A stretch of 64,000 nucleotides of DNA from Dehalococcoidales bacterium. Its GTDB lineage: Bacteria > Chloroflexota > Dehalococcoidia > Dehalococcoidales > G020351185. The position numbers were made by a program, and so were the translations under genes. Positions 1 through 64,000 of this stretch are shown piece after piece. Location of the stretch: contig CAXXST010000002.1 in assembly GCA_963674855.2 (NCBI GenBank), positions 558,887 to 622,886 on the forward strand. Direction: 5' to 3'. Under the pieces are notes generated by a model. It ran no database searches, was not told the DNA's origin, and saw only the letters and a program-made list of their open reading frames with translations. Numbering within the stretch: position 1 is the first letter of the stretch; each line of letters opens with the position of its first letter.

Positions 1-16
1 AACAGGAGAAAAACGT

Positions 17-925
17 ATGAATAACCAGTTTGCTATCCACACAGAAGGGTTTACCAAGCATTATGGGGGTGTCCACGCGCTGGTAGATCTGAATATTGAC
101 ATCAAAGCCGGAGAGATATTCGGTTTCCTTGGTCCAAATGGAGCCGGCAAAACAACCACTATCCGAACACTGCTGGATGAAATTAGACCAACTGCGGGGA
201 AAGCCTCGATTCTGGGGCTTGATACGCATAAACAAGCCGTGGAGATAAGAAAACACATTGGCTATCTGCCGTCAGACTTGGCTTTATACCCTAACCTCAC
301 CGGTAAGGATACGCTTACCTTTTTTGCTAACCTGCGAGGCGGGGTGGACTGGTCATATGTTAACAGCCTTGCCGAGAGGCTTAACGCAGATCTGTCTAAA
401 AAGGTGGGGAACTTATCGTCAGGCAATCGCCAGAAGATCGGCCTGGTTCAGGCTTTCATGAGCAAACCGGAAATCTTTATATTCGATGAGCCCAGTTCAG
501 GGCTAGACCCGCTGGTACAGCGTGAGTTCCAGAATATGATGCGTGAGGTGGTTAAAAAAGGCTCTTCTGTGTTTCTCTCCAGTCACACGTTATCTGAAGT
601 GCAAAACGTGGCAGACAGGGTTGGCATTATCCGTCAGGGGAAACTGGCTGCTATAGAATCCATTTCGGAGCTAAAGTCAAAAGCAATTCGGCGGATAGAG
701 CTTGATTTTGATGCTCCGGTAGAAGCTTCCGTATTTGAGGCTATATCCGGGGTAAGAGATGTCGTGTTGGAAAATCACCACGTTGTGCTTTCATATGACG
801 GCAAGATAGAAGATATGCTCAGAGTGGTGATGGACAAGTATGAATTGCTGGATATCCGCACGCAGGAAGCAGACCTGGAAGAAATATTCCTCGCTTATTA
901 CCGCAGAGAGGGAGCAGCAGCATGA
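17..925 (+). CDS. ABC transporter ATP-binding protein
   Basis: Walker A GPNGAGKTT, ABC signature LSSGNRQK, Walker B IFIFDEPSSGLD. Stop overlaps the next start (ATGA at 922-925). Confidence 0.9.
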   Translation: MNNQFAIHTEGFTKHYGGVHALVDLNIDIKAGEIFGFLGPNGAGKTTTIRTLLDEIRPTAGKASILGLDTHKQAVEIRKHIGYLPSDLALYPNLTGKDTLTFFANLRGGVDWSYVNSLAERLNADLSKKVGNLSSGNRQKIGLVQAFMSKPEIFIFDEPSSGLDPLVQREFQNMMREVVKKGSSVFLSSHTLSEVQNVADRVGIIRQGKLAAIESISELKSKAIRRIELDFDAPVEASVFEAISGVRDVVLENHHVVLSYDGKIEDMLRVVMDKYELLDIRTQEADLEEIFLAYYRREGAAA

Positions 926-2592
926 TGCTGTCCAATATTTTCACAAAGTCTGTGCGTGACAGGTGGAAGGGAACGGCAATTGCTTTCGTTAGCCTAATGT
1001 TGCTGCTCCTCTTCGCAATGTCTATTTACCGCAATATTGATATAAATATCTACCAGGAGATGCCGGAAGCCTTAAAAAGCATAATGGGCATTCCAGCCGG
1101 GGTGAATGCGGGCAGCCTTGCTGTAAGCGTGTTTTTATCAGGCGCAGGAGCCTGGGTGCTTGCCGGTCTGACGATAGCATCCGGTTCGGCATCCATCGCC
1201 AGCGAGGAAAGCAATGGCACAATTGGCTTGCTCCTTGGTAATCCTAAAAGCCGCACGAATATACTGGTTTCAAAGGCTGCCGCAATGCTTTTGCTAATGG
1301 GGTTACTGGTTACAGCCTCTTGGGGGTGCACATATCTGATAGCGGGAATGCTAGGGGTGAATATGGGAGGTATGAGCGTGGGGGCTCTCTCACTCCACCT
1401 GTTTAGTGTTGCTATCTTTCACGGTTTTCTGGCAATGGCTATAGGCGCATGGACTGGAAACAGGGGCACAGCCGCAGGAATTACAACCGGTGTGATGATA
1501 GTATCTATTTTTGCGGTTGGTTTGTTGCCCCTTATAGAGGGATGGGAAAACCTGGTGAAGATATTCCCCTGGTATTACCTGAACGGCAGTGAGCCGCTTT
1601 TTAACGGCATAAACTGGGGGCACATCGGCATTCTGTGGGCTGGTATTGTGCTTTTCGCTGTTATTTCAGTAATTGGCATGAACAGACGTGATCTCAAAAG
1701 CCAGAACGTTGGTGTTACCCTTTTAGACCGTTTACGCAATTACCCGATGACGCAAAAAATTGCAGCAAGGCTGGCAGGCTCTGCACGGGTATCCCGTATA
1801 TGGATAAAAACATTTACAGAGCACCAGACCCTTCTTGTAATAACGGGGTATGTAATGCTTCTGACGGGCATGCTGATAGGAGTGATATATCAATTTATGC
1901 CCATAGAAACAATGGCGAACCTTTTTGAGGAATTTCCGGGAGCAGAAGTAATTATCGCTGCAATCGGCGGGGGCGGTGGTTTCAGCACACCGGAGGGTTT
2001 CTTTCAGCTTGAAATCTTTGGCTTGATGGCGCCTGCCGCCCTTATGGTTGTTGGCATTATGGTGGGGAGCAGAGCCCTCTCAGGAGAAGAATCACGCCGC
2101 ACTATGGGGTTGCTGCTTGCAAACCCGATACCGCGCTCAAAAATAATCATAGAAAAGTCTCTAACAATGGTAATATGTGCCGCAGTTACGGGAATCGCCA
2201 CATTTTTGGGTGTATGGTTAGGCTCCCTGTTCGGCGGGTTGGGAATTGATGTTGGCAATATTGCAGCAACATGCCTTTTGGTAACACTGCTTGGCTTGGT
2301 CTTTGGAGCGCTTGCTCTTGCCTTAAGCGCTGCCACAGGGAATGGAAGGGTTGCTGTCTTCGGGAGCATTGGCATTGCACTGGTCTCTTACATGGCGTCA
2401 TCCTTTCTGCCATTGAGTGAAAACCTTGCCGGCTTTGCCAAATGGTCTCCGTATTATTACTTCCTGGGCAGTGACCCGCTTTTTATGGGAATGAACTGGG
2501 GGCATGTGGCAATTCTTGGCGGGCTTGCGCTGGGGCTTATTGCCCTCTCTGTGCTTCTTTTCCAGCGGCGGGACCTGCGAGATGGTGGATAA
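922..2592 (+). CDS. ABC-2 type transporter permease, two fused homologous halves
   Basis: 556 aa with many hydrophobic segments. Both halves end in the same motif: KIFPWYYLNGSEPLFNGINWGH...NRRDL and AKWSPYYYFLGSDPLFMGMNWGH...QRRDL. Translationally coupled to the ATPase. Confidence 0.8.
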   Translation: MMLSNIFTKSVRDRWKGTAIAFVSLMLLLLFAMSIYRNIDINIYQEMPEALKSIMGIPAGVNAGSLAVSVFLSGAGAWVLAGLTIASGSASIASEESNGTIGLLLGNPKSRTNILVSKAAAMLLLMGLLVTASWGCTYLIAGMLGVNMGGMSVGALSLHLFSVAIFHGFLAMAIGAWTGNRGTAAGITTGVMIVSIFAVGLLPLIEGWENLVKIFPWYYLNGSEPLFNGINWGHIGILWAGIVLFAVISVIGMNRRDLKSQNVGVTLLDRLRNYPMTQKIAARLAGSARVSRIWIKTFTEHQTLLVITGYVMLLTGMLIGVIYQFMPIETMANLFEEFPGAEVIIAAIGGGGGFSTPEGFFQLEIFGLMAPAALMVVGIMVGSRALSGEESRRTMGLLLANPIPRSKIIIEKSLTMVICAAVTGIATFLGVWLGSLFGGLGIDVGNIAATCLLVTLLGLVFGALALALSAATGNGRVAVFGSIGIALVSYMASSFLPLSENLAGFAKWSPYYYFLGSDPLFMGMNWGHVAILGGLALGLIALSVLLFQRRDLRDGG

Positions 2593-2880
2593 CTATCATT
2601 ATAACTGTTGCAACTTTGTTAGGAATGTTAACTATGGAGGCTACGAAAACTCAGATATCTTTTGGTGTGAAGAGTAAGGTTGCATTGGCTTGGCTGCCAC
2701 AGGCTTATTCTTTGGCGGGGGTATCCAAACGAAAAAAGTGATATTGTTTTATATTATTATCTGCCAGCCGTAGCTTTGCTTGAAGGTGACAAAAAAGATA
2801 AAACAATATCAAAAATAACAAATAATTAATTGTAAAGAACTATATAGAATTAGCAGAAAAACTTTAAAATCGGAATACTG

Positions 2881-2915
2881 AAAGAACGCCTCCTATTGTA
2901 TAGGAGGCGTTCTTT
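2881..2915. terminator. Hairpin between convergent genes (bidirectional terminator candidate)
   Basis: Perfect inverted repeat aaagaacgcctccta / taggaggcgttcttt with a 5-nt spacer. Lies between the permease stop (2592) and the AOR stop (2940). T/A runs are part of the stem rather than a long tail. Confidence 0.55.
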
Positions 2916-2939
2916 GGCATAAGCTACTTTACTTATAAT

Positions 2940-4112
2940 CTATCTGGGGAGTCTCCCTATTGCTTCAAGCTCATCGGCAACATCTTTAAGCCCATATTTT
3001 TCAAAACAAGCCCTGGTCGGATTGCCGGTATCTTTGTCAAAACCCATAAGATCAGAGAACAGGTCGTAGCCCTTTTTCAGTTCGTCCTTGGGGATAGTTA
3101 TGCCATTTGCATCAGGCCGATCGTGTACAATGTCATTAAAGTAGTCATCTTCTTGGGTGCGGTTATTATCCCGCATATGAATGGCTCTCTCCAGAAGCAC
3201 GCATTTCAACCCGTCTTCAAGAAATTCCTCTTCAGATTTTACAATACCGGTTACGGCGCTGTAGAATCTTGCGCCGAATCCCATATCGGTTGATTTAGCC
3301 GGATCGCTGATAATACCACTATAATCCGTGCTTTCAGCGCCCCCGTCAATTGTTCTGGAATGTGATTCAAGTGAAATCTGGCCGCAGGCAATTACCGGGA
3401 AGTACCAGTCACAATAACAAAGAGAGTCAGTTTGCATACCGCTGCCGAGGGATATCCTTAATGCCTCTGCCATTCCAACTGTGAAGTTAGGCTTGACGGG
3501 TGTGCTTTCTTTAAGGTCAAAGGTATAGTAAGTGTCCTTATTCGGTGAATCAAGCTGGTTCTTAAGCAACGGTTTACCGTCGGCATCCAGATACCTTGCA
3601 CATGCCTCTTCATTACCAAAGGCTGCTTTTGAGTGACCGCGCGAATTATAATGCCTGTTTTCATCAGTCAGATTATGGAATGAATGATGGTTAGACATGG
3701 TGTCACGCGTGCCAAGACCAACAAGCATTTCAGTTAAAGGTGACTGCTCAACATCCCTTATGTCCCATTTGGGGTTGGCGCAAGAGGGGCGATAAAAGTG
3801 GTGCTCTATGGAATAGTTTTTGGTATAGTTTCTGTCATACGCATCAAGGCAAAACTGCCCTTGCTCGGCAGTCAGTCCATATTCCGATGGATTATTTTTC
3901 AGCTCCAAAGCAGCGAAGCAAATACCTTCAGCCAGCAGTTTGCCGAGTTTACCTTCCTTGTATGCCACCATTCTTGGCAGGTTTTGCGCAAACTCTATAC
4001 TGCCGGGAGGTCCGCCGGCTTCCTCTACCACCAGCTTCATAAAAGAGTCTTTCATTACATCGGGATCATTGCAGATGGACATCAGCCAGGAACCCGATGT
4101 CCGAAGCCCCAA
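2940..4112 (-). CDS. Aldehyde:ferredoxin oxidoreductase (AOR, tungsten-pterin family), C-terminal fragment
   Basis: Same strand and immediately downstream of the AOR N-terminal ORF. The frame stays open upstream to 4202 (..KNLPNFTFLDPVATRWAKEFDAYGLAGYDQLGLRTSG..). The listed start is only a TTG inside that frame. Confidence 0.8.
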   Translation of the reverse strand: MGLRTSGSWLMSICNDPDVMKDSFMKLVVEEAGGPPGSIEFAQNLPRMVAYKEGKLGKLLAEGICFAALELKNNPSEYGLTAEQGQFCLDAYDRNYTKNYSIEHHFYRPSCANPKWDIRDVEQSPLTEMLVGLGTRDTMSNHHSFHNLTDENRHYNSRGHSKAAFGNEEACARYLDADGKPLLKNQLDSPNKDTYYTFDLKESTPVKPNFTVGMAEALRISLGSGMQTDSLCYCDWYFPVIACGQISLESHSRTIDGGAESTDYSGIISDPAKSTDMGFGARFYSAVTGIVKSEEEFLEDGLKCVLLERAIHMRDNNRTQEDDYFNDIVHDRPDANGITIPKDELKKGYDLFSDLMGFDKDTGNPTRACFEKYGLKDVADELEAIGRLPR

Positions 4113-4174
4113 CTGGTCATAACCTGCAAGGCCATATGCGTCAAACTCTTTAGCCCACCTTGTGGCTACAGGGT

Positions 4175-5146
4175 CTAGAAAAGTGAAATTCGGGAGATTT
4201 TTTCAAGGGGTGGATCCTGGTAAAAATCTCCGTATGGCGTTTTCTTGAGCGTACACTTACCCTCATGTACTGTACGAGCCCATGTGTACGAAAAATACCA
4301 GCCGCAGTAGTTTCCACCACGCGCTTCCATCCCGGGGGCGAGGAAGCTATTACACCCGGCAACATCACAGCCGAAACAGTTAGAGCCAGCTTTATAATGT
4401 GGCCAGTAGGTTGCGCCCATAGCACGGGCTTCCCTTGTTGAATCACCCAGGACCATAGCCATATGTTTCTTTCTTTCCGCAAGGATGGTATCCAGGTCAG
4501 CCACTGGGACACCCCCGGTACCGCGGACGGCAATAGCCTTCAGTTTTTTAGAACCCATAATACCGCCGCCGTTTTGTCCGGCAGCATGCTTAACATCGGT
4601 TAGAATGCAGGCGCCGCGAGACATATTTTCACCGGCAGGCCCAATCTTAACCATTCTGATGCCGGGGTCGTTGCCAAGTTCCTTGCGGATAGCATCATCG
4701 GTGGCATAGGTGTCTTGCCCCCAGGTCCTGCTGGCATCCCTGATCTCTACTTCGCCATCATGAATCCAGAGGTAAACCGGGGTTTCGGAAGCCCCTGTAA
4801 CTACCACTCCGTCAAAACCGGCGAATTTAAGCTCTGGTCCCCAGGCACCGCCCATGCCGGAATGAGACCACCATTGTTTGGGGAAATTGGCTGCCTGTTT
4901 AAAGGCGATTAACGTTCTGCCATTTGTAGGTGCAGGGGTCCCGGATAAAGGTCCTGTCATAAACATAAGCAGGCTTCTTGGGTCAAAACCGTCTTCAACT
5001 TCAGGATTACCGAATTCCCATTGAATTCTTAACCCCATACCCTTGCCGCCGATATAGTCTATATAATCCAGGGTGTCAAGATTGGTGATGCTGCTATCCG
5101 TCAGATTAACAAACAAAATCTTGCCGATATATCCTCCAACAGCCAT
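4175..5146 (-). CDS. Aldehyde:ferredoxin oxidoreductase (AOR family), N-terminal fragment
   Basis: N-terminal AOR hallmarks: GKILFVNLTD, GGKGMG, GPLSGTPAPTNGR, KFAGFDGVVVTGASETPVYLWIHDGEVEIRDA, IGPAGENMSRGACI, GIMGSKKLKAIAVRG. Ends at a TAG just after a T6/A6 run (4198-4203). Confidence 0.85.
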   Translation of the reverse strand: MAVGGYIGKILFVNLTDSSITNLDTLDYIDYIGGKGMGLRIQWEFGNPEVEDGFDPRSLLMFMTGPLSGTPAPTNGRTLIAFKQAANFPKQWWSHSGMGGAWGPELKFAGFDGVVVTGASETPVYLWIHDGEVEIRDASRTWGQDTYATDDAIRKELGNDPGIRMVKIGPAGENMSRGACILTDVKHAAGQNGGGIMGSKKLKAIAVRGTGGVPVADLDTILAERKKHMAMVLGDSTREARAMGATYWPHYKAGSNCFGCDVAGCNSFLAPGMEARGGNYCGWYFSYTWARTVHEGKCTLKKTPYGDFYQDPPLEKISRISLF

Positions 5147-5764
5147 TTAAACACCTCCTTTTATCGGGTCAACCAGTTTCAGTGCCATTGTTCCCGCTGT
5201 GCAAAACTCTGCACACAGGGGCTCTCCGCCACACAGGTCGCATTTGAAACAGGTGTTTGTTTTTGGGTTATAGACCACTGCGTCAAACGGGCAGGCGTAC
5301 TGGCATTGACGGCAACCTGTGCATTTATCTTGGTCTATAACGCGGGCACCGGTGTTTTCGTCAATATACATTGCGTCAAACAGACAAGCCTGCATACAAC
5401 TGGGGGCAGCACACTGATGGCAGGTATTTATTGTAATCTCGCCATTAATACGGTCCTGGGTGACTCTTATAGCGCTTAAAGCCGGGTTTGACTCACCCCA
5501 GGCGTGTGCTGAACAGATAGCTGCGCATGTTGAACACGATGAGCAATAATAAGGATCAGCCTGCACCATTTGTTTTGCTGGCGCATATTCTCCTGGGACT
5601 TCTACTGTTTTGGTGACCTCTATTGTTTTAGTGGTTTCCTCCCCGGCGCAGGCAGATAGAAGAATGGTAGAACCTATAGCAGTGCCACCGATTAGTAAAC
5701 CAGCATCTTTAAGAAACTCGCGCCTGGTCTTTTCGCCGGACCTTTTTTTCTTTTCTTCAATCAT
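5147..5764 (-). CDS. Tat-signal, lipobox-containing 4Fe-4S cluster subunit of the AOR
   Basis: TRREFLK twin-arginine motif followed by LLSAC lipobox. Four Cys clusters: CSSCSTCAAIC, CHQCAAPSCMQAC, CTGCRQCQYACP, CFKCDLCGGEPLCAEFC. Its stop abuts the AOR start. Confidence 0.85.
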   Translation of the reverse strand: MIEEKKKRSGEKTRREFLKDAGLLIGGTAIGSTILLSACAGEETTKTIEVTKTVEVPGEYAPAKQMVQADPYYCSSCSTCAAICSAHAWGESNPALSAIRVTQDRINGEITINTCHQCAAPSCMQACLFDAMYIDENTGARVIDQDKCTGCRQCQYACPFDAVVYNPKTNTCFKCDLCGGEPLCAEFCTAGTMALKLVDPIKGGV

Positions 5765-5865
5765 AATGTAAGATATTTCTCCTTTCGACCTTCACTAATA
5801 TATTCCTAATTTAGACTGATATTAATAAAAATAGGCATCACCTCATCTCTTTTAAGTTATGCTAA

Positions 5866-6078
5866 TTATTTATTACTATCGGCTCTTTCCCATAAATTAG
5901 CAGGCTGGCATACAAAGCCGTCATATAGCGTTGCCTTGGGCTCCGCTTTCACCCGGTTTGTAATTGGTGGTTGTTTAATGCCGATGGCTGTGCGGCTAGC
6001 CTTTTTTGTTTGACTAACAGATACCCCGAGAAGATAAATTACGGGCGTCCTTTGCAGATAACATAGATCTACCTTCAT
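5866..6078 (-). CDS. Small conserved hypothetical protein (paralog of 15476..15670)
   Basis: C-terminal 40 aa align without gaps to the ORF upstream of the second oxidoreductase operon (T-IG-K-8x-K-7x-YDGF-2x-Q-4x-WE). Nucleotide differences are largely third-position. The start codon is uncertain. Confidence 0.4.
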   Translation of the reverse strand: MKVDLCYLQRTPVIYLLGVSVSQTKKASRTAIGIKQPPITNRVKAEPKATLYDGFVCQPANLWERADSNK

Positions 6079-6298
6079 CAGACCCTTCGTTTTTCAAAGC
6101 CAGCACAGCTGCGAAATATCTGTTAACTTATACGTGATGGTTATAGTATTAATATAATGTGTATAAATATTTATTAAACAAGTATAGGATATAAAAAATA
6201 AGATATAGTCAATAAAGACTTTGGAATAGACAAAGATGTTTAATAGAAGGACAAGAATAGTTAATAATTGAATGCCTGCAAAAGATTGAGGGATTGGG

Positions 6299-7063
6299 TT
6301 AAAGCATTCTTGATAATGTATTACGATGAAAAAAGTGATAGTAGCTGGAGCATGGTGAACAGTAAGAATCAGGCGTAATATGCACTATTCGGGTTTTACT
6401 ATAGAGTACCCCCGAACCGTAATTATTGTATATCAGGCGGGTATTACCGCGTTCAATCTTGTTGCGCAGGTTTTGAATATGCACCTTTAAGCAATGAGAT
6501 GAATCATGGTAGTCATCACCCCAGACGTTCCTTGACAAGGCAGAATAAGTTACTATATTTGGGTTGGCTTTTATTAATTGATATAGGATTGTTGCCTCAG
6601 TAGCAGTTAGTTTAATCTCAACGCCATTATAAATGGTTTTATGTTGCTGGTAATATAGTGTCAACTCCCCCAATTTCAAAGGAAATCCTTTTTCACTTTC
6701 AAATCTCTCTCTTAATATGGCTCTTAATCTGGCAATTAATTCCATCTGGCGGAACGGTTTAAAGACATATTCATTAGCGCCAAGCTCAAGCGCCCTGACT
6801 ATATCCTCCTCTGCAGTTGAAACAGTAAGGACCAGAATCGGGACTTGTGATAGCAGTCTAATATGTTCGATAACTTCAAATCCACTTATATCAGGTAAGC
6901 CCAAATCAAGTATAACTACATCAGGTGATTCATCTTCCAGTAATTCCAGTCCTTTTAAGCCACAGTTGGATGATACTATTTCCATGTCTGGCCAGCTTAT
7001 TTTAAAAGCAAGCGATATTGCCGATATGATTTTGGGATTATCTTCTATTATCAGCGTTTTCAT
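6299..7063 (-). CDS. OmpR/PhoB-family response regulator (C-terminus distorted by 1-nt indel; true stop probably 6385)
   Basis: Receiver domain (IIEDN, DVVILDLGLPD, KPF) plus winged-helix output. Removing one C from the C5 run at 6409-6413 gives ..YGSGYSIVKPE-stop, matching the paralog ending GVGYSLIKP. Confidence 0.85.
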   Translation of the reverse strand: MKTLIIEDNPKIISAISLAFKISWPDMEIVSSNCGLKGLELLEDESPDVVILDLGLPDISGFEVIEHIRLLSQVPILVLTVSTAEEDIVRALELGANEYVFKPFRQMELIARLRAILRERFESEKGFPLKLGELTLYYQQHKTIYNGVEIKLTATEATILYQLIKANPNIVTYSALSRNVWGDDYHDSSHCLKVHIQNLRNKIERGNTRLIYNNYGSGVLYSKTRIVHITPDSYCSPCSSYYHFFHRNTLSRML

Positions 7064-7080
7064 TTTATTATATTCACTGA

Positions 7081-8763
7081 TTATGACTGTGAAGCCAGGG
7101 GCAAAGAGAAGCAGAATGCGCTTCCTTTCTCTTTCTGCTTTTCATACCAGATTCTGCCTCCATGCAACTCTACGAGTATCTTTGAAATGGACAAACCTAA
7201 TCCAAGACCGCCAACTCCACTCTGGTTCCCGGCTCTTTTATAAGGAATGAATATCTGATTTTGCTTAGATAAGGGAATGCCACTCCCAGTATCCTCAACT
7301 TCTATTACAACATTTCCTTCCTTGAAGTAAGTTCTTAATATTATTATGCCACCGGTGTCAGTGTATTTAAAAGAGTTGTCCAGGAGGTTCATTAAAACCT
7401 CTTGGATACGATCCTCATCGGCGTCTATATATATCTTCTGAGTGGGTAATTTTACAAAGAATTGCTGACCCTTTGATTTGAATTGATGTACCATGAATTG
7501 GCCAACCTGTTTTATAATCGGCAAGATATCAATTTGCTTTTTGTTCAATCTAAGCTGACCCATTTCACCTTTTGCGATATCATAAAGCTGGTTAATTCTC
7601 TTATCAAGATTAATAACACTATTGTAGATTGTGTTGGCGTATTCTTTCCAGGGTTCTTCTTTTATTCCTTCGGATAATAACTCGCTTACCAGAAGAAGTG
7701 GCGTTAGTGGTGTTTTTGCTTCATGCACTAAAGCTCTGGTGAAGTATATCCTGTTTTTAATTTCCTCTTCCAGCTGTCGTTTCATTTGTAGTTCTTGCTT
7801 AAGTAACTTATTAATCTTTTCTTCCGTTTCCTTTAAAGTAGTTATATCATAAGTTAATCCAACCAGTCCGATAACCTCTCCTTTCTTGTTCTTATAAGGC
7901 ATTCTGCTGGTGCTTAACCATTTCCCATTTATATAATCAATAGATTTAATAAGTGTTTTTCCGCTTTCAATAACCCCCATATCCTGAGAGTGCCTTTTAT
8001 ACCAAAAGCCTGTTTTCCCATTACCTTCAATATCGCAAATTCTTCTACCTATCAGGTTTATTCCGCATAATGACCATTCTTTGCGGATAGCTTCATTGGC
8101 ATATAGGTAGTTTCCTTTGTTGTCTTTATAGAACACATAAGCTGGTATGGAATCCAATATAAATTGTAGTTGTTCTTTGGTGCGCTTATGTTCGTTCATA
8201 TGGTTTATAACTTCATTTGTGCGTTCTTCCACTAGCCTCTCAAGATGTTTCTGATAGTCTTTTAGCTCATTCTCCAGATTCTTTTGTTTGGTTATATCCC
8301 TTATATACAAAATGTTTGTAGGTATATTTTCGTAATTATTGACGGCACTTGATAATTCAATTAAAACTTCTTTGCCATCCTTGTGAATGATGGCTAGATT
8401 GAAATGCCCGGGTACCGCCTTGCCTGACATTTTCTGCCGGTGTCTTGCCAGAGAAGCCTTTCTATCCTTAGGGCTCAGCAGGTCAAAAAAGGATTTATCC
8501 AGTAGTTCAGCCTTGGTATATCCCGTTATTTCTAACCAGGTATCGCTGGCGTATATATGTACCCCTTCCTTGCCATTAATATCCCTAAGCATGACAACCG
8601 CTTCTCCCATATCTTTCCCCATCTGGATTAGAGCATGGTAGCTATCCTCTGGGGATTTGAGATTCTTTTTAGCGGATTTTGCAATCACGGTTTTCGCGCG
8701 CATTGCTTTTAGCTGCTGTTTTTTGGGAATCAGAATACTGTTATTAAATAATTGTTTACTCAT
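7081..8763 (-). CDS. Soluble PAS-domain sensor histidine kinase
   Basis: Two PAS-like regions, HisKA H-box (VHEAKTPLTP) and HATPase motifs (DTGSGIP, GGLGLGLSI). No obvious transmembrane segment. Sits 17 nt upstream of the regulator gene. Confidence 0.85.
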   Translation of the reverse strand: MSKQLFNNSILIPKKQQLKAMRAKTVIAKSAKKNLKSPEDSYHALIQMGKDMGEAVVMLRDINGKEGVHIYASDTWLEITGYTKAELLDKSFFDLLSPKDRKASLARHRQKMSGKAVPGHFNLAIIHKDGKEVLIELSSAVNNYENIPTNILYIRDITKQKNLENELKDYQKHLERLVEERTNEVINHMNEHKRTKEQLQFILDSIPAYVFYKDNKGNYLYANEAIRKEWSLCGINLIGRRICDIEGNGKTGFWYKRHSQDMGVIESGKTLIKSIDYINGKWLSTSRMPYKNKKGEVIGLVGLTYDITTLKETEEKINKLLKQELQMKRQLEEEIKNRIYFTRALVHEAKTPLTPLLLVSELLSEGIKEEPWKEYANTIYNSVINLDKRINQLYDIAKGEMGQLRLNKKQIDILPIIKQVGQFMVHQFKSKGQQFFVKLPTQKIYIDADEDRIQEVLMNLLDNSFKYTDTGGIIILRTYFKEGNVVIEVEDTGSGIPLSKQNQIFIPYKRAGNQSGVGGLGLGLSISKILVELHGGRIWYEKQKEKGSAFCFSLPLASQS

Positions 8764-9031
8764 TTAGTATTCACCGATAACTATAAGTGAAACCTAATGG
8801 TTAAATAACTTAATAACTTTAGATTTTAAACTATGAAAACTGCTATAACAAGCCATAAACGCCTTTTATGCAAGCTGTTCTTGAAAATAGCCGGGCTTTA
8901 AGAGATGGGCAATCTTGTGTGTGGGGGGGGGTATAAGATTGCAATGTACGTATAATGGGGAATTAAGCCCCAAACCGCTGCATTGTTGGTCCAACAAAAA
9001 CTTCAAAAAGTTAACCAAGCTTATTTAACGG

Positions 9032-10093
9032 CTATCTGCCTGTAAGTTCTCCGGCCCCAAACTTAATTAGCTTGTCAGCCAGTTGGTTGCAGTAGTTGCA
9101 ATCAGCACATTCCATGTTACAGTTGGCAACTTTTTCAAAAAAGTTATATTTATCAAGGCTTTTGTTATCAAGGTGGGCGCCATAGCCTTTACTGAATGTC
9201 TTCAAGCTGGAGCATAATATGTCAAAAAGGTCTCCATCCCAGTTCTCTTCCAGATAAGATGTGATGGTTGTGATGAGAGCGTCAGTTTTGACCGTCCTGC
9301 CAACGATTTTAAAGTAATCGGTAATCCCCTCATATCTATGGGTATCCTCTGGTCTTATCCAACCGGATTTTAACACCTGTGAGTGATCCCAGTTGGTAAT
9401 ACCGCAGCAATTGCCCAGAAACAGGTTATTGTTAGCAACATGCTCGTTCCAGTCAATGTCCGTGTTTTTTGACCTGTGGGCGATATAGTTGAAATGGAAC
9501 TGCCTGAACGGGCATTTGTACAAGCAGCCCTCATTAACCATGAGTTTTATCCTGAGCCCGGTTTTGGATTTGATTTGCCCAAGCACCTCCAGGTTACGGT
9601 TGATAGATGTGTCCGGGGTGAAAACACTGGCTCCAGAGGCATGAAATATCATTGCCTTCTGCAGGCAATCAATCCCACTGAGCACAGAAGCGCAGATTTC
9701 AATGTCCGGAAACCGGTTCCTGACCTCCTGCATAATGATTGGGTTGGCAATAGTCACGGCTTCCATCCCGTGTTTCTTGTGAGCCTGCTCAATGAAATCC
9801 AATAATTGGCTAATGCTTTTATGGGTGTACCAGTCTTCCCCTTCGCAGGTGGTATTTAGTATCAGATTGACCCGCATGCCTTCACTGTGGATTCTGTCAA
9901 CTATGGAAAAAAACTGCGAGGGTTTGATCTGGTAAACCACCCGCCCGGAGCTGGAATATTCCTGGGGTCCGGAGAGATAGACCTCGCTTAAATCATTTTC
10001 ACCTGTTCCTTTAAGCGCAAACAACCTGTCAAGAAATTCGGGCTGGCTGTTATAAGGCACAGAGAATTTCAGCTTTTCTGCCATACTGCACAA
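9032..10093 (-). CDS. Hypothetical Cys-rich protein, possibly peptidase U32-like
   Basis: 353 aa with alternating beta/alpha-like pattern and Cys motifs (EGCLYKCP, CNMECADCNYC). The family call rests on recollection of U32-like N-termini (KFSVPYN..EVY..SGR) and is weak. Confidence 0.35.
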   Translation of the reverse strand: MCSMAEKLKFSVPYNSQPEFLDRLFALKGTGENDLSEVYLSGPQEYSSSGRVVYQIKPSQFFSIVDRIHSEGMRVNLILNTTCEGEDWYTHKSISQLLDFIEQAHKKHGMEAVTIANPIIMQEVRNRFPDIEICASVLSGIDCLQKAMIFHASGASVFTPDTSINRNLEVLGQIKSKTGLRIKLMVNEGCLYKCPFRQFHFNYIAHRSKNTDIDWNEHVANNNLFLGNCCGITNWDHSQVLKSGWIRPEDTHRYEGITDYFKIVGRTVKTDALITTITSYLEENWDGDLFDILCSSLKTFSKGYGAHLDNKSLDKYNFFEKVANCNMECADCNYCNQLADKLIKFGAGELTGR

Positions 10094-10511
10094 ATCCTTA
10101 TTTAAGAAGTATTTACTATTGTCCCGGTGATTAATTTAGATTAACACGGTTTTCATCTGGAAGCAAACAATATCTACCTCAACGCAGGCACCAAGGGCAA
10201 ACGCGCAGGCTGCTTTATCTGCTAGCGCTCCTTACCGGCAAACTGCCTGCAACAGCCATTAACCGCATACCCCGGTAATCACCGCTTATTAACTTTTAGC
10301 CTGTAATATTATTGGGAAGCCATGTATTTCTACACTGACGTTACCGAATTGTTTGCTGATGCTTTGATAACAGGATAGAGCCAACTGTAACCAGAAAGGC
10401 ATCGCAATAAAATTAAGGCAGATATCAACGTATTAAAAAAAGAAAGACACTGGCGATGATTATACTGTCAGAATTTTAAGTATATCACTGTTTAAAGCTG
10501 CTAAGATATCC

Positions 10512-11039
10512 TTATCTCCTCCCCACCACTCCTCTCATAACAGCTAGCCCCAGCCATATTCCACCGGCAATATATGCCATGGTATGGGCGGATTGTAATG
10601 CGGTGTATATGCTGATTCCTTCACCGACCGCAGAAAACCCTTCAATCGCAATGCCAAAGACCGCCAGACGGTTGGTTATGACCATATGAACAGCCACAAA
10701 GGCATAGACAATCAAACCAATTCCAACTATTCCCAGAAGCAATGAGCCTTTCCACCTGCCAAGCTTAGTACTAACGAGCGCCAGCACTACGCTTAGCCCC
10801 ACATATATCCAGGCGATTACCGTCTGCCATATAGGGGTTACGTCGTCTGCTACGTAATTAGCCAGCGTATTCAGGTTATGGCGTAATCCCCAGCCATAGA
10901 TGTTTATCGCCTGTCCGCCATCAAACCTGCCAATCCACCAGGGCATGATAAAGGAGGCTATCATAAGCCCTCCGGCAGCAGCTACCAGCAGGCGAAAGAG
11001 CCACATTTTCCAGTTATCAATTATGCTTATAAGATTCAT
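10512..11039 (-). CDS. Integral membrane protein, unknown function
   Basis: Four to five hydrophobic helices. GAGGTG lies 7 nt before the ATG at 11039, so this start is preferred over the track start at 11078. Follows the Mo-enzyme operon on the same strand. Confidence 0.5.
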   Translation of the reverse strand: MNLISIIDNWKMWLFRLLVAAAGGLMIASFIMPWWIGRFDGGQAINIYGWGLRHNLNTLANYVADDVTPIWQTVIAWIYVGLSVVLALVSTKLGRWKGSLLLGIVGIGLIVYAFVAVHMVITNRLAVFGIAIEGFSAVGEGISIYTALQSAHTMAYIAGGIWLGLAVMRGVVGRR

Positions 11040-11156
11040 ATCAACACCTCTGTATATCGGATTAGCCCCTTCAGGCAAAGAGGGCGGGGCATTATTATAA
11101 CACCCCGCCCTCTTTGTTTCTAGCTAATTCTTATAGCCCTTACAGCTATTAAGCTT

Positions 11157-12116
11157 TTACTGGCAGGCCAGTATAGTCCTCTTAACCAGTGTCTTGGCTA
11201 TCTGTATCTTGTACTTGTTACCGGGGTTAGAGCCATTAGCCGGAAAACCGGAGGCGCCTGTCACAGCCGCTTCACCGGCTGCTTCTGCATTGGCTTCGTC
11301 TATAGTTGCACCAGCCATAGCTTCCTCTGCTGTTGTTGCCCTGACAGGCAGGTTATAGACGGCATTAAGGCATATCCTTGCCTCTCCCCCGCCAACCATA
11401 GCTGCGCAGTTTACCACCGGGAAGTCAATCGTCTTCCTGATGGCGAACTTAATAAATGCGCTCTTGCCTGCCGGTTCCGGTATCTGTATCTCGGTGACTA
11501 TCTCGTCTTCGTCCAGTACCGTAGAGCCGGGTATGCCTACATCCCAGAAGTCATCAGCGGCAATATCACGCTTGCTGGTGACTATGGTGGCGTTAAGCGC
11601 TACCAGTGCCGGTGCCGTATCCGAAGGATTAACAGCTATACAGGCCTTAACCGCGCCGAAGATAGAATGGAAGCGATTATCACCCATCATGGCATAACAC
11701 ATACCGCCGCCCTTCCTCAAGCAGTTAAACTTGTTATCCGGGTTACGGAAGTACCAGCATCTATTCATCTGGCAGATGTTACCGCCGATGGTGCCCATCT
11801 CCCTGAGGTGAACAGAGGCTGTCCTTGAAGCTGCCTGAGCTAAAGCGGTGTACTTGCTACTCACTACATCACTATGGGCGATTTCATCAAGTAAGGTAAG
11901 GGCGCCTATCTTTAGCATTCCCCCCTCTTCCTTGATATAATCCAATCCCTCAATGGTCTTAAGGTTAACCACTACCTCGGTATAATCCGGCAGGATGTTG
12001 TCCTTAAGCGTTCCAAGGGCATCGGTACCGCCGGCAATCGCCATAGCGCCGCCTTTAGCCAGTGCTTCCGAGGCTTCCTCTACTGTTGTTGCGTCTACAT
12101 GTAAAAATCTCTTCAT
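11157..12116 (-). CDS. FAD-binding subunit of xanthine dehydrogenase-family enzyme (PaoB/CoxM-like)
   Basis: MKRFLHVDATTVEEA..AIAGGTDALGTLK is typical of the molybdopterin-dehydrogenase FAD-binding domain. AGGAGG precedes the ATG at 12116. The track start at 12209 would overlap the upstream gene by 83 nt. Confidence 0.8.
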   Translation of the reverse strand: MKRFLHVDATTVEEASEALAKGGAMAIAGGTDALGTLKDNILPDYTEVVVNLKTIEGLDYIKEEGGMLKIGALTLLDEIAHSDVVSSKYTALAQAASRTASVHLREMGTIGGNICQMNRCWYFRNPDNKFNCLRKGGGMCYAMMGDNRFHSIFGAVKACIAVNPSDTAPALVALNATIVTSKRDIAADDFWDVGIPGSTVLDEDEIVTEIQIPEPAGKSAFIKFAIRKTIDFPVVNCAAMVGGGEARICLNAVYNLPVRATTAEEAMAGATIDEANAEAAGEAAVTGASGFPANGSNPGNKYKIQIAKTLVKRTILACQ

Positions 12117-12126
12117 CTTCTTCCTC

Positions 12127-14634
12127 CTATGCCTTTCCCAGCGCTTTAAGAACCCGCTCTGGTGTTGGCGGATAATCAACCCATACGCCAGTGGCGTTAT
12201 AGACGGCAACAGGTGTCAGTGCGCTGCAGAAAGTGGTGTTGTCTTCGCCAACTCCGGCGCAGCCATAAGGGCCAACTCCCATGCGGCTCTCAAGTATTAT
12301 AGCTTCTACGTTAGGGATATCAGGCATGGTTAATATCTTGTAGTCTATGAAGTTGGGGTTAAGTCTTACTCCCGTGCCAGGATCGTAAATCTGTTCTTCA
12401 ATACCGCCGGTGGAATAACCCATGATAGCGGCGCCGTATATCTGCCCTTCGACTGTCTCCGGACCAATTGCTATGCCGACATCATTTACGGCAACGGCGT
12501 TGACTATCTCCACCCCGCCGGTCTCCGGGTCTACCTCAACCTCAAGAATATTACAGGACCTATGCATATACCATGAAGCTGGAGTTGGTGACCCGGGTAG
12601 ATTCATTGATTGCCAGTCTGCTTCTTTAAGGGTTTGTGTAAGTCCCTGTAGAGCTCTTGCAAGTGATGCCACAGGTGCAAGTACTGTGGAAGGATCATCC
12701 TTCATAACTACATTACTGTCAACAATGTCTATTTCATCGACAGATTTTTGGAGCGCCCCCGCTGCGGTAGCCAGCATTTTTCGCTTTAAGCCTGTGGCAA
12801 TTACCCAGAATTGCCAGCAGTTACCCGTCATAACTACTGAACCACCTCCGCCTGATAGATACGTATGGGGCTTGGAGTCCATTGATTCCTGTTCGTGGGT
12901 GTATAACACGTCGTTGATATTCATGCCGGTCTCTTCGGCGACGACGCGGACATAGCCTGTCCTGGCATCCGTGCCAACATCTCCCTTATGAGCCGTAATG
13001 AAGATTTTACCGTGAAGAACGCTAACCATTATTTTGGAGCGGGAATACTCATCCTGAGCGAAACTGCCGCCGTTGCTAAACTCGTGCATTGGTGCCATAC
13101 ACATACCGTGCAGTTTGCCGTTAGGCAGCAATTTTTCACCCGGGGCATGGAACTTATCGTCAAAACCTGAAGCGTCCTTGCCCGCTTTGATTACCGCAGA
13201 CAAACTGTCGACATCAGGTATCTGGTTAGTCGCCCTGTATTCCTGAACGTAGTCCCAGCCATGACCGGCTTTTCCCTCGTTTGCTATAGCAATAGCACCT
13301 TCATCTACACCAAGAGCAGCGGCTACCCGAGAGTAAACATGCTGCTTGAATTTGGCGGCAGGCTGTTGCTCGCAACGATGGGCAGAAGCGCCGTGCTTGT
13401 TTACGAACAACGTGGTAGACATACCATGCAGGTTAGGAATTCCGGAGGCGGTAATAAGGTGGCCGGGGCCTGCGGTATCAGGTAACATGGAACTCATATC
13501 CGCCATCTGTGCAAATATGCCGGTGGTTTCAACGGCGGTGATAGTTCCGTCATTATTGTAACCTACCTTGGCGGTGTATTTGCCTTCATCCATCTCTGAA
13601 AATGACGCGTCGTGCCGTCTCATAATCATCTTCACTGGCGCATTCGCTTTTTTAGCAAGCAGGGCAGCAACAGGAAGTATTGAGTGCTGTGGATACATAT
13701 AGATGGTCCATCCACCGAAAGAACCGCCGCCGTATGGGGTGTGTATGTGGAACTTTTCCAAAGGCAGACCCAACATAATGCTGTATACTCCAAGGATCTT
13801 ATGGGCGCTATCCTGGAATGGTTGCCAGATTTCCAGTGAACCGTCATCAATCCATCGGGCTACAGTACTGGGGATCTCTGGGCTGAACGCCTGATTATCG
13901 GTTCTTTTGAAGGTGAACTCCATGATATTATCAGCTGCGGCAAAGCCGGCTTCCATGTCAGAGTGCGGCATGTTGTAGAATACCTGCGCTTTGACGTTAT
14001 TGGCGTTCTCTTTGCCTTCCCAGCCGGGTGTATATTCGAACTCTTCATTTTCAGGTGTACAGCTTATATTATACCTGTTGTTATATACCCATGTTGGTTC
14101 ATAGGCATCCATGTAATCGTAAACGTGAGGCGCGCCAGGCTCAAAAGCCTCTTCGTAGCCGATAACAAATGGTTTTACTTCCCATTCAATTTTGACTAAT
14201 CCAAGGGCCTCATCGACTATATCCATTTTATCGGCGGCAATAGCTACACCTACGGGTGCTCCCTCAAAATATGCTGTGTCGCCGAGAACAGTGGTGGGCA
14301 GGGAGTAACTGCGCGTAGTGACGATATACGCAAGGTCTGGATCCCAAGCCTGGAAAATGCGTTTATTAACTTCAGGGTCGTCGTATCTGAGAACTGCCTT
14401 TACACCGGGTAGTTTCTCAGCTTCGCTGGTGTCCATACTTTTTATTCTGGCGGCGGCATAGGGAGAAGGCAAAACGCGAGCATAGAGCATGCCATTCAGC
14501 TTGACATCTCTGCCATACATTGCTTTACCAGTTACTTTGTCATCAGCATCACGGCGTATGATACCGCGTTTACCGATCCATTTGAAATCTTCTGTTTCTT
14601 TTCCTAGCCAATACTTATAATCTGATGCTGGCAT
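12127..14634 (-). CDS. Molybdopterin-binding large subunit, xanthine dehydrogenase/aldehyde oxidase family (PaoC-like)
   Basis: 835 aa. N-terminal a/b-hammerhead-like region (GKAMYGRDVKLNGMLYARVLPSPYAAARIKSMD). Size and position between the 2Fe-2S and FAD subunits fit the family. Confidence 0.85.
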   Translation of the reverse strand: MPASDYKYWLGKETEDFKWIGKRGIIRRDADDKVTGKAMYGRDVKLNGMLYARVLPSPYAAARIKSMDTSEAEKLPGVKAVLRYDDPEVNKRIFQAWDPDLAYIVTTRSYSLPTTVLGDTAYFEGAPVGVAIAADKMDIVDEALGLVKIEWEVKPFVIGYEEAFEPGAPHVYDYMDAYEPTWVYNNRYNISCTPENEEFEYTPGWEGKENANNVKAQVFYNMPHSDMEAGFAAADNIMEFTFKRTDNQAFSPEIPSTVARWIDDGSLEIWQPFQDSAHKILGVYSIMLGLPLEKFHIHTPYGGGSFGGWTIYMYPQHSILPVAALLAKKANAPVKMIMRRHDASFSEMDEGKYTAKVGYNNDGTITAVETTGIFAQMADMSSMLPDTAGPGHLITASGIPNLHGMSTTLFVNKHGASAHRCEQQPAAKFKQHVYSRVAAALGVDEGAIAIANEGKAGHGWDYVQEYRATNQIPDVDSLSAVIKAGKDASGFDDKFHAPGEKLLPNGKLHGMCMAPMHEFSNGGSFAQDEYSRSKIMVSVLHGKIFITAHKGDVGTDARTGYVRVVAEETGMNINDVLYTHEQESMDSKPHTYLSGGGGSVVMTGNCWQFWVIATGLKRKMLATAAGALQKSVDEIDIVDSNVVMKDDPSTVLAPVASLARALQGLTQTLKEADWQSMNLPGSPTPASWYMHRSCNILEVEVDPETGGVEIVNAVAVNDVGIAIGPETVEGQIYGAAIMGYSTGGIEEQIYDPGTGVRLNPNFIDYKILTMPDIPNVEAIILESRMGVGPYGCAGVGEDNTTFCSALTPVAVYNATGVWVDYPPTPERVLKALGKA

Positions 14635-15366
14635 TTAAGCACCTCCTAGTTTCTGAGCCGCTTCCAAAACTGCCGGTATATGCTGGGGATAAGTGCTGCA
14701 GCGGCACAGGTTGCCGGAAAGGGCATCCATTATTTCTTCCTTTGAAGGGTTGGGGTTCTTGTCCAGCAGCGCCTTGGCTGTTACTACGAAACCAGGTGTG
14801 CAGTAACCACACTGCATACAGTTGTTATTCTTGTAGGCTTCAATTAAAGGATGGTTTGCATGGGCTATACCTTCGATTGTTTCTATCTTCTTGCCGGTGC
14901 ATTCAATAGCCAGCATCATGCAGGATAGAACGGGTAGCCCGTCCATGATAACAGTGCAGGAGCCGCAGGCGCCGGCATCACACCATTCCTTGGCGCCAAT
15001 GAGGCCTAATTCGCTATTAAGTACCTGCTGCAAAGTCCAGTTGGGGCGTACCATAACGGTATAATCGTTGCCGTTAATATCCAGCTTTATGATAGCTTCG
15101 GCAACCTCACCGGCTTCTGTCTGGGAGGTAACTGTTATGGTGGGACCGGGTACGGTGGCTGTTACCGTTGATGCGCCTCCGCCTACCGTGGTAGTGACGT
15201 TGTTTGTAACCGTCTTGGTTACTGTATCAGTAACCGCTTCTCCATCACCACCGCAAGCAGCCAGAAGAACGGTTGAGCCTATGGCAGTGCCACCGATTAA
15301 AAGACCGGCGTCTTTAAGAAACTCTCTTCTGGAAACACCGCCGGATTTTTTCTTTTCTTCAGTCAT
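14635..15366 (-). CDS. Tat-signal, lipobox-containing 2x[2Fe-2S] small subunit (PaoA-like)
   Basis: SRREFLK followed by LLAAC. A Thr/Val-rich linker of about 55 aa comes next, then 2Fe-2S motifs CDAGACGSC, CMQCGYCTPG and CRCSTY. Confidence 0.85.
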   Translation of the reverse strand: MTEEKKKSGGVSRREFLKDAGLLIGGTAIGSTVLLAACGGDGEAVTDTVTKTVTNNVTTTVGGGASTVTATVPGPTITVTSQTEAGEVAEAIIKLDINGNDYTVMVRPNWTLQQVLNSELGLIGAKEWCDAGACGSCTVIMDGLPVLSCMMLAIECTGKKIETIEGIAHANHPLIEAYKNNNCMQCGYCTPGFVVTAKALLDKNPNPSKEEIMDALSGNLCRCSTYPQHIPAVLEAAQKLGGA

Positions 15367-15475
15367 ATTATTTATATGATCTCCTTTTCGACCTTTTTAT
15401 TATTCATTCATTAACCGGTTTGTTCTTTCAAACTCACCTATAGGCACCACCTCCTTTATTAAAGTGATTATCAGG

Positions 15476-15670
15476 TTATCCGTTACAGTTGGTCTTTTCC
15501 CAGAAGTCAACCAGCTGGCTGATAAAGCCGTCATAGCATTGACCGGGGGCTCTGTTCTTATCCAGCTTGTTTTTGGTTATTGCCTTCAATCCTATAGTTG
15601 TGCGCGGATTACACAGCCCGTTGCCGTTGCCATTCTCTTTAACTGATACTACTTCGCGGTTTCCATTCAT
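15476..15670 (-). CDS. Small conserved hypothetical protein (paralog of 5866..6078)
   Basis: AAGGAG lies 9 nt before the ATG at 15670 (MNGNREVVSVKEN..). The C-terminus ..TTIGLK..YDGFISQLVDFWEK.. is shared with the other small ORF. Confidence 0.45.
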   Translation of the reverse strand: MNGNREVVSVKENGNGNGLCNPRTTIGLKAITKNKLDKNRAPGQCYDGFISQLVDFWEKTNCNG

Positions 15671-15985
15671 TAAGTGTTTCTCCTTTAATATTTGTATTGG
15701 TTTATTCACTATTTATCAGTATTGCTTCTGTATAAGCTATAAATATGAACTAACAAGGGGTATGGTGATGCAAAGTTCAGATTAAAATAAAAGTATTTTG
15801 CTGTTTCTTGCCTACTCCTTATGTAAGAAACGAAATGACAAGCTCTCAAAAAACCTTGTTTACACGAGTGCATTAAAACTACCGTCAACACACCAGTCTT
15901 TGACAAGGGTAACCATATTCGGGCATTTACCCTTGTGATTTATAGACAATACATATAAACGTGAATACAATCTTAAATAAGTATA

Positions 15986-16052
15986 AGGTTCAGGGGTTAA
16001 AAAGAGGTTAAAAAATCAGAGTGTAAGGTTAAACAAAGTTAAATATAAGTTA
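15986..16052. promoter_or_regulatory. Helically phased (A/G)GTTAAA direct repeats
   Basis: GGTT(C/A) or AGTTA starts at about 15987, 15995, 16006, 16027, 16037 and 16048. Spacings are about 8-11 or 21 bp, and several copies are followed by A-tracts. Located just downstream of the regulator stop, upstream of the small ORF/Mo-enzyme operon. Confidence 0.3.
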
Positions 16053-16079
16053 TAAATAATTATAATTAGAAAGGGTGGG

Positions 16080-16760
16080 TTAAGGCTTGATAAGGGAGTA
16101 ACCAACCCCAATTTTGGTGAGAATAATCTTTGGGTTACCCGGGTCCTTTTCTAATTTTTCACGAAGGTGTCGTATATGCACTTTGAGGGAATTGGCTGCC
16201 CCTTCGAAATCATCCCCCCAGACAGATTTTGCCAACGATGAATAATTAACTACATAGGGAGATTCTTGCACGAGTTTATAGAGAATCTCGTTTTCAATAC
16301 AACGCAGATTTATAATTTTATCTTTGTAGTGCAGGCTGCGCCGGCCGTAATCAAGGGTGAATTCTCCGAATATAACCGGTGAACTAACATCGGTTTCCAG
16401 CCGCTCCAGGGCAAGCCTTTTAATCCGTGCCAGAAGTTCCATCTGTCTGAAAGGTTTAAACACATAGTCATTTGCCCCAAGCTCCAGAGCTTGAACTACA
16501 GTAGCTTCGTTTGTATCAACTGTAAGTATAAGAATGGGGATTTTAGAAAACATCCGTATACGCTTGATGACCTCTAGCCCGTCTATGTCAGGTAAGCCTA
16601 AATCCAGTATGACGACATCAGGATTTGCAGTTTCAACAAGTTCAATTCCTTCCTGCCCCCACTTTGCTGATATGATTTCAACATTAGGCCACCCAAGTTT
16701 GCACGAAAAACTGATGGCGGTAACAATTTTACTGTCGTCTTCTATAATTAGCAGTTTCAT
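16080..16760 (-). CDS. OmpR/PhoB-family response regulator
   Basis: 226 aa. Receiver (IIEDD, DVVILDLGLPD, KPF) plus winged-helix output ending GVGYSLIKP. Overlaps the kinase stop by 4 nt. Confidence 0.9.
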   Translation of the reverse strand: MKLLIIEDDSKIVTAISFSCKLGWPNVEIISAKWGQEGIELVETANPDVVILDLGLPDIDGLEVIKRIRMFSKIPILILTVDTNEATVVQALELGANDYVFKPFRQMELLARIKRLALERLETDVSSPVIFGEFTLDYGRRSLHYKDKIINLRCIENEILYKLVQESPYVVNYSSLAKSVWGDDFEGAANSLKVHIRHLREKLEKDPGNPKIILTKIGVGYSLIKP

Positions 16761-18871
16761 GCGTTTACCCGGCTCTTTAACGGTAACAGGAAATAGAAAA
16801 TACTTCCCTGATTTTCAGCATTTCTAATTCCTATCTCACCGCCATGAAGTCTTATTATCATTTTAGCAAGCGTTAGACCAACGCCAATTCCTGTATGGGA
16901 ATAGTCTGACTTTTTCCTTGAATAATAAGATTCGAAAATTTGCTCCTTTTCATTATCGGGTATTCCCAAACCGTTATCTTCAACTTCAAAAAGCAGGTTA
17001 TCTTTACAGCTCTTGATTCTTAAAATGATTCTACCGCCTATTGGTGTAAACTTGAACGCATTATCCAGAAAATTAACAAGGACCTGCCTTATGCGTTCAG
17101 GGTCAACTTCAATAATATTATCGGTTGTGTCAATTTTCAAAGCAAGGGTTTGATTTCTGCTCCTGAAAAGATATAGCATCTCGTCCGATATTTTTTTAAC
17201 CAGTTTAATGATATCGCAAGGCTCGGTCTTTATATCAAGCATTCCAATTTCTCCACGAGCTATATCCAGAAGTTCATCAACTCTTCTATTTAAGGCGCAT
17301 GCTCCTTCGTAAAGATTTTGGGAAATAATTTTAAACTCGCTGTTCTTCTGATGTGTAAGGACTTCACTTGCGGCAATCATGGGCGTAAGGGGGGTTTTAA
17401 GTTCATGCACCAGCAGTTTGGTGAATTCAATTCTTCTATCAATCTCTTCACTTAAGTTTGCTGTCCGTTCCTCAACCATTTTTTCAAGTTGCTCTTGATA
17501 CTCTCGTAATTCCTTTTCTTTATTCTTGAGATCCGTTATATCGAAGTAGTATATGAAAACTTTTGAAAGCGTATCCTCATAACCAGGCGCAACGATAATA
17601 TGTTCCTGGGTAGTCATCATATGACCTTTTATAGTGCTAACCCGTGTTTCTCTTGACAATTGAGTTCGCCCCTCGGCAAGGTCAACCATGGTCCTTTTAC
17701 AGCTTTGCCAGTATTCATTCTTGCTCTTGCATGCATGTTCCAGGCGGTCTCTCATTTCAGATACGTTCTGAGCTCCCTTTATCTCAAGAAGTTTTGGATT
17801 TATATATGAAGCCATTGGGATAGTGTAGCATGAGTATATTTTGTAAGGATTCTTTTCGAAATATGCTGAAAAGTCTTTAACGCCTTGTTTCTTTAAATCG
17901 TCAAATATCTTCTTGGCGCCTGAATAATCCGCTTCGCATATGGCAACCGGGGCATTTTCAAATAGAGTGTGATATCTTTGCCCGGATTCCTTCAGGGCTT
18001 TATCTGCCTGTTTTCTATCTGTAATATCCCTTATATATGCTACATTGGTCAGTTTGCCTCTATAGTTAGTTACTGCACTGGTCACTTCAATGGGTATTTC
18101 CTTGCCATCTTTATGAGTTATAGTTAACTCAAAGAGGTCCGGTATAGTCTCTCCGGACATCTTCTGGCGATGCCTTTTCACTGAAAGCCGCCTGTCTATA
18201 GTTCTGATGAGGTCAAAGAATGACATTCCCAAAAGTTCTTCCCTGGAGTAACCTGTAATCTCTAGCCACTGGTCACTGACATAGGTGTGAATACCTTCTT
18301 TGCCATTAAAATCCTGAAGCATAACCATGGCTTCACCAATCTTGGTGCCAAGGTCAACCAATGTACGATACCTGCCTTCAATCTCTTTAAGGGCTTTTTC
18401 CTTTTGCTTAAGGTTTGCCTGTTCCCTCTTCTGCTTATTCTTTTGCCTTGTAATATCTCTGTGAAAGCCGAAAGCAAGCCCTTCATCCAGATAGCTTAAG
18501 GTAACGGCAAAATCAATTACCTTGCCATTTTTGCGCCTGTGACGGGTTTCAAAGGAAACCCTTCCCGTTTTTTCAACTTCAGAGATTCTTCTCCTCATTG
18601 TATCTGGTGCTTCATCAAAGCCAACTTCAATATCATCTATTTTCATAGACAGCAGCTCATCAAGGTTATAACCAAGCATGTCGCAGAAAGTATCATCGGC
18701 ATCCAGGATATTGCCTTCGGGGTGTTTTATAAGCAGAAAGCCATCCGGGGAGCTTTGTATAATAGCCTTATACCAGTTGTCTCTTAAACAGGGGTGGCTC
18801 AAAGTATTTCTCTTGGGTGGACAGGCTTCATTCTTCGCATTATTCCCCTTGTATTCCTTAACTTTATCCAT
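16757..18871 (-). CDS. Soluble multi-PAS sensor histidine kinase
   Basis: 704 aa with three or more PAS-like regions. One closely matches HK 7081..8763 (GEAMVMLQDFNGKEGIHTYVSDQWLEITGYSREELL). H-box VHELKTPLTP, HATPase DNGLGIP..GIGVGL. No transmembrane segment. Confidence 0.85.
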   Translation of the reverse strand: MDKVKEYKGNNAKNEACPPKRNTLSHPCLRDNWYKAIIQSSPDGFLLIKHPEGNILDADDTFCDMLGYNLDELLSMKIDDIEVGFDEAPDTMRRRISEVEKTGRVSFETRHRRKNGKVIDFAVTLSYLDEGLAFGFHRDITRQKNKQKREQANLKQKEKALKEIEGRYRTLVDLGTKIGEAMVMLQDFNGKEGIHTYVSDQWLEITGYSREELLGMSFFDLIRTIDRRLSVKRHRQKMSGETIPDLFELTITHKDGKEIPIEVTSAVTNYRGKLTNVAYIRDITDRKQADKALKESGQRYHTLFENAPVAICEADYSGAKKIFDDLKKQGVKDFSAYFEKNPYKIYSCYTIPMASYINPKLLEIKGAQNVSEMRDRLEHACKSKNEYWQSCKRTMVDLAEGRTQLSRETRVSTIKGHMMTTQEHIIVAPGYEDTLSKVFIYYFDITDLKNKEKELREYQEQLEKMVEERTANLSEEIDRRIEFTKLLVHELKTPLTPMIAASEVLTHQKNSEFKIISQNLYEGACALNRRVDELLDIARGEIGMLDIKTEPCDIIKLVKKISDEMLYLFRSRNQTLALKIDTTDNIIEVDPERIRQVLVNFLDNAFKFTPIGGRIILRIKSCKDNLLFEVEDNGLGIPDNEKEQIFESYYSRKKSDYSHTGIGVGLTLAKMIIRLHGGEIGIRNAENQGSIFYFLLPLKSRVNA

Positions 18872-19066
18872 AAATACACTCTATTAAAAAAAATAGCTTG
18901 CTTTAAAACAAGATAATTCGGAAACACACGACATTTTATATTATTACTTGTAATGGATAAAGTGTCAATAATTATATGATATAAGGCAAAATCTCCGTGA
19001 TATTGAAGCTGATAACTGGTGGCTGTAATGATGCCTAAAGATGTCAGCTTATAAATTGATCAAGCA

Positions 19067-20359
19067 TTAATCAGGCGCGCAATCAAGAAAGGCTTTTTTA
19101 ATTACATCAACAGTGGCTTGGGTTTCAACCTGGCTGTGAGCCGCAGAGACAAATGCAGCTTCAAACTGTGAGGGTGGCCAATAAATGCCATTACTTAGCA
19201 GGTAATTAAAGAAACGGCTGAAGACGGCTGTATCAGATTTGCAGGCAGATTCATAGTCTGTTACCGGATTGGCAGTGAAGAATATTGTAAGGAAAGAAGC
19301 GAAGCCGGAAATATATACGCCGCAATTACAGGATGCCGCTGCCTCTGCGATGCCCTCTTTAAGCTGTGCGGCTGTTTGTTCCAACTTTACATAAAAATCA
19401 GGCTGTTTTAACAGTTCAAGTGTTGCAATACCGGCTGCCATTGCCAGCGGATTGCCGGAAAGTGTGCCTGCCTGATACACCTGTCCTTGCGGAGCAATCA
19501 TCTCCATAATTTCTTTTTTACCGCCGAACGCGCCTACCGGCAACCCCCCTCCGATAATCTTTCCCAGGCAGGTAAGGTCTGGTTTTATATTAAAAACAGA
19601 TTGCGCACCGCCATAAGCAGCACGAAAGCCGGTTATAACCTCATCAAATACAAGAAGGGTGTTGTTTTCAATTGTCAGCTTGCGCAGATTTTCCAGAAAG
19701 CCGGGCTGCGGCAGGACGACACCCATATTGGCTGCCACCGGTTCAACAATGACGGCGGCAATTTCACCGGTGTATGCTCTGAAAAGCTCTGCTACAGCTT
19801 CGGTATCGTTATAAGGCGCTATCAATGTATTCATTGTATAGCTTTCAGGCACGCCGGGAGAGCCTGGCAAACCCAGGGTTGCCAACCCGGAACCGGCTTT
19901 AACCAGCAAGCCGTCTGAGTGTCCGTGATAGCCGCCGGCGAATTTTATTATTTTGTCCCTGCCGGTGAAGGCGCGCGCCAAACGCAAGGCAGACATTGTG
20001 GCTTCTGTGCCGGAATTAACAAAACGAACCATTTCTATTGAAGGAACGGCTTCTGTAACCATTTTAGCCAGCTTTATTTCTGCTTCTGTGGAAGCGCCGA
20101 AGGTTGTGCCGTTTGCGGCAGCTTCCTGGATGGTGGCAACAACAGATGGATGCGCGTGCCCCAGTACAAGTGGTCCCCATGAAGCAACATAATCTATATA
20201 TTCGTTGCCGTCTGCGTCTGTTATATGGCAATCTTTTCCTTTTTTAATAAAAGGCGGCGTGCCGCCCACTGCCTTAAAAGCGCGCACCGGGCTATCTACA
20301 CCGCCCGGCAGGTATCTTTGCGCTTCTTCAAAAAGTTTCAGGGAATGCTTTATTTCCAT
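19067..20359 (-). CDS. hemL: Glutamate-1-semialdehyde 2,1-aminomutase
   Basis: [35 protein letters not shown] and class-III aminotransferase layout. Confidence 0.9.
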
Positions 20360-20370
20360 TTAATAATTCC

Positions 20371-21351
20371 TTATTCCATACGCAGCCATTCAGCAACCTG
20401 TTTGGCGTGGTAGGTAATTATAATATCGGCGCCAGATCTCTTTATGGCTGTCATCGTTTCCATTACCGCCTGTTTTTCATCCAGCCAGCCTTTTTGTGCA
20501 GCGGCTTTTATCATTGAATATTCACCGCTGACATTATATGCAACCAGAGGATAATTAAAGCTGTTCCTTGCCTGCCGTATCACGTCAAGATATGCCAGCG
20601 CCGGTTTTACCATAACCATATCCGCTCCCTCTGCAATATCCTGCTCTATTTCCAGCATTGCCTCCCGTAAATTGGGCGGGTCCATCTGGTAACTGCGGCG
20701 GTCTCCGAATTGCGGCGCGGATTCGGCGGCGTCACGGAAGGGTCCGTAGAAAGCAGATGCGTATTTAGCGGAATAAGCCAATATCGCCGTATCTTGAAAG
20801 CCGTTTTCATCAAGCGCATGGCGGATTGTCTGCACCCTGCCGTCCATCATATCCGAAGGGGCAACAATATCAGCGCCGGCTTTGGCGTGAGAAACGGCTG
20901 TTTTAGCCAGCAGGGGCAGTGTTTTATCGTTATCTACGCACCCACCCGCAACCACGCCGCAATGCCCGTGATTCATATATTCACAAAGGCAGACATCTGT
21001 TATGATGATAAGCTGTGGGGCAATGTTTTTAATAAGGCGGATTGCCTGCTGGACAACGCCTTCCGGATTATAAGCTTCAGAAGCGGCTTCGTCTTTTTCC
21101 TGCGGTATGCCGAAGAGGAGCACTGCCGGTATCTTAAGTCTTTGTATCTCTTCTATTTCCGGCGTCAGCGTATCTGCAGAATGCCTGAAGATTCCCGGCA
21201 TAGAGTTTATCTCTTCTTTTATCCCCTTCCCCTCCACGATAAACAGGGGATAAACCAAATCACCGATGCTAATGTGGTTTTCACGCACCAATGCCCTTAT
21301 CGCTTCCGTGCGGCGTAAACGGCGCAGGCGTAATTGAGGAAAACCAGCCAT
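20371..21351 (-). CDS. hemB: Porphobilinogen synthase (delta-aminolevulinate dehydratase)
   Basis: RLRRLRRTEAIRALVRE..LVYPLFIVEG. 326 aa, in the heme operon. Confidence 0.9.
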   Translation of the reverse strand: MAGFPQLRLRRLRRTEAIRALVRENHISIGDLVYPLFIVEGKGIKEEINSMPGIFRHSADTLTPEIEEIQRLKIPAVLLFGIPQEKDEAASEAYNPEGVVQQAIRLIKNIAPQLIIITDVCLCEYMNHGHCGVVAGGCVDNDKTLPLLAKTAVSHAKAGADIVAPSDMMDGRVQTIRHALDENGFQDTAILAYSAKYASAFYGPFRDAAESAPQFGDRRSYQMDPPNLREAMLEIEQDIAEGADMVMVKPALAYLDVIRQARNSFNYPLVAYNVSGEYSMIKAAAQKGWLDEKQAVMETMTAIKRSGADIIITYHAKQVAEWLRME

Positions 21352-22878
21352 TTAAGCCTCCCCCCTGAAATATTCTTCAATTGCCTCAACAAGCCCCGGA
21401 ATCGTCTGTTTTTTGGCTAAAATATCTACATTTAAGCCTGCTTTGACGGCGGTTTCTTTTGTTTTAGGACCAATGCAGGCAACCTTCGCTTTGTTTATAT
21501 CCGGTTTCTGCTCTCTGGATGCCGCCACAAGATTGGTTACCGTAGATGAACTGGTAAAAGTTATAATATCAATTTCTCCGGCGGAAAGCATGTTAACGGC
21601 TTCGGCTGTTTCTGTGGCGGGGGCAACTGTGCGGTAGGCAGCCACTTCATCTACCTCTGCCCCCATGCCAATAAGTCCGTCCACCAGTTCATTATCCGCG
21701 ATATCGGCGCGGGGCAGTAAAATACGCTTGTCATTTATATCATAATTCTTCAGGCCTTCTGTAATACCTTCGCCGGTATAAACATCCGGCATATAGTCTG
21801 CGGTTATGCCTTTTTCTGCCAGAGCTTCTGCCGTAGCCGGACCAATTGCCCCTACTGTGAGATTGCCAAGTTTACGGCTATCCATTTTAAGGCTGGCAAG
21901 CCGCTGCCAGAAGGCTTCCACGCCATTGGTGCTGGTGAAGATTACCCACTGATAATCTGCCAGTTCTTTAATAGATTTATCCAGTTCTTCATAACCGGCA
22001 AGCGGCTGGATATCAATTGCCGGAAGCTCAACTGGCAAAGCGCCGCGTTCAGCCAGCAGGCTGCTTAATTTGCTTGCCTGGCGGCGTGAACGTGTAACCA
22101 GAATACGCTTGCCAAAGAGAGGCTGGCTGTCAAACCAGCGCAGTTTATCCCGCAGCGAAACCACCTCGCCAACTATAATGACAGATGGAGCGGTTATGCC
22201 CCCCTGCTTTACTTTTTCTATAATATTGCCCAGGTTACCTGTAACCATTTCCTGTTGCGGGCGCGCGCCGTTTTTAATTACTGCCGCCGGAGTATTATTA
22301 TCCCTGCCGTATTTAACCAGCTTTTCTACTATCAACGGCAAGTTTTTGATGCCCATCAGGAAAACCAGCGTATCCACCCCGCTCGCCAGCTTTTCCCAGT
22401 TTATGCTGGAGCTTGCCTTGGTTGGGTCTTCGTGCCCTGTTATAACGGCAAAGGAAGAAGCTATACCGCGATGGCTGACAGGAATGCCGGCGTAAGCAGG
22501 CACTGCCACTGCCGATGTTATGCCGGGTATTATTTCAAAAGGAATGTCATTATTGGCTAAAACTTCGGCTTCTTCGCCACCCCGCCCGAAAACGAAAGGG
22601 TCTCCGCCTTTAAGACGAACCACTGTTTTGCCTTCCCTCGCTTTATCCACCAGCAACTGGTTTATTTCAGCCTGCGGCAAGGCGTGTTTTCCGGCAACCT
22701 TGCCGACATATATCTTCTCTGTATCCGGTGAAGCAGCTTGCAGCAAAGATGTGTCTATCAGGTGGTCGTAGACAATTACATCAGCTTTTTTAAGGCACTC
22801 AACGGCTTTTACCGTTATCAAGCCCGGGTCACCGGGACCGGCGCCCGCCAGGTATACTTTAGCTGTTTTCATCTTCAC
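21352..22878 (-). CDS. cobA: Fused uroporphyrinogen-III C-methyltransferase / uroporphyrinogen-III synthase
   Basis: N-terminal half is SUMT-like (VYLAGAGPGDPGLITVKA..VVRLKGGDPFVFGRGGEE). C-terminal ~250 aa is HemD-like. 508 aa in total. Confidence 0.85.
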   Translation of the reverse strand: MKMKTAKVYLAGAGPGDPGLITVKAVECLKKADVIVYDHLIDTSLLQAASPDTEKIYVGKVAGKHALPQAEINQLLVDKAREGKTVVRLKGGDPFVFGRGGEEAEVLANNDIPFEIIPGITSAVAVPAYAGIPVSHRGIASSFAVITGHEDPTKASSSINWEKLASGVDTLVFLMGIKNLPLIVEKLVKYGRDNNTPAAVIKNGARPQQEMVTGNLGNIIEKVKQGGITAPSVIIVGEVVSLRDKLRWFDSQPLFGKRILVTRSRRQASKLSSLLAERGALPVELPAIDIQPLAGYEELDKSIKELADYQWVIFTSTNGVEAFWQRLASLKMDSRKLGNLTVGAIGPATAEALAEKGITADYMPDVYTGEGITEGLKNYDINDKRILLPRADIADNELVDGLIGMGAEVDEVAAYRTVAPATETAEAVNMLSAGEIDIITFTSSSTVTNLVAASREQKPDINKAKVACIGPKTKETAVKAGLNVDILAKKQTIPGLVEAIEEYFRGEA

Positions 22879-23788
22879 TTACCTCGGCGACAAATTCATT
22901 TCCGCCCATGTTTAAAAGTTTCTTTGCCAGCCCGATGCCGATATTCTCTGCGTCTTCTGCATCGCCTTCTTCAAAACTTTGCAGCAGCCTGTTTCTGCTG
23001 ATACTGCCGACCATGCCCTCAAGTCCCAGAAAGTTACCCGTTACCGTGCCCAGCGCCGCAATCGGCGCGCGGCAACCGCCACCCAAAGCCTTCAGAAAAG
23101 CCCTTTCGGCGGTTATGCTCTGCCAAGTGGGTATATGATTCAGGGGAGCGATAGCGTTTATTATCTCTGTATTGTCTGAACATACTTCTATAGCCAGCGC
23201 GCCCTGCCCCACCGCCGGCAAAAATTGCTCTTTAGATAGATATTCGTATGCAGCAGTTTTCATATTAAGCCGTTCCAGCGCCGCCGCCGCCAGTATCGTG
23301 CCGTCATATTCAGCATCGGTAACCTTGCGTATCCGCGTATCAATATTACCCCTGATGCTGCATATTTCCAGATCAGGGCGGTATACTTTAAGCTGAATGG
23401 CGCGCCGCAGGCTGCCGGTACCTATTCTGGCCCCGGGTGGCATTTCCCCCAGGGTCTTGCCGCGGGATATAAAAACATCCCTTGAATCTGCCCTTTGCGT
23501 AACCGCCGTCAGGGACAGTTCCGGCGGAATCTCAGTCGTCATGTCTTTAAGGCTGTGCACTGCCATGTCAATCCGCCCGTCCAGCAGGGCTTCCTCCAGC
23601 TCTTTGGTAAAAACGCCAAGCCCGGCTATATTTTCCAGTTTGACGGTGCTTTCGCGGTCTCCCCTTGTAACCACTTTCCTGACGCATATTTCCATATCGG
23701 GGTATAGCTGTTTTATCATAGCCGCGACGGTTTCCGTCTGAACCATTGCCAGCCTGCTGCCACGGGTGCCGATAACTATTTTTTTCAT
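22859..23788 (-). CDS. hemC: Hydroxymethylbilane synthase (porphobilinogen deaminase)
   Basis: IVIGTRGSRLAMVQTE..AVHSLKDM..GNIDTR motifs. Confidence 0.9.
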   Translation of the reverse strand: MKKIVIGTRGSRLAMVQTETVAAMIKQLYPDMEICVRKVVTRGDRESTVKLENIAGLGVFTKELEEALLDGRIDMAVHSLKDMTTEIPPELSLTAVTQRADSRDVFISRGKTLGEMPPGARIGTGSLRRAIQLKVYRPDLEICSIRGNIDTRIRKVTDAEYDGTILAAAALERLNMKTAAYEYLSKEQFLPAVGQGALAIEVCSDNTEIINAIAPLNHIPTWQSITAERAFLKALGGGCRAPIAALGTVTGNFLGLEGMVGSISRNRLLQSFEEGDAEDAENIGIGLAKKLLNMGGNEFVAEVSEDENS

Positions 23789-25044
23789 TTATTTACTTCA
23801 CTCAGTTGGAATAATTCTTTCAGCGTTTCCGCAAAGCTATCATCTTCATGCCCGTTGGCTTTAATGACCTCAATGGGGTCTTTCAGTATTTTTGTAATTA
23901 TCGCCCTTGTCATCCTGTCCATATGATACTTATCTTCATCTGATAGCGATGGCATTTTATTCATCGTGCGCTTTAATTGAGCAGTGCGTATCTTTTCCGC
24001 CTTGCACATCATGGCGCGCACCAGTGGCCTAGTCTTATGATTATGCCACCAGACAGCAAATTTATCTATCTCTTCCGCCACTATTTTTTCGGCTTTGTTT
24101 GTTTCCGATTCCCTCTGGCGGCGGTTCTGTTTGTGGATATGGTAAAGGTCATCAATATTGTAAAGAATAATACCCTCTACATTCGCCACTTCCGGCTCAA
24201 CATTACGGGGGACGGCAATATCCATAATAACAAGGGGGTGCCCGGGGTTGTTTTTCACGATTGATTGCATCTGGCTGGATGTAAGCAGGTTGTGGGGAGC
24301 ATTGGCGCAGGTAACGATAATATTGCAATTGCACATTTCCTGCATTGCTTCATCCAGACCGACGGCAGTACCGCCCAGCATTTCCGTCAGGCTTGAAGCC
24401 CTTTCCTGCGTGCGGCTGGCGATAACAATCTGGGATACGCCCCGGTCTTTAGCGGCTTTGGCTACCAGACTGCCGGCTTCACCAGCGCCGATGACAAGCA
24501 TTCGTGAGCTTTTCAGGTCACCGACGGCTTTAGCCGCCAAATCCACTGCTAAGGAGCTGACAGAAAGGGCGTTTTTGCTGATGCCGGTTTCTTCGCGCAC
24601 GCGCCTGCCGGTGCGGATTGCGCTTTGAAAAATATGGCGCAATGGCAAATCAACCATCTGCGCCTTTTCGGCAGCTTCCAGCGATTGCTTTATTTGCCCT
24701 AATATCTCATATTCACCGATAATCATTGAGTCAAGTCCGCTGGCAGTGCGGAATAAATGCTCTACCGCCGCATCTCCATCCAGGCTATATATATGCTGAT
24801 GCAGTACATCATTTGATGCCCCCAGGCAATCTTTCAGAAAATCCAGGCACGGCGCATTATAATCGCTGGCAGAGATAGAACATATCTCGGTGCGGTTACA
24901 GGTGGAGATTATTACACCGTTGGGTGTAAGAGGGTAAAGCAAAGCCAGGGCATCATCCAGCTTGCCGTTTCCAATGGCAGCCTTCTCACGGATAGCCAGC
25001 GGCGCCGTGCTGTGGTTTATTCCAACCAGATTTATGTTATTCAT
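23785..25044 (-). CDS. hemA: Glutamyl-tRNA reductase
   Basis: LVGINHSTAPLAIREK..STCNRTE..VIGAGEAG NAD(P)-binding motif. 4-nt overlap with hemC. Confidence 0.9.
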   Translation of the reverse strand: MNNINLVGINHSTAPLAIREKAAIGNGKLDDALALLYPLTPNGVIISTCNRTEICSISASDYNAPCLDFLKDCLGASNDVLHQHIYSLDGDAAVEHLFRTASGLDSMIIGEYEILGQIKQSLEAAEKAQMVDLPLRHIFQSAIRTGRRVREETGISKNALSVSSLAVDLAAKAVGDLKSSRMLVIGAGEAGSLVAKAAKDRGVSQIVIASRTQERASSLTEMLGGTAVGLDEAMQEMCNCNIIVTCANAPHNLLTSSQMQSIVKNNPGHPLVIMDIAVPRNVEPEVANVEGIILYNIDDLYHIHKQNRRQRESETNKAEKIVAEEIDKFAVWWHNHKTRPLVRAMMCKAEKIRTAQLKRTMNKMPSLSDEDKYHMDRMTRAIITKILKDPIEVIKANGHEDDSFAETLKELFQLSEVNK

Positions 25045-25057
25045 ATTAAGATTACAT

Positions 25058-25705
25058 TTATATTATTGGCTTTAGTCTATCCAGCAGTAAGTTTTTGGCT
25101 TCTTCTACTTTGCCTTTTTTGAGCATGGCGGTAAGGCTATCAATATCAAGAGCCTGATGCCAATCCTCAGCGTTAACTTTAATGCCCTTTTTCTTAAGCT
25201 CTTCACGAACCTCACCGATGACATTAGCCAGCAGCGCGTACTCGTCACCAAATTCGGATTCCAGCTTCAGGCGCAACTTTCTTGCCAAAGCCGGGCTTTT
25301 GCCGCCGGTTGATACGGCAATGGTAATATCCCCCCGCCGCAGGCAGGAAGGCACAATAAAATCAGACTTTTCGGCATCATCCACCACGTTTATCAGCACA
25401 GACTTCTCTCTTGCTTCGCAGAATATCTTTTTGTTGGTTTCGTTATCATTAGTAGCTGCAATCGCCACAAAAGCGCCCTCTAAATCACCATTCTGGTATT
25501 TTCTTTCAACAACACGAATGCTGTTTTGTCTGCCAAGTTCCGCCAGTTCGGCGCAGACGCACGGGCTGATAACCTTAACCTCCGCGCCATAGCCAAGCAA
25601 TATTTCAACCTTGCGCAGGGCAACTTCTCCCCCGCCGATTACGACGCATTTTCTGTTTTTTACATTCAGAAACAGGGGGTAATACCCGTTTTCTTTATTG
25701 TTCAT
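25058..25705 (-). CDS. sirC: Precorrin-2 dehydrogenase / sirohydrochlorin ferrochelatase (SirC/CysG N-terminal type)
   Basis: VVIGGGEVALRKVEILLGYGAEVKVISP Rossmann motif. About 215 aa, in the heme operon. Confidence 0.8.
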   Translation of the reverse strand: MNNKENGYYPLFLNVKNRKCVVIGGGEVALRKVEILLGYGAEVKVISPCVCAELAELGRQNSIRVVERKYQNGDLEGAFVAIAATNDNETNKKIFCEAREKSVLINVVDDAEKSDFIVPSCLRRGDITIAVSTGGKSPALARKLRLKLESEFGDEYALLANVIGEVREELKKKGIKVNAEDWHQALDIDSLTAMLKKGKVEEAKNLLLDRLKPII

Positions 25706-26703
25706 ACCGAATATTTAATCCTTGTTTTCTTTATTTCCCGGGTGCTGAAAAGCATTACGCAATCCGTAATTCCGGTTTCAGAAGATATATTTTCCGCCGT
25801 TTCCCGGCACTCCGCTTCGCTGTGCCCGTGAATCATGGCAAAAAGGTTATATTGCCACAGTGGATTTGTTTTTCTCTCATAACAGTGGCTCACCTGCGGC
25901 AGCAATGCCAGTTTATTGCCTGTATCATCCACTTTTTCCGCAGGCGCAATCCAGCACGTCATAGCATTTGCCGTAAAACCGGCTTTGCGATGATTCAGTG
26001 CCGCCCCGAAGCGGCGCATAGTTTTACGCTGTAACAATGAAGCACAACGTGATATGAATTCACCTTCGTCCAATCCCGCCGCAGCCGCCATCTGCTTAAA
26101 CGGGTGGCTGACTAAAGGCAAATCCTGCTGAACTGCATTGATTACCAGCCTGTCTTCAGATGAAAGGCTGCCCTGCTGTTTATAATCCGCGGGGTTATTG
26201 TTACCACCGCTCTTTTCGCTGTCTTTTCCCATTATAAAAAGGGCGCGCAGCTTAAACGTCTTAACCGCCGGCAGGCTGAAGTACTGCTCTGCCCCCGCTG
26301 CTTCCGCCAGCTTTGCCAGTTCTGTATCAATATCTGCGGCGGCAGCCAGCGTAATCCATAGGTTAAAGTCATTATCACGTTCGTAGGCATGGCTTATGCC
26401 TTCGTGTTCCCGGATAACTTCGGCTGCTTTCCCAATATTATTCCGGCTTACCTTTAATGCCGCCAGCGTGGTTTTATAGCCTAAAGATTTGGTATTGAAA
26501 ACGGGGGCTATCAGGCGGATTATTCCCTCCTGTTTTAACCTCTCGATAGCCGTAATAACCTCTTCTTCACTGACGCCCAGCCTTGATGCAATATCGGCAT
26601 ACGGCTGCGCAGTCAGCGGAAAGGATAGCTGCAACAGGTCAAGAAGTTCCGTATCGGTGTCGTTCAGAATCATTTTTATCATACCCCGGGCTGATAGATG
26701 CAA
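25702..26703 (-). CDS. ahbAB: Siroheme decarboxylase, fused AhbA-AhbB (NirD/NirL-like, two Lrp/AsnC-type halves)
   Basis: Two tandem homologous halves (LLDLLQLSFPLTAQPYADIA.. and VINAVQQDLPLVSHPFKQMA..). Sits between sirC and two radical SAM genes. The start is probably an internal Met (MIKMILND). Confidence 0.75.
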   Translation of the reverse strand: MHLSARGMIKMILNDTDTELLDLLQLSFPLTAQPYADIASRLGVSEEEVITAIERLKQEGIIRLIAPVFNTKSLGYKTTLAALKVSRNNIGKAAEVIREHEGISHAYERDNDFNLWITLAAAADIDTELAKLAEAAGAEQYFSLPAVKTFKLRALFIMGKDSEKSGGNNNPADYKQQGSLSSEDRLVINAVQQDLPLVSHPFKQMAAAAGLDEGEFISRCASLLQRKTMRRFGAALNHRKAGFTANAMTCWIAPAEKVDDTGNKLALLPQVSHCYERKTNPLWQYNLFAMIHGHSEAECRETAENISSETGITDCVMLFSTREIKKTRIKYSV

Positions 26704-27776
26704 TACGGCTCAGATTCCAGGTAATCACCGGTGGCTTCATAAGCTCTTGCGCGGCAGCCGCCGCATATTCTCTTGTATTCACACCCGCCGCATTTCCCCT
26801 TGAGGTTAGCCAGATTGCGAAGGCTTTGAAAGAGGGGGGAATTATCCCAAACCTCTGCGAAGCTGTCTTTTTTAATATCCCCGGCTTCAACATCAAAATA
26901 ACCGCACCCTTTTACCTTGCCTTCGGCAGAGACAAAACAAAATCCTGTCCCCGCCAGGCAGCCGCGGGTTATGCGGTTTTTTGCGTTGCCGGACATTTCT
27001 TTTTGTGGCTCTGCCTCGCATTCCTGCTTTTGCCTCTGTTTTACAATACGCAGGTAATGCGGGGCATCGGTTGGTTTGAAAAATATCCTGTCCCCAAGCT
27101 GTTTCTGTTTATCGTATATCCAGTTCAGGGTTTCTTCATATCTTTGCGGCGAAAGCTCTACAGCTTCCAGGCTTTTGCCTCTGCCGGTCGGCACAAGCAT
27201 AAAAGGGTGAAAAGCCACCGCTCCAACCTCCAGCGCCAGAGACAAAAGGTCTTCCAGATAATCCACGTTTAACTTTGTAATGGTGCTGTTTATCTGCACT
27301 TCTATTCCCGCTTTGCGGGCGGCTTCAATGCCCTTCATGGCGGCAGCATAAGCGCCTTTTTTGCCCCTGAAATCATCCTGCAATTCCGCTTTTGGAAAAT
27401 CCAGGCTTATCCCTATACGTGATACTGGTATCGTTTTCAGTTGAGCCGCCATATCATCGGTTAAAAGCGTGCCGTTTGTGCCCAGCACCACCCTCAACCC
27501 CTTGTTTGCCGCATATTCGGCTATCTGTAGAAAATCAGGGCGGCAGAGAGGTTCGCCGCCGGTGAGGATAAGAATTGGATTGCCTGCCTCTGAAATCTGG
27601 TCTATAAGGTTAAAGCACTCTTTTGTGGTTAATTCGCCTTCAACACAATCAGAAGTGGATGATCCGCGGCAATGGGCGCAGAAAAGATTGCATTTTGATG
27701 TGATTTCCCAGGCTACCAGTTGCAGCCGGTGGGGGATAATTTCCTGAGACTTTAAGCTTTCAGTTTCTAATGTCAT
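26679..27776 (-). CDS. Radical SAM enzyme of the Ahb pathway (AhbC or AhbD type)
   Basis: CNLFCAHC radical SAM motif and a C-terminal Cys-rich SPASM-like region (CGGCEYKRICGGCRARA). Paralog of the upstream gene. Confidence 0.75.
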   Translation of the reverse strand: MTLETESLKSQEIIPHRLQLVAWEITSKCNLFCAHCRGSSTSDCVEGELTTKECFNLIDQISEAGNPILILTGGEPLCRPDFLQIAEYAANKGLRVVLGTNGTLLTDDMAAQLKTIPVSRIGISLDFPKAELQDDFRGKKGAYAAAMKGIEAARKAGIEVQINSTITKLNVDYLEDLLSLALEVGAVAFHPFMLVPTGRGKSLEAVELSPQRYEETLNWIYDKQKQLGDRIFFKPTDAPHYLRIVKQRQKQECEAEPQKEMSGNAKNRITRGCLAGTGFCFVSAEGKVKGCGYFDVEAGDIKKDSFAEVWDNSPLFQSLRNLANLKGKCGGCEYKRICGGCRARAYEATGDYLESEPYCIYQPGV

Positions 27777-28924
27777 CAGCTTATGCCGATTTCTTCATCT
27801 GTGAGATAACAGGCAGGGTCTTCAGCCCAGACATCCCCGTATTTTGACTCTGCGCGAACCCGTAAGTTTCCATTACACATATCAAGGTGCTGGCATTCGG
27901 CGCAGCGTCCCTTAAGAAGCCCCTTGCGGTCTTTTAAGCCTTTAAGAAGCGTGTCTGAGGTATCTGTCCAGATATCGCCGAATTTTCTCTTTTTAACATT
28001 ACCCAGAGAATAGTGCCACCAGAACTGGTCCGGGTGGACATTGCCACGGTCATCAACACAGCTTATCCTGATGCCGGAGTTATTGCCGCCGTTAATCTGC
28101 ATCAGCTTCTTTACCTCTTCAGCGCGCTCGGGATTTTCTTTTTTAAGTTTCAGATATAGATAAACACCATCTGCGTGGTTGCCTACCGTCAGGATTTCTT
28201 TGTGTAAGCCGCGCTGGTAAAGGTCCAGTGTATGATGAATAATAGTATCCATAACTTCCCTTGCCTGGGAATGGTTTATGTCTTCATTTTGCAGGCTGCT
28301 GCCCCTTCCGGAATAAGCCAGGTGGTAAAGGCAGACACGCTTTATACCTTCTTTTTCCACAAGTTCAAAGATAGCCGGGATATCCATGTAATTGTGGCGG
28401 GTGATAGTCAGCCTTAAAGAAACCCTTATCCCCAGGGCGATACATCTGCGGATGCCTGTAAGAGCGTCTTTGAAAGCGCCTTGCTTGCCACGGAAGTGGT
28501 CATTATGCTCTCCGATGCCATCAAGGCTAATGCCTACCTCCCCGAAGCCAAGGTAGTTCAAATGACTGGCAACCCTGTCTGTAATAAGTGTGCCGTTGGT
28601 GGAAAGCCCTGTTTTTAAGCCGTATTCACGGGCAAGGCTTACCATTTGAAACAAATCCCCCCTCATCAGGGGCTCACCGCCGGAAAAAAGAATTACCGGG
28701 ACACCAAAATCCGCAAGGTCACGGATAAAAGTCTTTCCTTCACTGGTGTCCATTTCATTGGTTGATCCATTGTTGCCGGCAGAGGCATAACAATGGATGC
28801 AGTTAAGGTTGCACTGGCGGGTACAATTCCATACAACAATCGGTCTTGGCGCACCCTTTTTTTCATAGCGAAGGTGATCGCCGGGACCCGCTTCATCGCA
28901 TAGCAGGCGTGTTATAGATATCAT
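27776..28924 (-). CDS. Radical SAM enzyme of the Ahb pathway (AhbD or AhbC type)
   Basis: CNLNCIHC radical SAM motif and a C-terminal CAECQHLDMCNGNLR Cys cluster. 1-nt overlap with the next gene. Confidence 0.75.
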   Translation of the reverse strand: MISITRLLCDEAGPGDHLRYEKKGAPRPIVVWNCTRQCNLNCIHCYASAGNNGSTNEMDTSEGKTFIRDLADFGVPVILFSGGEPLMRGDLFQMVSLAREYGLKTGLSTNGTLITDRVASHLNYLGFGEVGISLDGIGEHNDHFRGKQGAFKDALTGIRRCIALGIRVSLRLTITRHNYMDIPAIFELVEKEGIKRVCLYHLAYSGRGSSLQNEDINHSQAREVMDTIIHHTLDLYQRGLHKEILTVGNHADGVYLYLKLKKENPERAEEVKKLMQINGGNNSGIRISCVDDRGNVHPDQFWWHYSLGNVKKRKFGDIWTDTSDTLLKGLKDRKGLLKGRCAECQHLDMCNGNLRVRAESKYGDVWAEDPACYLTDEEIGIS

Positions 28925-28948
28925 AATATTTTCGGTATTGTGAGGTAT

Positions 28949-29569
28949 TTAATTGCCATTACGGTACTTCTGATATGTAGCTACAAGGGCGACGAGAGCC
29001 TCATCCATGACGTATGTAACCATTGGTATTTTTTCAATGACATGCCCGGTGACGGACTCTCTTTTTTTAAGCAAATGGGTTACGGCGTTCATAATCGGCT
29101 CGCGGTGCAGGATAAAGGCTTCAACGGATTCATTAAGAGAAAGCCCCATTTTATAAAGGATTTCTGCGTGGTCCCTCCCGACGCCTCTCACCAATTCAAT
29201 CGTTTCTTTGCGGTTGCCGGGTTCGGTGATATACTTGATAATCAGGTTAAGCATTCGCCTGCCAAGGTTAGCAAAATGCCCTTGCGCTTCCTGCCCCAGT
29301 TTGCCACGCATACCCTTGAATGGAATATGACCAACCTCGCGGTGTTTGGGGGCGGTTTCTTTAAGCTCTGCAACCAGATCTTTCATGCCAAGCATTTTGG
29401 GATGTGTTCTTATGAACTTCTTTAAATCCGCTTCGTTATAGCGGCGATGTCCGCCCGGAGTTATGAAAGCCTCAAGCAGTCCTTCATCAGTCCACTGGCG
29501 GAGCGACCCCTCGCTGACACCCAGGATATGGCTTGCTTCACTGATATTAATTAATAACTTTTCAGGCAT
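28949..29569 (-). CDS. MerR/excisionase-type HTH regulator with uncharacterised C-terminal domain
   Basis: N-terminus INISEASHILGVSEGSLRQWTDEGLLEAFITPGGHRRY. Ends 24 nt before the first ahb gene on the same strand. Confidence 0.65.
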   Translation of the reverse strand: MPEKLLINISEASHILGVSEGSLRQWTDEGLLEAFITPGGHRRYNEADLKKFIRTHPKMLGMKDLVAELKETAPKHREVGHIPFKGMRGKLGQEAQGHFANLGRRMLNLIIKYITEPGNRKETIELVRGVGRDHAEILYKMGLSLNESVEAFILHREPIMNAVTHLLKKRESVTGHVIEKIPMVTYVMDEALVALVATYQKYRNGN

Positions 29570-29587
29570 AAGTGAAAAACTTCATAC

Positions 29588-29616
29588 TTGCTAATATCTA
29601 CAAAATCTAGTAAAAT
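29588..29616 (+). promoter_or_regulatory. Sigma70-like promoter candidate
   Basis: TTGCTA, 17 nt, TAAAAT, about 100 nt upstream of ORF 29720. The spacer contains a direct repeat AAAATCTA x2. Confidence 0.35.
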
Positions 29617-29719
29617 CTACAGTAGTTTATCTTAAAAAAGCAGCCTTGTCAATATATCTTATATCAGTAACAGCCATTGACGGTGTTTATATATACATCT
29701 GACAGACAGGAGACGCGTA

Positions 29720-30169
29720 ATGACATTCATCCCGAAGCAGGTTAAAGAAAAGCTGAAAAATGACGAGATTATAGAGAAAATATTCAAATTAAGAAAACGT
29801 TTTTCGCCATTGAGTTGCAGCGTATATGCATCAAACTCACGGCTTATTATACAGAAATACGGAAACGTTATCGGCATACCTTATGAATCTATTGAAAGCG
29901 CGGATATAAAACATAAAAGAAGAACACACCTTATAATACTGGGTATTATACATTCCATAGCCGGAGCGCTGATATACTGGACAAAGGGGGAGGGATATTC
30001 CATATTAATGATACCTGCCGGATTTCTTATCATATACTCAGGGTATTCCCAAAATAAGAGCATTGAATTGAATATATCAGGGAGATTAAAACCCATGGAA
30101 ATAAAAGGGCAGGCTCAAAACCTCAGTTCGTTAATGGATATAATCAGGGATAAAACAGATAGTGAATAA
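29720..30169 (+). CDS. Hypothetical protein with two central hydrophobic helices
   Basis: 149-aa ORF with GGAG 8 nt upstream of the ATG. No recognisable catalytic motif. Confidence 0.45.
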   Translation: MTFIPKQVKEKLKNDEIIEKIFKLRKRFSPLSCSVYASNSRLIIQKYGNVIGIPYESIESADIKHKRRTHLIILGIIHSIAGALIYWTKGEGYSILMIPAGFLIIYSGYSQNKSIELNISGRLKPMEIKGQAQNLSSLMDIIRDKTDSE

Positions 30170-30349
30170 ATTGGATTACATATATAGCTGTTAAACATAC
30201 CATTGCAGTAATACGGCTGTTATTTAACCGCTGCCTTCTGACACGGTTTTCTTAAAAGATGACCACGCTTTTTTCAGGGATAATCCTAATATACAGGTAT
30301 TATACTAATATGATAATGAAATATTAGTATATGCAGCATAAGAAACAGA

Positions 30350-30997
30350 TTAATACATAAACAAACCAATTGATTGAGCCGTAAAAACCAGCCCTATTGT
30401 TACCATGGTTACACCGGCAATCCTGCGTATTCTGTCAATTCCCAACCGGCGTCCCAGAAGGAATGATAGCCCCCCGCCGGCAGCTCCGATTACCAGCAGA
30501 AAAAAGGAAGACACCAGCCAGAAGAGCAGGATAAAGATGCTCATTTCAGCAAAGCCAGGCAGGGTAAGCATAAAGGCGATGGCGGCAATTAGCGGCCCGC
30601 AAGGTTTGATGCCGGCTAAAATGCCGAGATACAAAGGGGACCTGACGCCGGACATATGACGGCAGAGAAACCTGCCGGGAAATGATGGTTGATTAAAAAC
30701 GCCGAAAGCCGCCAGTCCGCTGAGTAAAAGAATAATACCGCTGATAAGGGTGGCTGTGGCTACTACAGTTGAACTGACGTTTATTATTTCCTTTACTGCA
30801 AGGAAAACCAGAAGCAAGGCGGCATAGGAAATTAACCTGCCTATGGAGAAGGTGAATGCCGAAACAAAACCGTTGCGGATAGAAGGATTTGCTGCCGTAG
30901 CCGTATAAGGGATAAGCATTGGCATGCAGGTTGCCATACAGCCGAGGCTGGCGCCAAAACCCATAACTAAACCGGCTGAGATAGCAACAGACATCAT
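30350..30997 (-). CDS. Polytopic membrane protein, DsbD_2/CcdA/UreH-like (putative thiol or metal transport)
   Basis: About 6 transmembrane helices. An N-terminal helix carries GCMATCMP, a Cys-x3-Cys inside the membrane. Lies 5 nt downstream of the polyferredoxin gene. Confidence 0.45.
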   Translation of the reverse strand: MMSVAISAGLVMGFGASLGCMATCMPMLIPYTATAANPSIRNGFVSAFTFSIGRLISYAALLLVFLAVKEIINVSSTVVATATLISGIILLLSGLAAFGVFNQPSFPGRFLCRHMSGVRSPLYLGILAGIKPCGPLIAAIAFMLTLPGFAEMSIFILLFWLVSSFFLLVIGAAGGGLSFLLGRRLGIDRIRRIAGVTMVTIGLVFTAQSIGLFMY

Positions 30998-31002
30998 CCC
31001 AC

Positions 31003-32160
31003 CTAAAACAAACCGAAAAATTTATCGCATACAGTAACTATAAACCACATATACCAGCCTAAAACAGCGATAATAGCAAGTGATATGAAAAGCCCCCTGG
31101 CTTTCTTGAAAGTTCCGAACCAGTACATATCTATAGCTTCTTCCGGGCAAGCCTCAATACAGCGTCCGCAACGGATGCAATTGGCATTGGGTTTTCCATC
31201 TCCTTCAACATCATCTGGGGTTATGGCAAACATGCGGCACTCTTGAACACAGTCAAGGCATTTTATACACTTGTCCTTGTTTATCCTGACGCGGAAGAAG
31301 CTGATTTTATTAAAAATGGAAAGGACAGCTCCCATGGGGCAGATATGGCACCACCACCTATGCTTAGTCATAAACGGCAGTATTATGGCAAAAACTACAA
31401 GAATACCGATGACTAACCAGAATACGGGAATAACTGCCAACCACAGCGCCGGGCAGAATATGCACAGGACTGGAAACGACAGGAAAACAGAAAGCAAAAC
31501 CAGAGCCAGCAGAATGCCATACTTGGTGTCTTTGACCCATTCCTTAAGTCCGGCGTAGCGAAGCCCACTGCTTGCAACCCTTGATTTCTTGAGAAAGTTA
31601 AGCCGCCACCTTTCCTTTTTACCGGTAACCATGGCTTCATTAAGTCCACCAAATGGGCATATCCAGCCGCAGAAGCCGCGGCCAAAGACCAGCCCGGTTA
31701 CAATGAAAGGTACTGTTAAAAGCATCATTTCGTTGAAAGTGGTGGGGAAGGATGCTTCCCAGACTCCTGCATCGGGTATATATGACGCCCGCCCAAAAAA
31801 CGCCTCTGGGATAATACGGGCGCAGGGAAAGGAAAGCGTGCCTAAAGATTCGCTTGGTTTGTAGTATTCAATCCATTCATAATGTTCGGGAGCCCAGTCC
31901 AAAAGACCCTTTACTCCCCAGTCGCTTAAAATAACAACCAAGGTAGAGCCAAGAACAACCACAAATATACCTATGTAAAATACACGGCGGAGGCGTTCCA
32001 TACGCTTGGTGGTGAGAATAAAATAAGTGAATACGCCACTGATAAGAGCCATAACGACCCCCAGCCAGGGGAATGGCTTGATATACCACCACAGGGCAAA
32101 TCCTCCCACCAGAAATGCCATCAATATAGCTTGTTTATTAGATCTCACCGCCGGTTTCAT
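31003..32160 (-). CDS. NapH/MauN/NosR-like membrane-bound 4Fe-4S polyferredoxin
   Basis: Multiple transmembrane helices, the CGWICPFGGLNE motif, and C-terminal ferredoxin motifs CIKCLDCVQEC and CIRCGRCIEACP. Confidence 0.7.
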   Translation of the reverse strand: MKPAVRSNKQAILMAFLVGGFALWWYIKPFPWLGVVMALISGVFTYFILTTKRMERLRRVFYIGIFVVVLGSTLVVILSDWGVKGLLDWAPEHYEWIEYYKPSESLGTLSFPCARIIPEAFFGRASYIPDAGVWEASFPTTFNEMMLLTVPFIVTGLVFGRGFCGWICPFGGLNEAMVTGKKERWRLNFLKKSRVASSGLRYAGLKEWVKDTKYGILLALVLLSVFLSFPVLCIFCPALWLAVIPVFWLVIGILVVFAIILPFMTKHRWWCHICPMGAVLSIFNKISFFRVRINKDKCIKCLDCVQECRMFAITPDDVEGDGKPNANCIRCGRCIEACPEEAIDMYWFGTFKKARGLFISLAIIAVLGWYMWFIVTVCDKFFGLF

Positions 32161-32193
32161 GCCGTATTCCTCCAGTCAATCATACTCTTCTAC

Positions 32194-33411
32194 CTAGCCG
32201 ATGGTTTCAAGGAAAGCCTGTATCTGGTAATCCACCTTTTCTGCGTTTTCATTTGGGAAGGTTGTCTCTATAGAAAGCACGGGAACACCAAGTTCCTCTT
32301 TTATGACATCTCTGAACATCCTTTCAGCCCCGGATATATACCGCGAACCGACGACACTGCTTATCATAACGGCGTCGGGACGCTGTTTACTGATTAAATC
32401 CAGTTCACTCCTGACGCGTTTAGCCGAAGGCATATTACATGGCATGCGCCAGATCCATTGCGCCAGGCTGTCAAGGGGTGATTTGGCTTCATCAATAACA
32501 TCATAATAAAGCGGCAGCCTGAAATCACAGCCCACCATGACACCGCCATAGTTTTCAATGGAGTTGAATATGCACAGTTCCTGAGATTCATCCCCCATTA
32601 AATAGACCCGCACCGGGGAAGATGATATTCCGGGGGCGGTTTCTTCTTTGCCAGCCCTGATTCTTAGTTCGTCTATGAGGTTGCGGTAGTGAGTATGCAA
32701 ACCTTCCGGGTCCTGGGCATAGTCTCCCATCATCATCTGGACCAGATAATACTCCAGGGCGGCTATTGGGACTTTGGGCATAGCAAGATATGTATTTATC
32801 TCTGCCATATCCTGCCGCAGCAGGTTGCCAAGATGGATGGAACGGCGTAAATCCCCTTCTGTTACTTTATTTCCAGTATATAATGCCAGCCAATCAAAAA
32901 GCTGTTGCAGTTCCTTTTTAAGGTAGGTCAAAGCAAAAGTTTCCGCTTCCGGATTATAAAATGGTATTTCCCAGAAGTGCAGCGGGGAGGAGCCAGCCTG
33001 CGCCATAACCTGAAAGCTTTTAGTTATCTGGTCGTCCAGGTTGCTGCTGGCGGTGGAGTAGGCGTCAACAGGTAAAAGCGCCTTACCGGTAAGTGTAGCT
33101 CCGAGCATGGCAAGGCTCCAGGGGCTGAAGTCCGGGCTCATACCGGCAGCAGCCGCTTCCGGTCTTAAATCAGTGCGTCCGTTAAAAACAGATTGCACCA
33201 TGCTTTCATTTGTAGCTATATCATAGGCAACAGCATTAGCGGCGTATATAAAATCCACCGGAGACAGCGGACCCTTGGCGATAACCTTTTTGCCTGTAGC
33301 GGCGACCCTCTGCGGGGCGTTAAGGTAAAAGGAAATAAGTTTATCAAAAGACTTAAGGTCAGAATCAAAGCGCAACCCGGCTGTACCGCTGAAACTCTCC
33401 AGTTTCATCAA
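32194..33411 (-). CDS. 2-hydroxyacyl-CoA dehydratase / benzoyl-CoA reductase family subunit (HgdB/BcrB-like)
   Basis: 405 aa. 4-nt overlap with the preceding paralogous subunit. Operon partner of an HgdC-type activase. Confidence 0.65.
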   Translation of the reverse strand: MMKLESFSGTAGLRFDSDLKSFDKLISFYLNAPQRVAATGKKVIAKGPLSPVDFIYAANAVAYDIATNESMVQSVFNGRTDLRPEAAAAGMSPDFSPWSLAMLGATLTGKALLPVDAYSTASSNLDDQITKSFQVMAQAGSSPLHFWEIPFYNPEAETFALTYLKKELQQLFDWLALYTGNKVTEGDLRRSIHLGNLLRQDMAEINTYLAMPKVPIAALEYYLVQMMMGDYAQDPEGLHTHYRNLIDELRIRAGKEETAPGISSSPVRVYLMGDESQELCIFNSIENYGGVMVGCDFRLPLYYDVIDEAKSPLDSLAQWIWRMPCNMPSAKRVRSELDLISKQRPDAVMISSVVGSRYISGAERMFRDVIKEELGVPVLSIETTFPNENAEKVDYQIQAFLETIG

Positions 33412-34592
33412 ACTCCTCTCAACATCTCTATAAAAGCCTCGGCTTTGGTTTTTATAACGCCAACATCCGAAGATGAATATTCAGATTCCAGCAGAAGGGA
33501 CGGGACTTTCAGTTTGTCATTGAGATAGTTTTTTATAATAGGAAACTCTGCCCGCCAGCTATCGCAGTATTTAAGGTTGTAATAGATAATGCCGCTGACA
33601 TTGTAATCGCGGGCAATCTTGGCAATCCGGCTGAGCCTTTTATCCAGGTCTGTCATACAGGGGCAGGGGATATTATAAAGATAGCGTTCTGCCAATGCGT
33701 CAATGGGATTGCCCATAATGCCGAAAATGGTGACGTTCTTACGGGCGAACATAGAGCCGGTGCAGACGGCATCCGCCACGATATTGCCGCCGGACTCATT
33801 TACTATATCCAGAATCTTGTGGTCACCTACGGCAAGAACACTGCCGGTAATCATCAGGCGAACACGATTATCTTTGACGCCTGAAGGCGGCTTCTTTTCC
33901 AGCTCCTGCGTTAAATTATCAAGTTCGGAGAGATAATCATTATGCTCAAGGACGAAACCAGCCTGCGTAATGCGGATGGCGTCACGCCATTCAATTGGAG
34001 AGGAAGGTTCGCGCGGATATTCAAATAGAAGCCGCAGCTTTTCCCTGATGGAATTGCTCAGTTTTATTGAATTACGGATTGCGCTGCCTTTTATCGGTTT
34101 GCCGGCAAAATCGCCCAACCTCTGCCTGAACAACTCAAGCTCCTTCTTAAAATATTCCAGCGCCTGGGGGCGGGAGCGGGAGGCTTCGTGGGTGTGGGGC
34201 ATTCCTATAGAAAACACCGGAATACCCAGATACTTTTCGTAATACTCTGATACCCGTTTCATATTCTCGCAGGTCTGGGCAACGCAGATGGCGTCAAGCA
34301 TGTTAAAATATTCGTTCTTGCCCTCCAGTTTATAGCCCAGGCAGCAGCGGGCGTAAGGGCAACTGTATGACTTAAGAAACTCCTCACCGGCGGTTGCCGG
34401 TTCCAGCTCCCCGCCGAATGCCAGGCGTATGGGAATCATGCCGGCAGCCAGGATGATTTCTTCGGGAACATAGGGGCAGAAATAACCGATAACCTTAGCG
34501 CCGTTTTTCTTTGCTTCGGCTATGCGTTGCGGCTCTTCGGAAAGCCTGTTTTCAAGCCGCCTGATTACTGAATCCTGTGGTTCCGGCACCAT
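33408..34592 (-). CDS. 2-hydroxyacyl-CoA dehydratase / benzoyl-CoA reductase family subunit (HgdA/BcrC-like)
   Basis: KVIGYFCPYVPEEIILAAGMIPIRL, SYSCPYARCCLG and ICVAQTCENM are typical of the HGD-D family. Confidence 0.75.
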   Translation of the reverse strand: MVPEPQDSVIRRLENRLSEEPQRIAEAKKNGAKVIGYFCPYVPEEIILAAGMIPIRLAFGGELEPATAGEEFLKSYSCPYARCCLGYKLEGKNEYFNMLDAICVAQTCENMKRVSEYYEKYLGIPVFSIGMPHTHEASRSRPQALEYFKKELELFRQRLGDFAGKPIKGSAIRNSIKLSNSIREKLRLLFEYPREPSSPIEWRDAIRITQAGFVLEHNDYLSELDNLTQELEKKPPSGVKDNRVRLMITGSVLAVGDHKILDIVNESGGNIVADAVCTGSMFARKNVTIFGIMGNPIDALAERYLYNIPCPCMTDLDKRLSRIAKIARDYNVSGIIYYNLKYCDSWRAEFPIIKNYLNDKLKVPSLLLESEYSSSDVGVIKTKAEAFIEMLRGV

Positions 34593-34615
34593 TCCAGAAA
34601 TAGCCGCCTCCTTTA

Positions 34616-35401
34616 CTATCCGGCGTCACGGGCGATAAGAGCTGCCCCAAGCGCGCCGACAAGCTGGGAATCAATATCCGGGGGAAGCACGATGTCAACC
34701 CCCAGTTCTTGCTGTAAAGCTGTAACAACTCCTGAATTTTTGGCTACACCACCTGTCATCATAATTGTCGGCTTAACGCCGATTCTTTTAACCATATTGC
34801 CCACCTTGCTGGCAATAGCGGTATGCAAACCGGCAACGATACTCTCAACGCTGTCACCCGCCGCCAGAAGAGAGATTATTTCCGTCTGGGCGAAAACAGT
34901 GCAGGCGCTTGAAATATTAGACTTGCTTGTGGCTTGAGCGGATAGACTGCCGAGGTCTTCCAGTGGAACGTGCAGTACCAGTTGCGCCGCCGAATCAAGG
35001 AATCTCCCCGTGCCGGAAGCGCATTTGTCATTCATTAGAAAATCTATGATATTCCCCTGATCACCAAGACTGATTGCTTTGGCGTCCTGTCCTCCTATAT
35101 CAATAATGGTTCTGACAGAAGGCTCCAGGAAGTGAGCGCCGCGGCCATGGCAGGTAATCTCTGTTATCGTCTTGTTGGCAAAATCTGCGGAAACACGGCC
35201 GTAGCCGGTTGCGATTACATACTCTACATCATCTATAGAGTGCTGGCTCTGCTGTAGCGCTGCCTGAAAAACTTCCTTGCCGGCTTGAGGGGGGCTGGTA
35301 CCAGAGGGCTTGATGGCTGTCCACATTTGCCCGCTTTGATTAAGCACTACGGCTTTAACCGTGGTGCTGCCAATATCAATACCGGCTGTAAGTGAAAGCA
35401 T
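34616..35401 (-). CDS. BcrAD/BadFG/HgdC-type ATPase (CoA-substrate-specific enzyme activase)
   Basis: GIDIGSTTVKAVV, DIGGQDAK, NDKCASGTGRF, ACTVFA and TGGVAKN: an ASKHA fold with the bridging-cluster cysteines. Confidence 0.85.
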   Translation of the reverse strand: MLSLTAGIDIGSTTVKAVVLNQSGQMWTAIKPSGTSPPQAGKEVFQAALQQSQHSIDDVEYVIATGYGRVSADFANKTITEITCHGRGAHFLEPSVRTIIDIGGQDAKAISLGDQGNIIDFLMNDKCASGTGRFLDSAAQLVLHVPLEDLGSLSAQATSKSNISSACTVFAQTEIISLLAAGDSVESIVAGLHTAIASKVGNMVKRIGVKPTIMMTGGVAKNSGVVTALQQELGVDIVLPPDIDSQLVGALGAALIARDAG

Positions 35402-35658
35402 GCCCGCTAAAAATACTTCCCTTCTTTAGCTTATGCCCCGTGATTAAGGTAGTATTCTATACCAATTATAAAAATCTGTCCAATCATAATATTGCAAGGT
35501 ATTTACCGTGAGTATTTGCTGCATATTACTATCAGGCTATTTACATATATATTACGGATACTGAATAATAAAGCGTCTTTAACCATTAATGTAATGCATG
35601 CTGGCATTACAGGGGCTGGAAGAAGTTTAAATAAAGCAAAAGAAGGCAGGATATAAAA

Positions 35659-35820
35659 ATGGCAAGTAAATTGAAACGCAGCAGTGAGCAGGTTGCCTGG
35701 GATATACATATAACCAGAGCCAAAATGGCCGAACGCCGCAAGGTTGTGGAAACACTTAACAGGTATCTGGAACAGGATGAGCAGAAACTGGAAGAACTGC
35801 TGAGCAGCATTGACGCCTAA
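35659..35820 (+). CDS. Small charged helical protein (53 aa), hypothetical
   Basis: ATG..TAA frame checked by hand (MASKLKRSSEQVAWDIHITRAKMAERRKVVETLNRYLEQDEQKLEELLSSIDA). The RBS is weak. Preferred over the hydrophobic minus-strand ORFs that overlap it. Confidence 0.3.
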   Translation: MASKLKRSSEQVAWDIHITRAKMAERRKVVETLNRYLEQDEQKLEELLSSIDA

Positions 35821-35874
35821 AGCCAAACACGCCAAACAAAAGGGTAACAACACCCCCCCCGTTGTAAAAACATA

Positions 35875-35903
35875 TTGACAGCCTTATGACTTCAGAGTAA
35901 GCT
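35875..35903 (+). promoter_or_regulatory. Sigma70-like promoter candidate
   Basis: TTGACA, exactly 17 nt, TAAGCT, about 60 nt upstream of ORF 35963. A C8 run lies 15 nt upstream. Confidence 0.4.
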
Positions 35904-35962
35904 GGACATAGGATTAAAAAGCCGCAATCCGGTTCGTTACAGGTTGTATGGAGGTGGTCATT

Positions 35963-36223
35963 ATGGAGAAAAACATAGACAATGCGACCAAGCTGAAACC
36001 AATAGTAGAGAAAGCTGTCAAAGCTCTTTATGGTGGGGCGGTCAAGAACATCAGGATAATGAAAGCAGAGCAGTTTCCTTTGTTCAAAGAGCCTAAAGAA
36101 GGCTGGCTGGTGCATACAGAATTTGACGATGAACGATACGAATATAATGTTCAGATAGATATCCAGATGGCAGACGGGCGCATAACCCGTTCTGTTGAGT
36201 TGCACCGTTTGCCTATATGCTGA
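35963..36223 (+). CDS. Small hypothetical protein (86 aa)
   Basis: GGAGGTGG lies 5 nt before the ATG at 35963; the track start 35948 sits inside that RBS. No recognisable motif. Confidence 0.5.
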   Translation: MEKNIDNATKLKPIVEKAVKALYGGAVKNIRIMKAEQFPLFKEPKEGWLVHTEFDDERYEYNVQIDIQMADGRITRSVELHRLPIC

Positions 36224-36354
36224 TAAATCAACAGAAAACCCGCCTTGATACACAAACCGGCAACTTATTGAAACAGTAAGACGCAAGGCGGATTCCACAG
36301 CGCAAAGAAGCGGATATGGGGGTAAAATAATCCCCGAACTTCAAAAAAAACCTC

Positions 36355-36383
36355 TTGACACAATATGCCTGTGAAACTACACT
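36355..36383 (+). promoter_or_regulatory. Sigma70-like promoter candidate
   Basis: TTGACA, 17 nt, TACACT. The track start codon at 36365 lies inside the spacer, which argues for the downstream start at 36413. Confidence 0.5.
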
Positions 36384-36412
36384 ATGGAAAGCCTTATACG
36401 AGGTATAAAGTT

Positions 36413-36829
36413 ATGATATGTCCTGCCTGTAACAGCGATATGATAGATATAGAATACGAGCGCATTGAACTTGATTATTGCCTGAAGTGCCACGGCGTCT
36501 GGTTTGATGCTAATGAACTGGAATTGCTGTTTGAAAAGATGGGCGCAGGGGAAAACGGGCTGACGCTGGATGATGTGCTGTGTCTGAATGAAACAGGAAC
36601 AAAGGAAAAGGGGAGAAAATGCCCCATTTGCGGCAGGAAAATGAAAAAGACTGCCACCGGAAAAGGGAATGGGGTAATGATTGATGAATGCACACAGGGA
36701 GATGGGTTGTGGTTTGACGGCGGCGAAGTGGGGCAGCTTTTAAAACATGTAAAGAGACCTTCGGTGGAAACAGAATCCCAGAAAAAGGTGTTAGAGTTTT
36801 TGGGGGAAGTATTTAAAGCCGAAGAATAA
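36413..36829 (+). CDS. Double zinc-ribbon protein (TFIIB-type zinc-finger domains)
   Basis: Two copies of CPxC..(15-20 aa)..CxxCxGxWFD (CPACNSD..CLKCHGVWFDANELE and CPICGRK..CTQGDGLWFDGGEV). GAGGT lies 8 nt before the ATG at 36413. Confidence 0.65.
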   Translation: MICPACNSDMIDIEYERIELDYCLKCHGVWFDANELELLFEKMGAGENGLTLDDVLCLNETGTKEKGRKCPICGRKMKKTATGKGNGVMIDECTQGDGLWFDGGEVGQLLKHVKRPSVETESQKKVLEFLGEVFKAEE

Positions 36830-36864
36830 TATAGAAAGAGAATTAACAAAAACGGAGGTAAACT

Positions 36865-37440
36865 ATGTCAGGAGCGATGATAGCACTGTGGGTAATTCTG
36901 GGAATAATCGGTGTTTTTCTGGTGGCGTTTATAGTCATATATAATGGGCTGGTCAGGCTGCGTAATCAGGTTAAAAACGCTTGGTCGCAGATAGACGTTC
37001 AGCTTAAAAGGCGCTATGACCTTATCCCTAACCTGATGGAAACCGTCAAGGGGTATATGAAGCATGAGCGCGAGACACTGGAATCTGTAACCAATGCCCG
37101 CAATATGGCGCAGCAGCTTTCGGGCGGCAGCGTTGGCGCCCGTTCCAAGGCGGAAGGGGAATTGGGTTCCGCGCTGGGCAGGTTGCTGGCGGTGGTGGAA
37201 AACTATCCGGACCTTAAGGCCAACCAGAACTTTCTGGCGTTACAGGAAGAGCTTACATCCACTGAAAACAAGATAAGTTTTTCGCGCCAGTTCTATAACG
37301 ACTCGGTGCTGCGGCTTAACAACCAGACACAGATATTCCCATCAAATATAGTAGCCGGTATGACGGGTTTCAAGGCAGAGGAGTTCTTTGAGGTCAGCGC
37401 CGCCGAAGAGAGAAAAGCGCCCAAGGTGAATTTCTCTTAA
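36865..37440 (+). CDS. lemA: LemA family protein
   Basis: N-terminal transmembrane helix followed by NGLVRLRNQVKNAWSQIDVQLKRRYDLIPNLMETVKGY..ENYPDLKAN. Confidence 0.85.
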   Translation: MSGAMIALWVILGIIGVFLVAFIVIYNGLVRLRNQVKNAWSQIDVQLKRRYDLIPNLMETVKGYMKHERETLESVTNARNMAQQLSGGSVGARSKAEGELGSALGRLLAVVENYPDLKANQNFLALQEELTSTENKISFSRQFYNDSVLRLNNQTQIFPSNIVAGMTGFKAEEFFEVSAAEERKAPKVNFS

Positions 37441-37459
37441 CCGGGGGAAATAAGAGTTT

Positions 37460-38665
37460 ATGTGGGAACAGATAAGATCCAACCGCATAAGGACGGTGGG
37501 GTTGGTGGTTGGGATGGGTTTGCTGCTGCTGATCCTGGGGTATTTTCTGGGGCTGGCTTTTACGGAAAGCGGCATCGCCGGGCTGGTAATCGCATTGGTG
37601 ATATGGGTAGTGATGAGCCTGGTGGGGTATTTCCAGGGAGACAGTATCCTGCTGGCGACGGCGGGGGCAAAGAAGATAAAACGGTCAGACCACCAGCGCC
37701 TCTACAATATAGTAGAGGAAATGACAATCGCCTCCGGGTTGCCGAAAATGCCGGATGTTTACATAATAGATGACCCGGCGTTGAACGCTTTTGCCACCGG
37801 CAGAAATCCGGAAAAGGCGGCGGTGATTATAACCTCCGGGCTGCTGCAAAAACTCAACAGGGATGAGCTTCAGGGAGTAATTGCCCACGAGATGGCGCAT
37901 ATAAAGAACAAGGATGTGCTGTTGATGGCGATGACCAGTGTATTGCTGGGAACAATTGTTATACTGGCGTGGTATGGCTCACGGATGATGATTTTCGGTG
38001 GTGGTGGCAGGTCCCGCCGCGATTCTTCGGGCGGCGGCGGAGGACAGGCTATAATAATGGTGATTGCTCTTGTATTGGCAATACTGGCGCCACTGCTTGC
38101 CAATATGATTTATTTCGCCATATCAAGAAAACGTGAATACCTGGCAGACGCCTGCGGCGCTTCATATACCCGTTACCCGGAGGGCTTGGCTTCGGCGCTG
38201 GAAAAACTGGGAGCTTCCACCGGGCAGCTTAAATCTGCCAACCAGGCGACGGCGCCGATGTATATAACCAATCCCTTTCGCAAAAAGGGAAGGGCGGCAT
38301 CTGACCTTTCCAGCACCCACCCACCCATTTCAGAAAGAATACGTATTCTGCGTTCTATGGGTGGAGGCACGTCATTTGCTGATTACGATACAGCATATAA
38401 GCAGGTTCATGGCGGCAAGGGCGGCGTTATACCGGCTTCGGCAATGGGGCTGGCTGGGGCGACATCACAGGCGGTAACTCCGCCGAAAAGAACGCCAGAG
38501 CCGGATAAGATAACCCGCACCCGCGAAACGTCTGACTTAATGTGGAAGATGGGCAACTATAAAGAAATAGACTGCGATTGCGGCGCCAAGCTGCGCGTGC
38601 CGCCAGGCTTTAAAGAGACAAGCATAAAATGCCCCCACTGCGGCAGAGTTCACAAGGTTAAATAG
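37460..38665 (+). CDS. M48-family (HtpX-like) zinc metalloprotease with C-terminal zinc ribbon
   Basis: HEMAHIKNKD (HExxH), transmembrane helices, a Gly-rich insert GGGGRSRRDSSGGGGGQ, and a C-terminal CDCGAKLRVP..CPHCGRVH. Confidence 0.8.
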   Translation: MWEQIRSNRIRTVGLVVGMGLLLLILGYFLGLAFTESGIAGLVIALVIWVVMSLVGYFQGDSILLATAGAKKIKRSDHQRLYNIVEEMTIASGLPKMPDVYIIDDPALNAFATGRNPEKAAVIITSGLLQKLNRDELQGVIAHEMAHIKNKDVLLMAMTSVLLGTIVILAWYGSRMMIFGGGGRSRRDSSGGGGGQAIIMVIALVLAILAPLLANMIYFAISRKREYLADACGASYTRYPEGLASALEKLGASTGQLKSANQATAPMYITNPFRKKGRAASDLSSTHPPISERIRILRSMGGGTSFADYDTAYKQVHGGKGGVIPASAMGLAGATSQAVTPPKRTPEPDKITRTRETSDLMWKMGNYKEIDCDCGAKLRVPPGFKETSIKCPHCGRVHKVK

Positions 38666-38677
38666 CCTTCCTGTATT

Positions 38678-40120
38678 ATGAATAAAAAGCCGCCCTTTCC
38701 GCTTATAGAAGAGATAGACATAGCCCTTTCGCCGCCGGAAGTCTTTGAAATATACAAGGAACGGCGGCACAGCTTTTTTCTGGACGGCGGTATGGACCCG
38801 CATCGGCTGGGGCGTTATTCATTTATCGGCGGAAGCCCCTTTCTGGTAATGAAATCTCGCGGTGATGACATAACCCTCAGCGGCATTCATAAAAGACAAA
38901 ATATAAAGGGCAACCCCTTTGATATTCTGGCGATACTGCTGGATATGTACAAAATGGAAAGCCATGATTTGCCGGTGCCGTTTAGTGGCGGGGCGGTGGG
39001 TTATCTGAGCTATGACCTGTGCCATTTCATTGAAAAACTGCCAAAAAATGCCGTAGATGACCTTGAGATGCCTGAATGTTACCTGGGATTTTATGATGCT
39101 GTTATAGCCTTTGATAACATGCTGGCTAAAACCTATATAATATCCACAGGATTTCCGGAGACCGATGAGCGTTGCCGCATGGAGAGGGCGAAAAAGCGAA
39201 TGGCGGTGATAAAGAGGGATTTGAAAAACGCAAAGAGAGATGGCGTGGATGGGGAGGCGGAGGAAACAATGACGGCAGAAGGCAAGGTAGAATTAAAGAC
39301 CGGCTTCAGTCAAAAACAGTATATTGAGGCGGTGGAAAAAGCGCGTCAATATATAATAGAAGGGGATATATTTGAGGTAAACCTGTCGCAGCGCTTTGAA
39401 GCAGAACTTGACATAAAGCCATACGAGTTGTATAGGAGACTGAGGCAGATAAACCCGGCGCCGTTTGCCGCTTACCTGAACTTCAGCGGCATATCTGTTG
39501 TAAGCGCATCTCCGGAGAGGTTTATCCGCAAGCGGGGGGATGATGTGGAAACAAGACCCATAAAAGGCACGCGTCCTCGTGGTGATAATCCGCAGCAGGA
39601 CGAAGCGCTGGCAGGCGAACTCCTTAAAAGTCCCAAGGACAGGGCAGAGAACATAATGATAGTAGATTTGGAGCGTAACGATCTGGGAAGGGTTTGCCGC
39701 TATGGATCTGTAAAAGTAACCGAACTGGCTATCCTTGAAGTGTACCCGACGGTTTTTCACCTGACGTCAACGGTAGTGGGGGAGCTGAACGAGGGTAAAG
39801 GAGTTGTTGACCTGATTAAAGCCACTTTCCCCGGCGGCTCTATAACCGGCGCGCCCAAGGTGAGGGCAATGGAGATTATAGACGAATTGGAGCCGACACG
39901 CCGCAGCGCCTATACGGGATGCATCGGCTACATCGGCTTTAACGGAGATATAGACCTGAATATTGCCATACGTACGATAATAGTAAAAGGCAAAAAGGCT
40001 TATTTTCAAGCGGGCGGTGCCGTAGTATACGATTCAGACCCCGAAACCGAATATCAGGAAACGATGCATAAAGCAAGGGCGATGATAGAAAGTCTTAATG
40101 CGGCAGCGGGTGAAAGTTAG
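38678..40120 (+). CDS. pabB: Aminodeoxychorismate synthase component I (chorismate-binding enzyme)
   Basis: Chorismate-binding motifs (SPERFIR, TRPIKGTRPRG, DRAENIMIVDLERND, PGGSITGAPK). Followed by an amidotransferase and a class IV aminotransferase. Confidence 0.8.
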   Translation: MNKKPPFPLIEEIDIALSPPEVFEIYKERRHSFFLDGGMDPHRLGRYSFIGGSPFLVMKSRGDDITLSGIHKRQNIKGNPFDILAILLDMYKMESHDLPVPFSGGAVGYLSYDLCHFIEKLPKNAVDDLEMPECYLGFYDAVIAFDNMLAKTYIISTGFPETDERCRMERAKKRMAVIKRDLKNAKRDGVDGEAEETMTAEGKVELKTGFSQKQYIEAVEKARQYIIEGDIFEVNLSQRFEAELDIKPYELYRRLRQINPAPFAAYLNFSGISVVSASPERFIRKRGDDVETRPIKGTRPRGDNPQQDEALAGELLKSPKDRAENIMIVDLERNDLGRVCRYGSVKVTELAILEVYPTVFHLTSTVVGELNEGKGVVDLIKATFPGGSITGAPKVRAMEIIDELEPTRRSAYTGCIGYIGFNGDIDLNIAIRTIIVKGKKAYFQAGGAVVYDSDPETEYQETMHKARAMIESLNAAAGES

Positions 40121-40123
40121 GTT

Positions 40124-40711
40124 ATGGTAATTGTAATAGACAACTACGATTCTTTTGTCTATAACATCGCCCAGTATATTGGTGAACTGGGCTGGCAGCC
40201 GCTTGTCTGCCGCAACGACAGCCTGACGCTGGAAGATATAGAAAGAAAAGAACCTTCGCATATAATAATATCGCCGGGACCCTGCACACCGCTGGAAGCT
40301 GGCATCTCAAACGATGTTATCCGCCATTTCGCCGGAAAGATCCCCATTTTGGGTGTATGCCTGGGGCATCAGTGCATCGGCTATGTTTATGGTGGGAAAA
40401 TTGTGACGGCGGCAATGCCGAAACACGGCAAGTATTCGCTTGTATACCACGACGGCAAAACGGTATATAAAGGCTTGCCAAATCCGTTAAAAGCGGGGCG
40501 TTACCATTCGCTGGTTATACAAAAAGACAGCCTGCCGGAAGAACTTGAACTGAGCGCTTATACCAGCGAAGGTGTTATTATGGGGGTGCGGCATCGCCAA
40601 TATGTCGTTGAGGGGGTGCAGTTTCACCCTGAATCAATAATGACGGATACGGGGCATGATGTGCTGGCGAACTTCCTGAATAATATGCGCGCAAACAGGA
40701 AAAAGGATTAA
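40124..40711 (+). CDS. pabA: Glutamine amidotransferase component II (PabA/TrpG type)
   Basis: VIDNYDSFVYN..ISPGPC..GVCLGHQ..VQFHPES triad motifs. Confidence 0.85.
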   Translation: MVIVIDNYDSFVYNIAQYIGELGWQPLVCRNDSLTLEDIERKEPSHIIISPGPCTPLEAGISNDVIRHFAGKIPILGVCLGHQCIGYVYGGKIVTAAMPKHGKYSLVYHDGKTVYKGLPNPLKAGRYHSLVIQKDSLPEELELSAYTSEGVIMGVRHRQYVVEGVQFHPESIMTDTGHDVLANFLNNMRANRKKD

Positions 40712-40715
40712 CTAA

Positions 40716-41585
40716 ATGGATGATATTGTCTATCTGAACGGCGAACCTGTCAGGCGCAGCGAGGCAAAAATATCGGCGCTTGACTACGGCTTTTTATATG
40801 GCTTTGGTTTGTTTGAAACAATGCGCGCTTATAATGGAATTGTGTTCAGGCTGAATGGGCATATGGAACGGCTTGAAGAGGCGGCGGAATTGCTTGATAT
40901 CCCCGTAAACGGGGTGGAGATAAAAAAGGCGATATTGGAAACAATCAGGGCTAACGAACTGGCGGACGCCCGTGTGCGGCTGGCGCTTTCACCGGGGGAG
41001 GGTGCTATAAACGCAGACCTGAAGAGCTGCCGGCAGCCCACTGTATTTATAGTTACCGAAGAATACAAACCTTATCCGCAAACGATATACGCAAGAGGAT
41101 TCAGGGCGGTAGTTTCAAAAATGCGGCGCAACAGCATGTCTTTTATATCGGGGTTAAAGACAACCAGCTATTTACAGAACGTGCTGGCAAAACAGGAGGC
41201 TAAGGGTGACGGCGCGGATGAAACCATTTGCCTTAATGAAAATGGCTTGCTGGCGGAAGCCAGCATGAGCAATATTTTTCTGGTGGAAGGCGGTGAGATG
41301 AAAACACCTCGGAAAGAGAACGGCATTTTGCCCGGAATCACGAGGCAGGCGGTGATGGAGATGGCTTTTACAATGGGGGTTAAATGCAGCGAATGTGATT
41401 TGAAGCCGGGCGAGCTTTACCGGGCACAGGAAGCATTTCTGACGAATTCGCTTATGGAAATAATGCCGCTTACAATGGTAAATGGCAAAAATATAGGCAA
41501 TGGTGAGCCGGGAGAGTTAACCCGGAGGCTTATGATTACCTATAAAGAAACGGTTATCCGTGAAAACAGGGGCAATGCGGATTAA
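40716..41585 (+). CDS. pabC: Class IV aminotransferase, aminodeoxychorismate lyase candidate
   Basis: YGFGLFETMRAYNG, NIFLVEGGEMKTP and GILPGITR. Position after pabBA supports the call. Confidence 0.7.
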   Translation: MDDIVYLNGEPVRRSEAKISALDYGFLYGFGLFETMRAYNGIVFRLNGHMERLEEAAELLDIPVNGVEIKKAILETIRANELADARVRLALSPGEGAINADLKSCRQPTVFIVTEEYKPYPQTIYARGFRAVVSKMRRNSMSFISGLKTTSYLQNVLAKQEAKGDGADETICLNENGLLAEASMSNIFLVEGGEMKTPRKENGILPGITRQAVMEMAFTMGVKCSECDLKPGELYRAQEAFLTNSLMEIMPLTMVNGKNIGNGEPGELTRRLMITYKETVIRENRGNAD

Positions 41586-41594
41586 AAGTTACCT

Positions 41595-43109
41595 TTACTT
41601 TAAAGAAACCTGAATTTCATCGTTCTTGCCGGAAGCCTCTTCAACCTGAGACATGTCAAGCAGTATCTTTAAGAGAGGGGCTTGTTTCTTTATGGAGACG
41701 ATAATCTGCATGCCGCCATCCGATGCCCCGCCGACCATAACAAGGCTCAAGTCTTTTGTCTGGCGAAGCTGATTCTGAATATCCTTAAAATGGCTGGAAT
41801 TAACCGGCGGCTTTATTTGAATCTTGACCATACCCCCGAACATTTCATGGCTGGTCTTTAATGCGTTTTCATCAAGGTTATCTGGCTTTACGCTTTCCTG
41901 ACTGTTATCTAAAATTTCTATTTCAAAGGATTCTTCATACGATTCTTTAACATCAGTTTTAATATCAGTTTTAATTTTATCCTCGGCTTCACGTCTGGCT
42001 TTCTCTTTGGCTTCTATAGCTTCCTGCTTAGCCTTCTCCTTAGCCACCCTCTCCGCCTCTTTACGCGCCTTCTCCTCGGCAATCTTTGCCTCCCTGGCTT
42101 CCTCGGCTTCACGTCTGGCTTTCTCTTTGGCTTCTATAGCTTCCTGCTTAGCCTTCTCCTTAGCAACCCTCTCCGCCTCTTTACGCGCCTTCTCCTCGGC
42201 AATCTTTGCCTCTCTGGCTTCCTCGGCTTCGCGTCTGGCTTTCTCTTTAGCTTCTATAGCTTCCTGCTTAGCCTTTTCCTTAGCCACCCTCTCTGCCTCT
42301 TTACGCGCCTTCTCCTCGGCAATCTTTGCCTCTCTGGCTTCCTCGGCTTCACGTCTGGCTTTCTCTTTGGCTTCTATAGCTTCCTGCTTAGCCTTTTCCT
42401 TAGCCACCCTCTCCGCCTCTTTACGCGCCTTCTCCTCGGCAATCTTTGCCTCTCTGGCTTCCTCGGCTTCACGTCTGGCTTTCTCTTTAGCTTCTATAGC
42501 TTCCTGCTTAGCCTTTTCCTTAGCCACCCTCTCTGCCTCTTTACGCGCCTTCTCCTCGGCAATCTTTGCCTCTCTGGCTTCCTCGGCTTCACGTCTGGCT
42601 TTCTCTTTGGCTTCTATAGCTTCCTGCTTAGCCTTTTCCTTAGCCACCCTCTCCGCCTCTTTACGCGCCTTCTCCTCGGCAATCTTTGCCTCTCTGGCTT
42701 CCTCGGCTTCACGTCTGGCTTTCTCTTTGGCTTCTATAGCTTCCTGCTTAGCCTTTTCCTTAGCCACCCTCTCCGCCTCTTTACGCGCCTTCTCCTCGGC
42801 AATCTTTGCCTCCCTGGCTGCTTCCACTTCTCGCCTGGCCCTCTCTTTAGCTTTTATGATATCCTGTTTAGCTTTCTCATTAGCTGCCTTTTTAGCATCT
42901 TTAAGTGCTTTTTCTGCGGCTTTTCTGGCTTCCCTGGCTTCAGATTTAGACATTGGGACAGGAACCTTATCTGCCGCTTTATTTTTCTTTCTATCCATTT
43001 CCCTAGATTCGCGAATAGCCCTGTCACGAATCTCTTTTGCCTGGCGGACAGCTCCGGTATCAGAAGTGTCGTTATCGGCATTTTTATTTATAAGATTATC
43101 ATCTTCCAA
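41595..43109 (-). CDS. K/E/A-rich coiled-coil repeat protein with distinct C-terminal ~120-aa domain
   Basis: 504 aa. Eight 40-aa repeats (EKAKQEAIEAKEKARREAEEAREAKIAEEKARKEAERVAK), no signal peptide, non-repetitive C-terminus. Confidence 0.7.
   Translation of the reverse strand: MEDDNLINKNADNDTSDTGAVRQAKEIRDRAIRESREMDRKKNKAADKVPVPMSKSEAREARKAAEKALKDAKKAANEKAKQDIIKAKERARREVEAAREAKIAEEKARKEAERVAKEKAKQEAIEAKEKARREAEEAREAKIAEEKARKEAERVAKEKAKQEAIEAKEKARREAEEAREAKIAEEKARKEAERVAKEKAKQEAIEAKEKARREAEEAREAKIAEEKARKEAERVAKEKAKQEAIEAKEKARREAEEAREAKIAEEKARKEAERVAKEKAKQEAIEAKEKARREAEEAREAKIAEEKARKEAERVAKEKAKQEAIEAKEKARREAEEAREAKIAEEKARKEAERVAKEKAKQEAIEAKEKARREAEDKIKTDIKTDVKESYEESFEIEILDNSQESVKPDNLDENALKTSHEMFGGMVKIQIKPPVNSSHFKDIQNQLRQTKDLSLVMVGGASDGGMQIIVSIKKQAPLLKILLDMSQVEEASGKNDEIQVSLK
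41981..42940. repeat. Tandem repeat, 120-bp unit x ~8 (seven near-identical, one diverged)
   Basis: cctcggcttc(a/g)cgtctggct recurs at 41981, 42101, 42221, 42341, 42461, 42581 and 42701. A diverged copy follows from 42821. Confidence 0.9.
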
Positions 43110-43324
43110 GATAATTTCCCCCGATATAGCAATTAAAATTAACAGTACCTATCGGCTGTGGTTGCCGAAATGTACTAAAAGAGACAAACAGTACGTAGTT
43201 ATAGGAGATAGAATAAAGCTATAGTAGTATAGCATAGTTGGCAATGGTGTCAATTATAAAAAAGGCAGAAATATGTAGAACAAATGAATGAAAAAAGGGC
43301 GTTTACGCTTATCCGGCGGATGTG

Positions 43325-44317
43325 CTATTCAATAATATTATCTATTACGTCCTGATAGCCGCTTTCCAGCAAGGCTATTGCCTGCAACAGAATTGGTTTA
43401 AGCGAATCCGGCGCTTCATCCAGCAAGCTGCGCAGCCTGGCTGAATTGCTGTTGCCGTTTTCAAACATCAGATTCAGGAATTCGGTTACATCTTCAACTT
43501 CGCCACCTTCGGCTGTTGCGAAGTCGCCCAGAGATACATAAGGCGGCGGGCTGCCGACGATAACATCCGGCGGAATTGGTGTTGTTGGTGTTGGGGTTAT
43601 AGGGTCAGGCCTCTCCCCAGTTACTATTGGAGGCGGGAGTTTTACCGTGCCGCCGGCAATTGTTGTTACGCATAAATCATATTGTTCAGTTGCATTAGAT
43701 ACTGTTTTTTGAGCGTCCTCACTGGTAGAAATAGATTCCCATTTATGTTCCGATGTAAGGTCGCCTATCATAACCAGTTGTTCGCCTAATCGGTTTGTGG
43801 CGGCTTCGGCAAGTTCTGCATTGCCAGCTTCCGCCATGTGTATAATCTCTTCCACGCGCCTGTCTGAGAATTGTGAATACAGCTTTGCCTTGCCGATATC
43901 TGAAAAAGTGAGGTTTATCCGCACTTGCTCTACCGCCAGCTTGACGGAATAGAGGGGGCTGTCCGGCATACTGGAAGAGGCGGCGGCTACAAGGCTGCCG
44001 CTTGCGATAACCATAACCAGAACGGCGGTTAAAGCTGTTGTCGCAAAACGGAAACGCCGCAGCAGGAAGGGGCGCTTTTTGGCAGTAAAGGTATCGTTGA
44101 GTTCAGTATAAAACTGGTTTCTGGCCCTGGCTTTGAATTCAGGGCGCGGTATAAGGCTGTCGCCAGTTTGCTTGGCGCTCAAAGCGGTTATCAGCAGGGG
44201 TTTAAGCTCATCGGCGTGCTGAGGATATGCGGCAAGGCAGTTTTCTATAGACTCGCCGTTAAAAAGCAGCCTTTGCAGGCAGTCTTCAAAAATGTCTTTA
44301 ATTTCTTTTTCAGCCAT
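43325..44317 (-). CDS. Putative membrane-anchored anti-sigma factor
   Basis: Start overlaps the sigma-factor stop (TAATG). Single transmembrane helix (ATTALTAVLVMVIASGSLVAAA), a helical extracytoplasmic domain and a Pro-rich stretch. Confidence 0.5.
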   Translation of the reverse strand: MAEKEIKDIFEDCLQRLLFNGESIENCLAAYPQHADELKPLLITALSAKQTGDSLIPRPEFKARARNQFYTELNDTFTAKKRPFLLRRFRFATTALTAVLVMVIASGSLVAAASSSMPDSPLYSVKLAVEQVRINLTFSDIGKAKLYSQFSDRRVEEIIHMAEAGNAELAEAATNRLGEQLVMIGDLTSEHKWESISTSEDAQKTVSNATEQYDLCVTTIAGGTVKLPPPIVTGERPDPITPTPTTPIPPDVIVGSPPPYVSLGDFATAEGGEVEDVTEFLNLMFENGNSNSARLRSLLDEAPDSLKPILLQAIALLESGYQDVIDNIIE

Positions 44318-44856
44318 TATGCTTCACCGCAAACCATTATTTTTCTAAGCGCCAGAATGGCGCTGTGCTGAAGGGCTTTTACAGCCCCCTCGCTTTTACC
44401 CATAATCCTGGCAACCTGGGCGATGGGCAGTTCTCCATTGAAACGCAGCAGGATAACCTCCTGTTGCGCCGCCGTCAGTTCTTTGGTAGCTATCATAAGC
44501 TGTTCAATGTCCATCTTTTTTTCAGTTGTGCTGTGCGGATTATCACCGGAAGCCATAAAAGACTCGTTCAGTGTAATAGCCGGTTGCCGCGTCTTTTTTC
44601 TCAGGTAATCCACCACCTGGTTATGGGCTATGCGAAACAGCCAGGCGGAAAATGGCGAACCTTTCCATTTATACGAAGAAATGGAGTGAAGGGCTTTAAC
44701 AAAGACCTGTTGTGTCATATCTTCAGCCTCAACTCTATTCCCTATTTTAAGGGCAATATAACGATAGATTTTATCGAAATACTCCTCATATAATTCGGCA
44801 AATGCCTCCTGGTCGTGCTGCTGAGCGCGCTGCACAAGGCTCTGCTCATCTTGCAC
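44317..44856 (-). CDS. ECF-type RNA polymerase sigma-70 factor
   Basis: Region 2 (FAELYEEYFDKIYRYIA..DMTQQVFVKA..FSAWLFRIAHNQVVDYLRK) and region 4 (LTAAQQEVILLRF..IAQVARIMGKSEGAVKAL). Confidence 0.85.
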   Translation of the reverse strand: MQDEQSLVQRAQQHDQEAFAELYEEYFDKIYRYIALKIGNRVEAEDMTQQVFVKALHSISSYKWKGSPFSAWLFRIAHNQVVDYLRKKTRQPAITLNESFMASGDNPHSTTEKKMDIEQLMIATKELTAAQQEVILLRFNGELPIAQVARIMGKSEGAVKALQHSAILALRKIMVCGEA

Positions 44857-45173
44857 CCGACAACTCCCTGCCAGCCAAATATAAATATGGCTATGTCATT
44901 GTTGTTCAAAAAACTGGCAACCGATGTTACCACGTGCATAAATTATAACGAACGAAAGTCTAAAAAGATAGGTTTGTGAAATATAGATATTGTCTCAGAA
45001 TTGCGCAAAAATGACGCATTAAAGGAAAATGTAGGTAAGGATAGGATAATGCAGGACTATTTACCCATGACTATTTACCATAGAAATAGCCGCTTTAGGG
45101 GGTTGGATTATGAGCTTAAATAAGGTATAGTGCTAATCCGTGAGGAAAAGTTAGCTTTAATAAGGAAGGTAGC

Positions 45174-45392
45174 ATGGTAAGTTATAATGATCATATTGAT
45201 TCTATGCTAACGACAAGTGAGGTTGCCCGGATTCTCAGCGTTCATATCAATACGGTAAGGCGCTGGAGTAATCAGGGAATACTTAAATCGTATCGTATAG
45301 GTTCACGCGGTGACCGCAGATTCAGAAAAGAAGACATAGATAACTTTTTTTCGAAGGAAAGCAAGATTAAAGAAAAAAAGATTATCGACTAA
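45174..45392 (+). CDS. Excisionase/MerR-type helix-turn-helix protein
   Basis: LTTSEVARILSVHINTVRRWSNQGILKSYRIGSRGDRRFRKEDID. Confidence 0.65.
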   Translation: MVSYNDHIDSMLTTSEVARILSVHINTVRRWSNQGILKSYRIGSRGDRRFRKEDIDNFFSKESKIKEKKIID

Positions 45393-45437
45393 CACCCTTG
45401 AAAAATTAATAAACAAGAATGATGTGGAGGAGTAAAA

Positions 45438-46112
45438 GTGGCTAAAACAAAGGTTATGATAATAGACGAGCAGGCATTTTTCAGGGCTGGCGTAAGACAG
45501 GCTTTATCGCAACAGGAAAATATAGAAGTGCTGGAATGCGATCCGAACAACGACACCATCGGCGCTATAGAAGCCAGCCTGCCGGATGTAACCCTGCTGG
45601 GTTCTGATTTGGCGACTCATAGCGGGCTTGACCTGGGGCGTAAGATTGCCAGGAATTTTCCTAATACCAGGGTTATAATACTTAGCCCCGAACCCAATGA
45701 CGAAGACCTTTTTGAAGTTATAAGGAGCGCAGCCGTTGCCTGTCTGCGTAAGAACAGCTCTCCGGAAGAACTTCTTGAAACGGTAAACAGGGCGGCTCAT
45801 GGTGAATACCCGATAAATGAAACTGTTATGACCAGGCCTACGGTGGCAAAACACGTTTTGGAACAGTTCAAGGATATGGAAAAGCTGGGAGATAAGATGG
45901 AAGCAGTGGTGGCGCCGTTAACCCAGCGGGAAACGCAGATATTAAACTATATTGCCGACGGCAATACAAATAAACAGATTGCGCGCATATTAAGCATAAG
46001 CGAGCAGACAATAAAAAACCATGTCAGCGCTATTCTTAGAAAACTTAATGCCAATGATAGGGCGCATGCCGTTGTACTGGCGATAAGGCGCGGCTGGATT
46101 TCGGTGGATTAA
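45438..46112 (+). CDS. NarL/LuxR-family response regulator with atypical receiver
   Basis: C-terminal LuxR HTH (LTQRETQILNYIADGNTNKQIARILSISEQTIKNHVSAILRKL). The receiver has LLGSDL where the phospho-acceptor LLD is expected. Confidence 0.75.
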   Translation: MAKTKVMIIDEQAFFRAGVRQALSQQENIEVLECDPNNDTIGAIEASLPDVTLLGSDLATHSGLDLGRKIARNFPNTRVIILSPEPNDEDLFEVIRSAAVACLRKNSSPEELLETVNRAAHGEYPINETVMTRPTVAKHVLEQFKDMEKLGDKMEAVVAPLTQRETQILNYIADGNTNKQIARILSISEQTIKNHVSAILRKLNANDRAHAVVLAIRRGWISVD

Positions 46113-46131
46113 TAACAAACAGACAAATAAT

Positions 46132-48498
46132 ATGCAAGAGGGTCTAAGAATGACACCAGGTGAAATCGGACAGGCAGAATCCGGGAAAAAAGTGGAGAAC
46201 AGGGTTTTAAGGTATCTTGAAAGCCAGGGATACCATGTGAGCATTGGCGCACAGCGTCAGGGCAAATCCGGGATTATGCATATATTTGACATGCTGGCGG
46301 AACATGACGATGGAATAACCACCAAGATTATGGCTATCTGTATTGCCGAAGGTGGTAACAAAAAGGAAGAAGCCAAAGCCATTTTCAATTTTGCCAACAA
46401 GGCGTATGATGCCGGCATAAAAGACAGAATACTTATCGCTGTGCCGCGGGTAAGCCCGGAAACAAAGCAGATTGCCGGCATACAGCGCATAAAGGTTGTT
46501 GACGAAGAAAAAATTGAATCACTTATTGTACAGATAAAAGAACAGGCGATAAACACCGGCAAAGCATTTACTTTTGAAACAAAAACGCAACTGGTTGAAT
46601 CGCTTACCAATCTTGGCTATGAAGTTGAAGAAAGAGCAAAGATAAAGGGGCGCTCCGGGATAGAATATGAATACGATATATTAGCTCGTGGCAACGGCAG
46701 CCGCATCGGTCATGTGCTGGGAGTGGATATTATGAGTGGTGGAGACAAGATAGGATTGGAAAAAGTGTCCCTTTATGATACCAAAGCATATGATACATCA
46801 ATTGATGATAAGGTGATTGCCCTTATGAATGCTGAGCTGACGCTTGAAGCCAGGCAGTTTGTGCAGCACCAGGGGATAAAGATACTTGAACTGGGCAAAA
46901 CACATGCCAGTGAAGGGGAGGATAAGGCAGAAGAAGGTAAAGTTGGGGAAAATGGTGGAGAAGGGAAAACAGATACAAAGGAAGAAAAGAAGGTAAAAAG
47001 GCTTCTGAGAAAAGAAGTGAAAACTGAAGCAGTGCAGCTAATACCAGAGGTGCTTGCCAGGAGATATAACGCCATACCGATGACAATAAGCGGCAAGACG
47101 CTGGAAGTGGCGATGGCAGACCCAACCGATATTCTTGCACTGGAAGCCTTTGCAATACAAAGCAAAATGCGTATCAAGCCGATAGCCGGTGACGCAAAAG
47201 AAATCAGGGACGCCATTGATGCCAGCTATAAAGGCTATGGAGAAATTGAGAAAAAGATATCAAATATTGCTATCGGTAGTGATATAACCGATGAAATGAC
47301 GGCGCTGGACGCCGCTATAGATGCGCCGCTGGCGCAAGCCCTTAACCTTATAATAGATGAAGCTGTAAAAGCGCGTGCGTCAGATGTTCACATAGAGCCG
47401 GAAGAAAGCCGCCTGAGGGTGCGCTATCGTATTGATGGCACACTACAGGATATGATGTCATTGCCTATGGATATCCACGCCGCAATAGTTTCACGCATAA
47501 AAATATTATCCAACATGAATATAGCTGACCACCACCGGCCCCAGGACGGGCAGTTTTCAACTGTAGCTAAAGGCAGGGAGATAGATATCAGGGTGGCAAC
47601 AGCGCCTACAGTATATGGTGAAATGGCAGTGTTGCGTTTGCTGGATAAATCAACAGCGGCGATGGATATGTCGGAACTTGGTATGATGGCGGGAAGTAAA
47701 GAAAAATATGAAAAACTGCTTAAGATTCCATATGGAATGATACTTATAAGCGGACCTACAGGCGCTGGTAAAACGACAACGCTATACGCTTCCATTAGTT
47801 CTCTGGATACGATGGGCAGAAATGTTATAACCGTAGAAGATCCGGCAGAATACAGGTTTCCGGATATAAACCAGATTCAGGTAAATCCGCAGGCAGGTAT
47901 AACCTTTGCCAGTGGCTTGCGCTCCATATTGCGTCTTGACCCGGATGTAATACTGGTTGGTGAGATACGTGATGCTGAAACAGCCAATATTGCTGTTCAG
48001 GCGGCTTTAACCGGACATCTGATGCTTTCATCCATTCATGCCAATGATACCGTAGGGGTAATGTTCCGGCTTATTGACCTTGGCGTAGAGCCGTATCTCA
48101 TAGCATCGGCGGTTATCGGTATAGTGGCGCAGCGCATGGTGCGCCGCATTTGCCCGGACTGTATGCAGGAGATTGAAGCTCCGCTGGTAGAGCAGTTGGC
48201 GTATGAAAGGGAAATTGGCGAAAAAAGGAAAAAGTTCGTATATGCCGCCGGTTGTCCCACCTGCGCTTATACCGGCTATATAGGAAGGATAGGTATATTT
48301 GAAATAATGCCTATGAGCGATACCATACGCCGGATGCTTATAAAAGGGTTAGGCTCTGCGGATATCAGAGACCAGGCAATAAAGGAAGGCATGGTAACAA
48401 TGATGGGTGACGGCATGACAAAGGTAAAAGAGGGCATGACGACACCTTCAGAGGTTTTGCGCAGCGCTTATTCTGTTGAATCAGTAGAACAAATGTAG
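46132..48498 (+). CDS. pilB: Type IV pilus assembly ATPase (PilB/GspE family) with two extra N-terminal endonuclease-fold-like modules
   Basis: T2SSE_N-like region (LIPEVLARRYNAIPM..), Walker A GPTGAGKTT, Walker B DPDVILVGEIRD and a tetracysteine CPDC..CPTC. The N-terminal ~290 aa is additional to the usual architecture. Confidence 0.85.
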   Translation: MQEGLRMTPGEIGQAESGKKVENRVLRYLESQGYHVSIGAQRQGKSGIMHIFDMLAEHDDGITTKIMAICIAEGGNKKEEAKAIFNFANKAYDAGIKDRILIAVPRVSPETKQIAGIQRIKVVDEEKIESLIVQIKEQAINTGKAFTFETKTQLVESLTNLGYEVEERAKIKGRSGIEYEYDILARGNGSRIGHVLGVDIMSGGDKIGLEKVSLYDTKAYDTSIDDKVIALMNAELTLEARQFVQHQGIKILELGKTHASEGEDKAEEGKVGENGGEGKTDTKEEKKVKRLLRKEVKTEAVQLIPEVLARRYNAIPMTISGKTLEVAMADPTDILALEAFAIQSKMRIKPIAGDAKEIRDAIDASYKGYGEIEKKISNIAIGSDITDEMTALDAAIDAPLAQALNLIIDEAVKARASDVHIEPEESRLRVRYRIDGTLQDMMSLPMDIHAAIVSRIKILSNMNIADHHRPQDGQFSTVAKGREIDIRVATAPTVYGEMAVLRLLDKSTAAMDMSELGMMAGSKEKYEKLLKIPYGMILISGPTGAGKTTTLYASISSLDTMGRNVITVEDPAEYRFPDINQIQVNPQAGITFASGLRSILRLDPDVILVGEIRDAETANIAVQAALTGHLMLSSIHANDTVGVMFRLIDLGVEPYLIASAVIGIVAQRMVRRICPDCMQEIEAPLVEQLAYEREIGEKRKKFVYAAGCPTCAYTGYIGRIGIFEIMPMSDTIRRMLIKGLGSADIRDQAIKEGMVTMMGDGMTKVKEGMTTPSEVLRSAYSVESVEQM

Positions 48499-48513
48499 TA
48501 AAGGTGAAATGAT

Positions 48514-49722
48514 ATGGATTACTCTTATGTAGCTTATACAAAAGAAAAGAAAATGGTGAAAGGCAAGCTTTCGGCTACCAGTGAAGAAGCTGCCATGAAC
48601 CTGCTTAGCTATGGCGGTTATCAGGTTATAAAAATAAAGCAGTACACACCCATTATAAACCTGGGCAAATTGTTAAATATGTTCAGGCGGGTAAATCAGA
48701 AAGAGACAGTAATGTTTTCGCGCCAGTTGGCGTTGCTTTTGGAATCAGGCACAGATATTGTTGCCTCTCTGGAACTGTTGCAGCATCAGGTAACAAATAA
48801 AATCCTAAAAAAGGCAATAAGTGAGATAGTAGATGACATTCGCAGTGGCAGTTCATTATCGGTGGCATTAAGAAAACACCCTAACGTATTTTCTCAGGTG
48901 TATGCAAAGGCAATTGCGGCTGGCGAAAAAAGCGGTAATCTGGAGGTTGTGCTGAGGCAAATGGCTGGTTTCATGGAAAGAAGCGTGATAACCGAAAAAA
49001 AGATTAAAGGCGCTATGACGTATCCCATTATAGTTGTATTTGTGGCGATAATTGTTGTAGTGGTGATGGTTACATTTATTTTGCCTTCTTTCACTGTGCT
49101 TTATACATCATTTGGCTCTGAACAGCCAACGGCAGTGAAGGTTCTTTTGGGCACGACCGATTGGTTGAAAGCTAACGGAATATATTTATTAGGAGGAGTT
49201 GTTGCCGCGGTTGTTGCCATCGTATTATATTTTCGCACCCCGAACGGTCAATATATGCGGGATAAGATTTTATTGCGAGCTCCCATACTGGGGCGAATTC
49301 TGCAACTGGGCGAACTTTCACGGAGCTGCCGCACCATATCTTTGCTCTTCCATGTCGGTTTGCCCTTGCCGGAAATACTTACCCTGGCGATTCAGGGCAG
49401 CGGCAACAAGGTTATCGCTGAAGCATTCACTGAGGTGCAGCGTGAATTGATAAGGGGTGAGGGATTATCCAAACCGATGTCAAAGAGAAGTGTGTTTCTG
49501 CCGCTTATGGTGCAGATGACAAATGTCGGTGAAGAGACCGGAAATCTGGATAGCACGCTTATAACCGTAGCTGAAAGCTATGAAATGGAAGCTGATGACC
49601 GCACTAGCAGCGCCATAGGCATGATCCAGCCGGTTATAACTGTAGTAATCGGTATAATGGTAGGATTTTTGGCAATGACACTGGTATCAGCTATGTACTC
49701 CGTCTATGGCGGATTGGAATAA
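48514..49722 (+). CDS. pilC: Type IV pilus platform protein (PilC/GspF family)
   Basis: 402 aa with two GspF-type repeats and three transmembrane segments. Follows pilB. Confidence 0.85.
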   Translation: MDYSYVAYTKEKKMVKGKLSATSEEAAMNLLSYGGYQVIKIKQYTPIINLGKLLNMFRRVNQKETVMFSRQLALLLESGTDIVASLELLQHQVTNKILKKAISEIVDDIRSGSSLSVALRKHPNVFSQVYAKAIAAGEKSGNLEVVLRQMAGFMERSVITEKKIKGAMTYPIIVVFVAIIVVVVMVTFILPSFTVLYTSFGSEQPTAVKVLLGTTDWLKANGIYLLGGVVAAVVAIVLYFRTPNGQYMRDKILLRAPILGRILQLGELSRSCRTISLLFHVGLPLPEILTLAIQGSGNKVIAEAFTEVQRELIRGEGLSKPMSKRSVFLPLMVQMTNVGEETGNLDSTLITVAESYEMEADDRTSSAIGMIQPVITVVIGIMVGFLAMTLVSAMYSVYGGLE

Positions 49723-50188
49723 AACAATGTTAAAGGAAATTAAAAAAAGTGAAAGGGGCGTTTCGCTTATAGAAGTGCTTATAGCCTTGGTTATACTTGG
49801 CGTGGTAGCAGTTGGCTTTTTGGCAGCTTTAAACAATTCCGGTAATTCAGTTTCAATGGCTGATGAAAGAGCTACGGCGGAAAGCCTGGCAAGGAGCCAG
49901 CTAGAGTATGCCAGGCAACAGATATATCTGCCGGCGCCCCTTGACGGTGAGACGGAATACCTGAAAGTGGATATGTCTGCTCATCCCAATTACGAAATAA
50001 AAAGTGTAACCCGCAGCGGAAGCGAAGAGGTCAATAATCTGGCTGATGAGGTTATAGCTGTTCCCTGGGACAGCGAAAACAACACTGCGGAAAGCAGTGA
50101 CATAGGTTTACAGAGGATAAAGCTTGTTATCCTGCATAACGGTAATATAGTCTTGATGATGGAAAGCTATAAAACAAACCGTAATTAA
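49706..50188 (+). CDS. Prepilin-type N-terminal cleavage/methylation domain protein (minor pilin)
   Basis: ERG-VSLIEVLIALVILGVVAVGF class III signal. The start is probably the internal Met at 49727. Confidence 0.65.
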   Translation: MADWNKTMLKEIKKSERGVSLIEVLIALVILGVVAVGFLAALNNSGNSVSMADERATAESLARSQLEYARQQIYLPAPLDGETEYLKVDMSAHPNYEIKSVTRSGSEEVNNLADEVIAVPWDSENNTAESSDIGLQRIKLVILHNGNIVLMMESYKTNRN

Positions 50189-50199
50189 AGAGTAGAAAT

Positions 50200-50742
50200 A
50201 TGTTTAATAAATTATTAAAAGTTTTAAGGATAAAACACAATAAGCAGCAGGGCTTCACATTGATAGAGCTGATGGTAGCGCTGGCTGTATCCTCAATTAT
50301 ATTAAGCGGCATTACGGTGACTATATACCAGATAGTCAGTATAAACGCTTTGGCATCAAACAGGATGTATGCAGTTAATCAGGTGCAGAATGCCGGTTAC
50401 TGGATAAGCAATGATGCCGAAATGGCGCATGCCATAGACGTTAATGATGATATCGGCACCCCTGATTTAGAGTTAGTTACCATAGATTGGGTTGACTGGG
50501 ACGGGAATACGCATAAGTCAGTTTATACTCTGGCTGGCGGTATTATAAAACGGTCTTACATTTTAAATCTGGGAACGCCGGTTGAGACGATAATAGCTCA
50601 AAATATTAACCCCTCTACAAGCTGTGTATTAGATGAAACATATTATAAAAGGCTTATTGTAACGCTTTCGGCAACCGTAGGCGGCTTCAAGCCGGTAACG
50701 GTTAACAGGATATATGAAACTATTCCAAGACCAAGTGTATAA
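50200..50742 (+). CDS. Prepilin-type minor pilin (PilW/PulJ-like)
   Basis: QQG-FTLIELMVALAVSSIILSG N-terminal methylation motif. Confidence 0.7.
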   Translation: MFNKLLKVLRIKHNKQQGFTLIELMVALAVSSIILSGITVTIYQIVSINALASNRMYAVNQVQNAGYWISNDAEMAHAIDVNDDIGTPDLELVTIDWVDWDGNTHKSVYTLAGGIIKRSYILNLGTPVETIIAQNINPSTSCVLDETYYKRLIVTLSATVGGFKPVTVNRIYETIPRPSV

Positions 50743-50748
50743 GGGGGA

Positions 50749-53700
50749 GTGGGGAAAATGAAAAGCATATTAAAAAAGATAAAAGACGAAACAGGGCAAG
50801 CATTTATTCTTGTGCTTATATTGCTGGCTGTGGGTGGGGCTATCCTTACGCCGCTGTTATCGCATATGGGGACAGGGATGAAGACCGAAATTCTCTATGA
50901 AGAAAGGGCGGACGAATTTCATTCCGCCGATAGTGGGGTGGAAGACGCACTGTGGCAGATAAAATATGATAACCTGGCAAACAAGTTCACATCGCCGGCA
51001 TACAATCCATATAATTACGACATATTCGGCGGCGGATACGCATATGATACCCCGCTGGACATAAACAGCAGGGATGTGGATGTTACCATAACAAATATAT
51101 GGATACCAAAAATAGACCCGGATCCCGTAGCACAGGGATTTACCAGCGGCAGTATGCAAAGCATTGTAGAGGCGGGTAATATCATAGTAGCCGGTACGAT
51201 AGCCGGGCCGACAACTTACCAGATAAAGATAAGCTATACACCCTTGCCAGGGGAGACTTTGCGTGTATCGGATATTGGTATATGGCTGCCAACCGGTTTT
51301 ACTTATGTAGAAGAGTCAAGCAATCTGGAAGAAAACGAGCTTTTTACATATTATCCCTCAGATGTAGATATAACTTCTCACGCTGGCGGACAGGCTATAA
51401 TCTGGCATTATGATAATCCGGGCATACTTTTCAACAGCCTGCCCGAAGTTGAAACAAGCACAACGCCATGGCTGGCTGAGATAACATTTGAATTTGATGG
51501 ACCGCCGGGAAGGGTTCCGGAAGCGGTTGCATGGATGGTAACCTCGCCGGCCAGCATCAGCGGCGCTGAACAAATACAACCCTTTGCCTGGGATGCCGAT
51601 GTTAAGGTGTTTCTTATAGAATCTACCGCTGGCAGTGTTGATATTGATGCTTATGCAATAAAAAGTGAATTAAGAGAGGTTCAGGGCGCTATAGCCGGGG
51701 ATTACCGCGCGGTTGGTAACAGCCTGATGGCCGCCTCTTGGAATGAAAGATATCGGGATACATTGCTTGACGATAGTTCGGCTACGGTTAGCGATATCCC
51801 CGAAGACGCAAACGTGGCAGCCGCTTATCTATACTGGTCAGCCTGGATGCAGGGTAATATAACGCTGCAGAAAATCGGCGATTCTATATGGGAAGACGAT
51901 TGCGACGAGTTCGGCACATTTACATCTATATGGTCTGACGACTGCTCTGCATATGGTACATATACCCCGGTGTGGTCTGATGACTGCTCTGCATATGGTA
52001 CATATACCTCGGTGTGGTCTGATGACTGCTCAAGCCTGGGGACATGGAATTCAATATGGCAAGAAAACTGCTCAAGCTTTGATGATGCGGCATACACCTG
52101 GAGTGATGGTAGCCAATGGATAATCTATGGCGGTGAATTCAGGGGGCAGGGTGGTGGCATTTCAGGCAGCAGAACGCTGACACTGGCGCAGAATATTGAT
52201 TTAAGCGCCTACGCCGGGCAGACGGTTAATATAAGCTGGGATCAGGATGCCAGTAATCCTGTTGACTGGAATGATTACCTCTACTTCGCTATTTCAAATG
52301 ATGGCGGCGGAAGCTGGAGCAGCGACATGGAAGCCTTCCATGATGATGATCCGCTAAGCCCCTTCATCTATACCATCCCCCAGTCATATCTGACCAGCCA
52401 GTTCCGAATAAGGTATTACTGGGCAGCAGGAAGTTCTAATGAATACTGCTATCTTGATAATATAGGCATATCCGCCCTGGTTAGCAGCAACTGGTCAGCA
52501 GGCAGCCATTGGACAGTAAACGGTGGACAGTTCCAGGGGCAGGGTGGCGGCACCACAGATGACAGGACGCTTACCCGTATAACAGATATAGACTTAAGCG
52601 CCTATGCCGGACAGACAGTAAACATAGGCTGGGACCAGAGTGAATACGGCTATATAGACTGGGATGATTACCTCTACTTCGCTATTTCAAACGATGGCGG
52701 CAGTAGCTGGAGCAGCAATATAGAAGCCTTCCATGATGATAATCCGTCAAGCCCCTTCAGCTATACCATCCCCCAGTCATATCTGACCAGCCAGTTCCGC
52801 ATAAGGTTTTTATGGAGCGCTGATAGCACCAGTGAATACTGCTATATAGATAACATAGAAATAGGCACACTGACGGGTGACTGGTCACCCGGAGCCAACT
52901 GGACTATCTCCAGCGGACAGTTCCAGGGGCAAGGTGGCGGCACCACAGATGACAGAACAGTAACCCGTGTGACGGATATAGATCTAAGCGCCTATTCAGG
53001 ACAGACAGTAAACATAGGCTGGGACCAGAGTGAATACGGCTATATAGACTGGGATGATTACCTTTACTTCGCCATATCCAATGATGGAGGCGGCAGCTGG
53101 AGCAGCAATATAGAAGCCTTCCACGACGATAATCCGTCAAGCCCCTTCAGCTATACCATCCCCCAGTCATATCTGACCAGCCAGTTTCGCATAAGGTTTT
53201 TATGGAGCGCTGATAGCACAAGTAAATACTGCTATATAGATAACATAGGAATAGGCACACTGACGGGTGACTGGTCACCCGGAGCCAACTGGACTATCTC
53301 CAGCGGACAGTTCCAGGGACAGGGTGGCGGAACAACCGATGACAGAACGGTAACACGTATAACGGATATAGACTTAAGCGCCTATGCCGGACAGACGGTA
53401 AACATAGGCTGGGACCAGAGTGAATACGGCTATATAGACTGGGATGATTACCTCTACTTCGCTATATCCAACGATGGCGGCAGCAGCTGGAGCAGCAATA
53501 TAGAAGCCTTCCACGACGATAATCCGTCAAGCCCCTTCAGCTATACCATCCCCCAGTCATATCTGACCAGCCAGTTCCGCATAAGGTTTTTATGGAGCGC
53601 TGATAGCACAAGTGAATACTGCTATATAGATAACATAGAAATAGGCACAATGTCAGGTGACTGGTCACCCGGAGCCAACTGGACTATCTACGGTAGTGAC

Positions 53701-54918
53701 CAGTTTATGGGGCAGGGTGGCGGCACAACTGCCCAGAGAACGCTGACGATGATAACGGATATAGACCTGAGCGCATATTCAGGCAGTTCAGTAGCTATTT
53801 TCTGGAACCAGCGTGAAACAGGATACCTGTGGCCAAGCGAAGGGCTTTACTTTGCCATCTCTGGCAACGGTGGCAGCAGCTGGAGTTCCAATGAAATAGC
53901 CTTTACCGGTGAAATTGGCAGCACGGCGCAGGAGTTCAGCTTTATAATACCGGAGGTTTATCTTACGGAAAACTTCCGCATAAGGTTTTTCACGCAAGAC
54001 AGTGATTCAGGGGATGCGGTCTATATTGATGACCTGGCTATATATGAGATAGAGGAGCCAACGATAGCCGACCCCACCGCCAAATTGTGGATAGACGGCC
54101 AGCAGGTATATTTTGACGGAGATGGCAATCCGGCAGAAGGTAATGACGTTCTAAACGCCGAGCTGATACAGGTAATAGAAAACACCAGTAGTGGTACTCC
54201 GCACGGTTATTCATATTCCTGTAAGCTGGATGTAACTGACCTTATACTGGAATATAGCGCCGAAGTCGGCGGTGGTTACCGTCCAGGCAATGCAGTATAT
54301 ACCGTTGGAGATGTCTTTGGAGATGCCGCCGGTACCGGTACTGTTTCACCTTATGAAGAATGGGCTTATGCCGGCTGGTCGCTGGTAATCATATACACCA
54401 GCCCGGAAACTGCCGGACACCGGATGTACCTTTACGATAATCTGGTCTATTGCGATTCTAGTACCAACCTTGATTTTGACGCAGACGGGCAGCCCGGCGG
54501 TACTATAACCGGTTTCCTGGTGCCGGAAATGATTACCGGCGAAGGACCAACGGATAATGCTGCTAAAATAACCTGCTTTGTTTGTGAGGGGGATGATGAG
54601 TACGACGGTGATTTTATAGCCTTGAATGCGCCCGATAATGATCCGCCTGCAAGCATATCCGATGCCTATAAGCTGTGGGACGGGACAGGCGGCAGTTTGA
54701 ATGATGTATGGAACAGCAGGTCAATCGGGTTAAGCGAAACAGGTGTGGATATAGATACCTTTAACGTAACCTGGGGCAGCGGGCTGATAAGCCCGGGGGA
54801 TACATCCGCCCAGATAGATATGTATACCAATATTGATATCTGGAATTTCATTTACATAATTATGTCCTTCCGCAGTGAAACAGCGACGGGGGGAACAACA
54901 ACCTATCTTATATACTAA
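50749..54918 (+). CDS. Giant PilX-like pilus-associated surface protein with tandem beta-sandwich-like repeats
   Basis: N-terminus ETGQAFILVLILLAVGGAIL resembles PilX N-terminal helices. Five 14-aa WxDDC repeats, five ~130-aa repeats each with an Asp-box (SNDGGSSW), then a ~290-aa unique C-terminus. Confidence 0.7.
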   Translation: MGKMKSILKKIKDETGQAFILVLILLAVGGAILTPLLSHMGTGMKTEILYEERADEFHSADSGVEDALWQIKYDNLANKFTSPAYNPYNYDIFGGGYAYDTPLDINSRDVDVTITNIWIPKIDPDPVAQGFTSGSMQSIVEAGNIIVAGTIAGPTTYQIKISYTPLPGETLRVSDIGIWLPTGFTYVEESSNLEENELFTYYPSDVDITSHAGGQAIIWHYDNPGILFNSLPEVETSTTPWLAEITFEFDGPPGRVPEAVAWMVTSPASISGAEQIQPFAWDADVKVFLIESTAGSVDIDAYAIKSELREVQGAIAGDYRAVGNSLMAASWNERYRDTLLDDSSATVSDIPEDANVAAAYLYWSAWMQGNITLQKIGDSIWEDDCDEFGTFTSIWSDDCSAYGTYTPVWSDDCSAYGTYTSVWSDDCSSLGTWNSIWQENCSSFDDAAYTWSDGSQWIIYGGEFRGQGGGISGSRTLTLAQNIDLSAYAGQTVNISWDQDASNPVDWNDYLYFAISNDGGGSWSSDMEAFHDDDPLSPFIYTIPQSYLTSQFRIRYYWAAGSSNEYCYLDNIGISALVSSNWSAGSHWTVNGGQFQGQGGGTTDDRTLTRITDIDLSAYAGQTVNIGWDQSEYGYIDWDDYLYFAISNDGGSSWSSNIEAFHDDNPSSPFSYTIPQSYLTSQFRIRFLWSADSTSEYCYIDNIEIGTLTGDWSPGANWTISSGQFQGQGGGTTDDRTVTRVTDIDLSAYSGQTVNIGWDQSEYGYIDWDDYLYFAISNDGGGSWSSNIEAFHDDNPSSPFSYTIPQSYLTSQFRIRFLWSADSTSKYCYIDNIGIGTLTGDWSPGANWTISSGQFQGQGGGTTDDRTVTRITDIDLSAYAGQTVNIGWDQSEYGYIDWDDYLYFAISNDGGSSWSSNIEAFHDDNPSSPFSYTIPQSYLTSQFRIRFLWSADSTSEYCYIDNIEIGTMSGDWSPGANWTIYGSDQFMGQGGGTTAQRTLTMITDIDLSAYSGSSVAIFWNQRETGYLWPSEGLYFAISGNGGSSWSSNEIAFTGEIGSTAQEFSFIIPEVYLTENFRIRFFTQDSDSGDAVYIDDLAIYEIEEPTIADPTAKLWIDGQQVYFDGDGNPAEGNDVLNAELIQVIENTSSGTPHGYSYSCKLDVTDLILEYSAEVGGGYRPGNAVYTVGDVFGDAAGTGTVSPYEEWAYAGWSLVIIYTSPETAGHRMYLYDNLVYCDSSTNLDFDADGQPGGTITGFLVPEMITGEGPTDNAAKITCFVCEGDDEYDGDFIALNAPDNDPPASISDAYKLWDGTGGSLNDVWNSRSIGLSETGVDIDTFNVTWGSGLISPGDTSAQIDMYTNIDIWNFIYIIMSFRSETATGGTTTYLIY
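51889..52098 (+). repeat. 42-bp (14-aa) tandem repeat x5, W-(S/E)-(D/E)-(D/N)-C core
   Basis: WEDDCDEFGTFTSI / WSDDCSAYGTYTPV / WSDDCSAYGTYTSV / WSDDCSSLGTWNSI / WQENCSSFDDAAYT. Confidence 0.85.
52099..54054 (+). repeat. ~390-bp (130-aa) tandem repeat x5 inside the giant ORF
   Basis: The repeat-initial Trp codon falls at 52099, 52492, 52882, 53272 and 53662. Copies 2-4 are nearly identical; copies 1 and 5 are diverged. Confidence 0.9.
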
Positions 54919-54961
54919 AAAGAGAGACAAGGTTTTATAAATAACTGAACGGGAGAAAAAT

Positions 54962-56536
54962 ATGAAGCTAAGCAAGATATCATGGCTGGTTATAGGCATT
55001 GGGATATTTGTGGTTGCAACAGTTGTCATTTACTTTATGTATCAGAGTAACGTAAATGAAAGAAAGGCAGCCGAAGAAGCCAAAGCCGAAGTTGAAGAAG
55101 TGCAACTGCCGGAATTGGAAGGGAAGAAACAAATCCTGGAAGACGAAATGGCGCAAAAAGAGGCTGAAATAGCGCAGTGGCAAGCCGAAATAGATCAACT
55201 TGTTGAGCAACTGAACCAGGTAGAACAGGAAGTTGGTCAGGCGCAGCAGGGTTTTCCCGTCTCAATAGACGGTATTGATTATAGCGAAACCTTGTTTGCC
55301 TTTGCTGATGCCTCTGGCATATATATAACCGGGCTGGATTCATCAGAACCGTCTCATCAAGACATGAACGAAAATACATATACGGTTACTTTGTTCAACC
55401 TGAGGATGCAGGGAGAGATAGCCGATATGCTTGAATTCCTGAAAATGATAGTAGATGATGAAGAATTCAAGACGGCTGTTATAGAGCCGGTAAGTCTGTC
55501 TGTGCCGGCTATATTGACCAATGAGCAGATAGATGAAATTAGAAATGCCCTTGAAAAGGAAATGATGGCAGATGCCTTGCAGGAAATTACAACACAACAG
55601 ATATTGGATTTCGTATTGGAAGCTATTGCAGAAGTAACAGGGGTGGACATTGAAACGCGGGTGGCTGAAGATATGGCTGAAACCATAAAAAACCGGATGC
55701 AGGAATCACTGGCAGGTGATTACAATGAATTACTATCCGGAGAGCTGGCAGATGTAATAATTGAATATATAACCAATTCAGTGGTGGGCGAAGTAATAAA
55801 GCCACTGGCGGAGGATATTGCGGCGCTCATAACACCAATGGAAGAAGTTCAAATAAGCACAATGATGAAAGACTGGTCGCCCGGCGCCAACTGGACAATC
55901 TATAACGGGCAGTTCCATGGAAAAGGCGGGGGAGGCATTGCTGAAAGGACGCTCACCCAAAACATTGATATAGATCTGAGTGCTAATGTTGGACAGGAAG
56001 TAACAATAAGCTGGGAGCAGGGTGAATCCGGACATATGGAATCTGGCGATATTTTGTACTTCGCCATTTCCAATGACGGAGGAATAACCTGGAGCGATAA
56101 CGAAGAAGCCTTCAGCGACGATAGCCAGTATGCCCCATTCAGCTATATCGTCCCCCAGTCATATCTTACAAACCAGTTCCGCATAAGGTTTTACTGGGCT
56201 GCAGATGACACCAGTGAATACTGTTTAGTGGAAAACATACAGATAAGCATACAGGAAGGCGGAGACGGTTTCCTGTATAATGCTTTGGTAGAGCTGCTGG
56301 GAGAAGATATTGCGGCGCTGCTGGGCGAACAAATAGCCAACTCAATGCCGGGAGATATAAACAGTATATTGACTGAGTTTATCGCCATGCTGGTGGAAGC
56401 CAAGATGGAAAGCTCGGTTTCCGGGCCAATAGATGCGGCGATAGAAGGATTAGTGGAACAACAGGTTGAAATTGCACAGATGCCAGAAGTTGATATAGAA
56501 CTGGCTGTCTATGCATACCAGGAAGAGGGGGAATAG
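54962..56536 (+). CDS. PilO-like bitopic coiled-coil protein carrying an inserted copy of the 130-aa repeat domain
   Basis: N-terminal transmembrane helix (ISWLVIGIGIFVVATVVIYF), a coiled coil, and a PilO-like segment (YTVTLFNLRMQGEIADMLEFLKMI). The inserted domain DWSPGANWTIYNGQF..ISNDGGITW..FRIRFYW spans 55871-56262. Confidence 0.55.
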   Translation: MKLSKISWLVIGIGIFVVATVVIYFMYQSNVNERKAAEEAKAEVEEVQLPELEGKKQILEDEMAQKEAEIAQWQAEIDQLVEQLNQVEQEVGQAQQGFPVSIDGIDYSETLFAFADASGIYITGLDSSEPSHQDMNENTYTVTLFNLRMQGEIADMLEFLKMIVDDEEFKTAVIEPVSLSVPAILTNEQIDEIRNALEKEMMADALQEITTQQILDFVLEAIAEVTGVDIETRVAEDMAETIKNRMQESLAGDYNELLSGELADVIIEYITNSVVGEVIKPLAEDIAALITPMEEVQISTMMKDWSPGANWTIYNGQFHGKGGGGIAERTLTQNIDIDLSANVGQEVTISWEQGESGHMESGDILYFAISNDGGITWSDNEEAFSDDSQYAPFSYIVPQSYLTNQFRIRFYWAADDTSEYCLVENIQISIQEGGDGFLYNALVELLGEDIAALLGEQIANSMPGDINSILTEFIAMLVEAKMESSVSGPIDAAIEGLVEQQVEIAQMPEVDIELAVYAYQEEGE

Positions 56537-56538
56537 AG

Positions 56539-58047
56539 ATGGCTAATAAAGTAACAATATATATAGAAGACACAGATATAAAGCTTCTGGTTACCAGCGG
56601 GAAAAAGGTTGATAAATGGGCTAGCTTATTATTGGAGCCAAGCCTTGTTCGGGATGGCGTTATTGTTGACGAGGAACAAGTCGCCGAAAGCGTAAAAAAC
56701 CTGCTGAAACTGGGCGGAGTAAGCCAGAAAAAGGTTACTGTGGGCTTAAGCGGTTTGAATTCAATATTCCGCATTATTACACTGCCTGAAATATCACAAT
56801 CGTTGCTTCCGGAAGCGGTAATGAATGAAGCGCGCCGGGTAATACCTGTTCCTCTGGATCAGGTGTATGTGTCATACCAGCAGATACCATCTTCAAAAGG
56901 AGAAATACGCCTTTTCCTGGTGGCTCATCCGCGAAACTCAACAGATGTGCTTGTAAAAACAATGATAAAGGCTGGTCTTAAGCCGGAAATATTGGATTTG
57001 GCGCCTCTGGCGCTGGCGCGTTGCAGTAATGAAAGCCGCTCTATAATCATAAACTCATGGCAGACATATATAGACATTATAATTATGAGCGATAATCTGC
57101 CACAGGTGATTCGCAGTATGTCATTGCCAACAGAAGCAGTGGCGGTTGAGGAAAAGCTGCCGTTTATCGCAGAGGAACTTGCCAGGACGGTTGCCTTTTA
57201 TAATTCAAGTAATCCGGCGAATCAGCTGGATGCGGAAGTGCCGCTTTTCGTCTGCGGTGATCTGGCAGATGTGCCGGATAGCTGGGAATCACTGGTAGAA
57301 AGATCAAAACACAGCGTATCTACGATGGTGCCGCCGATGGAATACCCGGAAACCTTCAGCCCGTACAGCTATATGGTAAATATAGGGCTGGCGCTTAAAG
57401 GGCAGCTACCTGGTGGGGCGGAAAACCATTATTCTATAATAGATTACAATGCCATGCCGGAAGTGTACCGGCCGGTAGGTATAAGCATGGTGCGGATATT
57501 GACACCGGTGGCTATAGTGATCGGTCTATGCGCTTTGGCTTGGGGAGGATTGCTTGTTAAGGACGTCGCTGATGAAACAGCCAGGATAAAAAACCAAAAA
57601 ATGGTCCTTGAATCACAGGCAATTATGTTGAATGGGCAGGTGATGGGGTTAATCAATGAGATTAATGATGTTGATGCTATAATTGAAGCATACCCGGATC
57701 AGGTGGCGCAAATAACAGGACAGATACAAACAATGAAGAACATTGATATAAGATTTGAAGAAACGCTAGCCGGGTTAAGCGAAGGACTTAACAAGACGGA
57801 TGCAGATATAAACGAGGTTATAGATTTGCTGCCGGCGATTATAAAGCTTAACGAGATGGATTATAGCAATGATGAAATAAGAATAATGGGAACAACACAG
57901 CAAGAAGATGATATCATCGCTTACGCTAAGACACTGGAAAACAGCGCATACTTCAGTGAAGTTACTATATTGTCAATAAACGAAACATACAGACAGGAAA
58001 ATGAGCAGGAATACAAGATGTACAATTTTGAATTCCTCGTAAAATAA
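56539..58047 (+). CDS. pilM: PilM-PilN fusion (actin-like ATPase fold plus transmembrane/coiled-coil PilN-like half)
   Basis: The N-terminal ~300 aa is PilM-like. A transmembrane helix (ILTPVAIVIGLCALAWGGLLV) follows, then a coiled-coil/ferredoxin-like tail. Confidence 0.7.
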   Translation: MANKVTIYIEDTDIKLLVTSGKKVDKWASLLLEPSLVRDGVIVDEEQVAESVKNLLKLGGVSQKKVTVGLSGLNSIFRIITLPEISQSLLPEAVMNEARRVIPVPLDQVYVSYQQIPSSKGEIRLFLVAHPRNSTDVLVKTMIKAGLKPEILDLAPLALARCSNESRSIIINSWQTYIDIIIMSDNLPQVIRSMSLPTEAVAVEEKLPFIAEELARTVAFYNSSNPANQLDAEVPLFVCGDLADVPDSWESLVERSKHSVSTMVPPMEYPETFSPYSYMVNIGLALKGQLPGGAENHYSIIDYNAMPEVYRPVGISMVRILTPVAIVIGLCALAWGGLLVKDVADETARIKNQKMVLESQAIMLNGQVMGLINEINDVDAIIEAYPDQVAQITGQIQTMKNIDIRFEETLAGLSEGLNKTDADINEVIDLLPAIIKLNEMDYSNDEIRIMGTTQQEDDIIAYAKTLENSAYFSEVTILSINETYRQENEQEYKMYNFEFLVK

Positions 58048-58062
58048 AGGTGGTGGCAGGTT

Positions 58063-59139
58063 ATGGATGTAATTGAATTATTACGCACATCAAAAGAAAT
58101 GGGGGCATCAGATTTACACCTGGTGGTCGCCAGCCCGCCCCTGATACGGGTTAACGGATCATTGGTATCTGTAAACGGTGCAGGTCCACTGACGGCAACA
58201 GAAATAAATGAGGGTTTTTTGCAGATTACCAGTCCGGAAGAAAGGGATAGTTTCCACCGGCAAATGGAGCTTGACTTTGGTTATATACTTTCCGGCGTGG
58301 GGCACTTTCGCTGTAATGCCGCCATGCAGCGCGGCGCTATAAGTCTGGCAATCCGATTGTTGCCGCCAAAGATACCGACAGTAGAAGAACTTGAGCTGCC
58401 GCAAATCTGCAAGCAGCTGATTATGAAACACAGGGGTTTAATAATAGTTACGGGTCCAACCGGCAGCGGTAAAACCACCACGCTGGCGGCAATGATACAA
58501 CATTTAAATACAAATGACAGCCGCCATATACTTACAATAGAAGACCCTATAGAATATGTGCATCCTTCAATAAACTGCGCTATAACGCAACGTGAGCTGC
58601 ATAGCGATACGCATTCCTTTGACGAGGCTCTGAGGCATGCGCTGCGGCAGGACCCGGACGTAATACTGGTAGGTGAGATGAGGGATCTGGAAACGGCGGC
58701 ATCTGTGCTGAGCCTGGCGGAAACCGGGCATCTAATTATAAGCACCGGTCATGCCCCCAGCGCCCCGCAGGCAATGGAAAGGATAATAGACCTGTTTCCG
58801 CTTCACGAGCGTAATCTGGCGCAGTCACGCCTTGCTTCATTGCTTATCGGCGCTCTGTGCCAGACATTGGTACCAAGAGCCGATGGTAGCGGCAGGATAG
58901 CCGCTGTTGAAATAATGATGGCTAATTCAGCCGTCAGGAACCTGCTGCGTGAAGGTAAAACATACCAGTTGCCCAATGCCATAAAGACGCATCGGGATGA
59001 GGGCATGATCTCACTGGACGAAGTGCTGGTTGAGCTCTACCTGAAGGGATTAATTACCGGGGAATCAGTGGTTAGCTATTGTAATAACCGCCAGGAAGTG
59101 GAAAGGCTGATTGGTAAGCTGGAAGTGCAGGGAGTCTAG
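58063..59139 (+). CDS. pilT: Type IV pilus retraction ATPase
   Basis: GASDLHLVVASPPLIRVNG, Walker A GPTGSGKTTT, Walker B DPDVILVGEMRD and GHLIISTGH. Confidence 0.85.
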   Translation: MDVIELLRTSKEMGASDLHLVVASPPLIRVNGSLVSVNGAGPLTATEINEGFLQITSPEERDSFHRQMELDFGYILSGVGHFRCNAAMQRGAISLAIRLLPPKIPTVEELELPQICKQLIMKHRGLIIVTGPTGSGKTTTLAAMIQHLNTNDSRHILTIEDPIEYVHPSINCAITQRELHSDTHSFDEALRHALRQDPDVILVGEMRDLETAASVLSLAETGHLIISTGHAPSAPQAMERIIDLFPLHERNLAQSRLASLLIGALCQTLVPRADGSGRIAAVEIMMANSAVRNLLREGKTYQLPNAIKTHRDEGMISLDEVLVELYLKGLITGESVVSYCNNRQEVERLIGKLEVQGV

Positions 59140-59184
59140 CCTTACTATAAGCAAAGATTATATTAGGCATTATATTAGGCATAG

Positions 59185-59212
59185 ATAGAGGGAGCCTCAA
59201 GGCTCCCTCTAT
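59185..59212. terminator. Bidirectional intrinsic terminator hairpin
   Basis: atagagggagcc-tcaa-ggctccctctat (12-bp stem) flanked by A/T-rich runs. Lies between the convergent pilT and pilin genes. Confidence 0.6.
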
Positions 59213-59234
59213 ATTATATTTTACTGTATGAAAG

Positions 59235-59639
59235 CTATTCATTAATGGTTACTACGCCGTTAGTGGCGATGTCATACGATTGCTTAAGTGGGTACTTGCC
59301 ACCCATCAGGTAATCACGCAGACTGCCGGTGCTGGGGTTGCCATCATCCAGTTTAGCCCTGACAAGCAGGATATCTGCTTCTTCCTGAACATCGTCATAT
59401 ACAGTTACCAGTTCATCGCTATCGTTGTCAAACATAAGAGAGATAACCGCTGCCTGAAAGTTATCGCGTTCGGTGTTTCTGGCTTCGTCATCTCCTTCGT
59501 TCATAAACCTTACAACGTTTGGTATGACGATGCCGGCTAATAAGCCGAGTATGGCAATAATTACCAGGATCTCAATAAGGGTGAAGCCCTTTTCTCCGAA
59601 AGTAAGTTGCCTTGGGAAAGCCTTTATACTATCAAACAT
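59235..59639 (-). CDS. pilA: Type IV pilin
   Basis: GEKG-FTLIEILVIIAILGLLAGIVIPN class III signal. 134 aa. Confidence 0.8.
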   Translation of the reverse strand: MFDSIKAFPRQLTFGEKGFTLIEILVIIAILGLLAGIVIPNVVRFMNEGDDEARNTERDNFQAAVISLMFDNDSDELVTVYDDVQEEADILLVRAKLDDGNPSTGSLRDYLMGGKYPLKQSYDIATNGVVTINE

Positions 59640-59780
59640 AAATCATCCTTCATAAGCCATCCTTAAATAAAGTAATACCTTTTGAAAGGCATAAAAAACT
59701 GCAATAACCAGAATTGCAACAGCTATATAAAGCTATACTGCATGCCGGCTAACTTAACACAGAGCCTAAAAACACAGAGC

Positions 59781-59817
59781 AACTCACCGGCGGGTAAACT
59801 TCATCTGCCGGTGAGTT
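59781..59817 (-). terminator. Terminator-like hairpin after the second pilin gene
   Basis: aactcaccggc / gccggtgagtt 11-bp stem with a 15-nt loop. On the minus strand it is followed by GCTCTGTGTTTTT. Confidence 0.45.
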
Positions 59818-59879
59818 ACTTCTATATACAAATTTCTGTAAAATAAATATATTTAATTACATAGATACTATCGTTATTC

Positions 59880-60261
59880 TTATTCCGCAGTTACCGAACC
59901 GTCCGTGGCAATGGTATATGATTGTGTAAGTGGATATTCGCCACCCATAAGATAGGTAGTCAGGTTGTCGCTACCGCCTGTTGCCATAACAGCCTGGCAT
60001 TCTGTCTCTGAATCTACGCCGGTGTGGCTGCTGGTTAAGGATGTGGCTCTATTAGCAAAAAGCAGCGCTGTTACGGCTGTCTGGACGTTAGCCAGTTCTG
60101 TTTGTGCGGCTTCCTCATCACCTTCACCCATAAAGCGGGTTTACGTTGGGGATGACAATGGCTGCCAGTGTTCCCAGAATCATAACCACCACCAGTAACT
60201 CGATAAGCGTGAAGCCCTTCTCTCCGTAACGGAAACTTTTCATTAACCTCTTCATCTTCAT
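59880..60261 (-). pseudogene. Second type IV pilin gene, interrupted by a 1-nt frameshift
   Basis: GGAGG precedes the ATG at 60261: MKMKRLMKSFRYGEKG-FTLIELLVVVMILGTLAAIVIPNV, then a stop at 60124. Deleting one T of the TTT at 60140-60142 joins it to the 59880..60131 ORF (..PNVTRFMGEGDEE..), parallel to the paralog ..PNVVRFMNEGDDE.. Confidence 0.7.
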
Positions 60262-60445
60262 TATTTCCTCCTTTCCTTATTTAATAGATTAAATAAATAA
60301 TGATAAGTGATATAAGGTATGATTTAGTTAGTTTTGATTATATTAGGGATAAGACTTAAGGTCAATAGCTTAAAAGTCATATATGGAATAGTACTTACGT
60401 ACCTTGTTAAAAACAGGCTGTTTACAGAGGGGGATATGGTGTAGA

Positions 60446-61806
60446 TTACTGCTTGTTTTCAAGTTGGCGCACATTAAAAACTTTTATCTTCTGGCGGCGG
60501 GCAAACTGCCGGGCTTCGGGTGAAAGGCCAGGCGAAGCGATAAAGGCCTTATCAAGAATGCCGATGTCATAGGCTTTATCATCAAATTCAAAGATGCGCT
60601 CCAGCGGGACAGGCTGCTTGCCTTCTGCAATACCAATGGCGATATGGTGAGTAATAATACCATCGTCCTTGGTAGCAAGAACATCTATAGTGTGCCGGGC
60701 GCCCGATTTACCCTTTATCCTGGCTTTCTCTTTTACCTCGTATCCGTATTGCTGAAGGTGCTGGATTAGCTGCGTCTTGGACCTGAATTTAAAAGGCAGT
60801 TTTTCACGCTTCTTTTTGGACGGCGCTGCCACAGCGGAAAGCACTGTATCCAGATCACGCACTTCAAGTACCTTGATTCTCTGCTGGTTGGCAAACTGCT
60901 CTGCCTCTCTGCCAAGCTCAGGGACAACAACCAGAATCTTGTCATGAATGCCGCTATCGTAGGCTTTATCGTCAAATCAAATATCTCGCCCAGCTCTATC
61001 TTTTCGCCGGCAACCTTAATGCCGATGGCAATAGTATAGCTATAGCTAACGATGCCATCATCTTTGGTTGCAGCAGGTCTATAACATGGGAAGCCCCGGA
61101 GCGCCCTTTGACACTGGCATTTTCAGTCACTTTGTAGCCCTGGTTTTAGAAACTTGATAAGCTGCGGTTTGGGTTTAACTTCAAACTCAAGCAGGCTGCG
61201 CTTGGCTTCGTTCAGCCAGTAGTGGAATATATCTGTCTTTATAATTTTGTCCTCGGAGGAAATGGTAAAACACTTAAGGCAGTGCCACTTCATAACAGGC
61301 ATGCCTAAAATTTCCTTGCATTCGCGGCATTTGTAAAGGACGCCCATACTGCGGTAATCGCCATTGACAGAACTCAGTGTTTGATGGCATTTAGGACAGA
61401 TGAACTTGCCGTTTATAAGAAACTCGTCTTCAATACCCATATAATTACAGGAAACATGCTCCATTATCCTGCCGCGCACGATATCTCCGGAGCCGCATTT
61501 GGGGCAGTGGAATATAGGCCTGAGGTTAATTGACTGGCATTGCGGGCAGCGCAACAACCTGTCAAAGAACTTCTTTTCCAGCAAACCTTCGCTTACCAGA
61601 GATTCCAGGATAGGCACAACCTCGTTGTCCTTCACCTCCAGTACCTTTGCCACTGAAGGGTAACTGAAACCGTCTGTGCTGGCAAAATCAAGCTGGGGGC
61701 GGATATCAAGTATATTGCCATCCAGCATTTCCGCAAGCAGTTTCATAGGCTTGCGGTTTAAAAGAAAACCCTTTATCTGCTGGAAACCAACGTGCTGTTT
61801 CTGCAT
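60446..61806 (-). pseudogene. Multi-Zn-ribbon / winged-helix-like protein with two C-terminal endonuclease-fold-like modules, broken by three indels
   Basis: 61123..61806 encodes CPQC, CPKC, CPKC, CREC and CLKC ribbons. The frame breaks at 61144-61147, near 61071 and at 60974-60976. The repaired reading gives ..NQGYKVTENASVKGRSGASHVIDLLATKDDG.. and then the intact 60446..60862 module. Confidence 0.6.
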
Positions 61807-61985
61807 TAGCCTTCATAATGCGCCTCAACGTATATGATAATGCGAAGTATAATCGCAGAAAAAGGCGAAGTCAATATGCCGCAAAGTAACTTTAATACAA
61901 TATAGATAACAATAATGCGGCGATATATGGCGCATAAAAAAAGCGCTATTGACTGAAGAGGTAAAAAAGGGCAAAATAGGTATCT

Positions 61986-62794
61986 ATGGAAGCTGTATAT
62001 ATAGCTGTCTTTGCCCTGCTGGGGATGGCTGTGGGCAGCTTTCTCAATGTTTGTATAGACCGCTTGCCCGCAGGCGGTTCGCTTGTATCCCTCCTTCGCA
62101 CTGCGATGCCTGTAACAAAAAGATTTCGGCAATAGAGAACATTCCCGTTTTAAGTTATATCTGGCTGCGGGGGCGTTGCCGCCACTGCCGGGCGGCAATC
62201 CCCCGGCGCGTGCTGCTGATAGAAATAATCAGCGGGATAGCTTTTGCCCTTATCTACTGGCGTTACGGCTGGAGTGCCGAGACGGCGGTAGTTATCTTCT
62301 ATTTCTGCCTTTTTCTGGTGATTATGGTTATAGACCTTGACCACAAGCTGATACTCAACAAGGTTATATATCCGGTTGCCGTGATAGCGGTAGTAATAAG
62401 TATATTTATGCCGCAGTTTGATTTAGCCCCAGGCATCATATTGAATACACAGGCGCCAAATATAACATTTGCCCCCGGACTTGTAAGTGCCCTGCTCGGC
62501 GGCATCGCCGGGATGCTGCTGTTTATATTTATCGCTATAGCCTCACGCGGCGGTATGGGTTGGGGAGATGTTAAAATGGCGGCTCTTTTGGGGTTGGTAT
62601 TGGGGTTCCCGCTGGTGTTTGTGGCGATATTCGTGGCGGTGGTAGCCGGGGGGCTGGTGGCTATAGCGCTGCTGATAGCAGGAACAAAAGGGCGCAAGCA
62701 GGGCATTCCGTTCGGTCCGTTTTTATCACTGGGAGCTATGGTTACCCTTCTGTGGGGTGCCGGAATGTTTGACTGGTATATGGGATATTTCTGA
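61986..62794 (+). CDS. pilD: Prepilin peptidase (A24 family), N-terminus displaced by a 1-nt indel
   Basis: MEAVYIAVFALLGMAVGSFLNVCIDRLPAGGSLV lies in one frame. ..PPSHCDACNKKI..CRHC.. and the polytopic body lie in the 61949..62794 frame. They join if the CCC at 62089-62091 is CCCC. Confidence 0.8.
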
Positions 62795-62884
62795 TTGCAG
62801 GTATAAAAAGTCCTGAAAATCACGCCTGACCTATTGACATGTCTAGTATAATAGTAATAGTATAATGGTCATGGGTAGGCATAA

Positions 62885-63160
62885 ATGCAGTTAGACAAAC
62901 GCAGGTCAAGCATAGAGATAATAGCCGATATGCTCAGGCTCGGTGAGGCGCATAAAACCGAGATAATGTATAGCGTCAATATGAGCTATTTTCAACTGCA
63001 GAAATACCTGGACTTTATGCTGGAGCGCGGCTTGATTGACAAGGTAAGGCTGGGGAACCCTTCGGTAACCTATCGGGTTACGGCTAAAGGGATAAAAGTA
63101 CTCAGAAGCATAGACTCGGTTCTGGAATGCCTGGAGCTGAGGGGGCAGGAAGAGGAATAA
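62885..63160 (+). CDS. Small winged-helix DNA-binding protein
   Basis: 91 aa: SIEIIADMLRLGEAHKTEIMYSVNMSYFQLQKYLDFMLERGLIDKV. An AT-rich TTGACA-containing region lies upstream. Confidence 0.55.
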   Translation: MQLDKRRSSIEIIADMLRLGEAHKTEIMYSVNMSYFQLQKYLDFMLERGLIDKVRLGNPSVTYRVTAKGIKVLRSIDSVLECLELRGQEEE

Positions 63161-63207
63161 ATACCGGTTTTATATTATAAGCCGCAAGGAAAAACGAAGG
63201 AGATGTT

Positions 63208-63645
63208 ATGGCAGAGAAGTTAATGTTGATAGTACCGGCAGACCTTATAACTAAGATTGACGCCAACCGGGGGGATTTGAGCCAGGCGGAGTTCATTAGC
63301 TTTCTGATTGACAGCATACTGAAAGAACGCACAGATGAACAAAAAGGCGCAAACAAGGAAGAACTGGAAGCTATAAGGGCTGACCTTAAGAAACTGATTG
63401 CCAGCTATGATGAAGCCAAGAAAAAGTATGCAACCAAAGATGAATTTCAGGCTTTCCTGCAGGACAACAAGAAACTGCTGAAAAGCTTTCTGGATTTTTT
63501 CATCGGCTACGGGCTTGAAATGGGCAAGAAATCATCCAACGGCGAACTGGCGGAAATAACCAGCAAGCTTCAGGGATTGGAAGAAGAACTGGCGACAGAG
63601 AATGAGGGAAAAGAAGGCGGCGAAGTTAAAATAAAGTGGAAATAG
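63208..63645 (+). CDS. Ribbon-helix-helix-like N-terminus plus charged coiled-coil protein, hypothetical
   Basis: KLMLIVPADLITKID..LSQAEFISFLIDSIL followed by a K/E-rich helix. GGAG precedes the start. Confidence 0.45.
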   Translation: MAEKLMLIVPADLITKIDANRGDLSQAEFISFLIDSILKERTDEQKGANKEELEAIRADLKKLIASYDEAKKKYATKDEFQAFLQDNKKLLKSFLDFFIGYGLEMGKKSSNGELAEITSKLQGLEEELATENEGKEGGEVKIKWK

Positions 63646-63677
63646 CATAGCCCGAAACAAAAGCCATAAACAAAAAC

Positions 63678-63703
63678 AAAACCCTCTTGAAAAAGAGGGT
63701 TTT
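63678..63703 (+). terminator. Rho-independent terminator
   Basis: aaaaccctctt-gaaa-aagagggtttt followed by TTGTT, 33 nt after the stop of ORF 63208..63645. Confidence 0.7.
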
Positions 63704-63891
63704 TTGTTATCCAAAAAGAAAATTCAGCCTTTCTACGTTCAATAGAACATTGTTCTAGTATACAAAACCTTCCCATAATCTGACTCCTGTGCAATATTCA
63801 AGTAAGACAGTTTGTTGTATGGCAAAGAAAAGGAGCCATAGCATAGCCTTACAGAAAAGAAAAAGGCTATGAAAACAGGAGGAAAGATAAA

Positions 63892-64000
63892 ATGGAAACA
63901 CCGGTAGAATTATTCCAGCAGGGCAGACATGAAGAACTGTGGCAGAGGTGTTGTGGTTTCATTGACCTGAGTATGGATGAGTTTATGAGAATACAGCGAA
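63892..64000 (+). CDS. 5' end of an ORF truncated by the window edge, unknown function
   Basis: AGGAGG lies 9 nt before the ATG at 63892 (METPVELFQQGRHEELWQRCCGFIDLSMDEFMRIQR..). The frame stays open to the window end. Confidence 0.35.
   Translation, partial: METPVELFQQGRHEELWQRCCGFIDLSMDEFMRIQR

Follow-up and report, generated by a model that had tools for sequence, protein, structure and literature searches.

We find that five genes on the minus strand, at positions 30350-35401 of a 64,000-nucleotide window (the whole stretch of Dehalococcoidales bacterium DNA that was analysed), probably form one operon encoding a variant of the double-cubane reductase (DCCP) system that is heterodimeric and wired to the membrane; taking operon and mechanism together and leaving the substrate aside, we put the probability of this reading at about 0.6. 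It departs from the known DCCP-type reductases in the presumed pairing of B with a cluster-less C and in its fixed membrane partners, and no published description of such a system was found in the searchable papers. The features are as follows.

A, 34616..35401, minus strand: HgdC/BcrAD-type ATP-dependent electron-activating ATPase ("archerase", DCCP-R-like), 261 aa
B, 33408..34592, minus strand: double-cubane-type HGD-D subunit, predicted [8Fe-9S] carrier, 394 aa
C, 32194..33411, minus strand: cluster-less HGD-D paralogue, presumed partner of B, 405 aa
D, 31003..32160, minus strand: NapH/NosR/CcoG-type integral membrane polyferredoxin, 385 aa, about seven TM helices
E, 30350..30997, minus strand: DsbD_2 (CcdA/DsbD-superfamily) protein with six TM helices, 215 aa
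Promoter-like site, 35454..35482, minus strand: TGGACA-17-TAGAAT, about 53 nt 5' of the A start codon, a consensus match only

The open reading frames lie exactly where a first-pass annotation of the sequence had placed them, tightly packed in the order A-B-C-D-E with gaps of 23, -4, 33 and 5 nt, and the two motifs that it had singled out are present at residues 164-172 of D (CGWICPFGG) and 19-26 of E (GCMATCMP). Translation of C starts at a TTG within its TTGA overlap with B. A consensus scan of the minus strand from 29500 to 36400, which is weak evidence, gave three promoter-like matches, namely the site upstream of A and two downstream of E (30316-30288 and 29652-29624), and none between the five genes. 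An Ahb haem operon follows E in the window.

The ATPase matches PF01869 (4e-65) and scores 263.7 bits against TIGR00241 (cut-off 125.4), which places it among the ASKHA-fold HgdC/BcrAD archerases. It is the only ATPase gene in the operon and sits 23 nt upstream of B, giving B the adjoining HgdC-type ATPase (DCCP-R) expected of a DCCP. Three cysteines of A (Cys84, Cys127 and Cys167) are invariant in 13/13 orthologues, and Cys127 and Cys167 presumably correspond to HgdC Cys127/Cys166, the pair that bridges a [4Fe-4S] cluster in the dimer.

B matches PF06050 (2e-93), and its best solved relatives are the DCCP structures 6ENO and 7YYL (177 bits). The published double-cubane motif is CX19CX18-19CX29CX166-170CX32-34CX32C, and B carries all six double-cubane ligands with exact spacing (C39-X38-C78-X29-C108-X168-C277-X32-C310-X32-C343), the six-ligand signature of double-cubane cluster proteins (NF040772; "cluster IV" of IPR010327). 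These cysteines are retained in all 17 main-clade orthologues, and one B protein of a variant clade (L129) has lost two of them. The seventh conserved cysteine, DCCP Cys94, which lies beside the cluster in classes I and II, is replaced in B by Ala58/Phe59; class III double-cubane proteins also do without it, according to a review, but these are fused to their reductase. Both large subunits fall below the NF040772 cut-off of 350 bits (B, 270.3; C, 79.5). The low score of B, its missing seventh cysteine and the losses in L129 weigh against the double-cubane reading. The cysteine pattern nevertheless fits a predicted double-cubane [8Fe-9S] cluster on B, and this subunit suits the earlier proposal of a relative of the double-cubane proteins that acts on something other than a CoA ester.

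Judged from its sequence and structural model, C is a full-fold paralogue that has lost its own cluster ligands. It matches PF06050 (3e-43), and the top fold matches of its AlphaFold model (pLDDT 92.7) are DCCP, BzdN and HadB at a TM-score of about 0.8, DCCP again being the best solved relative. No cysteine of C is invariant, and none occupies any cluster-ligand position in 23/23 orthologues. The equivalent positions hold S/N96, D126 (N in one sequence) and S356 in all 23 sequences, whereas in BzdO the catalytic [4Fe-4S]-OH2 cluster sits on three cysteines, Cys95/128/380 (PMC11971306). More distant relatives of C do have cysteine at all three positions, in a BzdO-type set. The count of cluster-binding cysteines proposed in the first-pass annotation is thus six for B and none for C, and its HgdAB-type label needs correction, since B and C are not two cluster-bearing subunits. 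The conservation of C and its translational coupling to B favour a heterodimer over a homodimer of the DCCP type, and we infer that B and C pair in this way.

DCCP and DCCP-R of Carboxydothermus hydrogenoformans (CHY_0487/0488) share with the present system the equal spacing of the six cluster cysteines and the adjoining archerase gene, but DCCP forms a soluble homodimer that carries two clusters, has the seventh cysteine, and lacks the two membrane proteins that are fixed partners here. BzdNOPQ and MbdONPQ (8S02, 9G87) resemble the presumed B-C pair in combining a heterodimer of two HGD-D paralogues with an ATP-driven feeding module, and BzdN of class I benzoyl-CoA reductase (BCR) uses an [8Fe-9S] cluster as an electron store; these enzymes differ in having two distinct ATPase subunits and a CoA-ester substrate, and in being soluble and ferredoxin-dependent. 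(R)-2-hydroxyisocaproyl-CoA dehydratase (HadBC with the activator HadI; 3O3M) resembles the present system in the fold of both large subunits and, if B and C pair as presumed, in combining a heterodimer with a separate ATP-dependent activator. In contrast, both Had subunits hold a three-cysteine cluster, where B has a six-cysteine site and C has none, and HadBC has no membrane partners.

D combines a membrane core (PF12801, 1.6e-10) with two 4Fe-4S ferredoxin motifs and is the sole Fer4_5 protein in the genome. Invariant in 16/16 sequences are CGWICP (164-169), C-x(2-3)-CP (271-275) and two CxxCxxCxxxC motifs, so that the NapH/MauN arrangement of two CX3CP-type motifs in the membrane core and two C-terminal 4Fe-4S motifs is complete. 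By positive-inside analysis all of these motifs are predicted to be cytoplasmic, whereas C113 and C233/C236 would lie on the outer side. The NapGH quinol dehydrogenase has in its subunit NapH, whose relatives include NosR, RdhC/PceC and CcoG, the same two cytoplasmic CX3CP-type motifs and the same C-terminal 2x[4Fe-4S] ferredoxin domain on a membrane core. D differs from NapH in an N-terminal extension of about 130 residues that includes three TM helices, a further TM helix at the C-terminus, and a score of 85.2 bits against TIGR02163 (cut-off 213). The operon contains no nap genes, NapG and nitrate reductase included, and the presumed partner of D is instead a cytoplasmic ATP-driven reductase.

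E matches DsbD_2 (PF13386, 9e-15, 55.6 bits; cut-off 24.9) and, as this family requires, carries C20/C24 in TM1 and P132-C133-x-P135 in TM4, all of these residues being invariant. C20, C24, C112 and C133 are invariant in 13/13 sequences, and C20, C24, P26, C133 and P135 are kept even in distant homologues adjoining NapH-like genes. The six TM helices, the Cys-Pro motifs in TM1 and TM4 and the Pfam family are shared with the CcdA/DsbD thiol-disulfide electron transporters (5VKV). E differs from these in having four invariant cysteines, two of which form a CxxxC pair in TM1, and no cytochrome c maturation genes adjoin it; its model is of moderate quality (pLDDT 71.5) and the fold match to 5VKV is not significant (E 0.11, TM 0.38). 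The description of E as transporter-like is one of two readings, the other being a CcdA-type thiol relay.

Gene order ties these membrane proteins to the soluble module. D follows C in 21/21 loci that read past C (the window, six genomes and 14 metagenome contigs), and the full A-B-C-D-E order occurs in 12 loci (L001-L004, G133 and seven metagenome contigs), E being usually, not always, present with the A-B-C-D genes. Since the order recurs in six other genomes and 14 metagenome contigs at protein identities of 40-60%, the arrangement is far beyond chance. No D or E was found near 12 other HGD-D loci in Chloroflexota, and this strict linkage within the subfamily bears out the earlier claim that the membrane genes are coupled to those for the ATPase and the HGD-D subunits. 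The refuting condition set in the first-pass annotation, a linkage conserved nowhere else, does not hold. Two other arrangements were also seen. A variant clade encodes a split YedE, B, C, a cupredoxin, a cytochrome c, D and DUF3343, with YedE, DUF3343, cupredoxin and cytochrome c taking the place of E and no activase within 7 kb, the last point weighing against the reading as an ATP-driven system; a Limnocylindrales MAG brings DsbD_2, HGD-D, two activases and a NapH-like gene together in a different arrangement. In one locus (L138) a tetrapyrrole methylase lies near D.

Together, A-E would encode a reductase of the double-cubane (DCCP/class I BCR/HAD) superfamily that is associated with the membrane, driven by ATP and active at very low potential. 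A would take up electrons singly, ATP hydrolysis driving each to a much lower potential, and would pass them to the [8Fe-9S]-type double-cubane cluster predicted on B. Like the subunits of BzdNO or HadBC, C and B would form a pair, to which C would contribute a cluster-free pocket (invariant DDQ, R298 and GSR) that may serve as a substrate or adaptor site. D would anchor the system in the membrane, its cytoplasmic 2x[4Fe-4S] domain connecting the soluble proteins with redox partners within the membrane or on its far side, and is most likely the electron entry point for A. What E moves across the membrane may be either a thiophilic compound, the substrate or the product, or reducing equivalents in thiol form. 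The linkage behind the different electron route that had been proposed through a membrane Fe-S partner is conserved; topology and context suggest passage through D, in a direction that is presumed.

We agree with the first-pass annotation that the window does not reveal the substrate; related loci, however, supply a selenium/sulfur lead. The idea that a selenium (less likely a sulfur) species is reduced to selenide for SelD and the selenium-dependent molybdenum hydroxylases is tentative and more doubtful than probable. A true YedE (TIGR04112, 485 bits) directly follows E in L123, and L073 has the order selB, tRNA-Sec, selA, true DCCP, activase, redoxin, NapH-like, selD and selD-like, its DCCP passing NF040772 with 427.6 bits. 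The split YedE and the DUF3343 gene of the variant clade, with its cupredoxin and cytochrome c, belong to this lead as well. The genome of the window itself encodes Sec-SelD, SelA, YqeB, YqeC, YedE with DUF3343, and about 20 XDH-family paralogues, with YedE, DUF3343 and SelD far from the operon. Selenide in cells normally arises from thiol chemistry and needs no super-reductant, which counts against the selenium guess. A strong co-occurrence of DCCP with SelD has been described (preprint 10.1101/2022.07.06.499078); co-occurrence of SelD with the present operon is uninformative, because SelD is found in 231/301 Dehalococcoidia. YqeB occurs in 5/7 operon genomes versus 24/301 genomes, an enrichment confounded by lineage. 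Further recurrent neighbours lead in other directions: a Tat-FeS protein paired with an AOR-type enzyme, enzymes of the XDH type, and LipA together with a GcvH-like protein.

It is highly improbable that the operon encodes an ordinary CoA-ester radical enzyme, either a 2-hydroxyacyl-CoA dehydratase or a class I BCR, with the membrane genes as incidental neighbours. The Pfam names (HGD-D, BcrAD_BadFG) and weak NCBIfam matches of B to HadC, BzdN and BcrC speak for such an enzyme, as do two large subunits and an ATPase that recall the HgdABC layout. Yet every equivalog score is far under its cut-off, none of the three cysteines holding the catalytic [4Fe-4S] of HadB and BzdO is present in C, no CoA ligase/transferase or beta-oxidation genes lie nearby, and C is followed by D in every locus reading past C. 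Class I BCR, examined with TIGR03190/03191/02260/02263, does not agree with the substituted BzdO cysteine set of C, with a B below the BzdN cut-off (114.7 bits; cut-off 453.8), with a C that matches neither BzdO nor BcrB, or with the single ATPase. The 2-hydroxyacyl-CoA dehydratases (HgdAB/HadBC/FldBC) have three cysteines per subunit against six in B and none in C, and HadC and HadB identities fail at 139 bits (cut-off 700) and 25 bits (cut-off 750).

Another reading, which we regard as unlikely, is ATP-boosted electron export, in which B would store very-low-potential electrons and pass them through D to Tat-exported Fe-S and W/Mo-pterin (AOR-type) enzymes, for example for extracytoplasmic carboxylic acid reduction, or its mirror image, extracytoplasmic AOR oxidation feeding A through D. 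Tat-exported NapG is the working partner of NapH, and in L003, L130, L133 and L136 A is immediately preceded, in the same orientation, by genes for a Tat-signal Fe-S subunit (SRREF) and a 650-aa AOR-family protein (gap 17 nt in L130). These four cases come from closely related contigs; in L002 and L125 the same pair lies downstream of E in convergent orientation. The cupredoxin and the multihaem cytochrome c between C and D in the variant clade, and two AOR-type modules at 2940-18871 within the window, point the same way. However, the genome of the window has no orthologue of that AOR, the best match being 32% identical and about 54 kb away, and with about 10 AOR and 20 XDH paralogues per genome some adjacency is expected. 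A catalytic-type double-cubane subunit with a dedicated partner C would also be an odd choice for a mere relay. Quite unlikely, too, is a trace-metal/corrinoid acquisition module, or that the selenium neighbours reflect a need of the double-cubane cofactor itself (bridging selenide) rather than the substrate. The superfamily of E includes metal transporters, and the tetrapyrrole methylase of L138 and the Ahb operon would suit the metal/corrinoid version. Against it, no cobalamin or other Rfam riboswitch was detected in 28000-38000 of the window or in 10 related loci, and no TonB receptor, ABC importer or chelatase in any locus examined. Selenium within the cofactor is listed as a formal possibility in the preprint cited above (10.1101/2022.07.06.499078), but the solved DCCP and BzdN clusters were modelled with bridging sulfide.

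Returning to the membrane-wired double-cubane reductase, a more specific proposal, speculative and rather unlikely in its full form, is that this branch carries out ATP-driven reduction of inaccessible selenium (elemental, protein-bound or thiol-bound) to selenide at the membrane, supplying SelD and hydroxylase maturation. The chalcogen would come from E or YedE and the electrons from D, with C forming a chalcogen pocket that faces the double-cubane cluster of B. If true, this would be the long-sought physiological job of the double-cubane reductases, at least for their membrane-wired branch.

The five minus-strand open reading frames of the operon lie exactly where the first-pass annotation had placed them, with the intergenic gaps it had given from A to E (23, -4, 33 and 5 nt, the -4 being a TTGA start/stop overlap of B and C), and the CGWICPFGG and GCMATCMP motifs it had read were both found in the sequence.

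Open reading frames of the operon, in gene order
34616-35401, minus strand: A, the activase, a BcrAD/HgdC-type ATPase (TIGR00241, 264 bits, above cut-off)
33408-34592, minus strand: B, an HGD-D protein (Pfam/NCBIfam)
32194-33411, minus strand: C, an HGD-D protein (Pfam/NCBIfam)
31003-32160, minus strand: D, a Fer4_5/NapH-like protein with two ferredoxin motifs (Pfam/NCBIfam)
30350-30997, minus strand: E, a DsbD_2 protein (Pfam/NCBIfam)

A promoter scan, a weak method, returned a single promoter-like site, some 53 nt ahead of A, and none between the five genes, a pattern compatible with a single transcription unit. The source genome, from an uncultured Dehalococcoidales bacterium, amounts to 1.53 Mb in two contigs (C1 and C2). 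Upstream of A, at 35503-36298, two minus-strand ORFs of 116 and 180 aa are of odd composition, gave no family match in a Pfam search and are probably non-genic; a 91-aa plus-strand ORF (35948-36223) overlaps one of them.

The two HGD-D subunits differ in their cysteines, and the count of cluster-binding residues that had been proposed as a check gives six double-cubane ligands in B and none at the ligand positions of C. Eight cysteines are invariant in the alignment of B orthologues, and six of these (39, 78, 108, 277, 310 and 343; spacing X38, X29, X168, X32, X32) match the spacing of the six double-cubane ligands in the published [8Fe-9S] motif, CX19CX18-19CX29CX166-170CX32-34CX32C (PMC7317905). 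The seventh, non-ligand cysteine of that motif (Cys94 of the double-cubane cluster protein, DCCP) corresponds to Ala58/Phe59 in B, and the six ligands are kept in all 17 B orthologues of the main clade. The solved relatives of B are, best first, DCCP (6ENO/7YYL, 177 bits), BzdN (138 bits) and HadC (116 bits), and B reaches 270 of the 350 bits that the curated double-cubane model requires. In one B protein from a variant clade (L129:5702-6907), two of the six ligands, at 78 and 108, are replaced by Tyr and His, so B too may be in the course of losing or remodelling its cluster.

C has no invariant cysteine among its orthologues. Comparison of the B and C alignments by eye places Pro48 and Ser/Asn96 at the first two ligand positions of B, and alignment with DCCP places Asp126, Arg298, Met323 and Gly355 at the remaining four, with one exception each for Arg298 and Met323. 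The catalytic [4Fe-4S] cluster of BzdO is held by Cys95, Cys128 and Cys380 (PMC11971306); the equivalents in C are Ser/Asn96, Asp126 (Asn in one) and Ser356 in 23 of 23 sequences, position 356 being taken from the family alignment, where the last ligand falls one residue after Gly355. Relatives of C are scarce, with 21 at E<1e-30 in a search of 1.84 billion representatives. The distant ones (P0123-P0125, P0132 and others) have Cys at exactly the three BzdO-type positions and show a faint affinity to HadB/BzdO, which suggests that C probably descends from a 3-Cys subunit of the alpha type, with loss of the cluster in the present clade. C itself is under no decay; mean column identity is 75% over six orthologues that are 44-54% identical to the C of the window, and its model (pLDDT 92.7) has the full two-domain HGD-D fold, with a TM of about 0.8 to DCCP, BzdN and HadB. 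The published series runs from DCCP, with two double-cubanes, through BzdNO, with a double-cubane and a [4Fe-4S] cluster, to HAD, with two small clusters (PMC11971306). The operon is predicted to pair a subunit carrying a double-cubane with one that holds no cluster, a further state for which we found no description in the literature searched.

D, the membrane polyferredoxin and the sole Fer4_5 protein of the genome, has about seven transmembrane helices. By the positive-inside rule, CGWICP (164-169), C-x(2-3)-CP (271-275) and the 2x[4Fe-4S] domain (298-338), all invariant in 16 of 16 sequences, are cytoplasmic, and C113 and C233/C236 are on the outer side. Metagenomes hold at least 120 clusters of full-length homologues (42-68% identity), mostly unnamed or labelled 'polyferredoxin' or 'NapH'. 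The outward-facing cysteines are present in all 13 D proteins that are accompanied by E and absent from the three that are not, being replaced in the variant D sequences that extend over these sites (L127, L137 and L138). This correlation is a single evolutionary event, and distant NapH-like proteins have outer-loop cysteines both with and without a DsbD_2 neighbor, so we give it no weight. E has six transmembrane helices and four invariant cysteines, with C20 and C24 (CxxxCxP) in the first helix, C112, and C133 (PCxP) in the fourth; distant DsbD_2 proteins from Bathyarchaeia and a Limnocylindrales MAG, encoded beside NapH-like genes, share its core motifs. Structure prediction gave a mediocre model of E, the likeness of E to CcdA falls below significance, a fold search with it gave no significant match, and a search of the ESM Atlas with E returned DsbD_2 clusters only.

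The linkage of these genes is conserved and specific. The neighborhood survey suggested in the first-pass annotation bears out conservation beyond the window, D following C in every locus that continues, in other genomes and in metagenomes alike. Five species-level genomes, all from Dehalococcoidia (L001-L005), have close homologues of D or C and share the same gene order, and the full gene set is also present in G133, a sixth genome. C was found on 16 metagenome contigs, with D next in 14 of the 14 that continue past C and E after D in seven of the contigs carrying C. Neither D nor E was found within ~8 kb of 12 other Chloroflexota HGD-D loci, and HGD-D genes were present at two of 80 distant NapH-like loci; a generic NapH pattern scan saturated on the CGWICPF motif. 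One of those two loci (L028:1803-7819, from the Limnocylindrales MAG) has genes for DsbD_2, a 443-aa HGD-D protein and two distinct BcrAD ATPases on one strand; divergent from these, on the opposite strand, are a 249-aa ORF of unknown function and a NapH-like gene. The same four families therefore co-occur in a different arrangement. The operon is rare, with true C orthologues in two of 401 sampled Chloroflexota genomes and none, in that sample, in the presumed Dehalococcoides/Dehalogenimonas family. Elsewhere in the genome carrying the window there is a third, solitary HGD-D ORF (C2:815846-816799; 341-aa open frame, 111 bits).

Taken together, we favor the reading that the operon encodes a membrane-associated, ATP-driven double-cubane reductase, to which we assign a probability of roughly 0.6 as a frame of mechanism that leaves the substrate aside. 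D would feed electrons to A from membrane or extracytoplasmic partners or, less likely, remove them; A, using ATP, would lift electrons onto the double-cubane of B; the site of reduction would be B itself or its interface with C, which would contribute a pocket free of clusters; and E would serve as the transmembrane carrier of thiol equivalents or of a thiophilic substrate or product. That these genes encode an ordinary CoA-ester enzyme instead is very improbable.

The neighbors of related loci offer the best lead to a substrate. In the variant clade (L127, L129, L135, L137 and L138), C is about 47-51% identical and both E and a nearby activase are missing. The order in L138 is an XDH-family enzyme with its FAD subunit, a YedE-like permease in two halves, B, C, a cupredoxin, a multihaem cytochrome c, D and DUF3343, a 'Se/S carrier' protein, and the shorter variant contigs hold parts of this order only. 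In the main clade, L123 has a true YedE selenium-transporter gene after E (485 bits, cut-off 200). An unclassified MAG unrelated to the window has a sel locus with double-cubane genes inside it (L073:90-9571), ordered selB, tRNA-Sec, rRNA-IVP-like, selA, DCCP, activase, ResA-like redoxin, NapH-like, selD and selD-like; its DCCP passes the curated double-cubane cut-off at 428 bits, and a search for relatives of its NapH-like gene or arrangement found none. A preprint reports that double-cubane proteins are almost confined to SelD-bearing genomes (10.1101/2022.07.06.499078). The genome carrying the window itself encodes a Sec-containing SelD (in-frame TGA) adjoining SelA, a YedE-DUF3343 pair, and YqeB and YqeC, both above cut-offs and markers of selenium-dependent molybdenum hydroxylase maturation.

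Selenium genes of the genome carrying the window
YqeC/YqeB, SelD-SelA and YedE-DUF3343: C1:59124-61228, C2:104750-107100, C2:997178-998718

Going by these genes, the organism probably has two uses for selenium, as Sec and as a labile cofactor of Mo enzymes. With the loci described, they point to trafficking of selenium (or sulfur) as the best clue to a substrate, but this is a lead only, since SelD is widespread (231 of 301 Dehalococcoidia, or 77%, a tally that includes the unpublished genome G244), which makes its co-occurrence with the operon uninformative; YqeB enrichment, considered as selenium evidence, was rejected as confounded by lineage; the operon is distant from the selenium-related genes of its own genome; and other neighbors recur as well. 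The potential of Se(0)/HSe- is about -0.7 V. Selenium as the substrate is a tentative proposal, possible but well short of probable.

Among the other neighbors, a Tat-signal Fe-S protein and an AOR-type enzyme stand directly upstream of the operon in four contigs, and further families recur in L130:1205-14225 and the matching parts of L002, L004, L109, L125, L126, L133 and L136.

Recurrent neighbors, with numbers of loci
200-aa protein with one transmembrane helix and a CPVCxGTG motif (CxxCxGxG): 10 loci
secreted Ig-like protein of 167 aa: 7 loci
lipoyl synthase LipA: 6 loci
N-terminally extended GcvH-like protein: 4 loci
420-aa protein of unknown function: 4 loci

No LipA was detected by tblastn in the genome carrying the window. 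Exchange of electrons with extracytoplasmic pterin enzymes, outward or inward, is an unlikely role for the operon, and it is quite unlikely that the operon acquires a metal or corrinoid or that selenium forms part of its cofactor. A B12-related role is not supported; searches of 28000-38000 in the window and of ten related loci gave no cobalamin or other riboswitch. The same genome has, by tblastn, about 20 XDH-family molybdopterin paralogues, each with a CoxM-like FAD subunit, and about 10 gene pairs, each encoding a Tat Fe-S protein and an AOR-family enzyme (examples at 11166-14589 in the window, C2:155714-182080 and C1:102626-131935), an unusual specialization for a Dehalococcoidales genome of 1.53 Mb.

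Double-cubane [8Fe-9S] enzymes have been known since 2018, and to our knowledge the only one with a known job is benzoyl-CoA reductase. Our literature search returned no paper linking double-cubane proteins with NapH, NosR, polyferredoxins or Dehalococcoides/Dehalococcoidia, and none linking 2-hydroxyglutaryl-CoA dehydratase with Dehalococcoidia; new here are a predicted heterodimer in which one subunit has no cluster, a DsbD_2 protein as fixed partner, and the setting among selenium/sulfur genes. The locus extends the DCCP-BCR-HAD series by pairing a predicted double-cubane subunit with one that lacks any cluster, and its fixed membrane partners and recurrent selenium/sulfur-trafficking neighbors turn 'substrate unknown' into a short, testable list. 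For the Dehalococcoidales, a 1.5-Mb genome with this many XDH-type and AOR-type enzymes and with genes for selenium-cofactor maturation points to a different lifestyle within the order.

Follow-up and report, generated by a model that had tools for sequence, protein, structure and literature searches.

In ATPases of the PilB/GspE/MshE group, the N-terminus of the motor is where accessory or regulatory domains are found, such as GSPII repeats or the c-di-GMP-binding MshEN domain. In a stretch of 64,000 nucleotides from a Dehalococcoidales bacterium (hereafter the window) we found a PilB that likewise has its additional domains at the motor N-terminus and that shares with this group the ATPase core, the MshEN/T2SSE_N-type domain and the operon partners. 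Its extra domains, however, are of the PD-(D/E)xK fold, a repeat of approximately 115 aa which we call MOD.

With the restriction-endonuclease catalytic domain Mrr_cat (PF04471) and with AF1548 (PDB 1y88) MOD shares the fold and a detectable sequence homology, and the elements common to MOD and Mrr_cat are 'GY-V', 'G..G...D-I-[IL]-A' and the C-terminal 'A..fA....I.V'. MOD differs in that (D/E/Q)xK is missing family-wide while other residues are conserved, and in that its context is signalling and pilus biogenesis whereas that of Mrr_cat is restriction. The NACHT-associated NA-iREase1 (PF22722) is also Mrr-like and is described as an inactive, non-catalytic module, but MOD proteins have no NACHT/STAND partner and their genomic context is different.

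A third system to be considered is TackOD1 (PF18551; arCOG06883), which is present in thaumarchaeal pilus loci; its occurrence in the pilus loci of archaea has been on record since 2016, and in 2018 its function was still called 'obscure' (PMC5847659, PMC4858521). TackOD1 has PriA-like zinc ribbons (PMC5847659). Text searches of both papers gave no mention of an endonuclease or nuclease domain. The window too has a TackOD1 protein in its pilus locus, and the REC-TackOD1 architectures of archaeal response regulators recur in Chloroflexota; the difference is that here MOD, without TackOD1, has moved onto PilB.

Architecture of PilB and its gene cluster

The features of the locus are listed in Table 1. 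In the PilB protein, Pfam placed Mrr_cat at aa 17-131 (21.9 bits, barely above the gathering cutoff of 21), MshEN at aa 293-367 (53.8 bits, cutoff 23.1; profile positions 10-85 of 90) and T2SSE at aa 396-777 (422.6 bits, cutoff 24.9). Therefore about 290 aa precede the usual N-terminal domain of PilB, in agreement with the first-pass annotation of this DNA. That annotation had also described two copies of a module followed by a K/E/G-rich linker, and both elements were recovered: MOD1 (~18-132) and MOD2 (~145-260) align with 26% identity (E 4e-10), and E, K and G are abundant in aa 259-292.

Table 1. Features of the pilus locus, with positions in the window
Feature	Position	Strand	Basis
NarL/LuxR-type response regulator, REC + GerE, 19 nt upstream of pilB	45438..46112	+	
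MOD-MOD-PilB, type IV pilus extension ATPase, 788 aa	46132..48498	+	ORF; Pfam; motifs
MOD1 of PilB, aa 18-132	46183..46527	+	Pfam, self-alignment, AlphaFold, Foldseek, family conservation
MOD2 of PilB, aa 145-260	46564..46911	+	Self-alignment, AlphaFold, family conservation
K/E/G-rich low-complexity linker, aa 261-292	46912..47007	+	Composition
MshEN/T2SSE_N-type domain, aa 293-367	47008..47232	+	Pfam
T2SSE ATPase core, aa 396-777	47317..48462	+	Pfam, NCBIfam
PilC, two minor pilins, PilM-PilN fusion, PilT and two others	48514..59139	+	
Two pilin genes, the second (59880..60261) frame-disrupted	59235..60261	-	
TackOD1-MOD-MOD gene, homologues 453 aa, three frame changes near 61142, 61071 and 60976	60446..61806	-	
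MOD2 of the TackOD1 gene, intact, within ORF 60446..60862	60452..60796	-	
MOD1 of the TackOD1 gene, split over three frames	60871..61194	-	
TackOD1 part: N-terminal winged-helix-like region and Cys-rich beta-strand region with CxxC motifs	61123..61806	-	
Prepilin peptidase PilD	61949..62794	+	

The ATPase core contains a Walker A motif (GPTGAGKT at 541), a Walker B motif (DPDVILVGEIR at 603), a His box (TGHLMLSSIH at 627) and the tetracysteine motif (CPDC at 674, CPTC at 708). Against the NCBIfam equivalogs it scored 515.2 for type IV-A PilB (cutoff 675.65) and 527.8 for GspE (cutoff 630.25), and judged by these scores it is a member of the PilB/GspE family and not a curated equivalog. The c-di-GMP-binding motif of MshEN, which we take to be RLGxx(L/V/I)(L/V/I)xxG(L/V/I)(L/V/I)xxxxLxxxLxxQ, had no match in the 788-aa protein with either a strict or a loose regular expression, and no c-di-GMP input through the MshEN domain of this PilB is obvious from its sequence.

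The pilB gene shares its operon or cluster with genes for PilC, PilM/N, pilins, prepilin peptidase and PilT. The two other proteins encoded downstream of pilB, of 1389 aa and 524 aa, had no Pfam match.

Fold and active site of the modules

Among 17 modules compared with Pfam, Mrr_cat matched 14 at E <= 0.1 (best 1.2e-8). NA-iREase1 matched three (best 1.9e-6), and one relative exceeded its cutoff; on the window's PilB and on the 138-aa ORF 60446..60862 it gave no match at E <= 1. Since the MOD profile matched PDB chain sequences by chance only, at the N-terminal helix (E 0.5-1), a comparison of folds was needed. The AlphaFold model of PilB aa 1-268 reached a pLDDT of ~85 in each module, with residues 257-268 below 50, and its pTM of 0.59 does not fix the mutual placement of MOD1 and MOD2. 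Within a module the predicted order is an alpha-beta-beta-beta-alpha-beta core and then alpha-beta. The Foldseek matches of high probability (~1.0; best E 8.7e-6) were PD-(D/E)xK proteins, namely AF1548, Cdn1/Can2, NucS/EndoMS, the R2 endonuclease domain, AspBHI and Bax1; chains of APOBEC3G and PRPS were also returned, but with low probability and an rmsd of ~20 A. The profile matches, the modelled order and the structural matches agree with the PD-(D/E)xK, Mrr_cat-like core that had been suspected from the letters alone. MOD is a distinct domain family without its own Pfam model.

Conservation was assessed in 187 domains of the family. The strand expected to hold (D/E/Q)xK, positions 53-58, reads h-A-I-[G/D]-I-x, and the seven commonest residues at position 58, the +2 site of (D/E)xK, do not include Lys. 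This consensus supports the earlier remark that E-x-K is not conserved in the PilB copies, where the strand reads 'MAICIAEGG' in MOD1 and 'LGVDIMSGG' in MOD2. As the (D/E)xK lysine is gone family-wide, nuclease activity of MOD is unlikely. The Asp at the catalytic position of strand 2 (profile position 39) is present in 169 of the 187 domains and corresponds to D53 and D182 in the window's PilB. The strongly conserved polar residues are, in profile numbering, S32, H36, D39, K75, D78 and K84. MOD1 of PilB retains the family-conserved GKSG, H50, D53, DDG, KAYD and DR, and MOD2 has diverged at such positions (H replaced by Y, DDG lost, P90 lost).

The TackOD1-MOD-MOD gene

The module had been reported to occur twice more in the region 60446..61806, and both copies are indeed there. 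The 138-aa ORF 60446..60862, on the minus strand, aligned with both PilB modules at 40-43% identity (E 3e-26 and 5e-25), and Mrr_cat scored 26.2 bits on its MOD2. The other copy lies between this ORF and ORF 61123..61806 and runs over three reading frames. Two features of this region go beyond the earlier description: the gene is frame-disrupted in the assembly, and its N-terminal half is TackOD1. On ORF 61123..61806 the TackOD1 profile of Pfam scored 132.7 bits (E 1.5e-38, cutoff 32). Its CxxC/HxxC cysteines are conserved: eight Cys and one His are invariant among 19 sequences, and two more Cys are nearly so. The AlphaFold model of TackOD1 has a pLDDT of 91, and as a whole it found no significant structural neighbour in the PDB with Foldseek; the weak matches obtained were MarR/AbfR2/TFIIE-like and covered ~75 residues.

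Distribution in Dehalococcoidia

Sequence scans recovered 78 distinct MOD-bearing PilBs, one of them from a complete Dehalogenimonas genome, and the architecture is real and common in Dehalococcoidales. A lower count, in which the fusion seemed rare (6 of 80 loci), proved to be an artefact of the DNA pattern used in that scan; two further scans gave the figure of 78. A response regulator is found upstream of most MOD-bearing PilBs.

TackOD1-MOD-MOD was encoded at 73 of the 80 species-level loci recovered with the MOD-MOD query, with pilus genes no more than 10 kb away at most of them. Its position goes together with the type of PilB. Where it lies directly upstream of pilB, the PilB is a plain one (24 of 24 loci), and where it is distal on the same contig the PilB bears MOD (13 of 13 cases). 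At one locus (L102) a response regulator lies upstream of a plain PilB, and the usual site has no TackOD1-MOD-MOD. The PilB MOD1 scores higher with the profile of the TackOD1 protein's MOD1, and the PilB MOD2 with that of its MOD2; one subclade of MOD-PilBs has a single, recombinant MOD. At the level of sequence, the MOD-MOD cassettes of PilB and of the TackOD1 protein are shown to share an origin.

Dehalococcoidales include Dehalogenimonas, an organohalide-respiring genus used in bioremediation, and their cells are wall-less. Our literature search found no paper on the control of pili or attachment in these wall-less cells.

Occurrence outside Dehalococcoidia

An exhaustive HMMER search gave 992 relatives; a word-indexed protein search had given 15 at first and 38 afterwards, most of them fragments. 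TackOD1 usually has MOD as its C-terminal partner, in Dehalococcoidia as well as in other Chloroflexota, WOR-3 and Nitrososphaerales, with one or two MODs following TackOD1 in nearly all relatives examined, those of Nitrososphaerales included. Fusions of MOD with a KaiC-like ATPase and with REC-TackOD1 and REC-GerE response regulators also occur, and in other Chloroflexota TackOD1-MOD forms the output half of response regulators. In four of the six contexts sampled outside Dehalococcoidia, genes for processive-type GT2 synthases adjoin those for MOD or TackOD1-MOD. Among the genes inspected around TackOD1-MOD outside Dehalococcoidia there were no pilus loci; a universal association of TackOD1-MOD with pilus loci was rejected, the copies of WOR-3, Nitrososphaerales and other Chloroflexota being located elsewhere.

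Possible role of the modules

Most likely, the role of MOD-MOD on PilB is regulatory, and neither DNA cutting nor DNA uptake. More specifically, we are inclined to suggest, with a confidence somewhat short of even, that MOD-MOD is a regulatory docking module which would link the PilB motor to the TackOD1/two-component pathway and through which the ATPase would be regulated. In favour of docking we counted the fold, the lost active site, the origin of the cassettes, the gene order, the signalling fusions, the asymmetry between MOD1 and MOD2 of PilB, the missing MshEN motif and the published presence of TackOD1 in thaumarchaeal pilus loci; against it, that the TackOD1-MOD genes inspected outside Dehalococcoidia are not in pilus loci. 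The comparative genomics also fits the regulatory partner that the first-pass annotation had considered.

Where PilB is plain, the TackOD1 protein is encoded immediately upstream of it and would touch PilB with its MOD-MOD end. In one Dehalococcoidales lineage the entire cassette moved in one piece to the N-terminus of PilB and the TackOD1-MOD-MOD gene was kept in the cluster; here the contact would have turned covalent. The MODs of PilB could pair with those of the TackOD1 protein in a dimer-like manner, as in restriction-endonuclease folds, and this pairing may couple pilus extension to TackOD1/two-component signalling. Pairing between MODs cannot be the whole story because plain PilB carries no MOD partner. 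Moreover, gene adjacency and fusion are a functional link and not necessarily a physical contact, and the conserved polar residues S32, H36, D39, K75, D78 and K84 could instead form a ligand or metal site.

This last point leads to a different reading, on the unlikely side in our judgement, in which MOD is a sensor of a small ligand such as a nucleotide second messenger, and the copies on PilB and on the TackOD1 protein bind the same signal independently. The set G-[KR]-S-G-x-x-H...D...K-A-Y-D...K is nearly invariant in the 187 domains though the nuclease motif is gone, and the MshEN domain of PilB lacks the motif expected of a c-di-GMP receptor. Receptors of c-di-GMP regulate both pilus ATPases and glycosyltransferases (GT2 synthases), and MOD or TackOD1-MOD adjoins GT2 synthase genes elsewhere and PilB here; a sensor role would parallel the PilZ/MshEN receptors of these two kinds of machine. 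To our knowledge, though, no ligand is known for an Mrr_cat-like domain of this type, MOD2 of PilB is partly without the conserved polar constellation, and, judged from the predicted order of elements and the conservation, GxSG and DDG would sit in hairpin turns, one at either end of the sheet, where they may be structural. We hold it decidedly improbable that MOD-MOD is a non-cutting DNA binder which, in DNA uptake or in transcriptional control of pilus genes, tethers the motor or the TackOD1 protein to DNA. Such a role would suit the structural neighbours, which are DNA-acting enzymes, and the winged-helix-like start and PriA-like zinc ribbons of TackOD1 (PMC5847659), and tandem MODs could mimic a restriction-enzyme dimer clasping DNA. 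But MOD has a mildly acidic composition (median pI 5.6, net charge -2), its partner PilB is a cytoplasmic ATPase not known for DNA handling, and other copies of MOD are carried by response regulators and a KaiC-like ATPase or neighbour glycosyltransferase genes; the DNA uptake envisaged in the first-pass annotation finds no support in these observations, and neither comEA nor comEC was identified among the annotated cluster genes of the window.

That MOD is still an active nuclease whose catalytic lysine has been relocated (to K75 or K84, for instance), which would make the fusion an enzyme-motor hybrid, seems very improbable indeed. Catalytic residues are known to migrate in PD-(D/E)xK enzymes, 90% of the domains keep the Asp of the PD motif and two other Lys/Arg positions are well conserved. 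Nevertheless the (D/E)xK strand is hydrophobic and Gly-containing across the family, MOD2 of PilB has lost more of the conserved residues, three modules match NA-iREase1, described as inactive, and the context is signalling instead of defence or repair. As frame errors occur nearby in the window, the fusion itself might be suspected of being an artefact, in which a separate MOD-MOD gene and pilB became one through loss of a stop codon or through mis-assembly. The likelihood of this is practically negligible; it is refuted by the recurrence of a continuous MOD(-MOD)-PilB ORF in 78 distinct genomes, from many assemblies and including a complete Dehalogenimonas chromosome.

A broader and quite unlikely proposal is that MOD, with or without TackOD1, is an unrecognised signalling domain of wide phylogenetic range, which would gate machines for cell-surface polymers as an analogue of PilZ/MshEN. 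The machines would be PilB, KaiC-like ATPases and processive GT2 synthases, in Chloroflexota, WOR-3 and Nitrososphaerales. MOD might then have its own second messenger as a ligand.

Annotation of MOD proteins

In the databases, MOD-PilBs are named 'general secretion pathway protein E' and the relatives of TackOD1-MOD 'restriction endonuclease' or 'hypothetical'. The first-pass annotation had considered that the architecture might be common and already annotated; common it is, with its 78 distinct MOD-PilBs, but our literature search found no paper describing it. The fusion is a natural 'Rosetta stone', since it suggests that the endonuclease-fold domain following TackOD1 works with the pilus extension ATPase. 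It also marks out MOD as a domain family which the databases now merge into 'restriction endonuclease', a label that would misname regulators in Dehalococcoidia, WOR-3 and ammonia-oxidising archaea.

Domain composition of the PilB ATPase

The PilB of the window, in which Pfam places a T2SSE domain at aa 396-777 (422.6 bits) and a MshEN domain at aa 293-367 (53.8 bits), is matched over its C-terminal ~490 aa by both the GspE and the PilB families of NCBIfam, with scores under both equivalog cutoffs. The Walker A, Walker B and His box motifs are all intact, as are two CxxC motifs. The first ~260 aa consist of one module, here called MOD, repeated twice (m1, aa ~18-132; m2, aa ~145-260), as the first-pass annotation had noticed; the copies are 26% identical (E 4e-10), and an E/K/G-rich linker follows the second. 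Pfam Mrr_cat matches aa 17-131 with 21.9 bits, narrowly over the cutoff of 21. A full pilus cluster surrounds the gene. The two large proteins of the operon keep their position across Dehalococcoidia clusters, though they have no Pfam match.

Features of the pilus cluster and its surroundings in the window
Feature	Position	Strand	Remarks
Putative ECF-type sigma factor ORF (179 aa) and 330-aa ORF	43325..44856	-	opposite in strand to the response regulator and ~600 nt ahead of it; stop of the putative sigma factor ORF overlaps start of the 330-aa ORF
NarL/LuxR-type response regulator			19 nt upstream of pilB
PilB/GspE-type ATPase	46132..48498	+	788 aa; ORF and Pfam
PilC, two minor pilins
Two large proteins	50749..56536	+	1389 aa and 524 aa
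PilM-PilN fusion, PilT
Two pilin genes		-
Second pilin gene	59880..60261	-	frame-split
C-terminal part of second pilin	59880..60131	-	ORF
TackOD1-MOD-MOD gene	60446..61806	-	frame-split
Intact MOD ORF	60446..60862	-	138 aa
Frame changes within MOD1	60976..61142	-	near 61142, 61071 and 60976
TackOD1 ORF	61123..61806	-	upstream of the intact MOD ORF
PilD

Fold and degenerate active site of MOD

Of 17 MOD copies compared, drawn from the window and from its relatives, 14 match Mrr_cat (best 1.2e-8) and 3 match NA-iREase1. An AlphaFold model of PilB aa 1-268, built on 9 aligned sequences (mean pLDDT 78, ~85 inside each module), shows the order alpha-beta-beta-beta-alpha-beta-alpha-beta in each module. 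High-probability PDB matches in Foldseek were AF1548 (1y88, E 8.7e-6), the nuclease domains of Cdn1 and Can2, NucS/EndoMS, the R2 endonuclease domain, AspBHI and Bax1; APOBEC3G and PRPS chains were also among the matches listed, with low probability and rmsd near 20 A. Since all confident matches are PD-(D/E)xK proteins the fold assignment stands, and the Mrr_cat-like core proposed earlier is supported by Pfam, model and Foldseek alike.

The active site was checked in 187 domains aligned to the MOD profile. Strand 2 retains its Asp in 90% of cases. Strand 3 reads h-A-I-[G/D]-I-x, and Lys is absent from the seven commonest residues at the (D/E)xK position, so that the lack of a conserved E-x-K, first remarked in the PilB copies, extends to the whole family. 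Nearly invariant are L15, G19, Y20, G30, [K/R]31, S32, G33, H36, D39, A42, D45-D46-G47, F72, K75-A-Y-D78, G80, K84 and P90. From this alignment we conclude that MOD is a separate, catalytically degenerate branch of Mrr-like domains, for which neither Pfam nor NCBIfam holds a dedicated model.

The TackOD1-MOD-MOD gene

The intact MOD ORF of the neighbouring gene is 40-43% identical to each PilB module (Mrr_cat, 26.2 bits in Pfam), and the ORF upstream of it encodes a TackOD1 domain (Pfam, 1.5e-38). The 260 nt between them hold a further module copy spread across three reading frames; with intact 453-aa homologues as tblastn queries a single TackOD1-MOD-MOD gene is recovered, broken three times, always within its MOD1. 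The module thus occurs twice more here, once intact and once frame-split, and the earlier observation was right in every particular. In the second pilin gene the N-terminal part (MKMKRLMKSFRYGEKGFTLIELLVV...) ends near 60126. Together with this break in the pilin gene, those of the TackOD1 gene make four frame changes in ~1.3 kb (59880..61142), with the long ORFs nearby intact. Because like splits are seen in MAGs named 'MFD...' (loci L012, L021, L055, L191, L197, L226, L236), we suspect assembly indels rather than real decay.

The TackOD1 model (pLDDT 91) is winged-helix-like at its N-terminus and continues into a region rich in beta-strands, where the conserved Cys motifs lie; it gave only weak MarR/AbfR2/TFIIE-like Foldseek matches over ~75 residues. 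A full-text search for TackOD1 returned only two papers, which present it as an output domain of thaumarchaeal response regulators (arCOG06883), found in type IV pilus loci of these archaea and with a function called 'obscure'; the words 'endonuclease' and 'nuclease' are not mentioned in the text of either (PMC5847659, PMC4858521).

Cluster layouts in Dehalococcoidia

Three scans were made with one genome per GTDB species, and loci were classified with our own HMMs. The labels of MOD-encoding loci are nearly all Dehalococcoidia, Dehalococcoidales or Chloroflexota, with a few others, and the closest relatives of the window are Dehalococcoidales MAGs whose PilB core is 84% identical. In layout A, TackOD1-MOD-MOD immediately precedes pilB in the same orientation, and PilB is plain, that is without MOD, in 24/24 loci. 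Layout B, that of the window, runs from a response regulator and MOD-bearing PilB to PilT, pilins, TackOD1-MOD-MOD and PilD; PilB carries MOD in all 13 cases with both genes visible on one contig (L089, the window, and the pairs L029/L190, L035/L179, L038/L177, L040/L175, L036/L095, L028/L127, L020/L215, L049/L214, L055/L197, L063/L209 and L074/L228). Layout C has plain PilB with a response regulator (L101-L104, L238, L244, L246, L247, L249), and in L102 TackOD1-MOD-MOD is absent from the pilin/pilD site. The MOD-MOD coding sequence comes to lie directly ahead of PilB in one of two mutually exclusive ways, as the 3' end of the upstream gene or within pilB itself.

Altogether 78 distinct MOD-bearing PilB ORFs were found, of which 67 carry two MODs and 11 a single detected one, and one is encoded on a complete Dehalogenimonas chromosome (L251). 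The architecture, which the first-pass annotation had considered might prove common and already annotated, is therefore not a rarity within this one order, but database names do not carry it: MOD-bearing PilB is called 'general secretion pathway protein E' and the TackOD1-MOD relatives 'restriction endonuclease' or 'hypothetical'. Our full-text literature search found no description of a nuclease-fold domain on PilB. MOD-bearing PilB is a new form of a known motor, and exposes an unnamed domain family together with a testable TackOD1 partner.

The PilB and TackOD1 cassettes share their origin: PilB m1 scores better with the profile of TackOD1 m1, and PilB m2 with that of m2, hence the pair moved as a unit. 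The family-conserved residues are kept in PilB m1, and m2 is without H36 (Y in 19/20), the DDG turn and P90. The single MOD of one PilB subclade (L175, L177, L178, L179, L180) looks, from its sequence, as if m1 and m2 had recombined in register at their common 'FDILA' motif.

In L004 (9365-12328) and L006 (2178-4900) the stop-to-stop ORFs of TackOD1-MOD-MOD and pilB share a reading frame; in L004 a lone stop codon parts them, so one point mutation would fuse the two. Dehalococcoidales-type clusters were also seen on L105 and L189 (label Deltaproteobacteria) and at the TackOD1-MOD-MOD locus L053 ('candidatus Brocadiaceae'), labels which are probably binning or labelling errors.

Distribution of MOD

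An exhaustive profile search gave 992 proteins at E <=1e-3. Among the best 150 the architectures were TackOD1-MOD-MOD, REC-...-TackOD1-MOD(-MOD) response regulators, TackOD1-MOD (~320 aa), REC-GerE-MOD, MOD-MOD-PilB, MOD-KaiC and MOD alone. TackOD1 proteins with a single MOD belong to WOR-3 bacteria (NCBI name 'restriction endonuclease') and Nitrososphaerales ('hypothetical'). The REC-GerE-MOD genes are complete, one coming after the C-terminus of a histidine kinase. A PilB variant, 1111 aa long in the P0067 cluster and 1099-1114 aa across P0067 and P0195-P0199, has ~375 residues without Pfam match between MOD-MOD and MshEN, and P0110 (1210 aa) shows nine partial MOD-like stretches at ~105-aa spacing.

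Six contexts were sampled outside Dehalococcoidia, and in four a chitin- or cellulose-synthase-like glycosyltransferase family 2 (GT2) gene adjoins the MOD gene (L084 8001-10452, L173 8001-11069, L174 8001-10382, L169 7001-9654). These are TackOD1-MOD in Nitrososphaerales, REC-TackOD1-MOD in a Chloroflexota MAG, TackOD1-MOD on a JGI metagenome contig, and MOD-KaiC, whose stop overlaps the GT2 start. The neighbours in the other two are a ParA/BcsQ-like gene and lspA.

Possible role of the modules

The c-di-GMP receptors PilZ and MshEN classically act on pilus ATPases and processive GT2 synthases, and this shared pair of targets motivates the idea that MOD might be an analogous signalling domain gating surface-polymer machines, which we consider unlikely; that MOD could be a sensor of a small ligand is also unlikely, if slightly less so. 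A non-cutting DNA-binding module is quite unlikely given the mild acidity of MOD (median pI 5.6) and its association with non-DNA machines. A nuclease with a relocated lysine is very improbable, and the chance that the MOD-PilB fusion is an assembly artefact is next to nil, this being refuted by the recurrence of MOD-bearing PilB.

The data establish the fold, the degenerate active site, the common origin of the cassettes and the layout rule, and from these the role of MOD is inferred. We tentatively favour MOD-MOD as a PilB docking or regulatory module linking the motor to a TackOD1/two-component pathway. Either/or placement of the kind seen here is a classical signature of fusion between interacting partners, for which reason we propose that MOD-MOD contacts PilB. 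It would be the PilB-contacting part of the TackOD1 protein, built into the motor itself in the lineage of the window as a docking or regulatory module. As dimerisation is the norm for the restriction-endonuclease fold, the PilB MODs could also pair with those of the retained TackOD1 protein. The pathway would plausibly be a two-component input to pilus extension, since many response regulators have TackOD1-MOD as their output half, and NarL-type regulators also carry MOD. Such an input would agree with layouts B and C, where a response regulator gene sits right before pilB.
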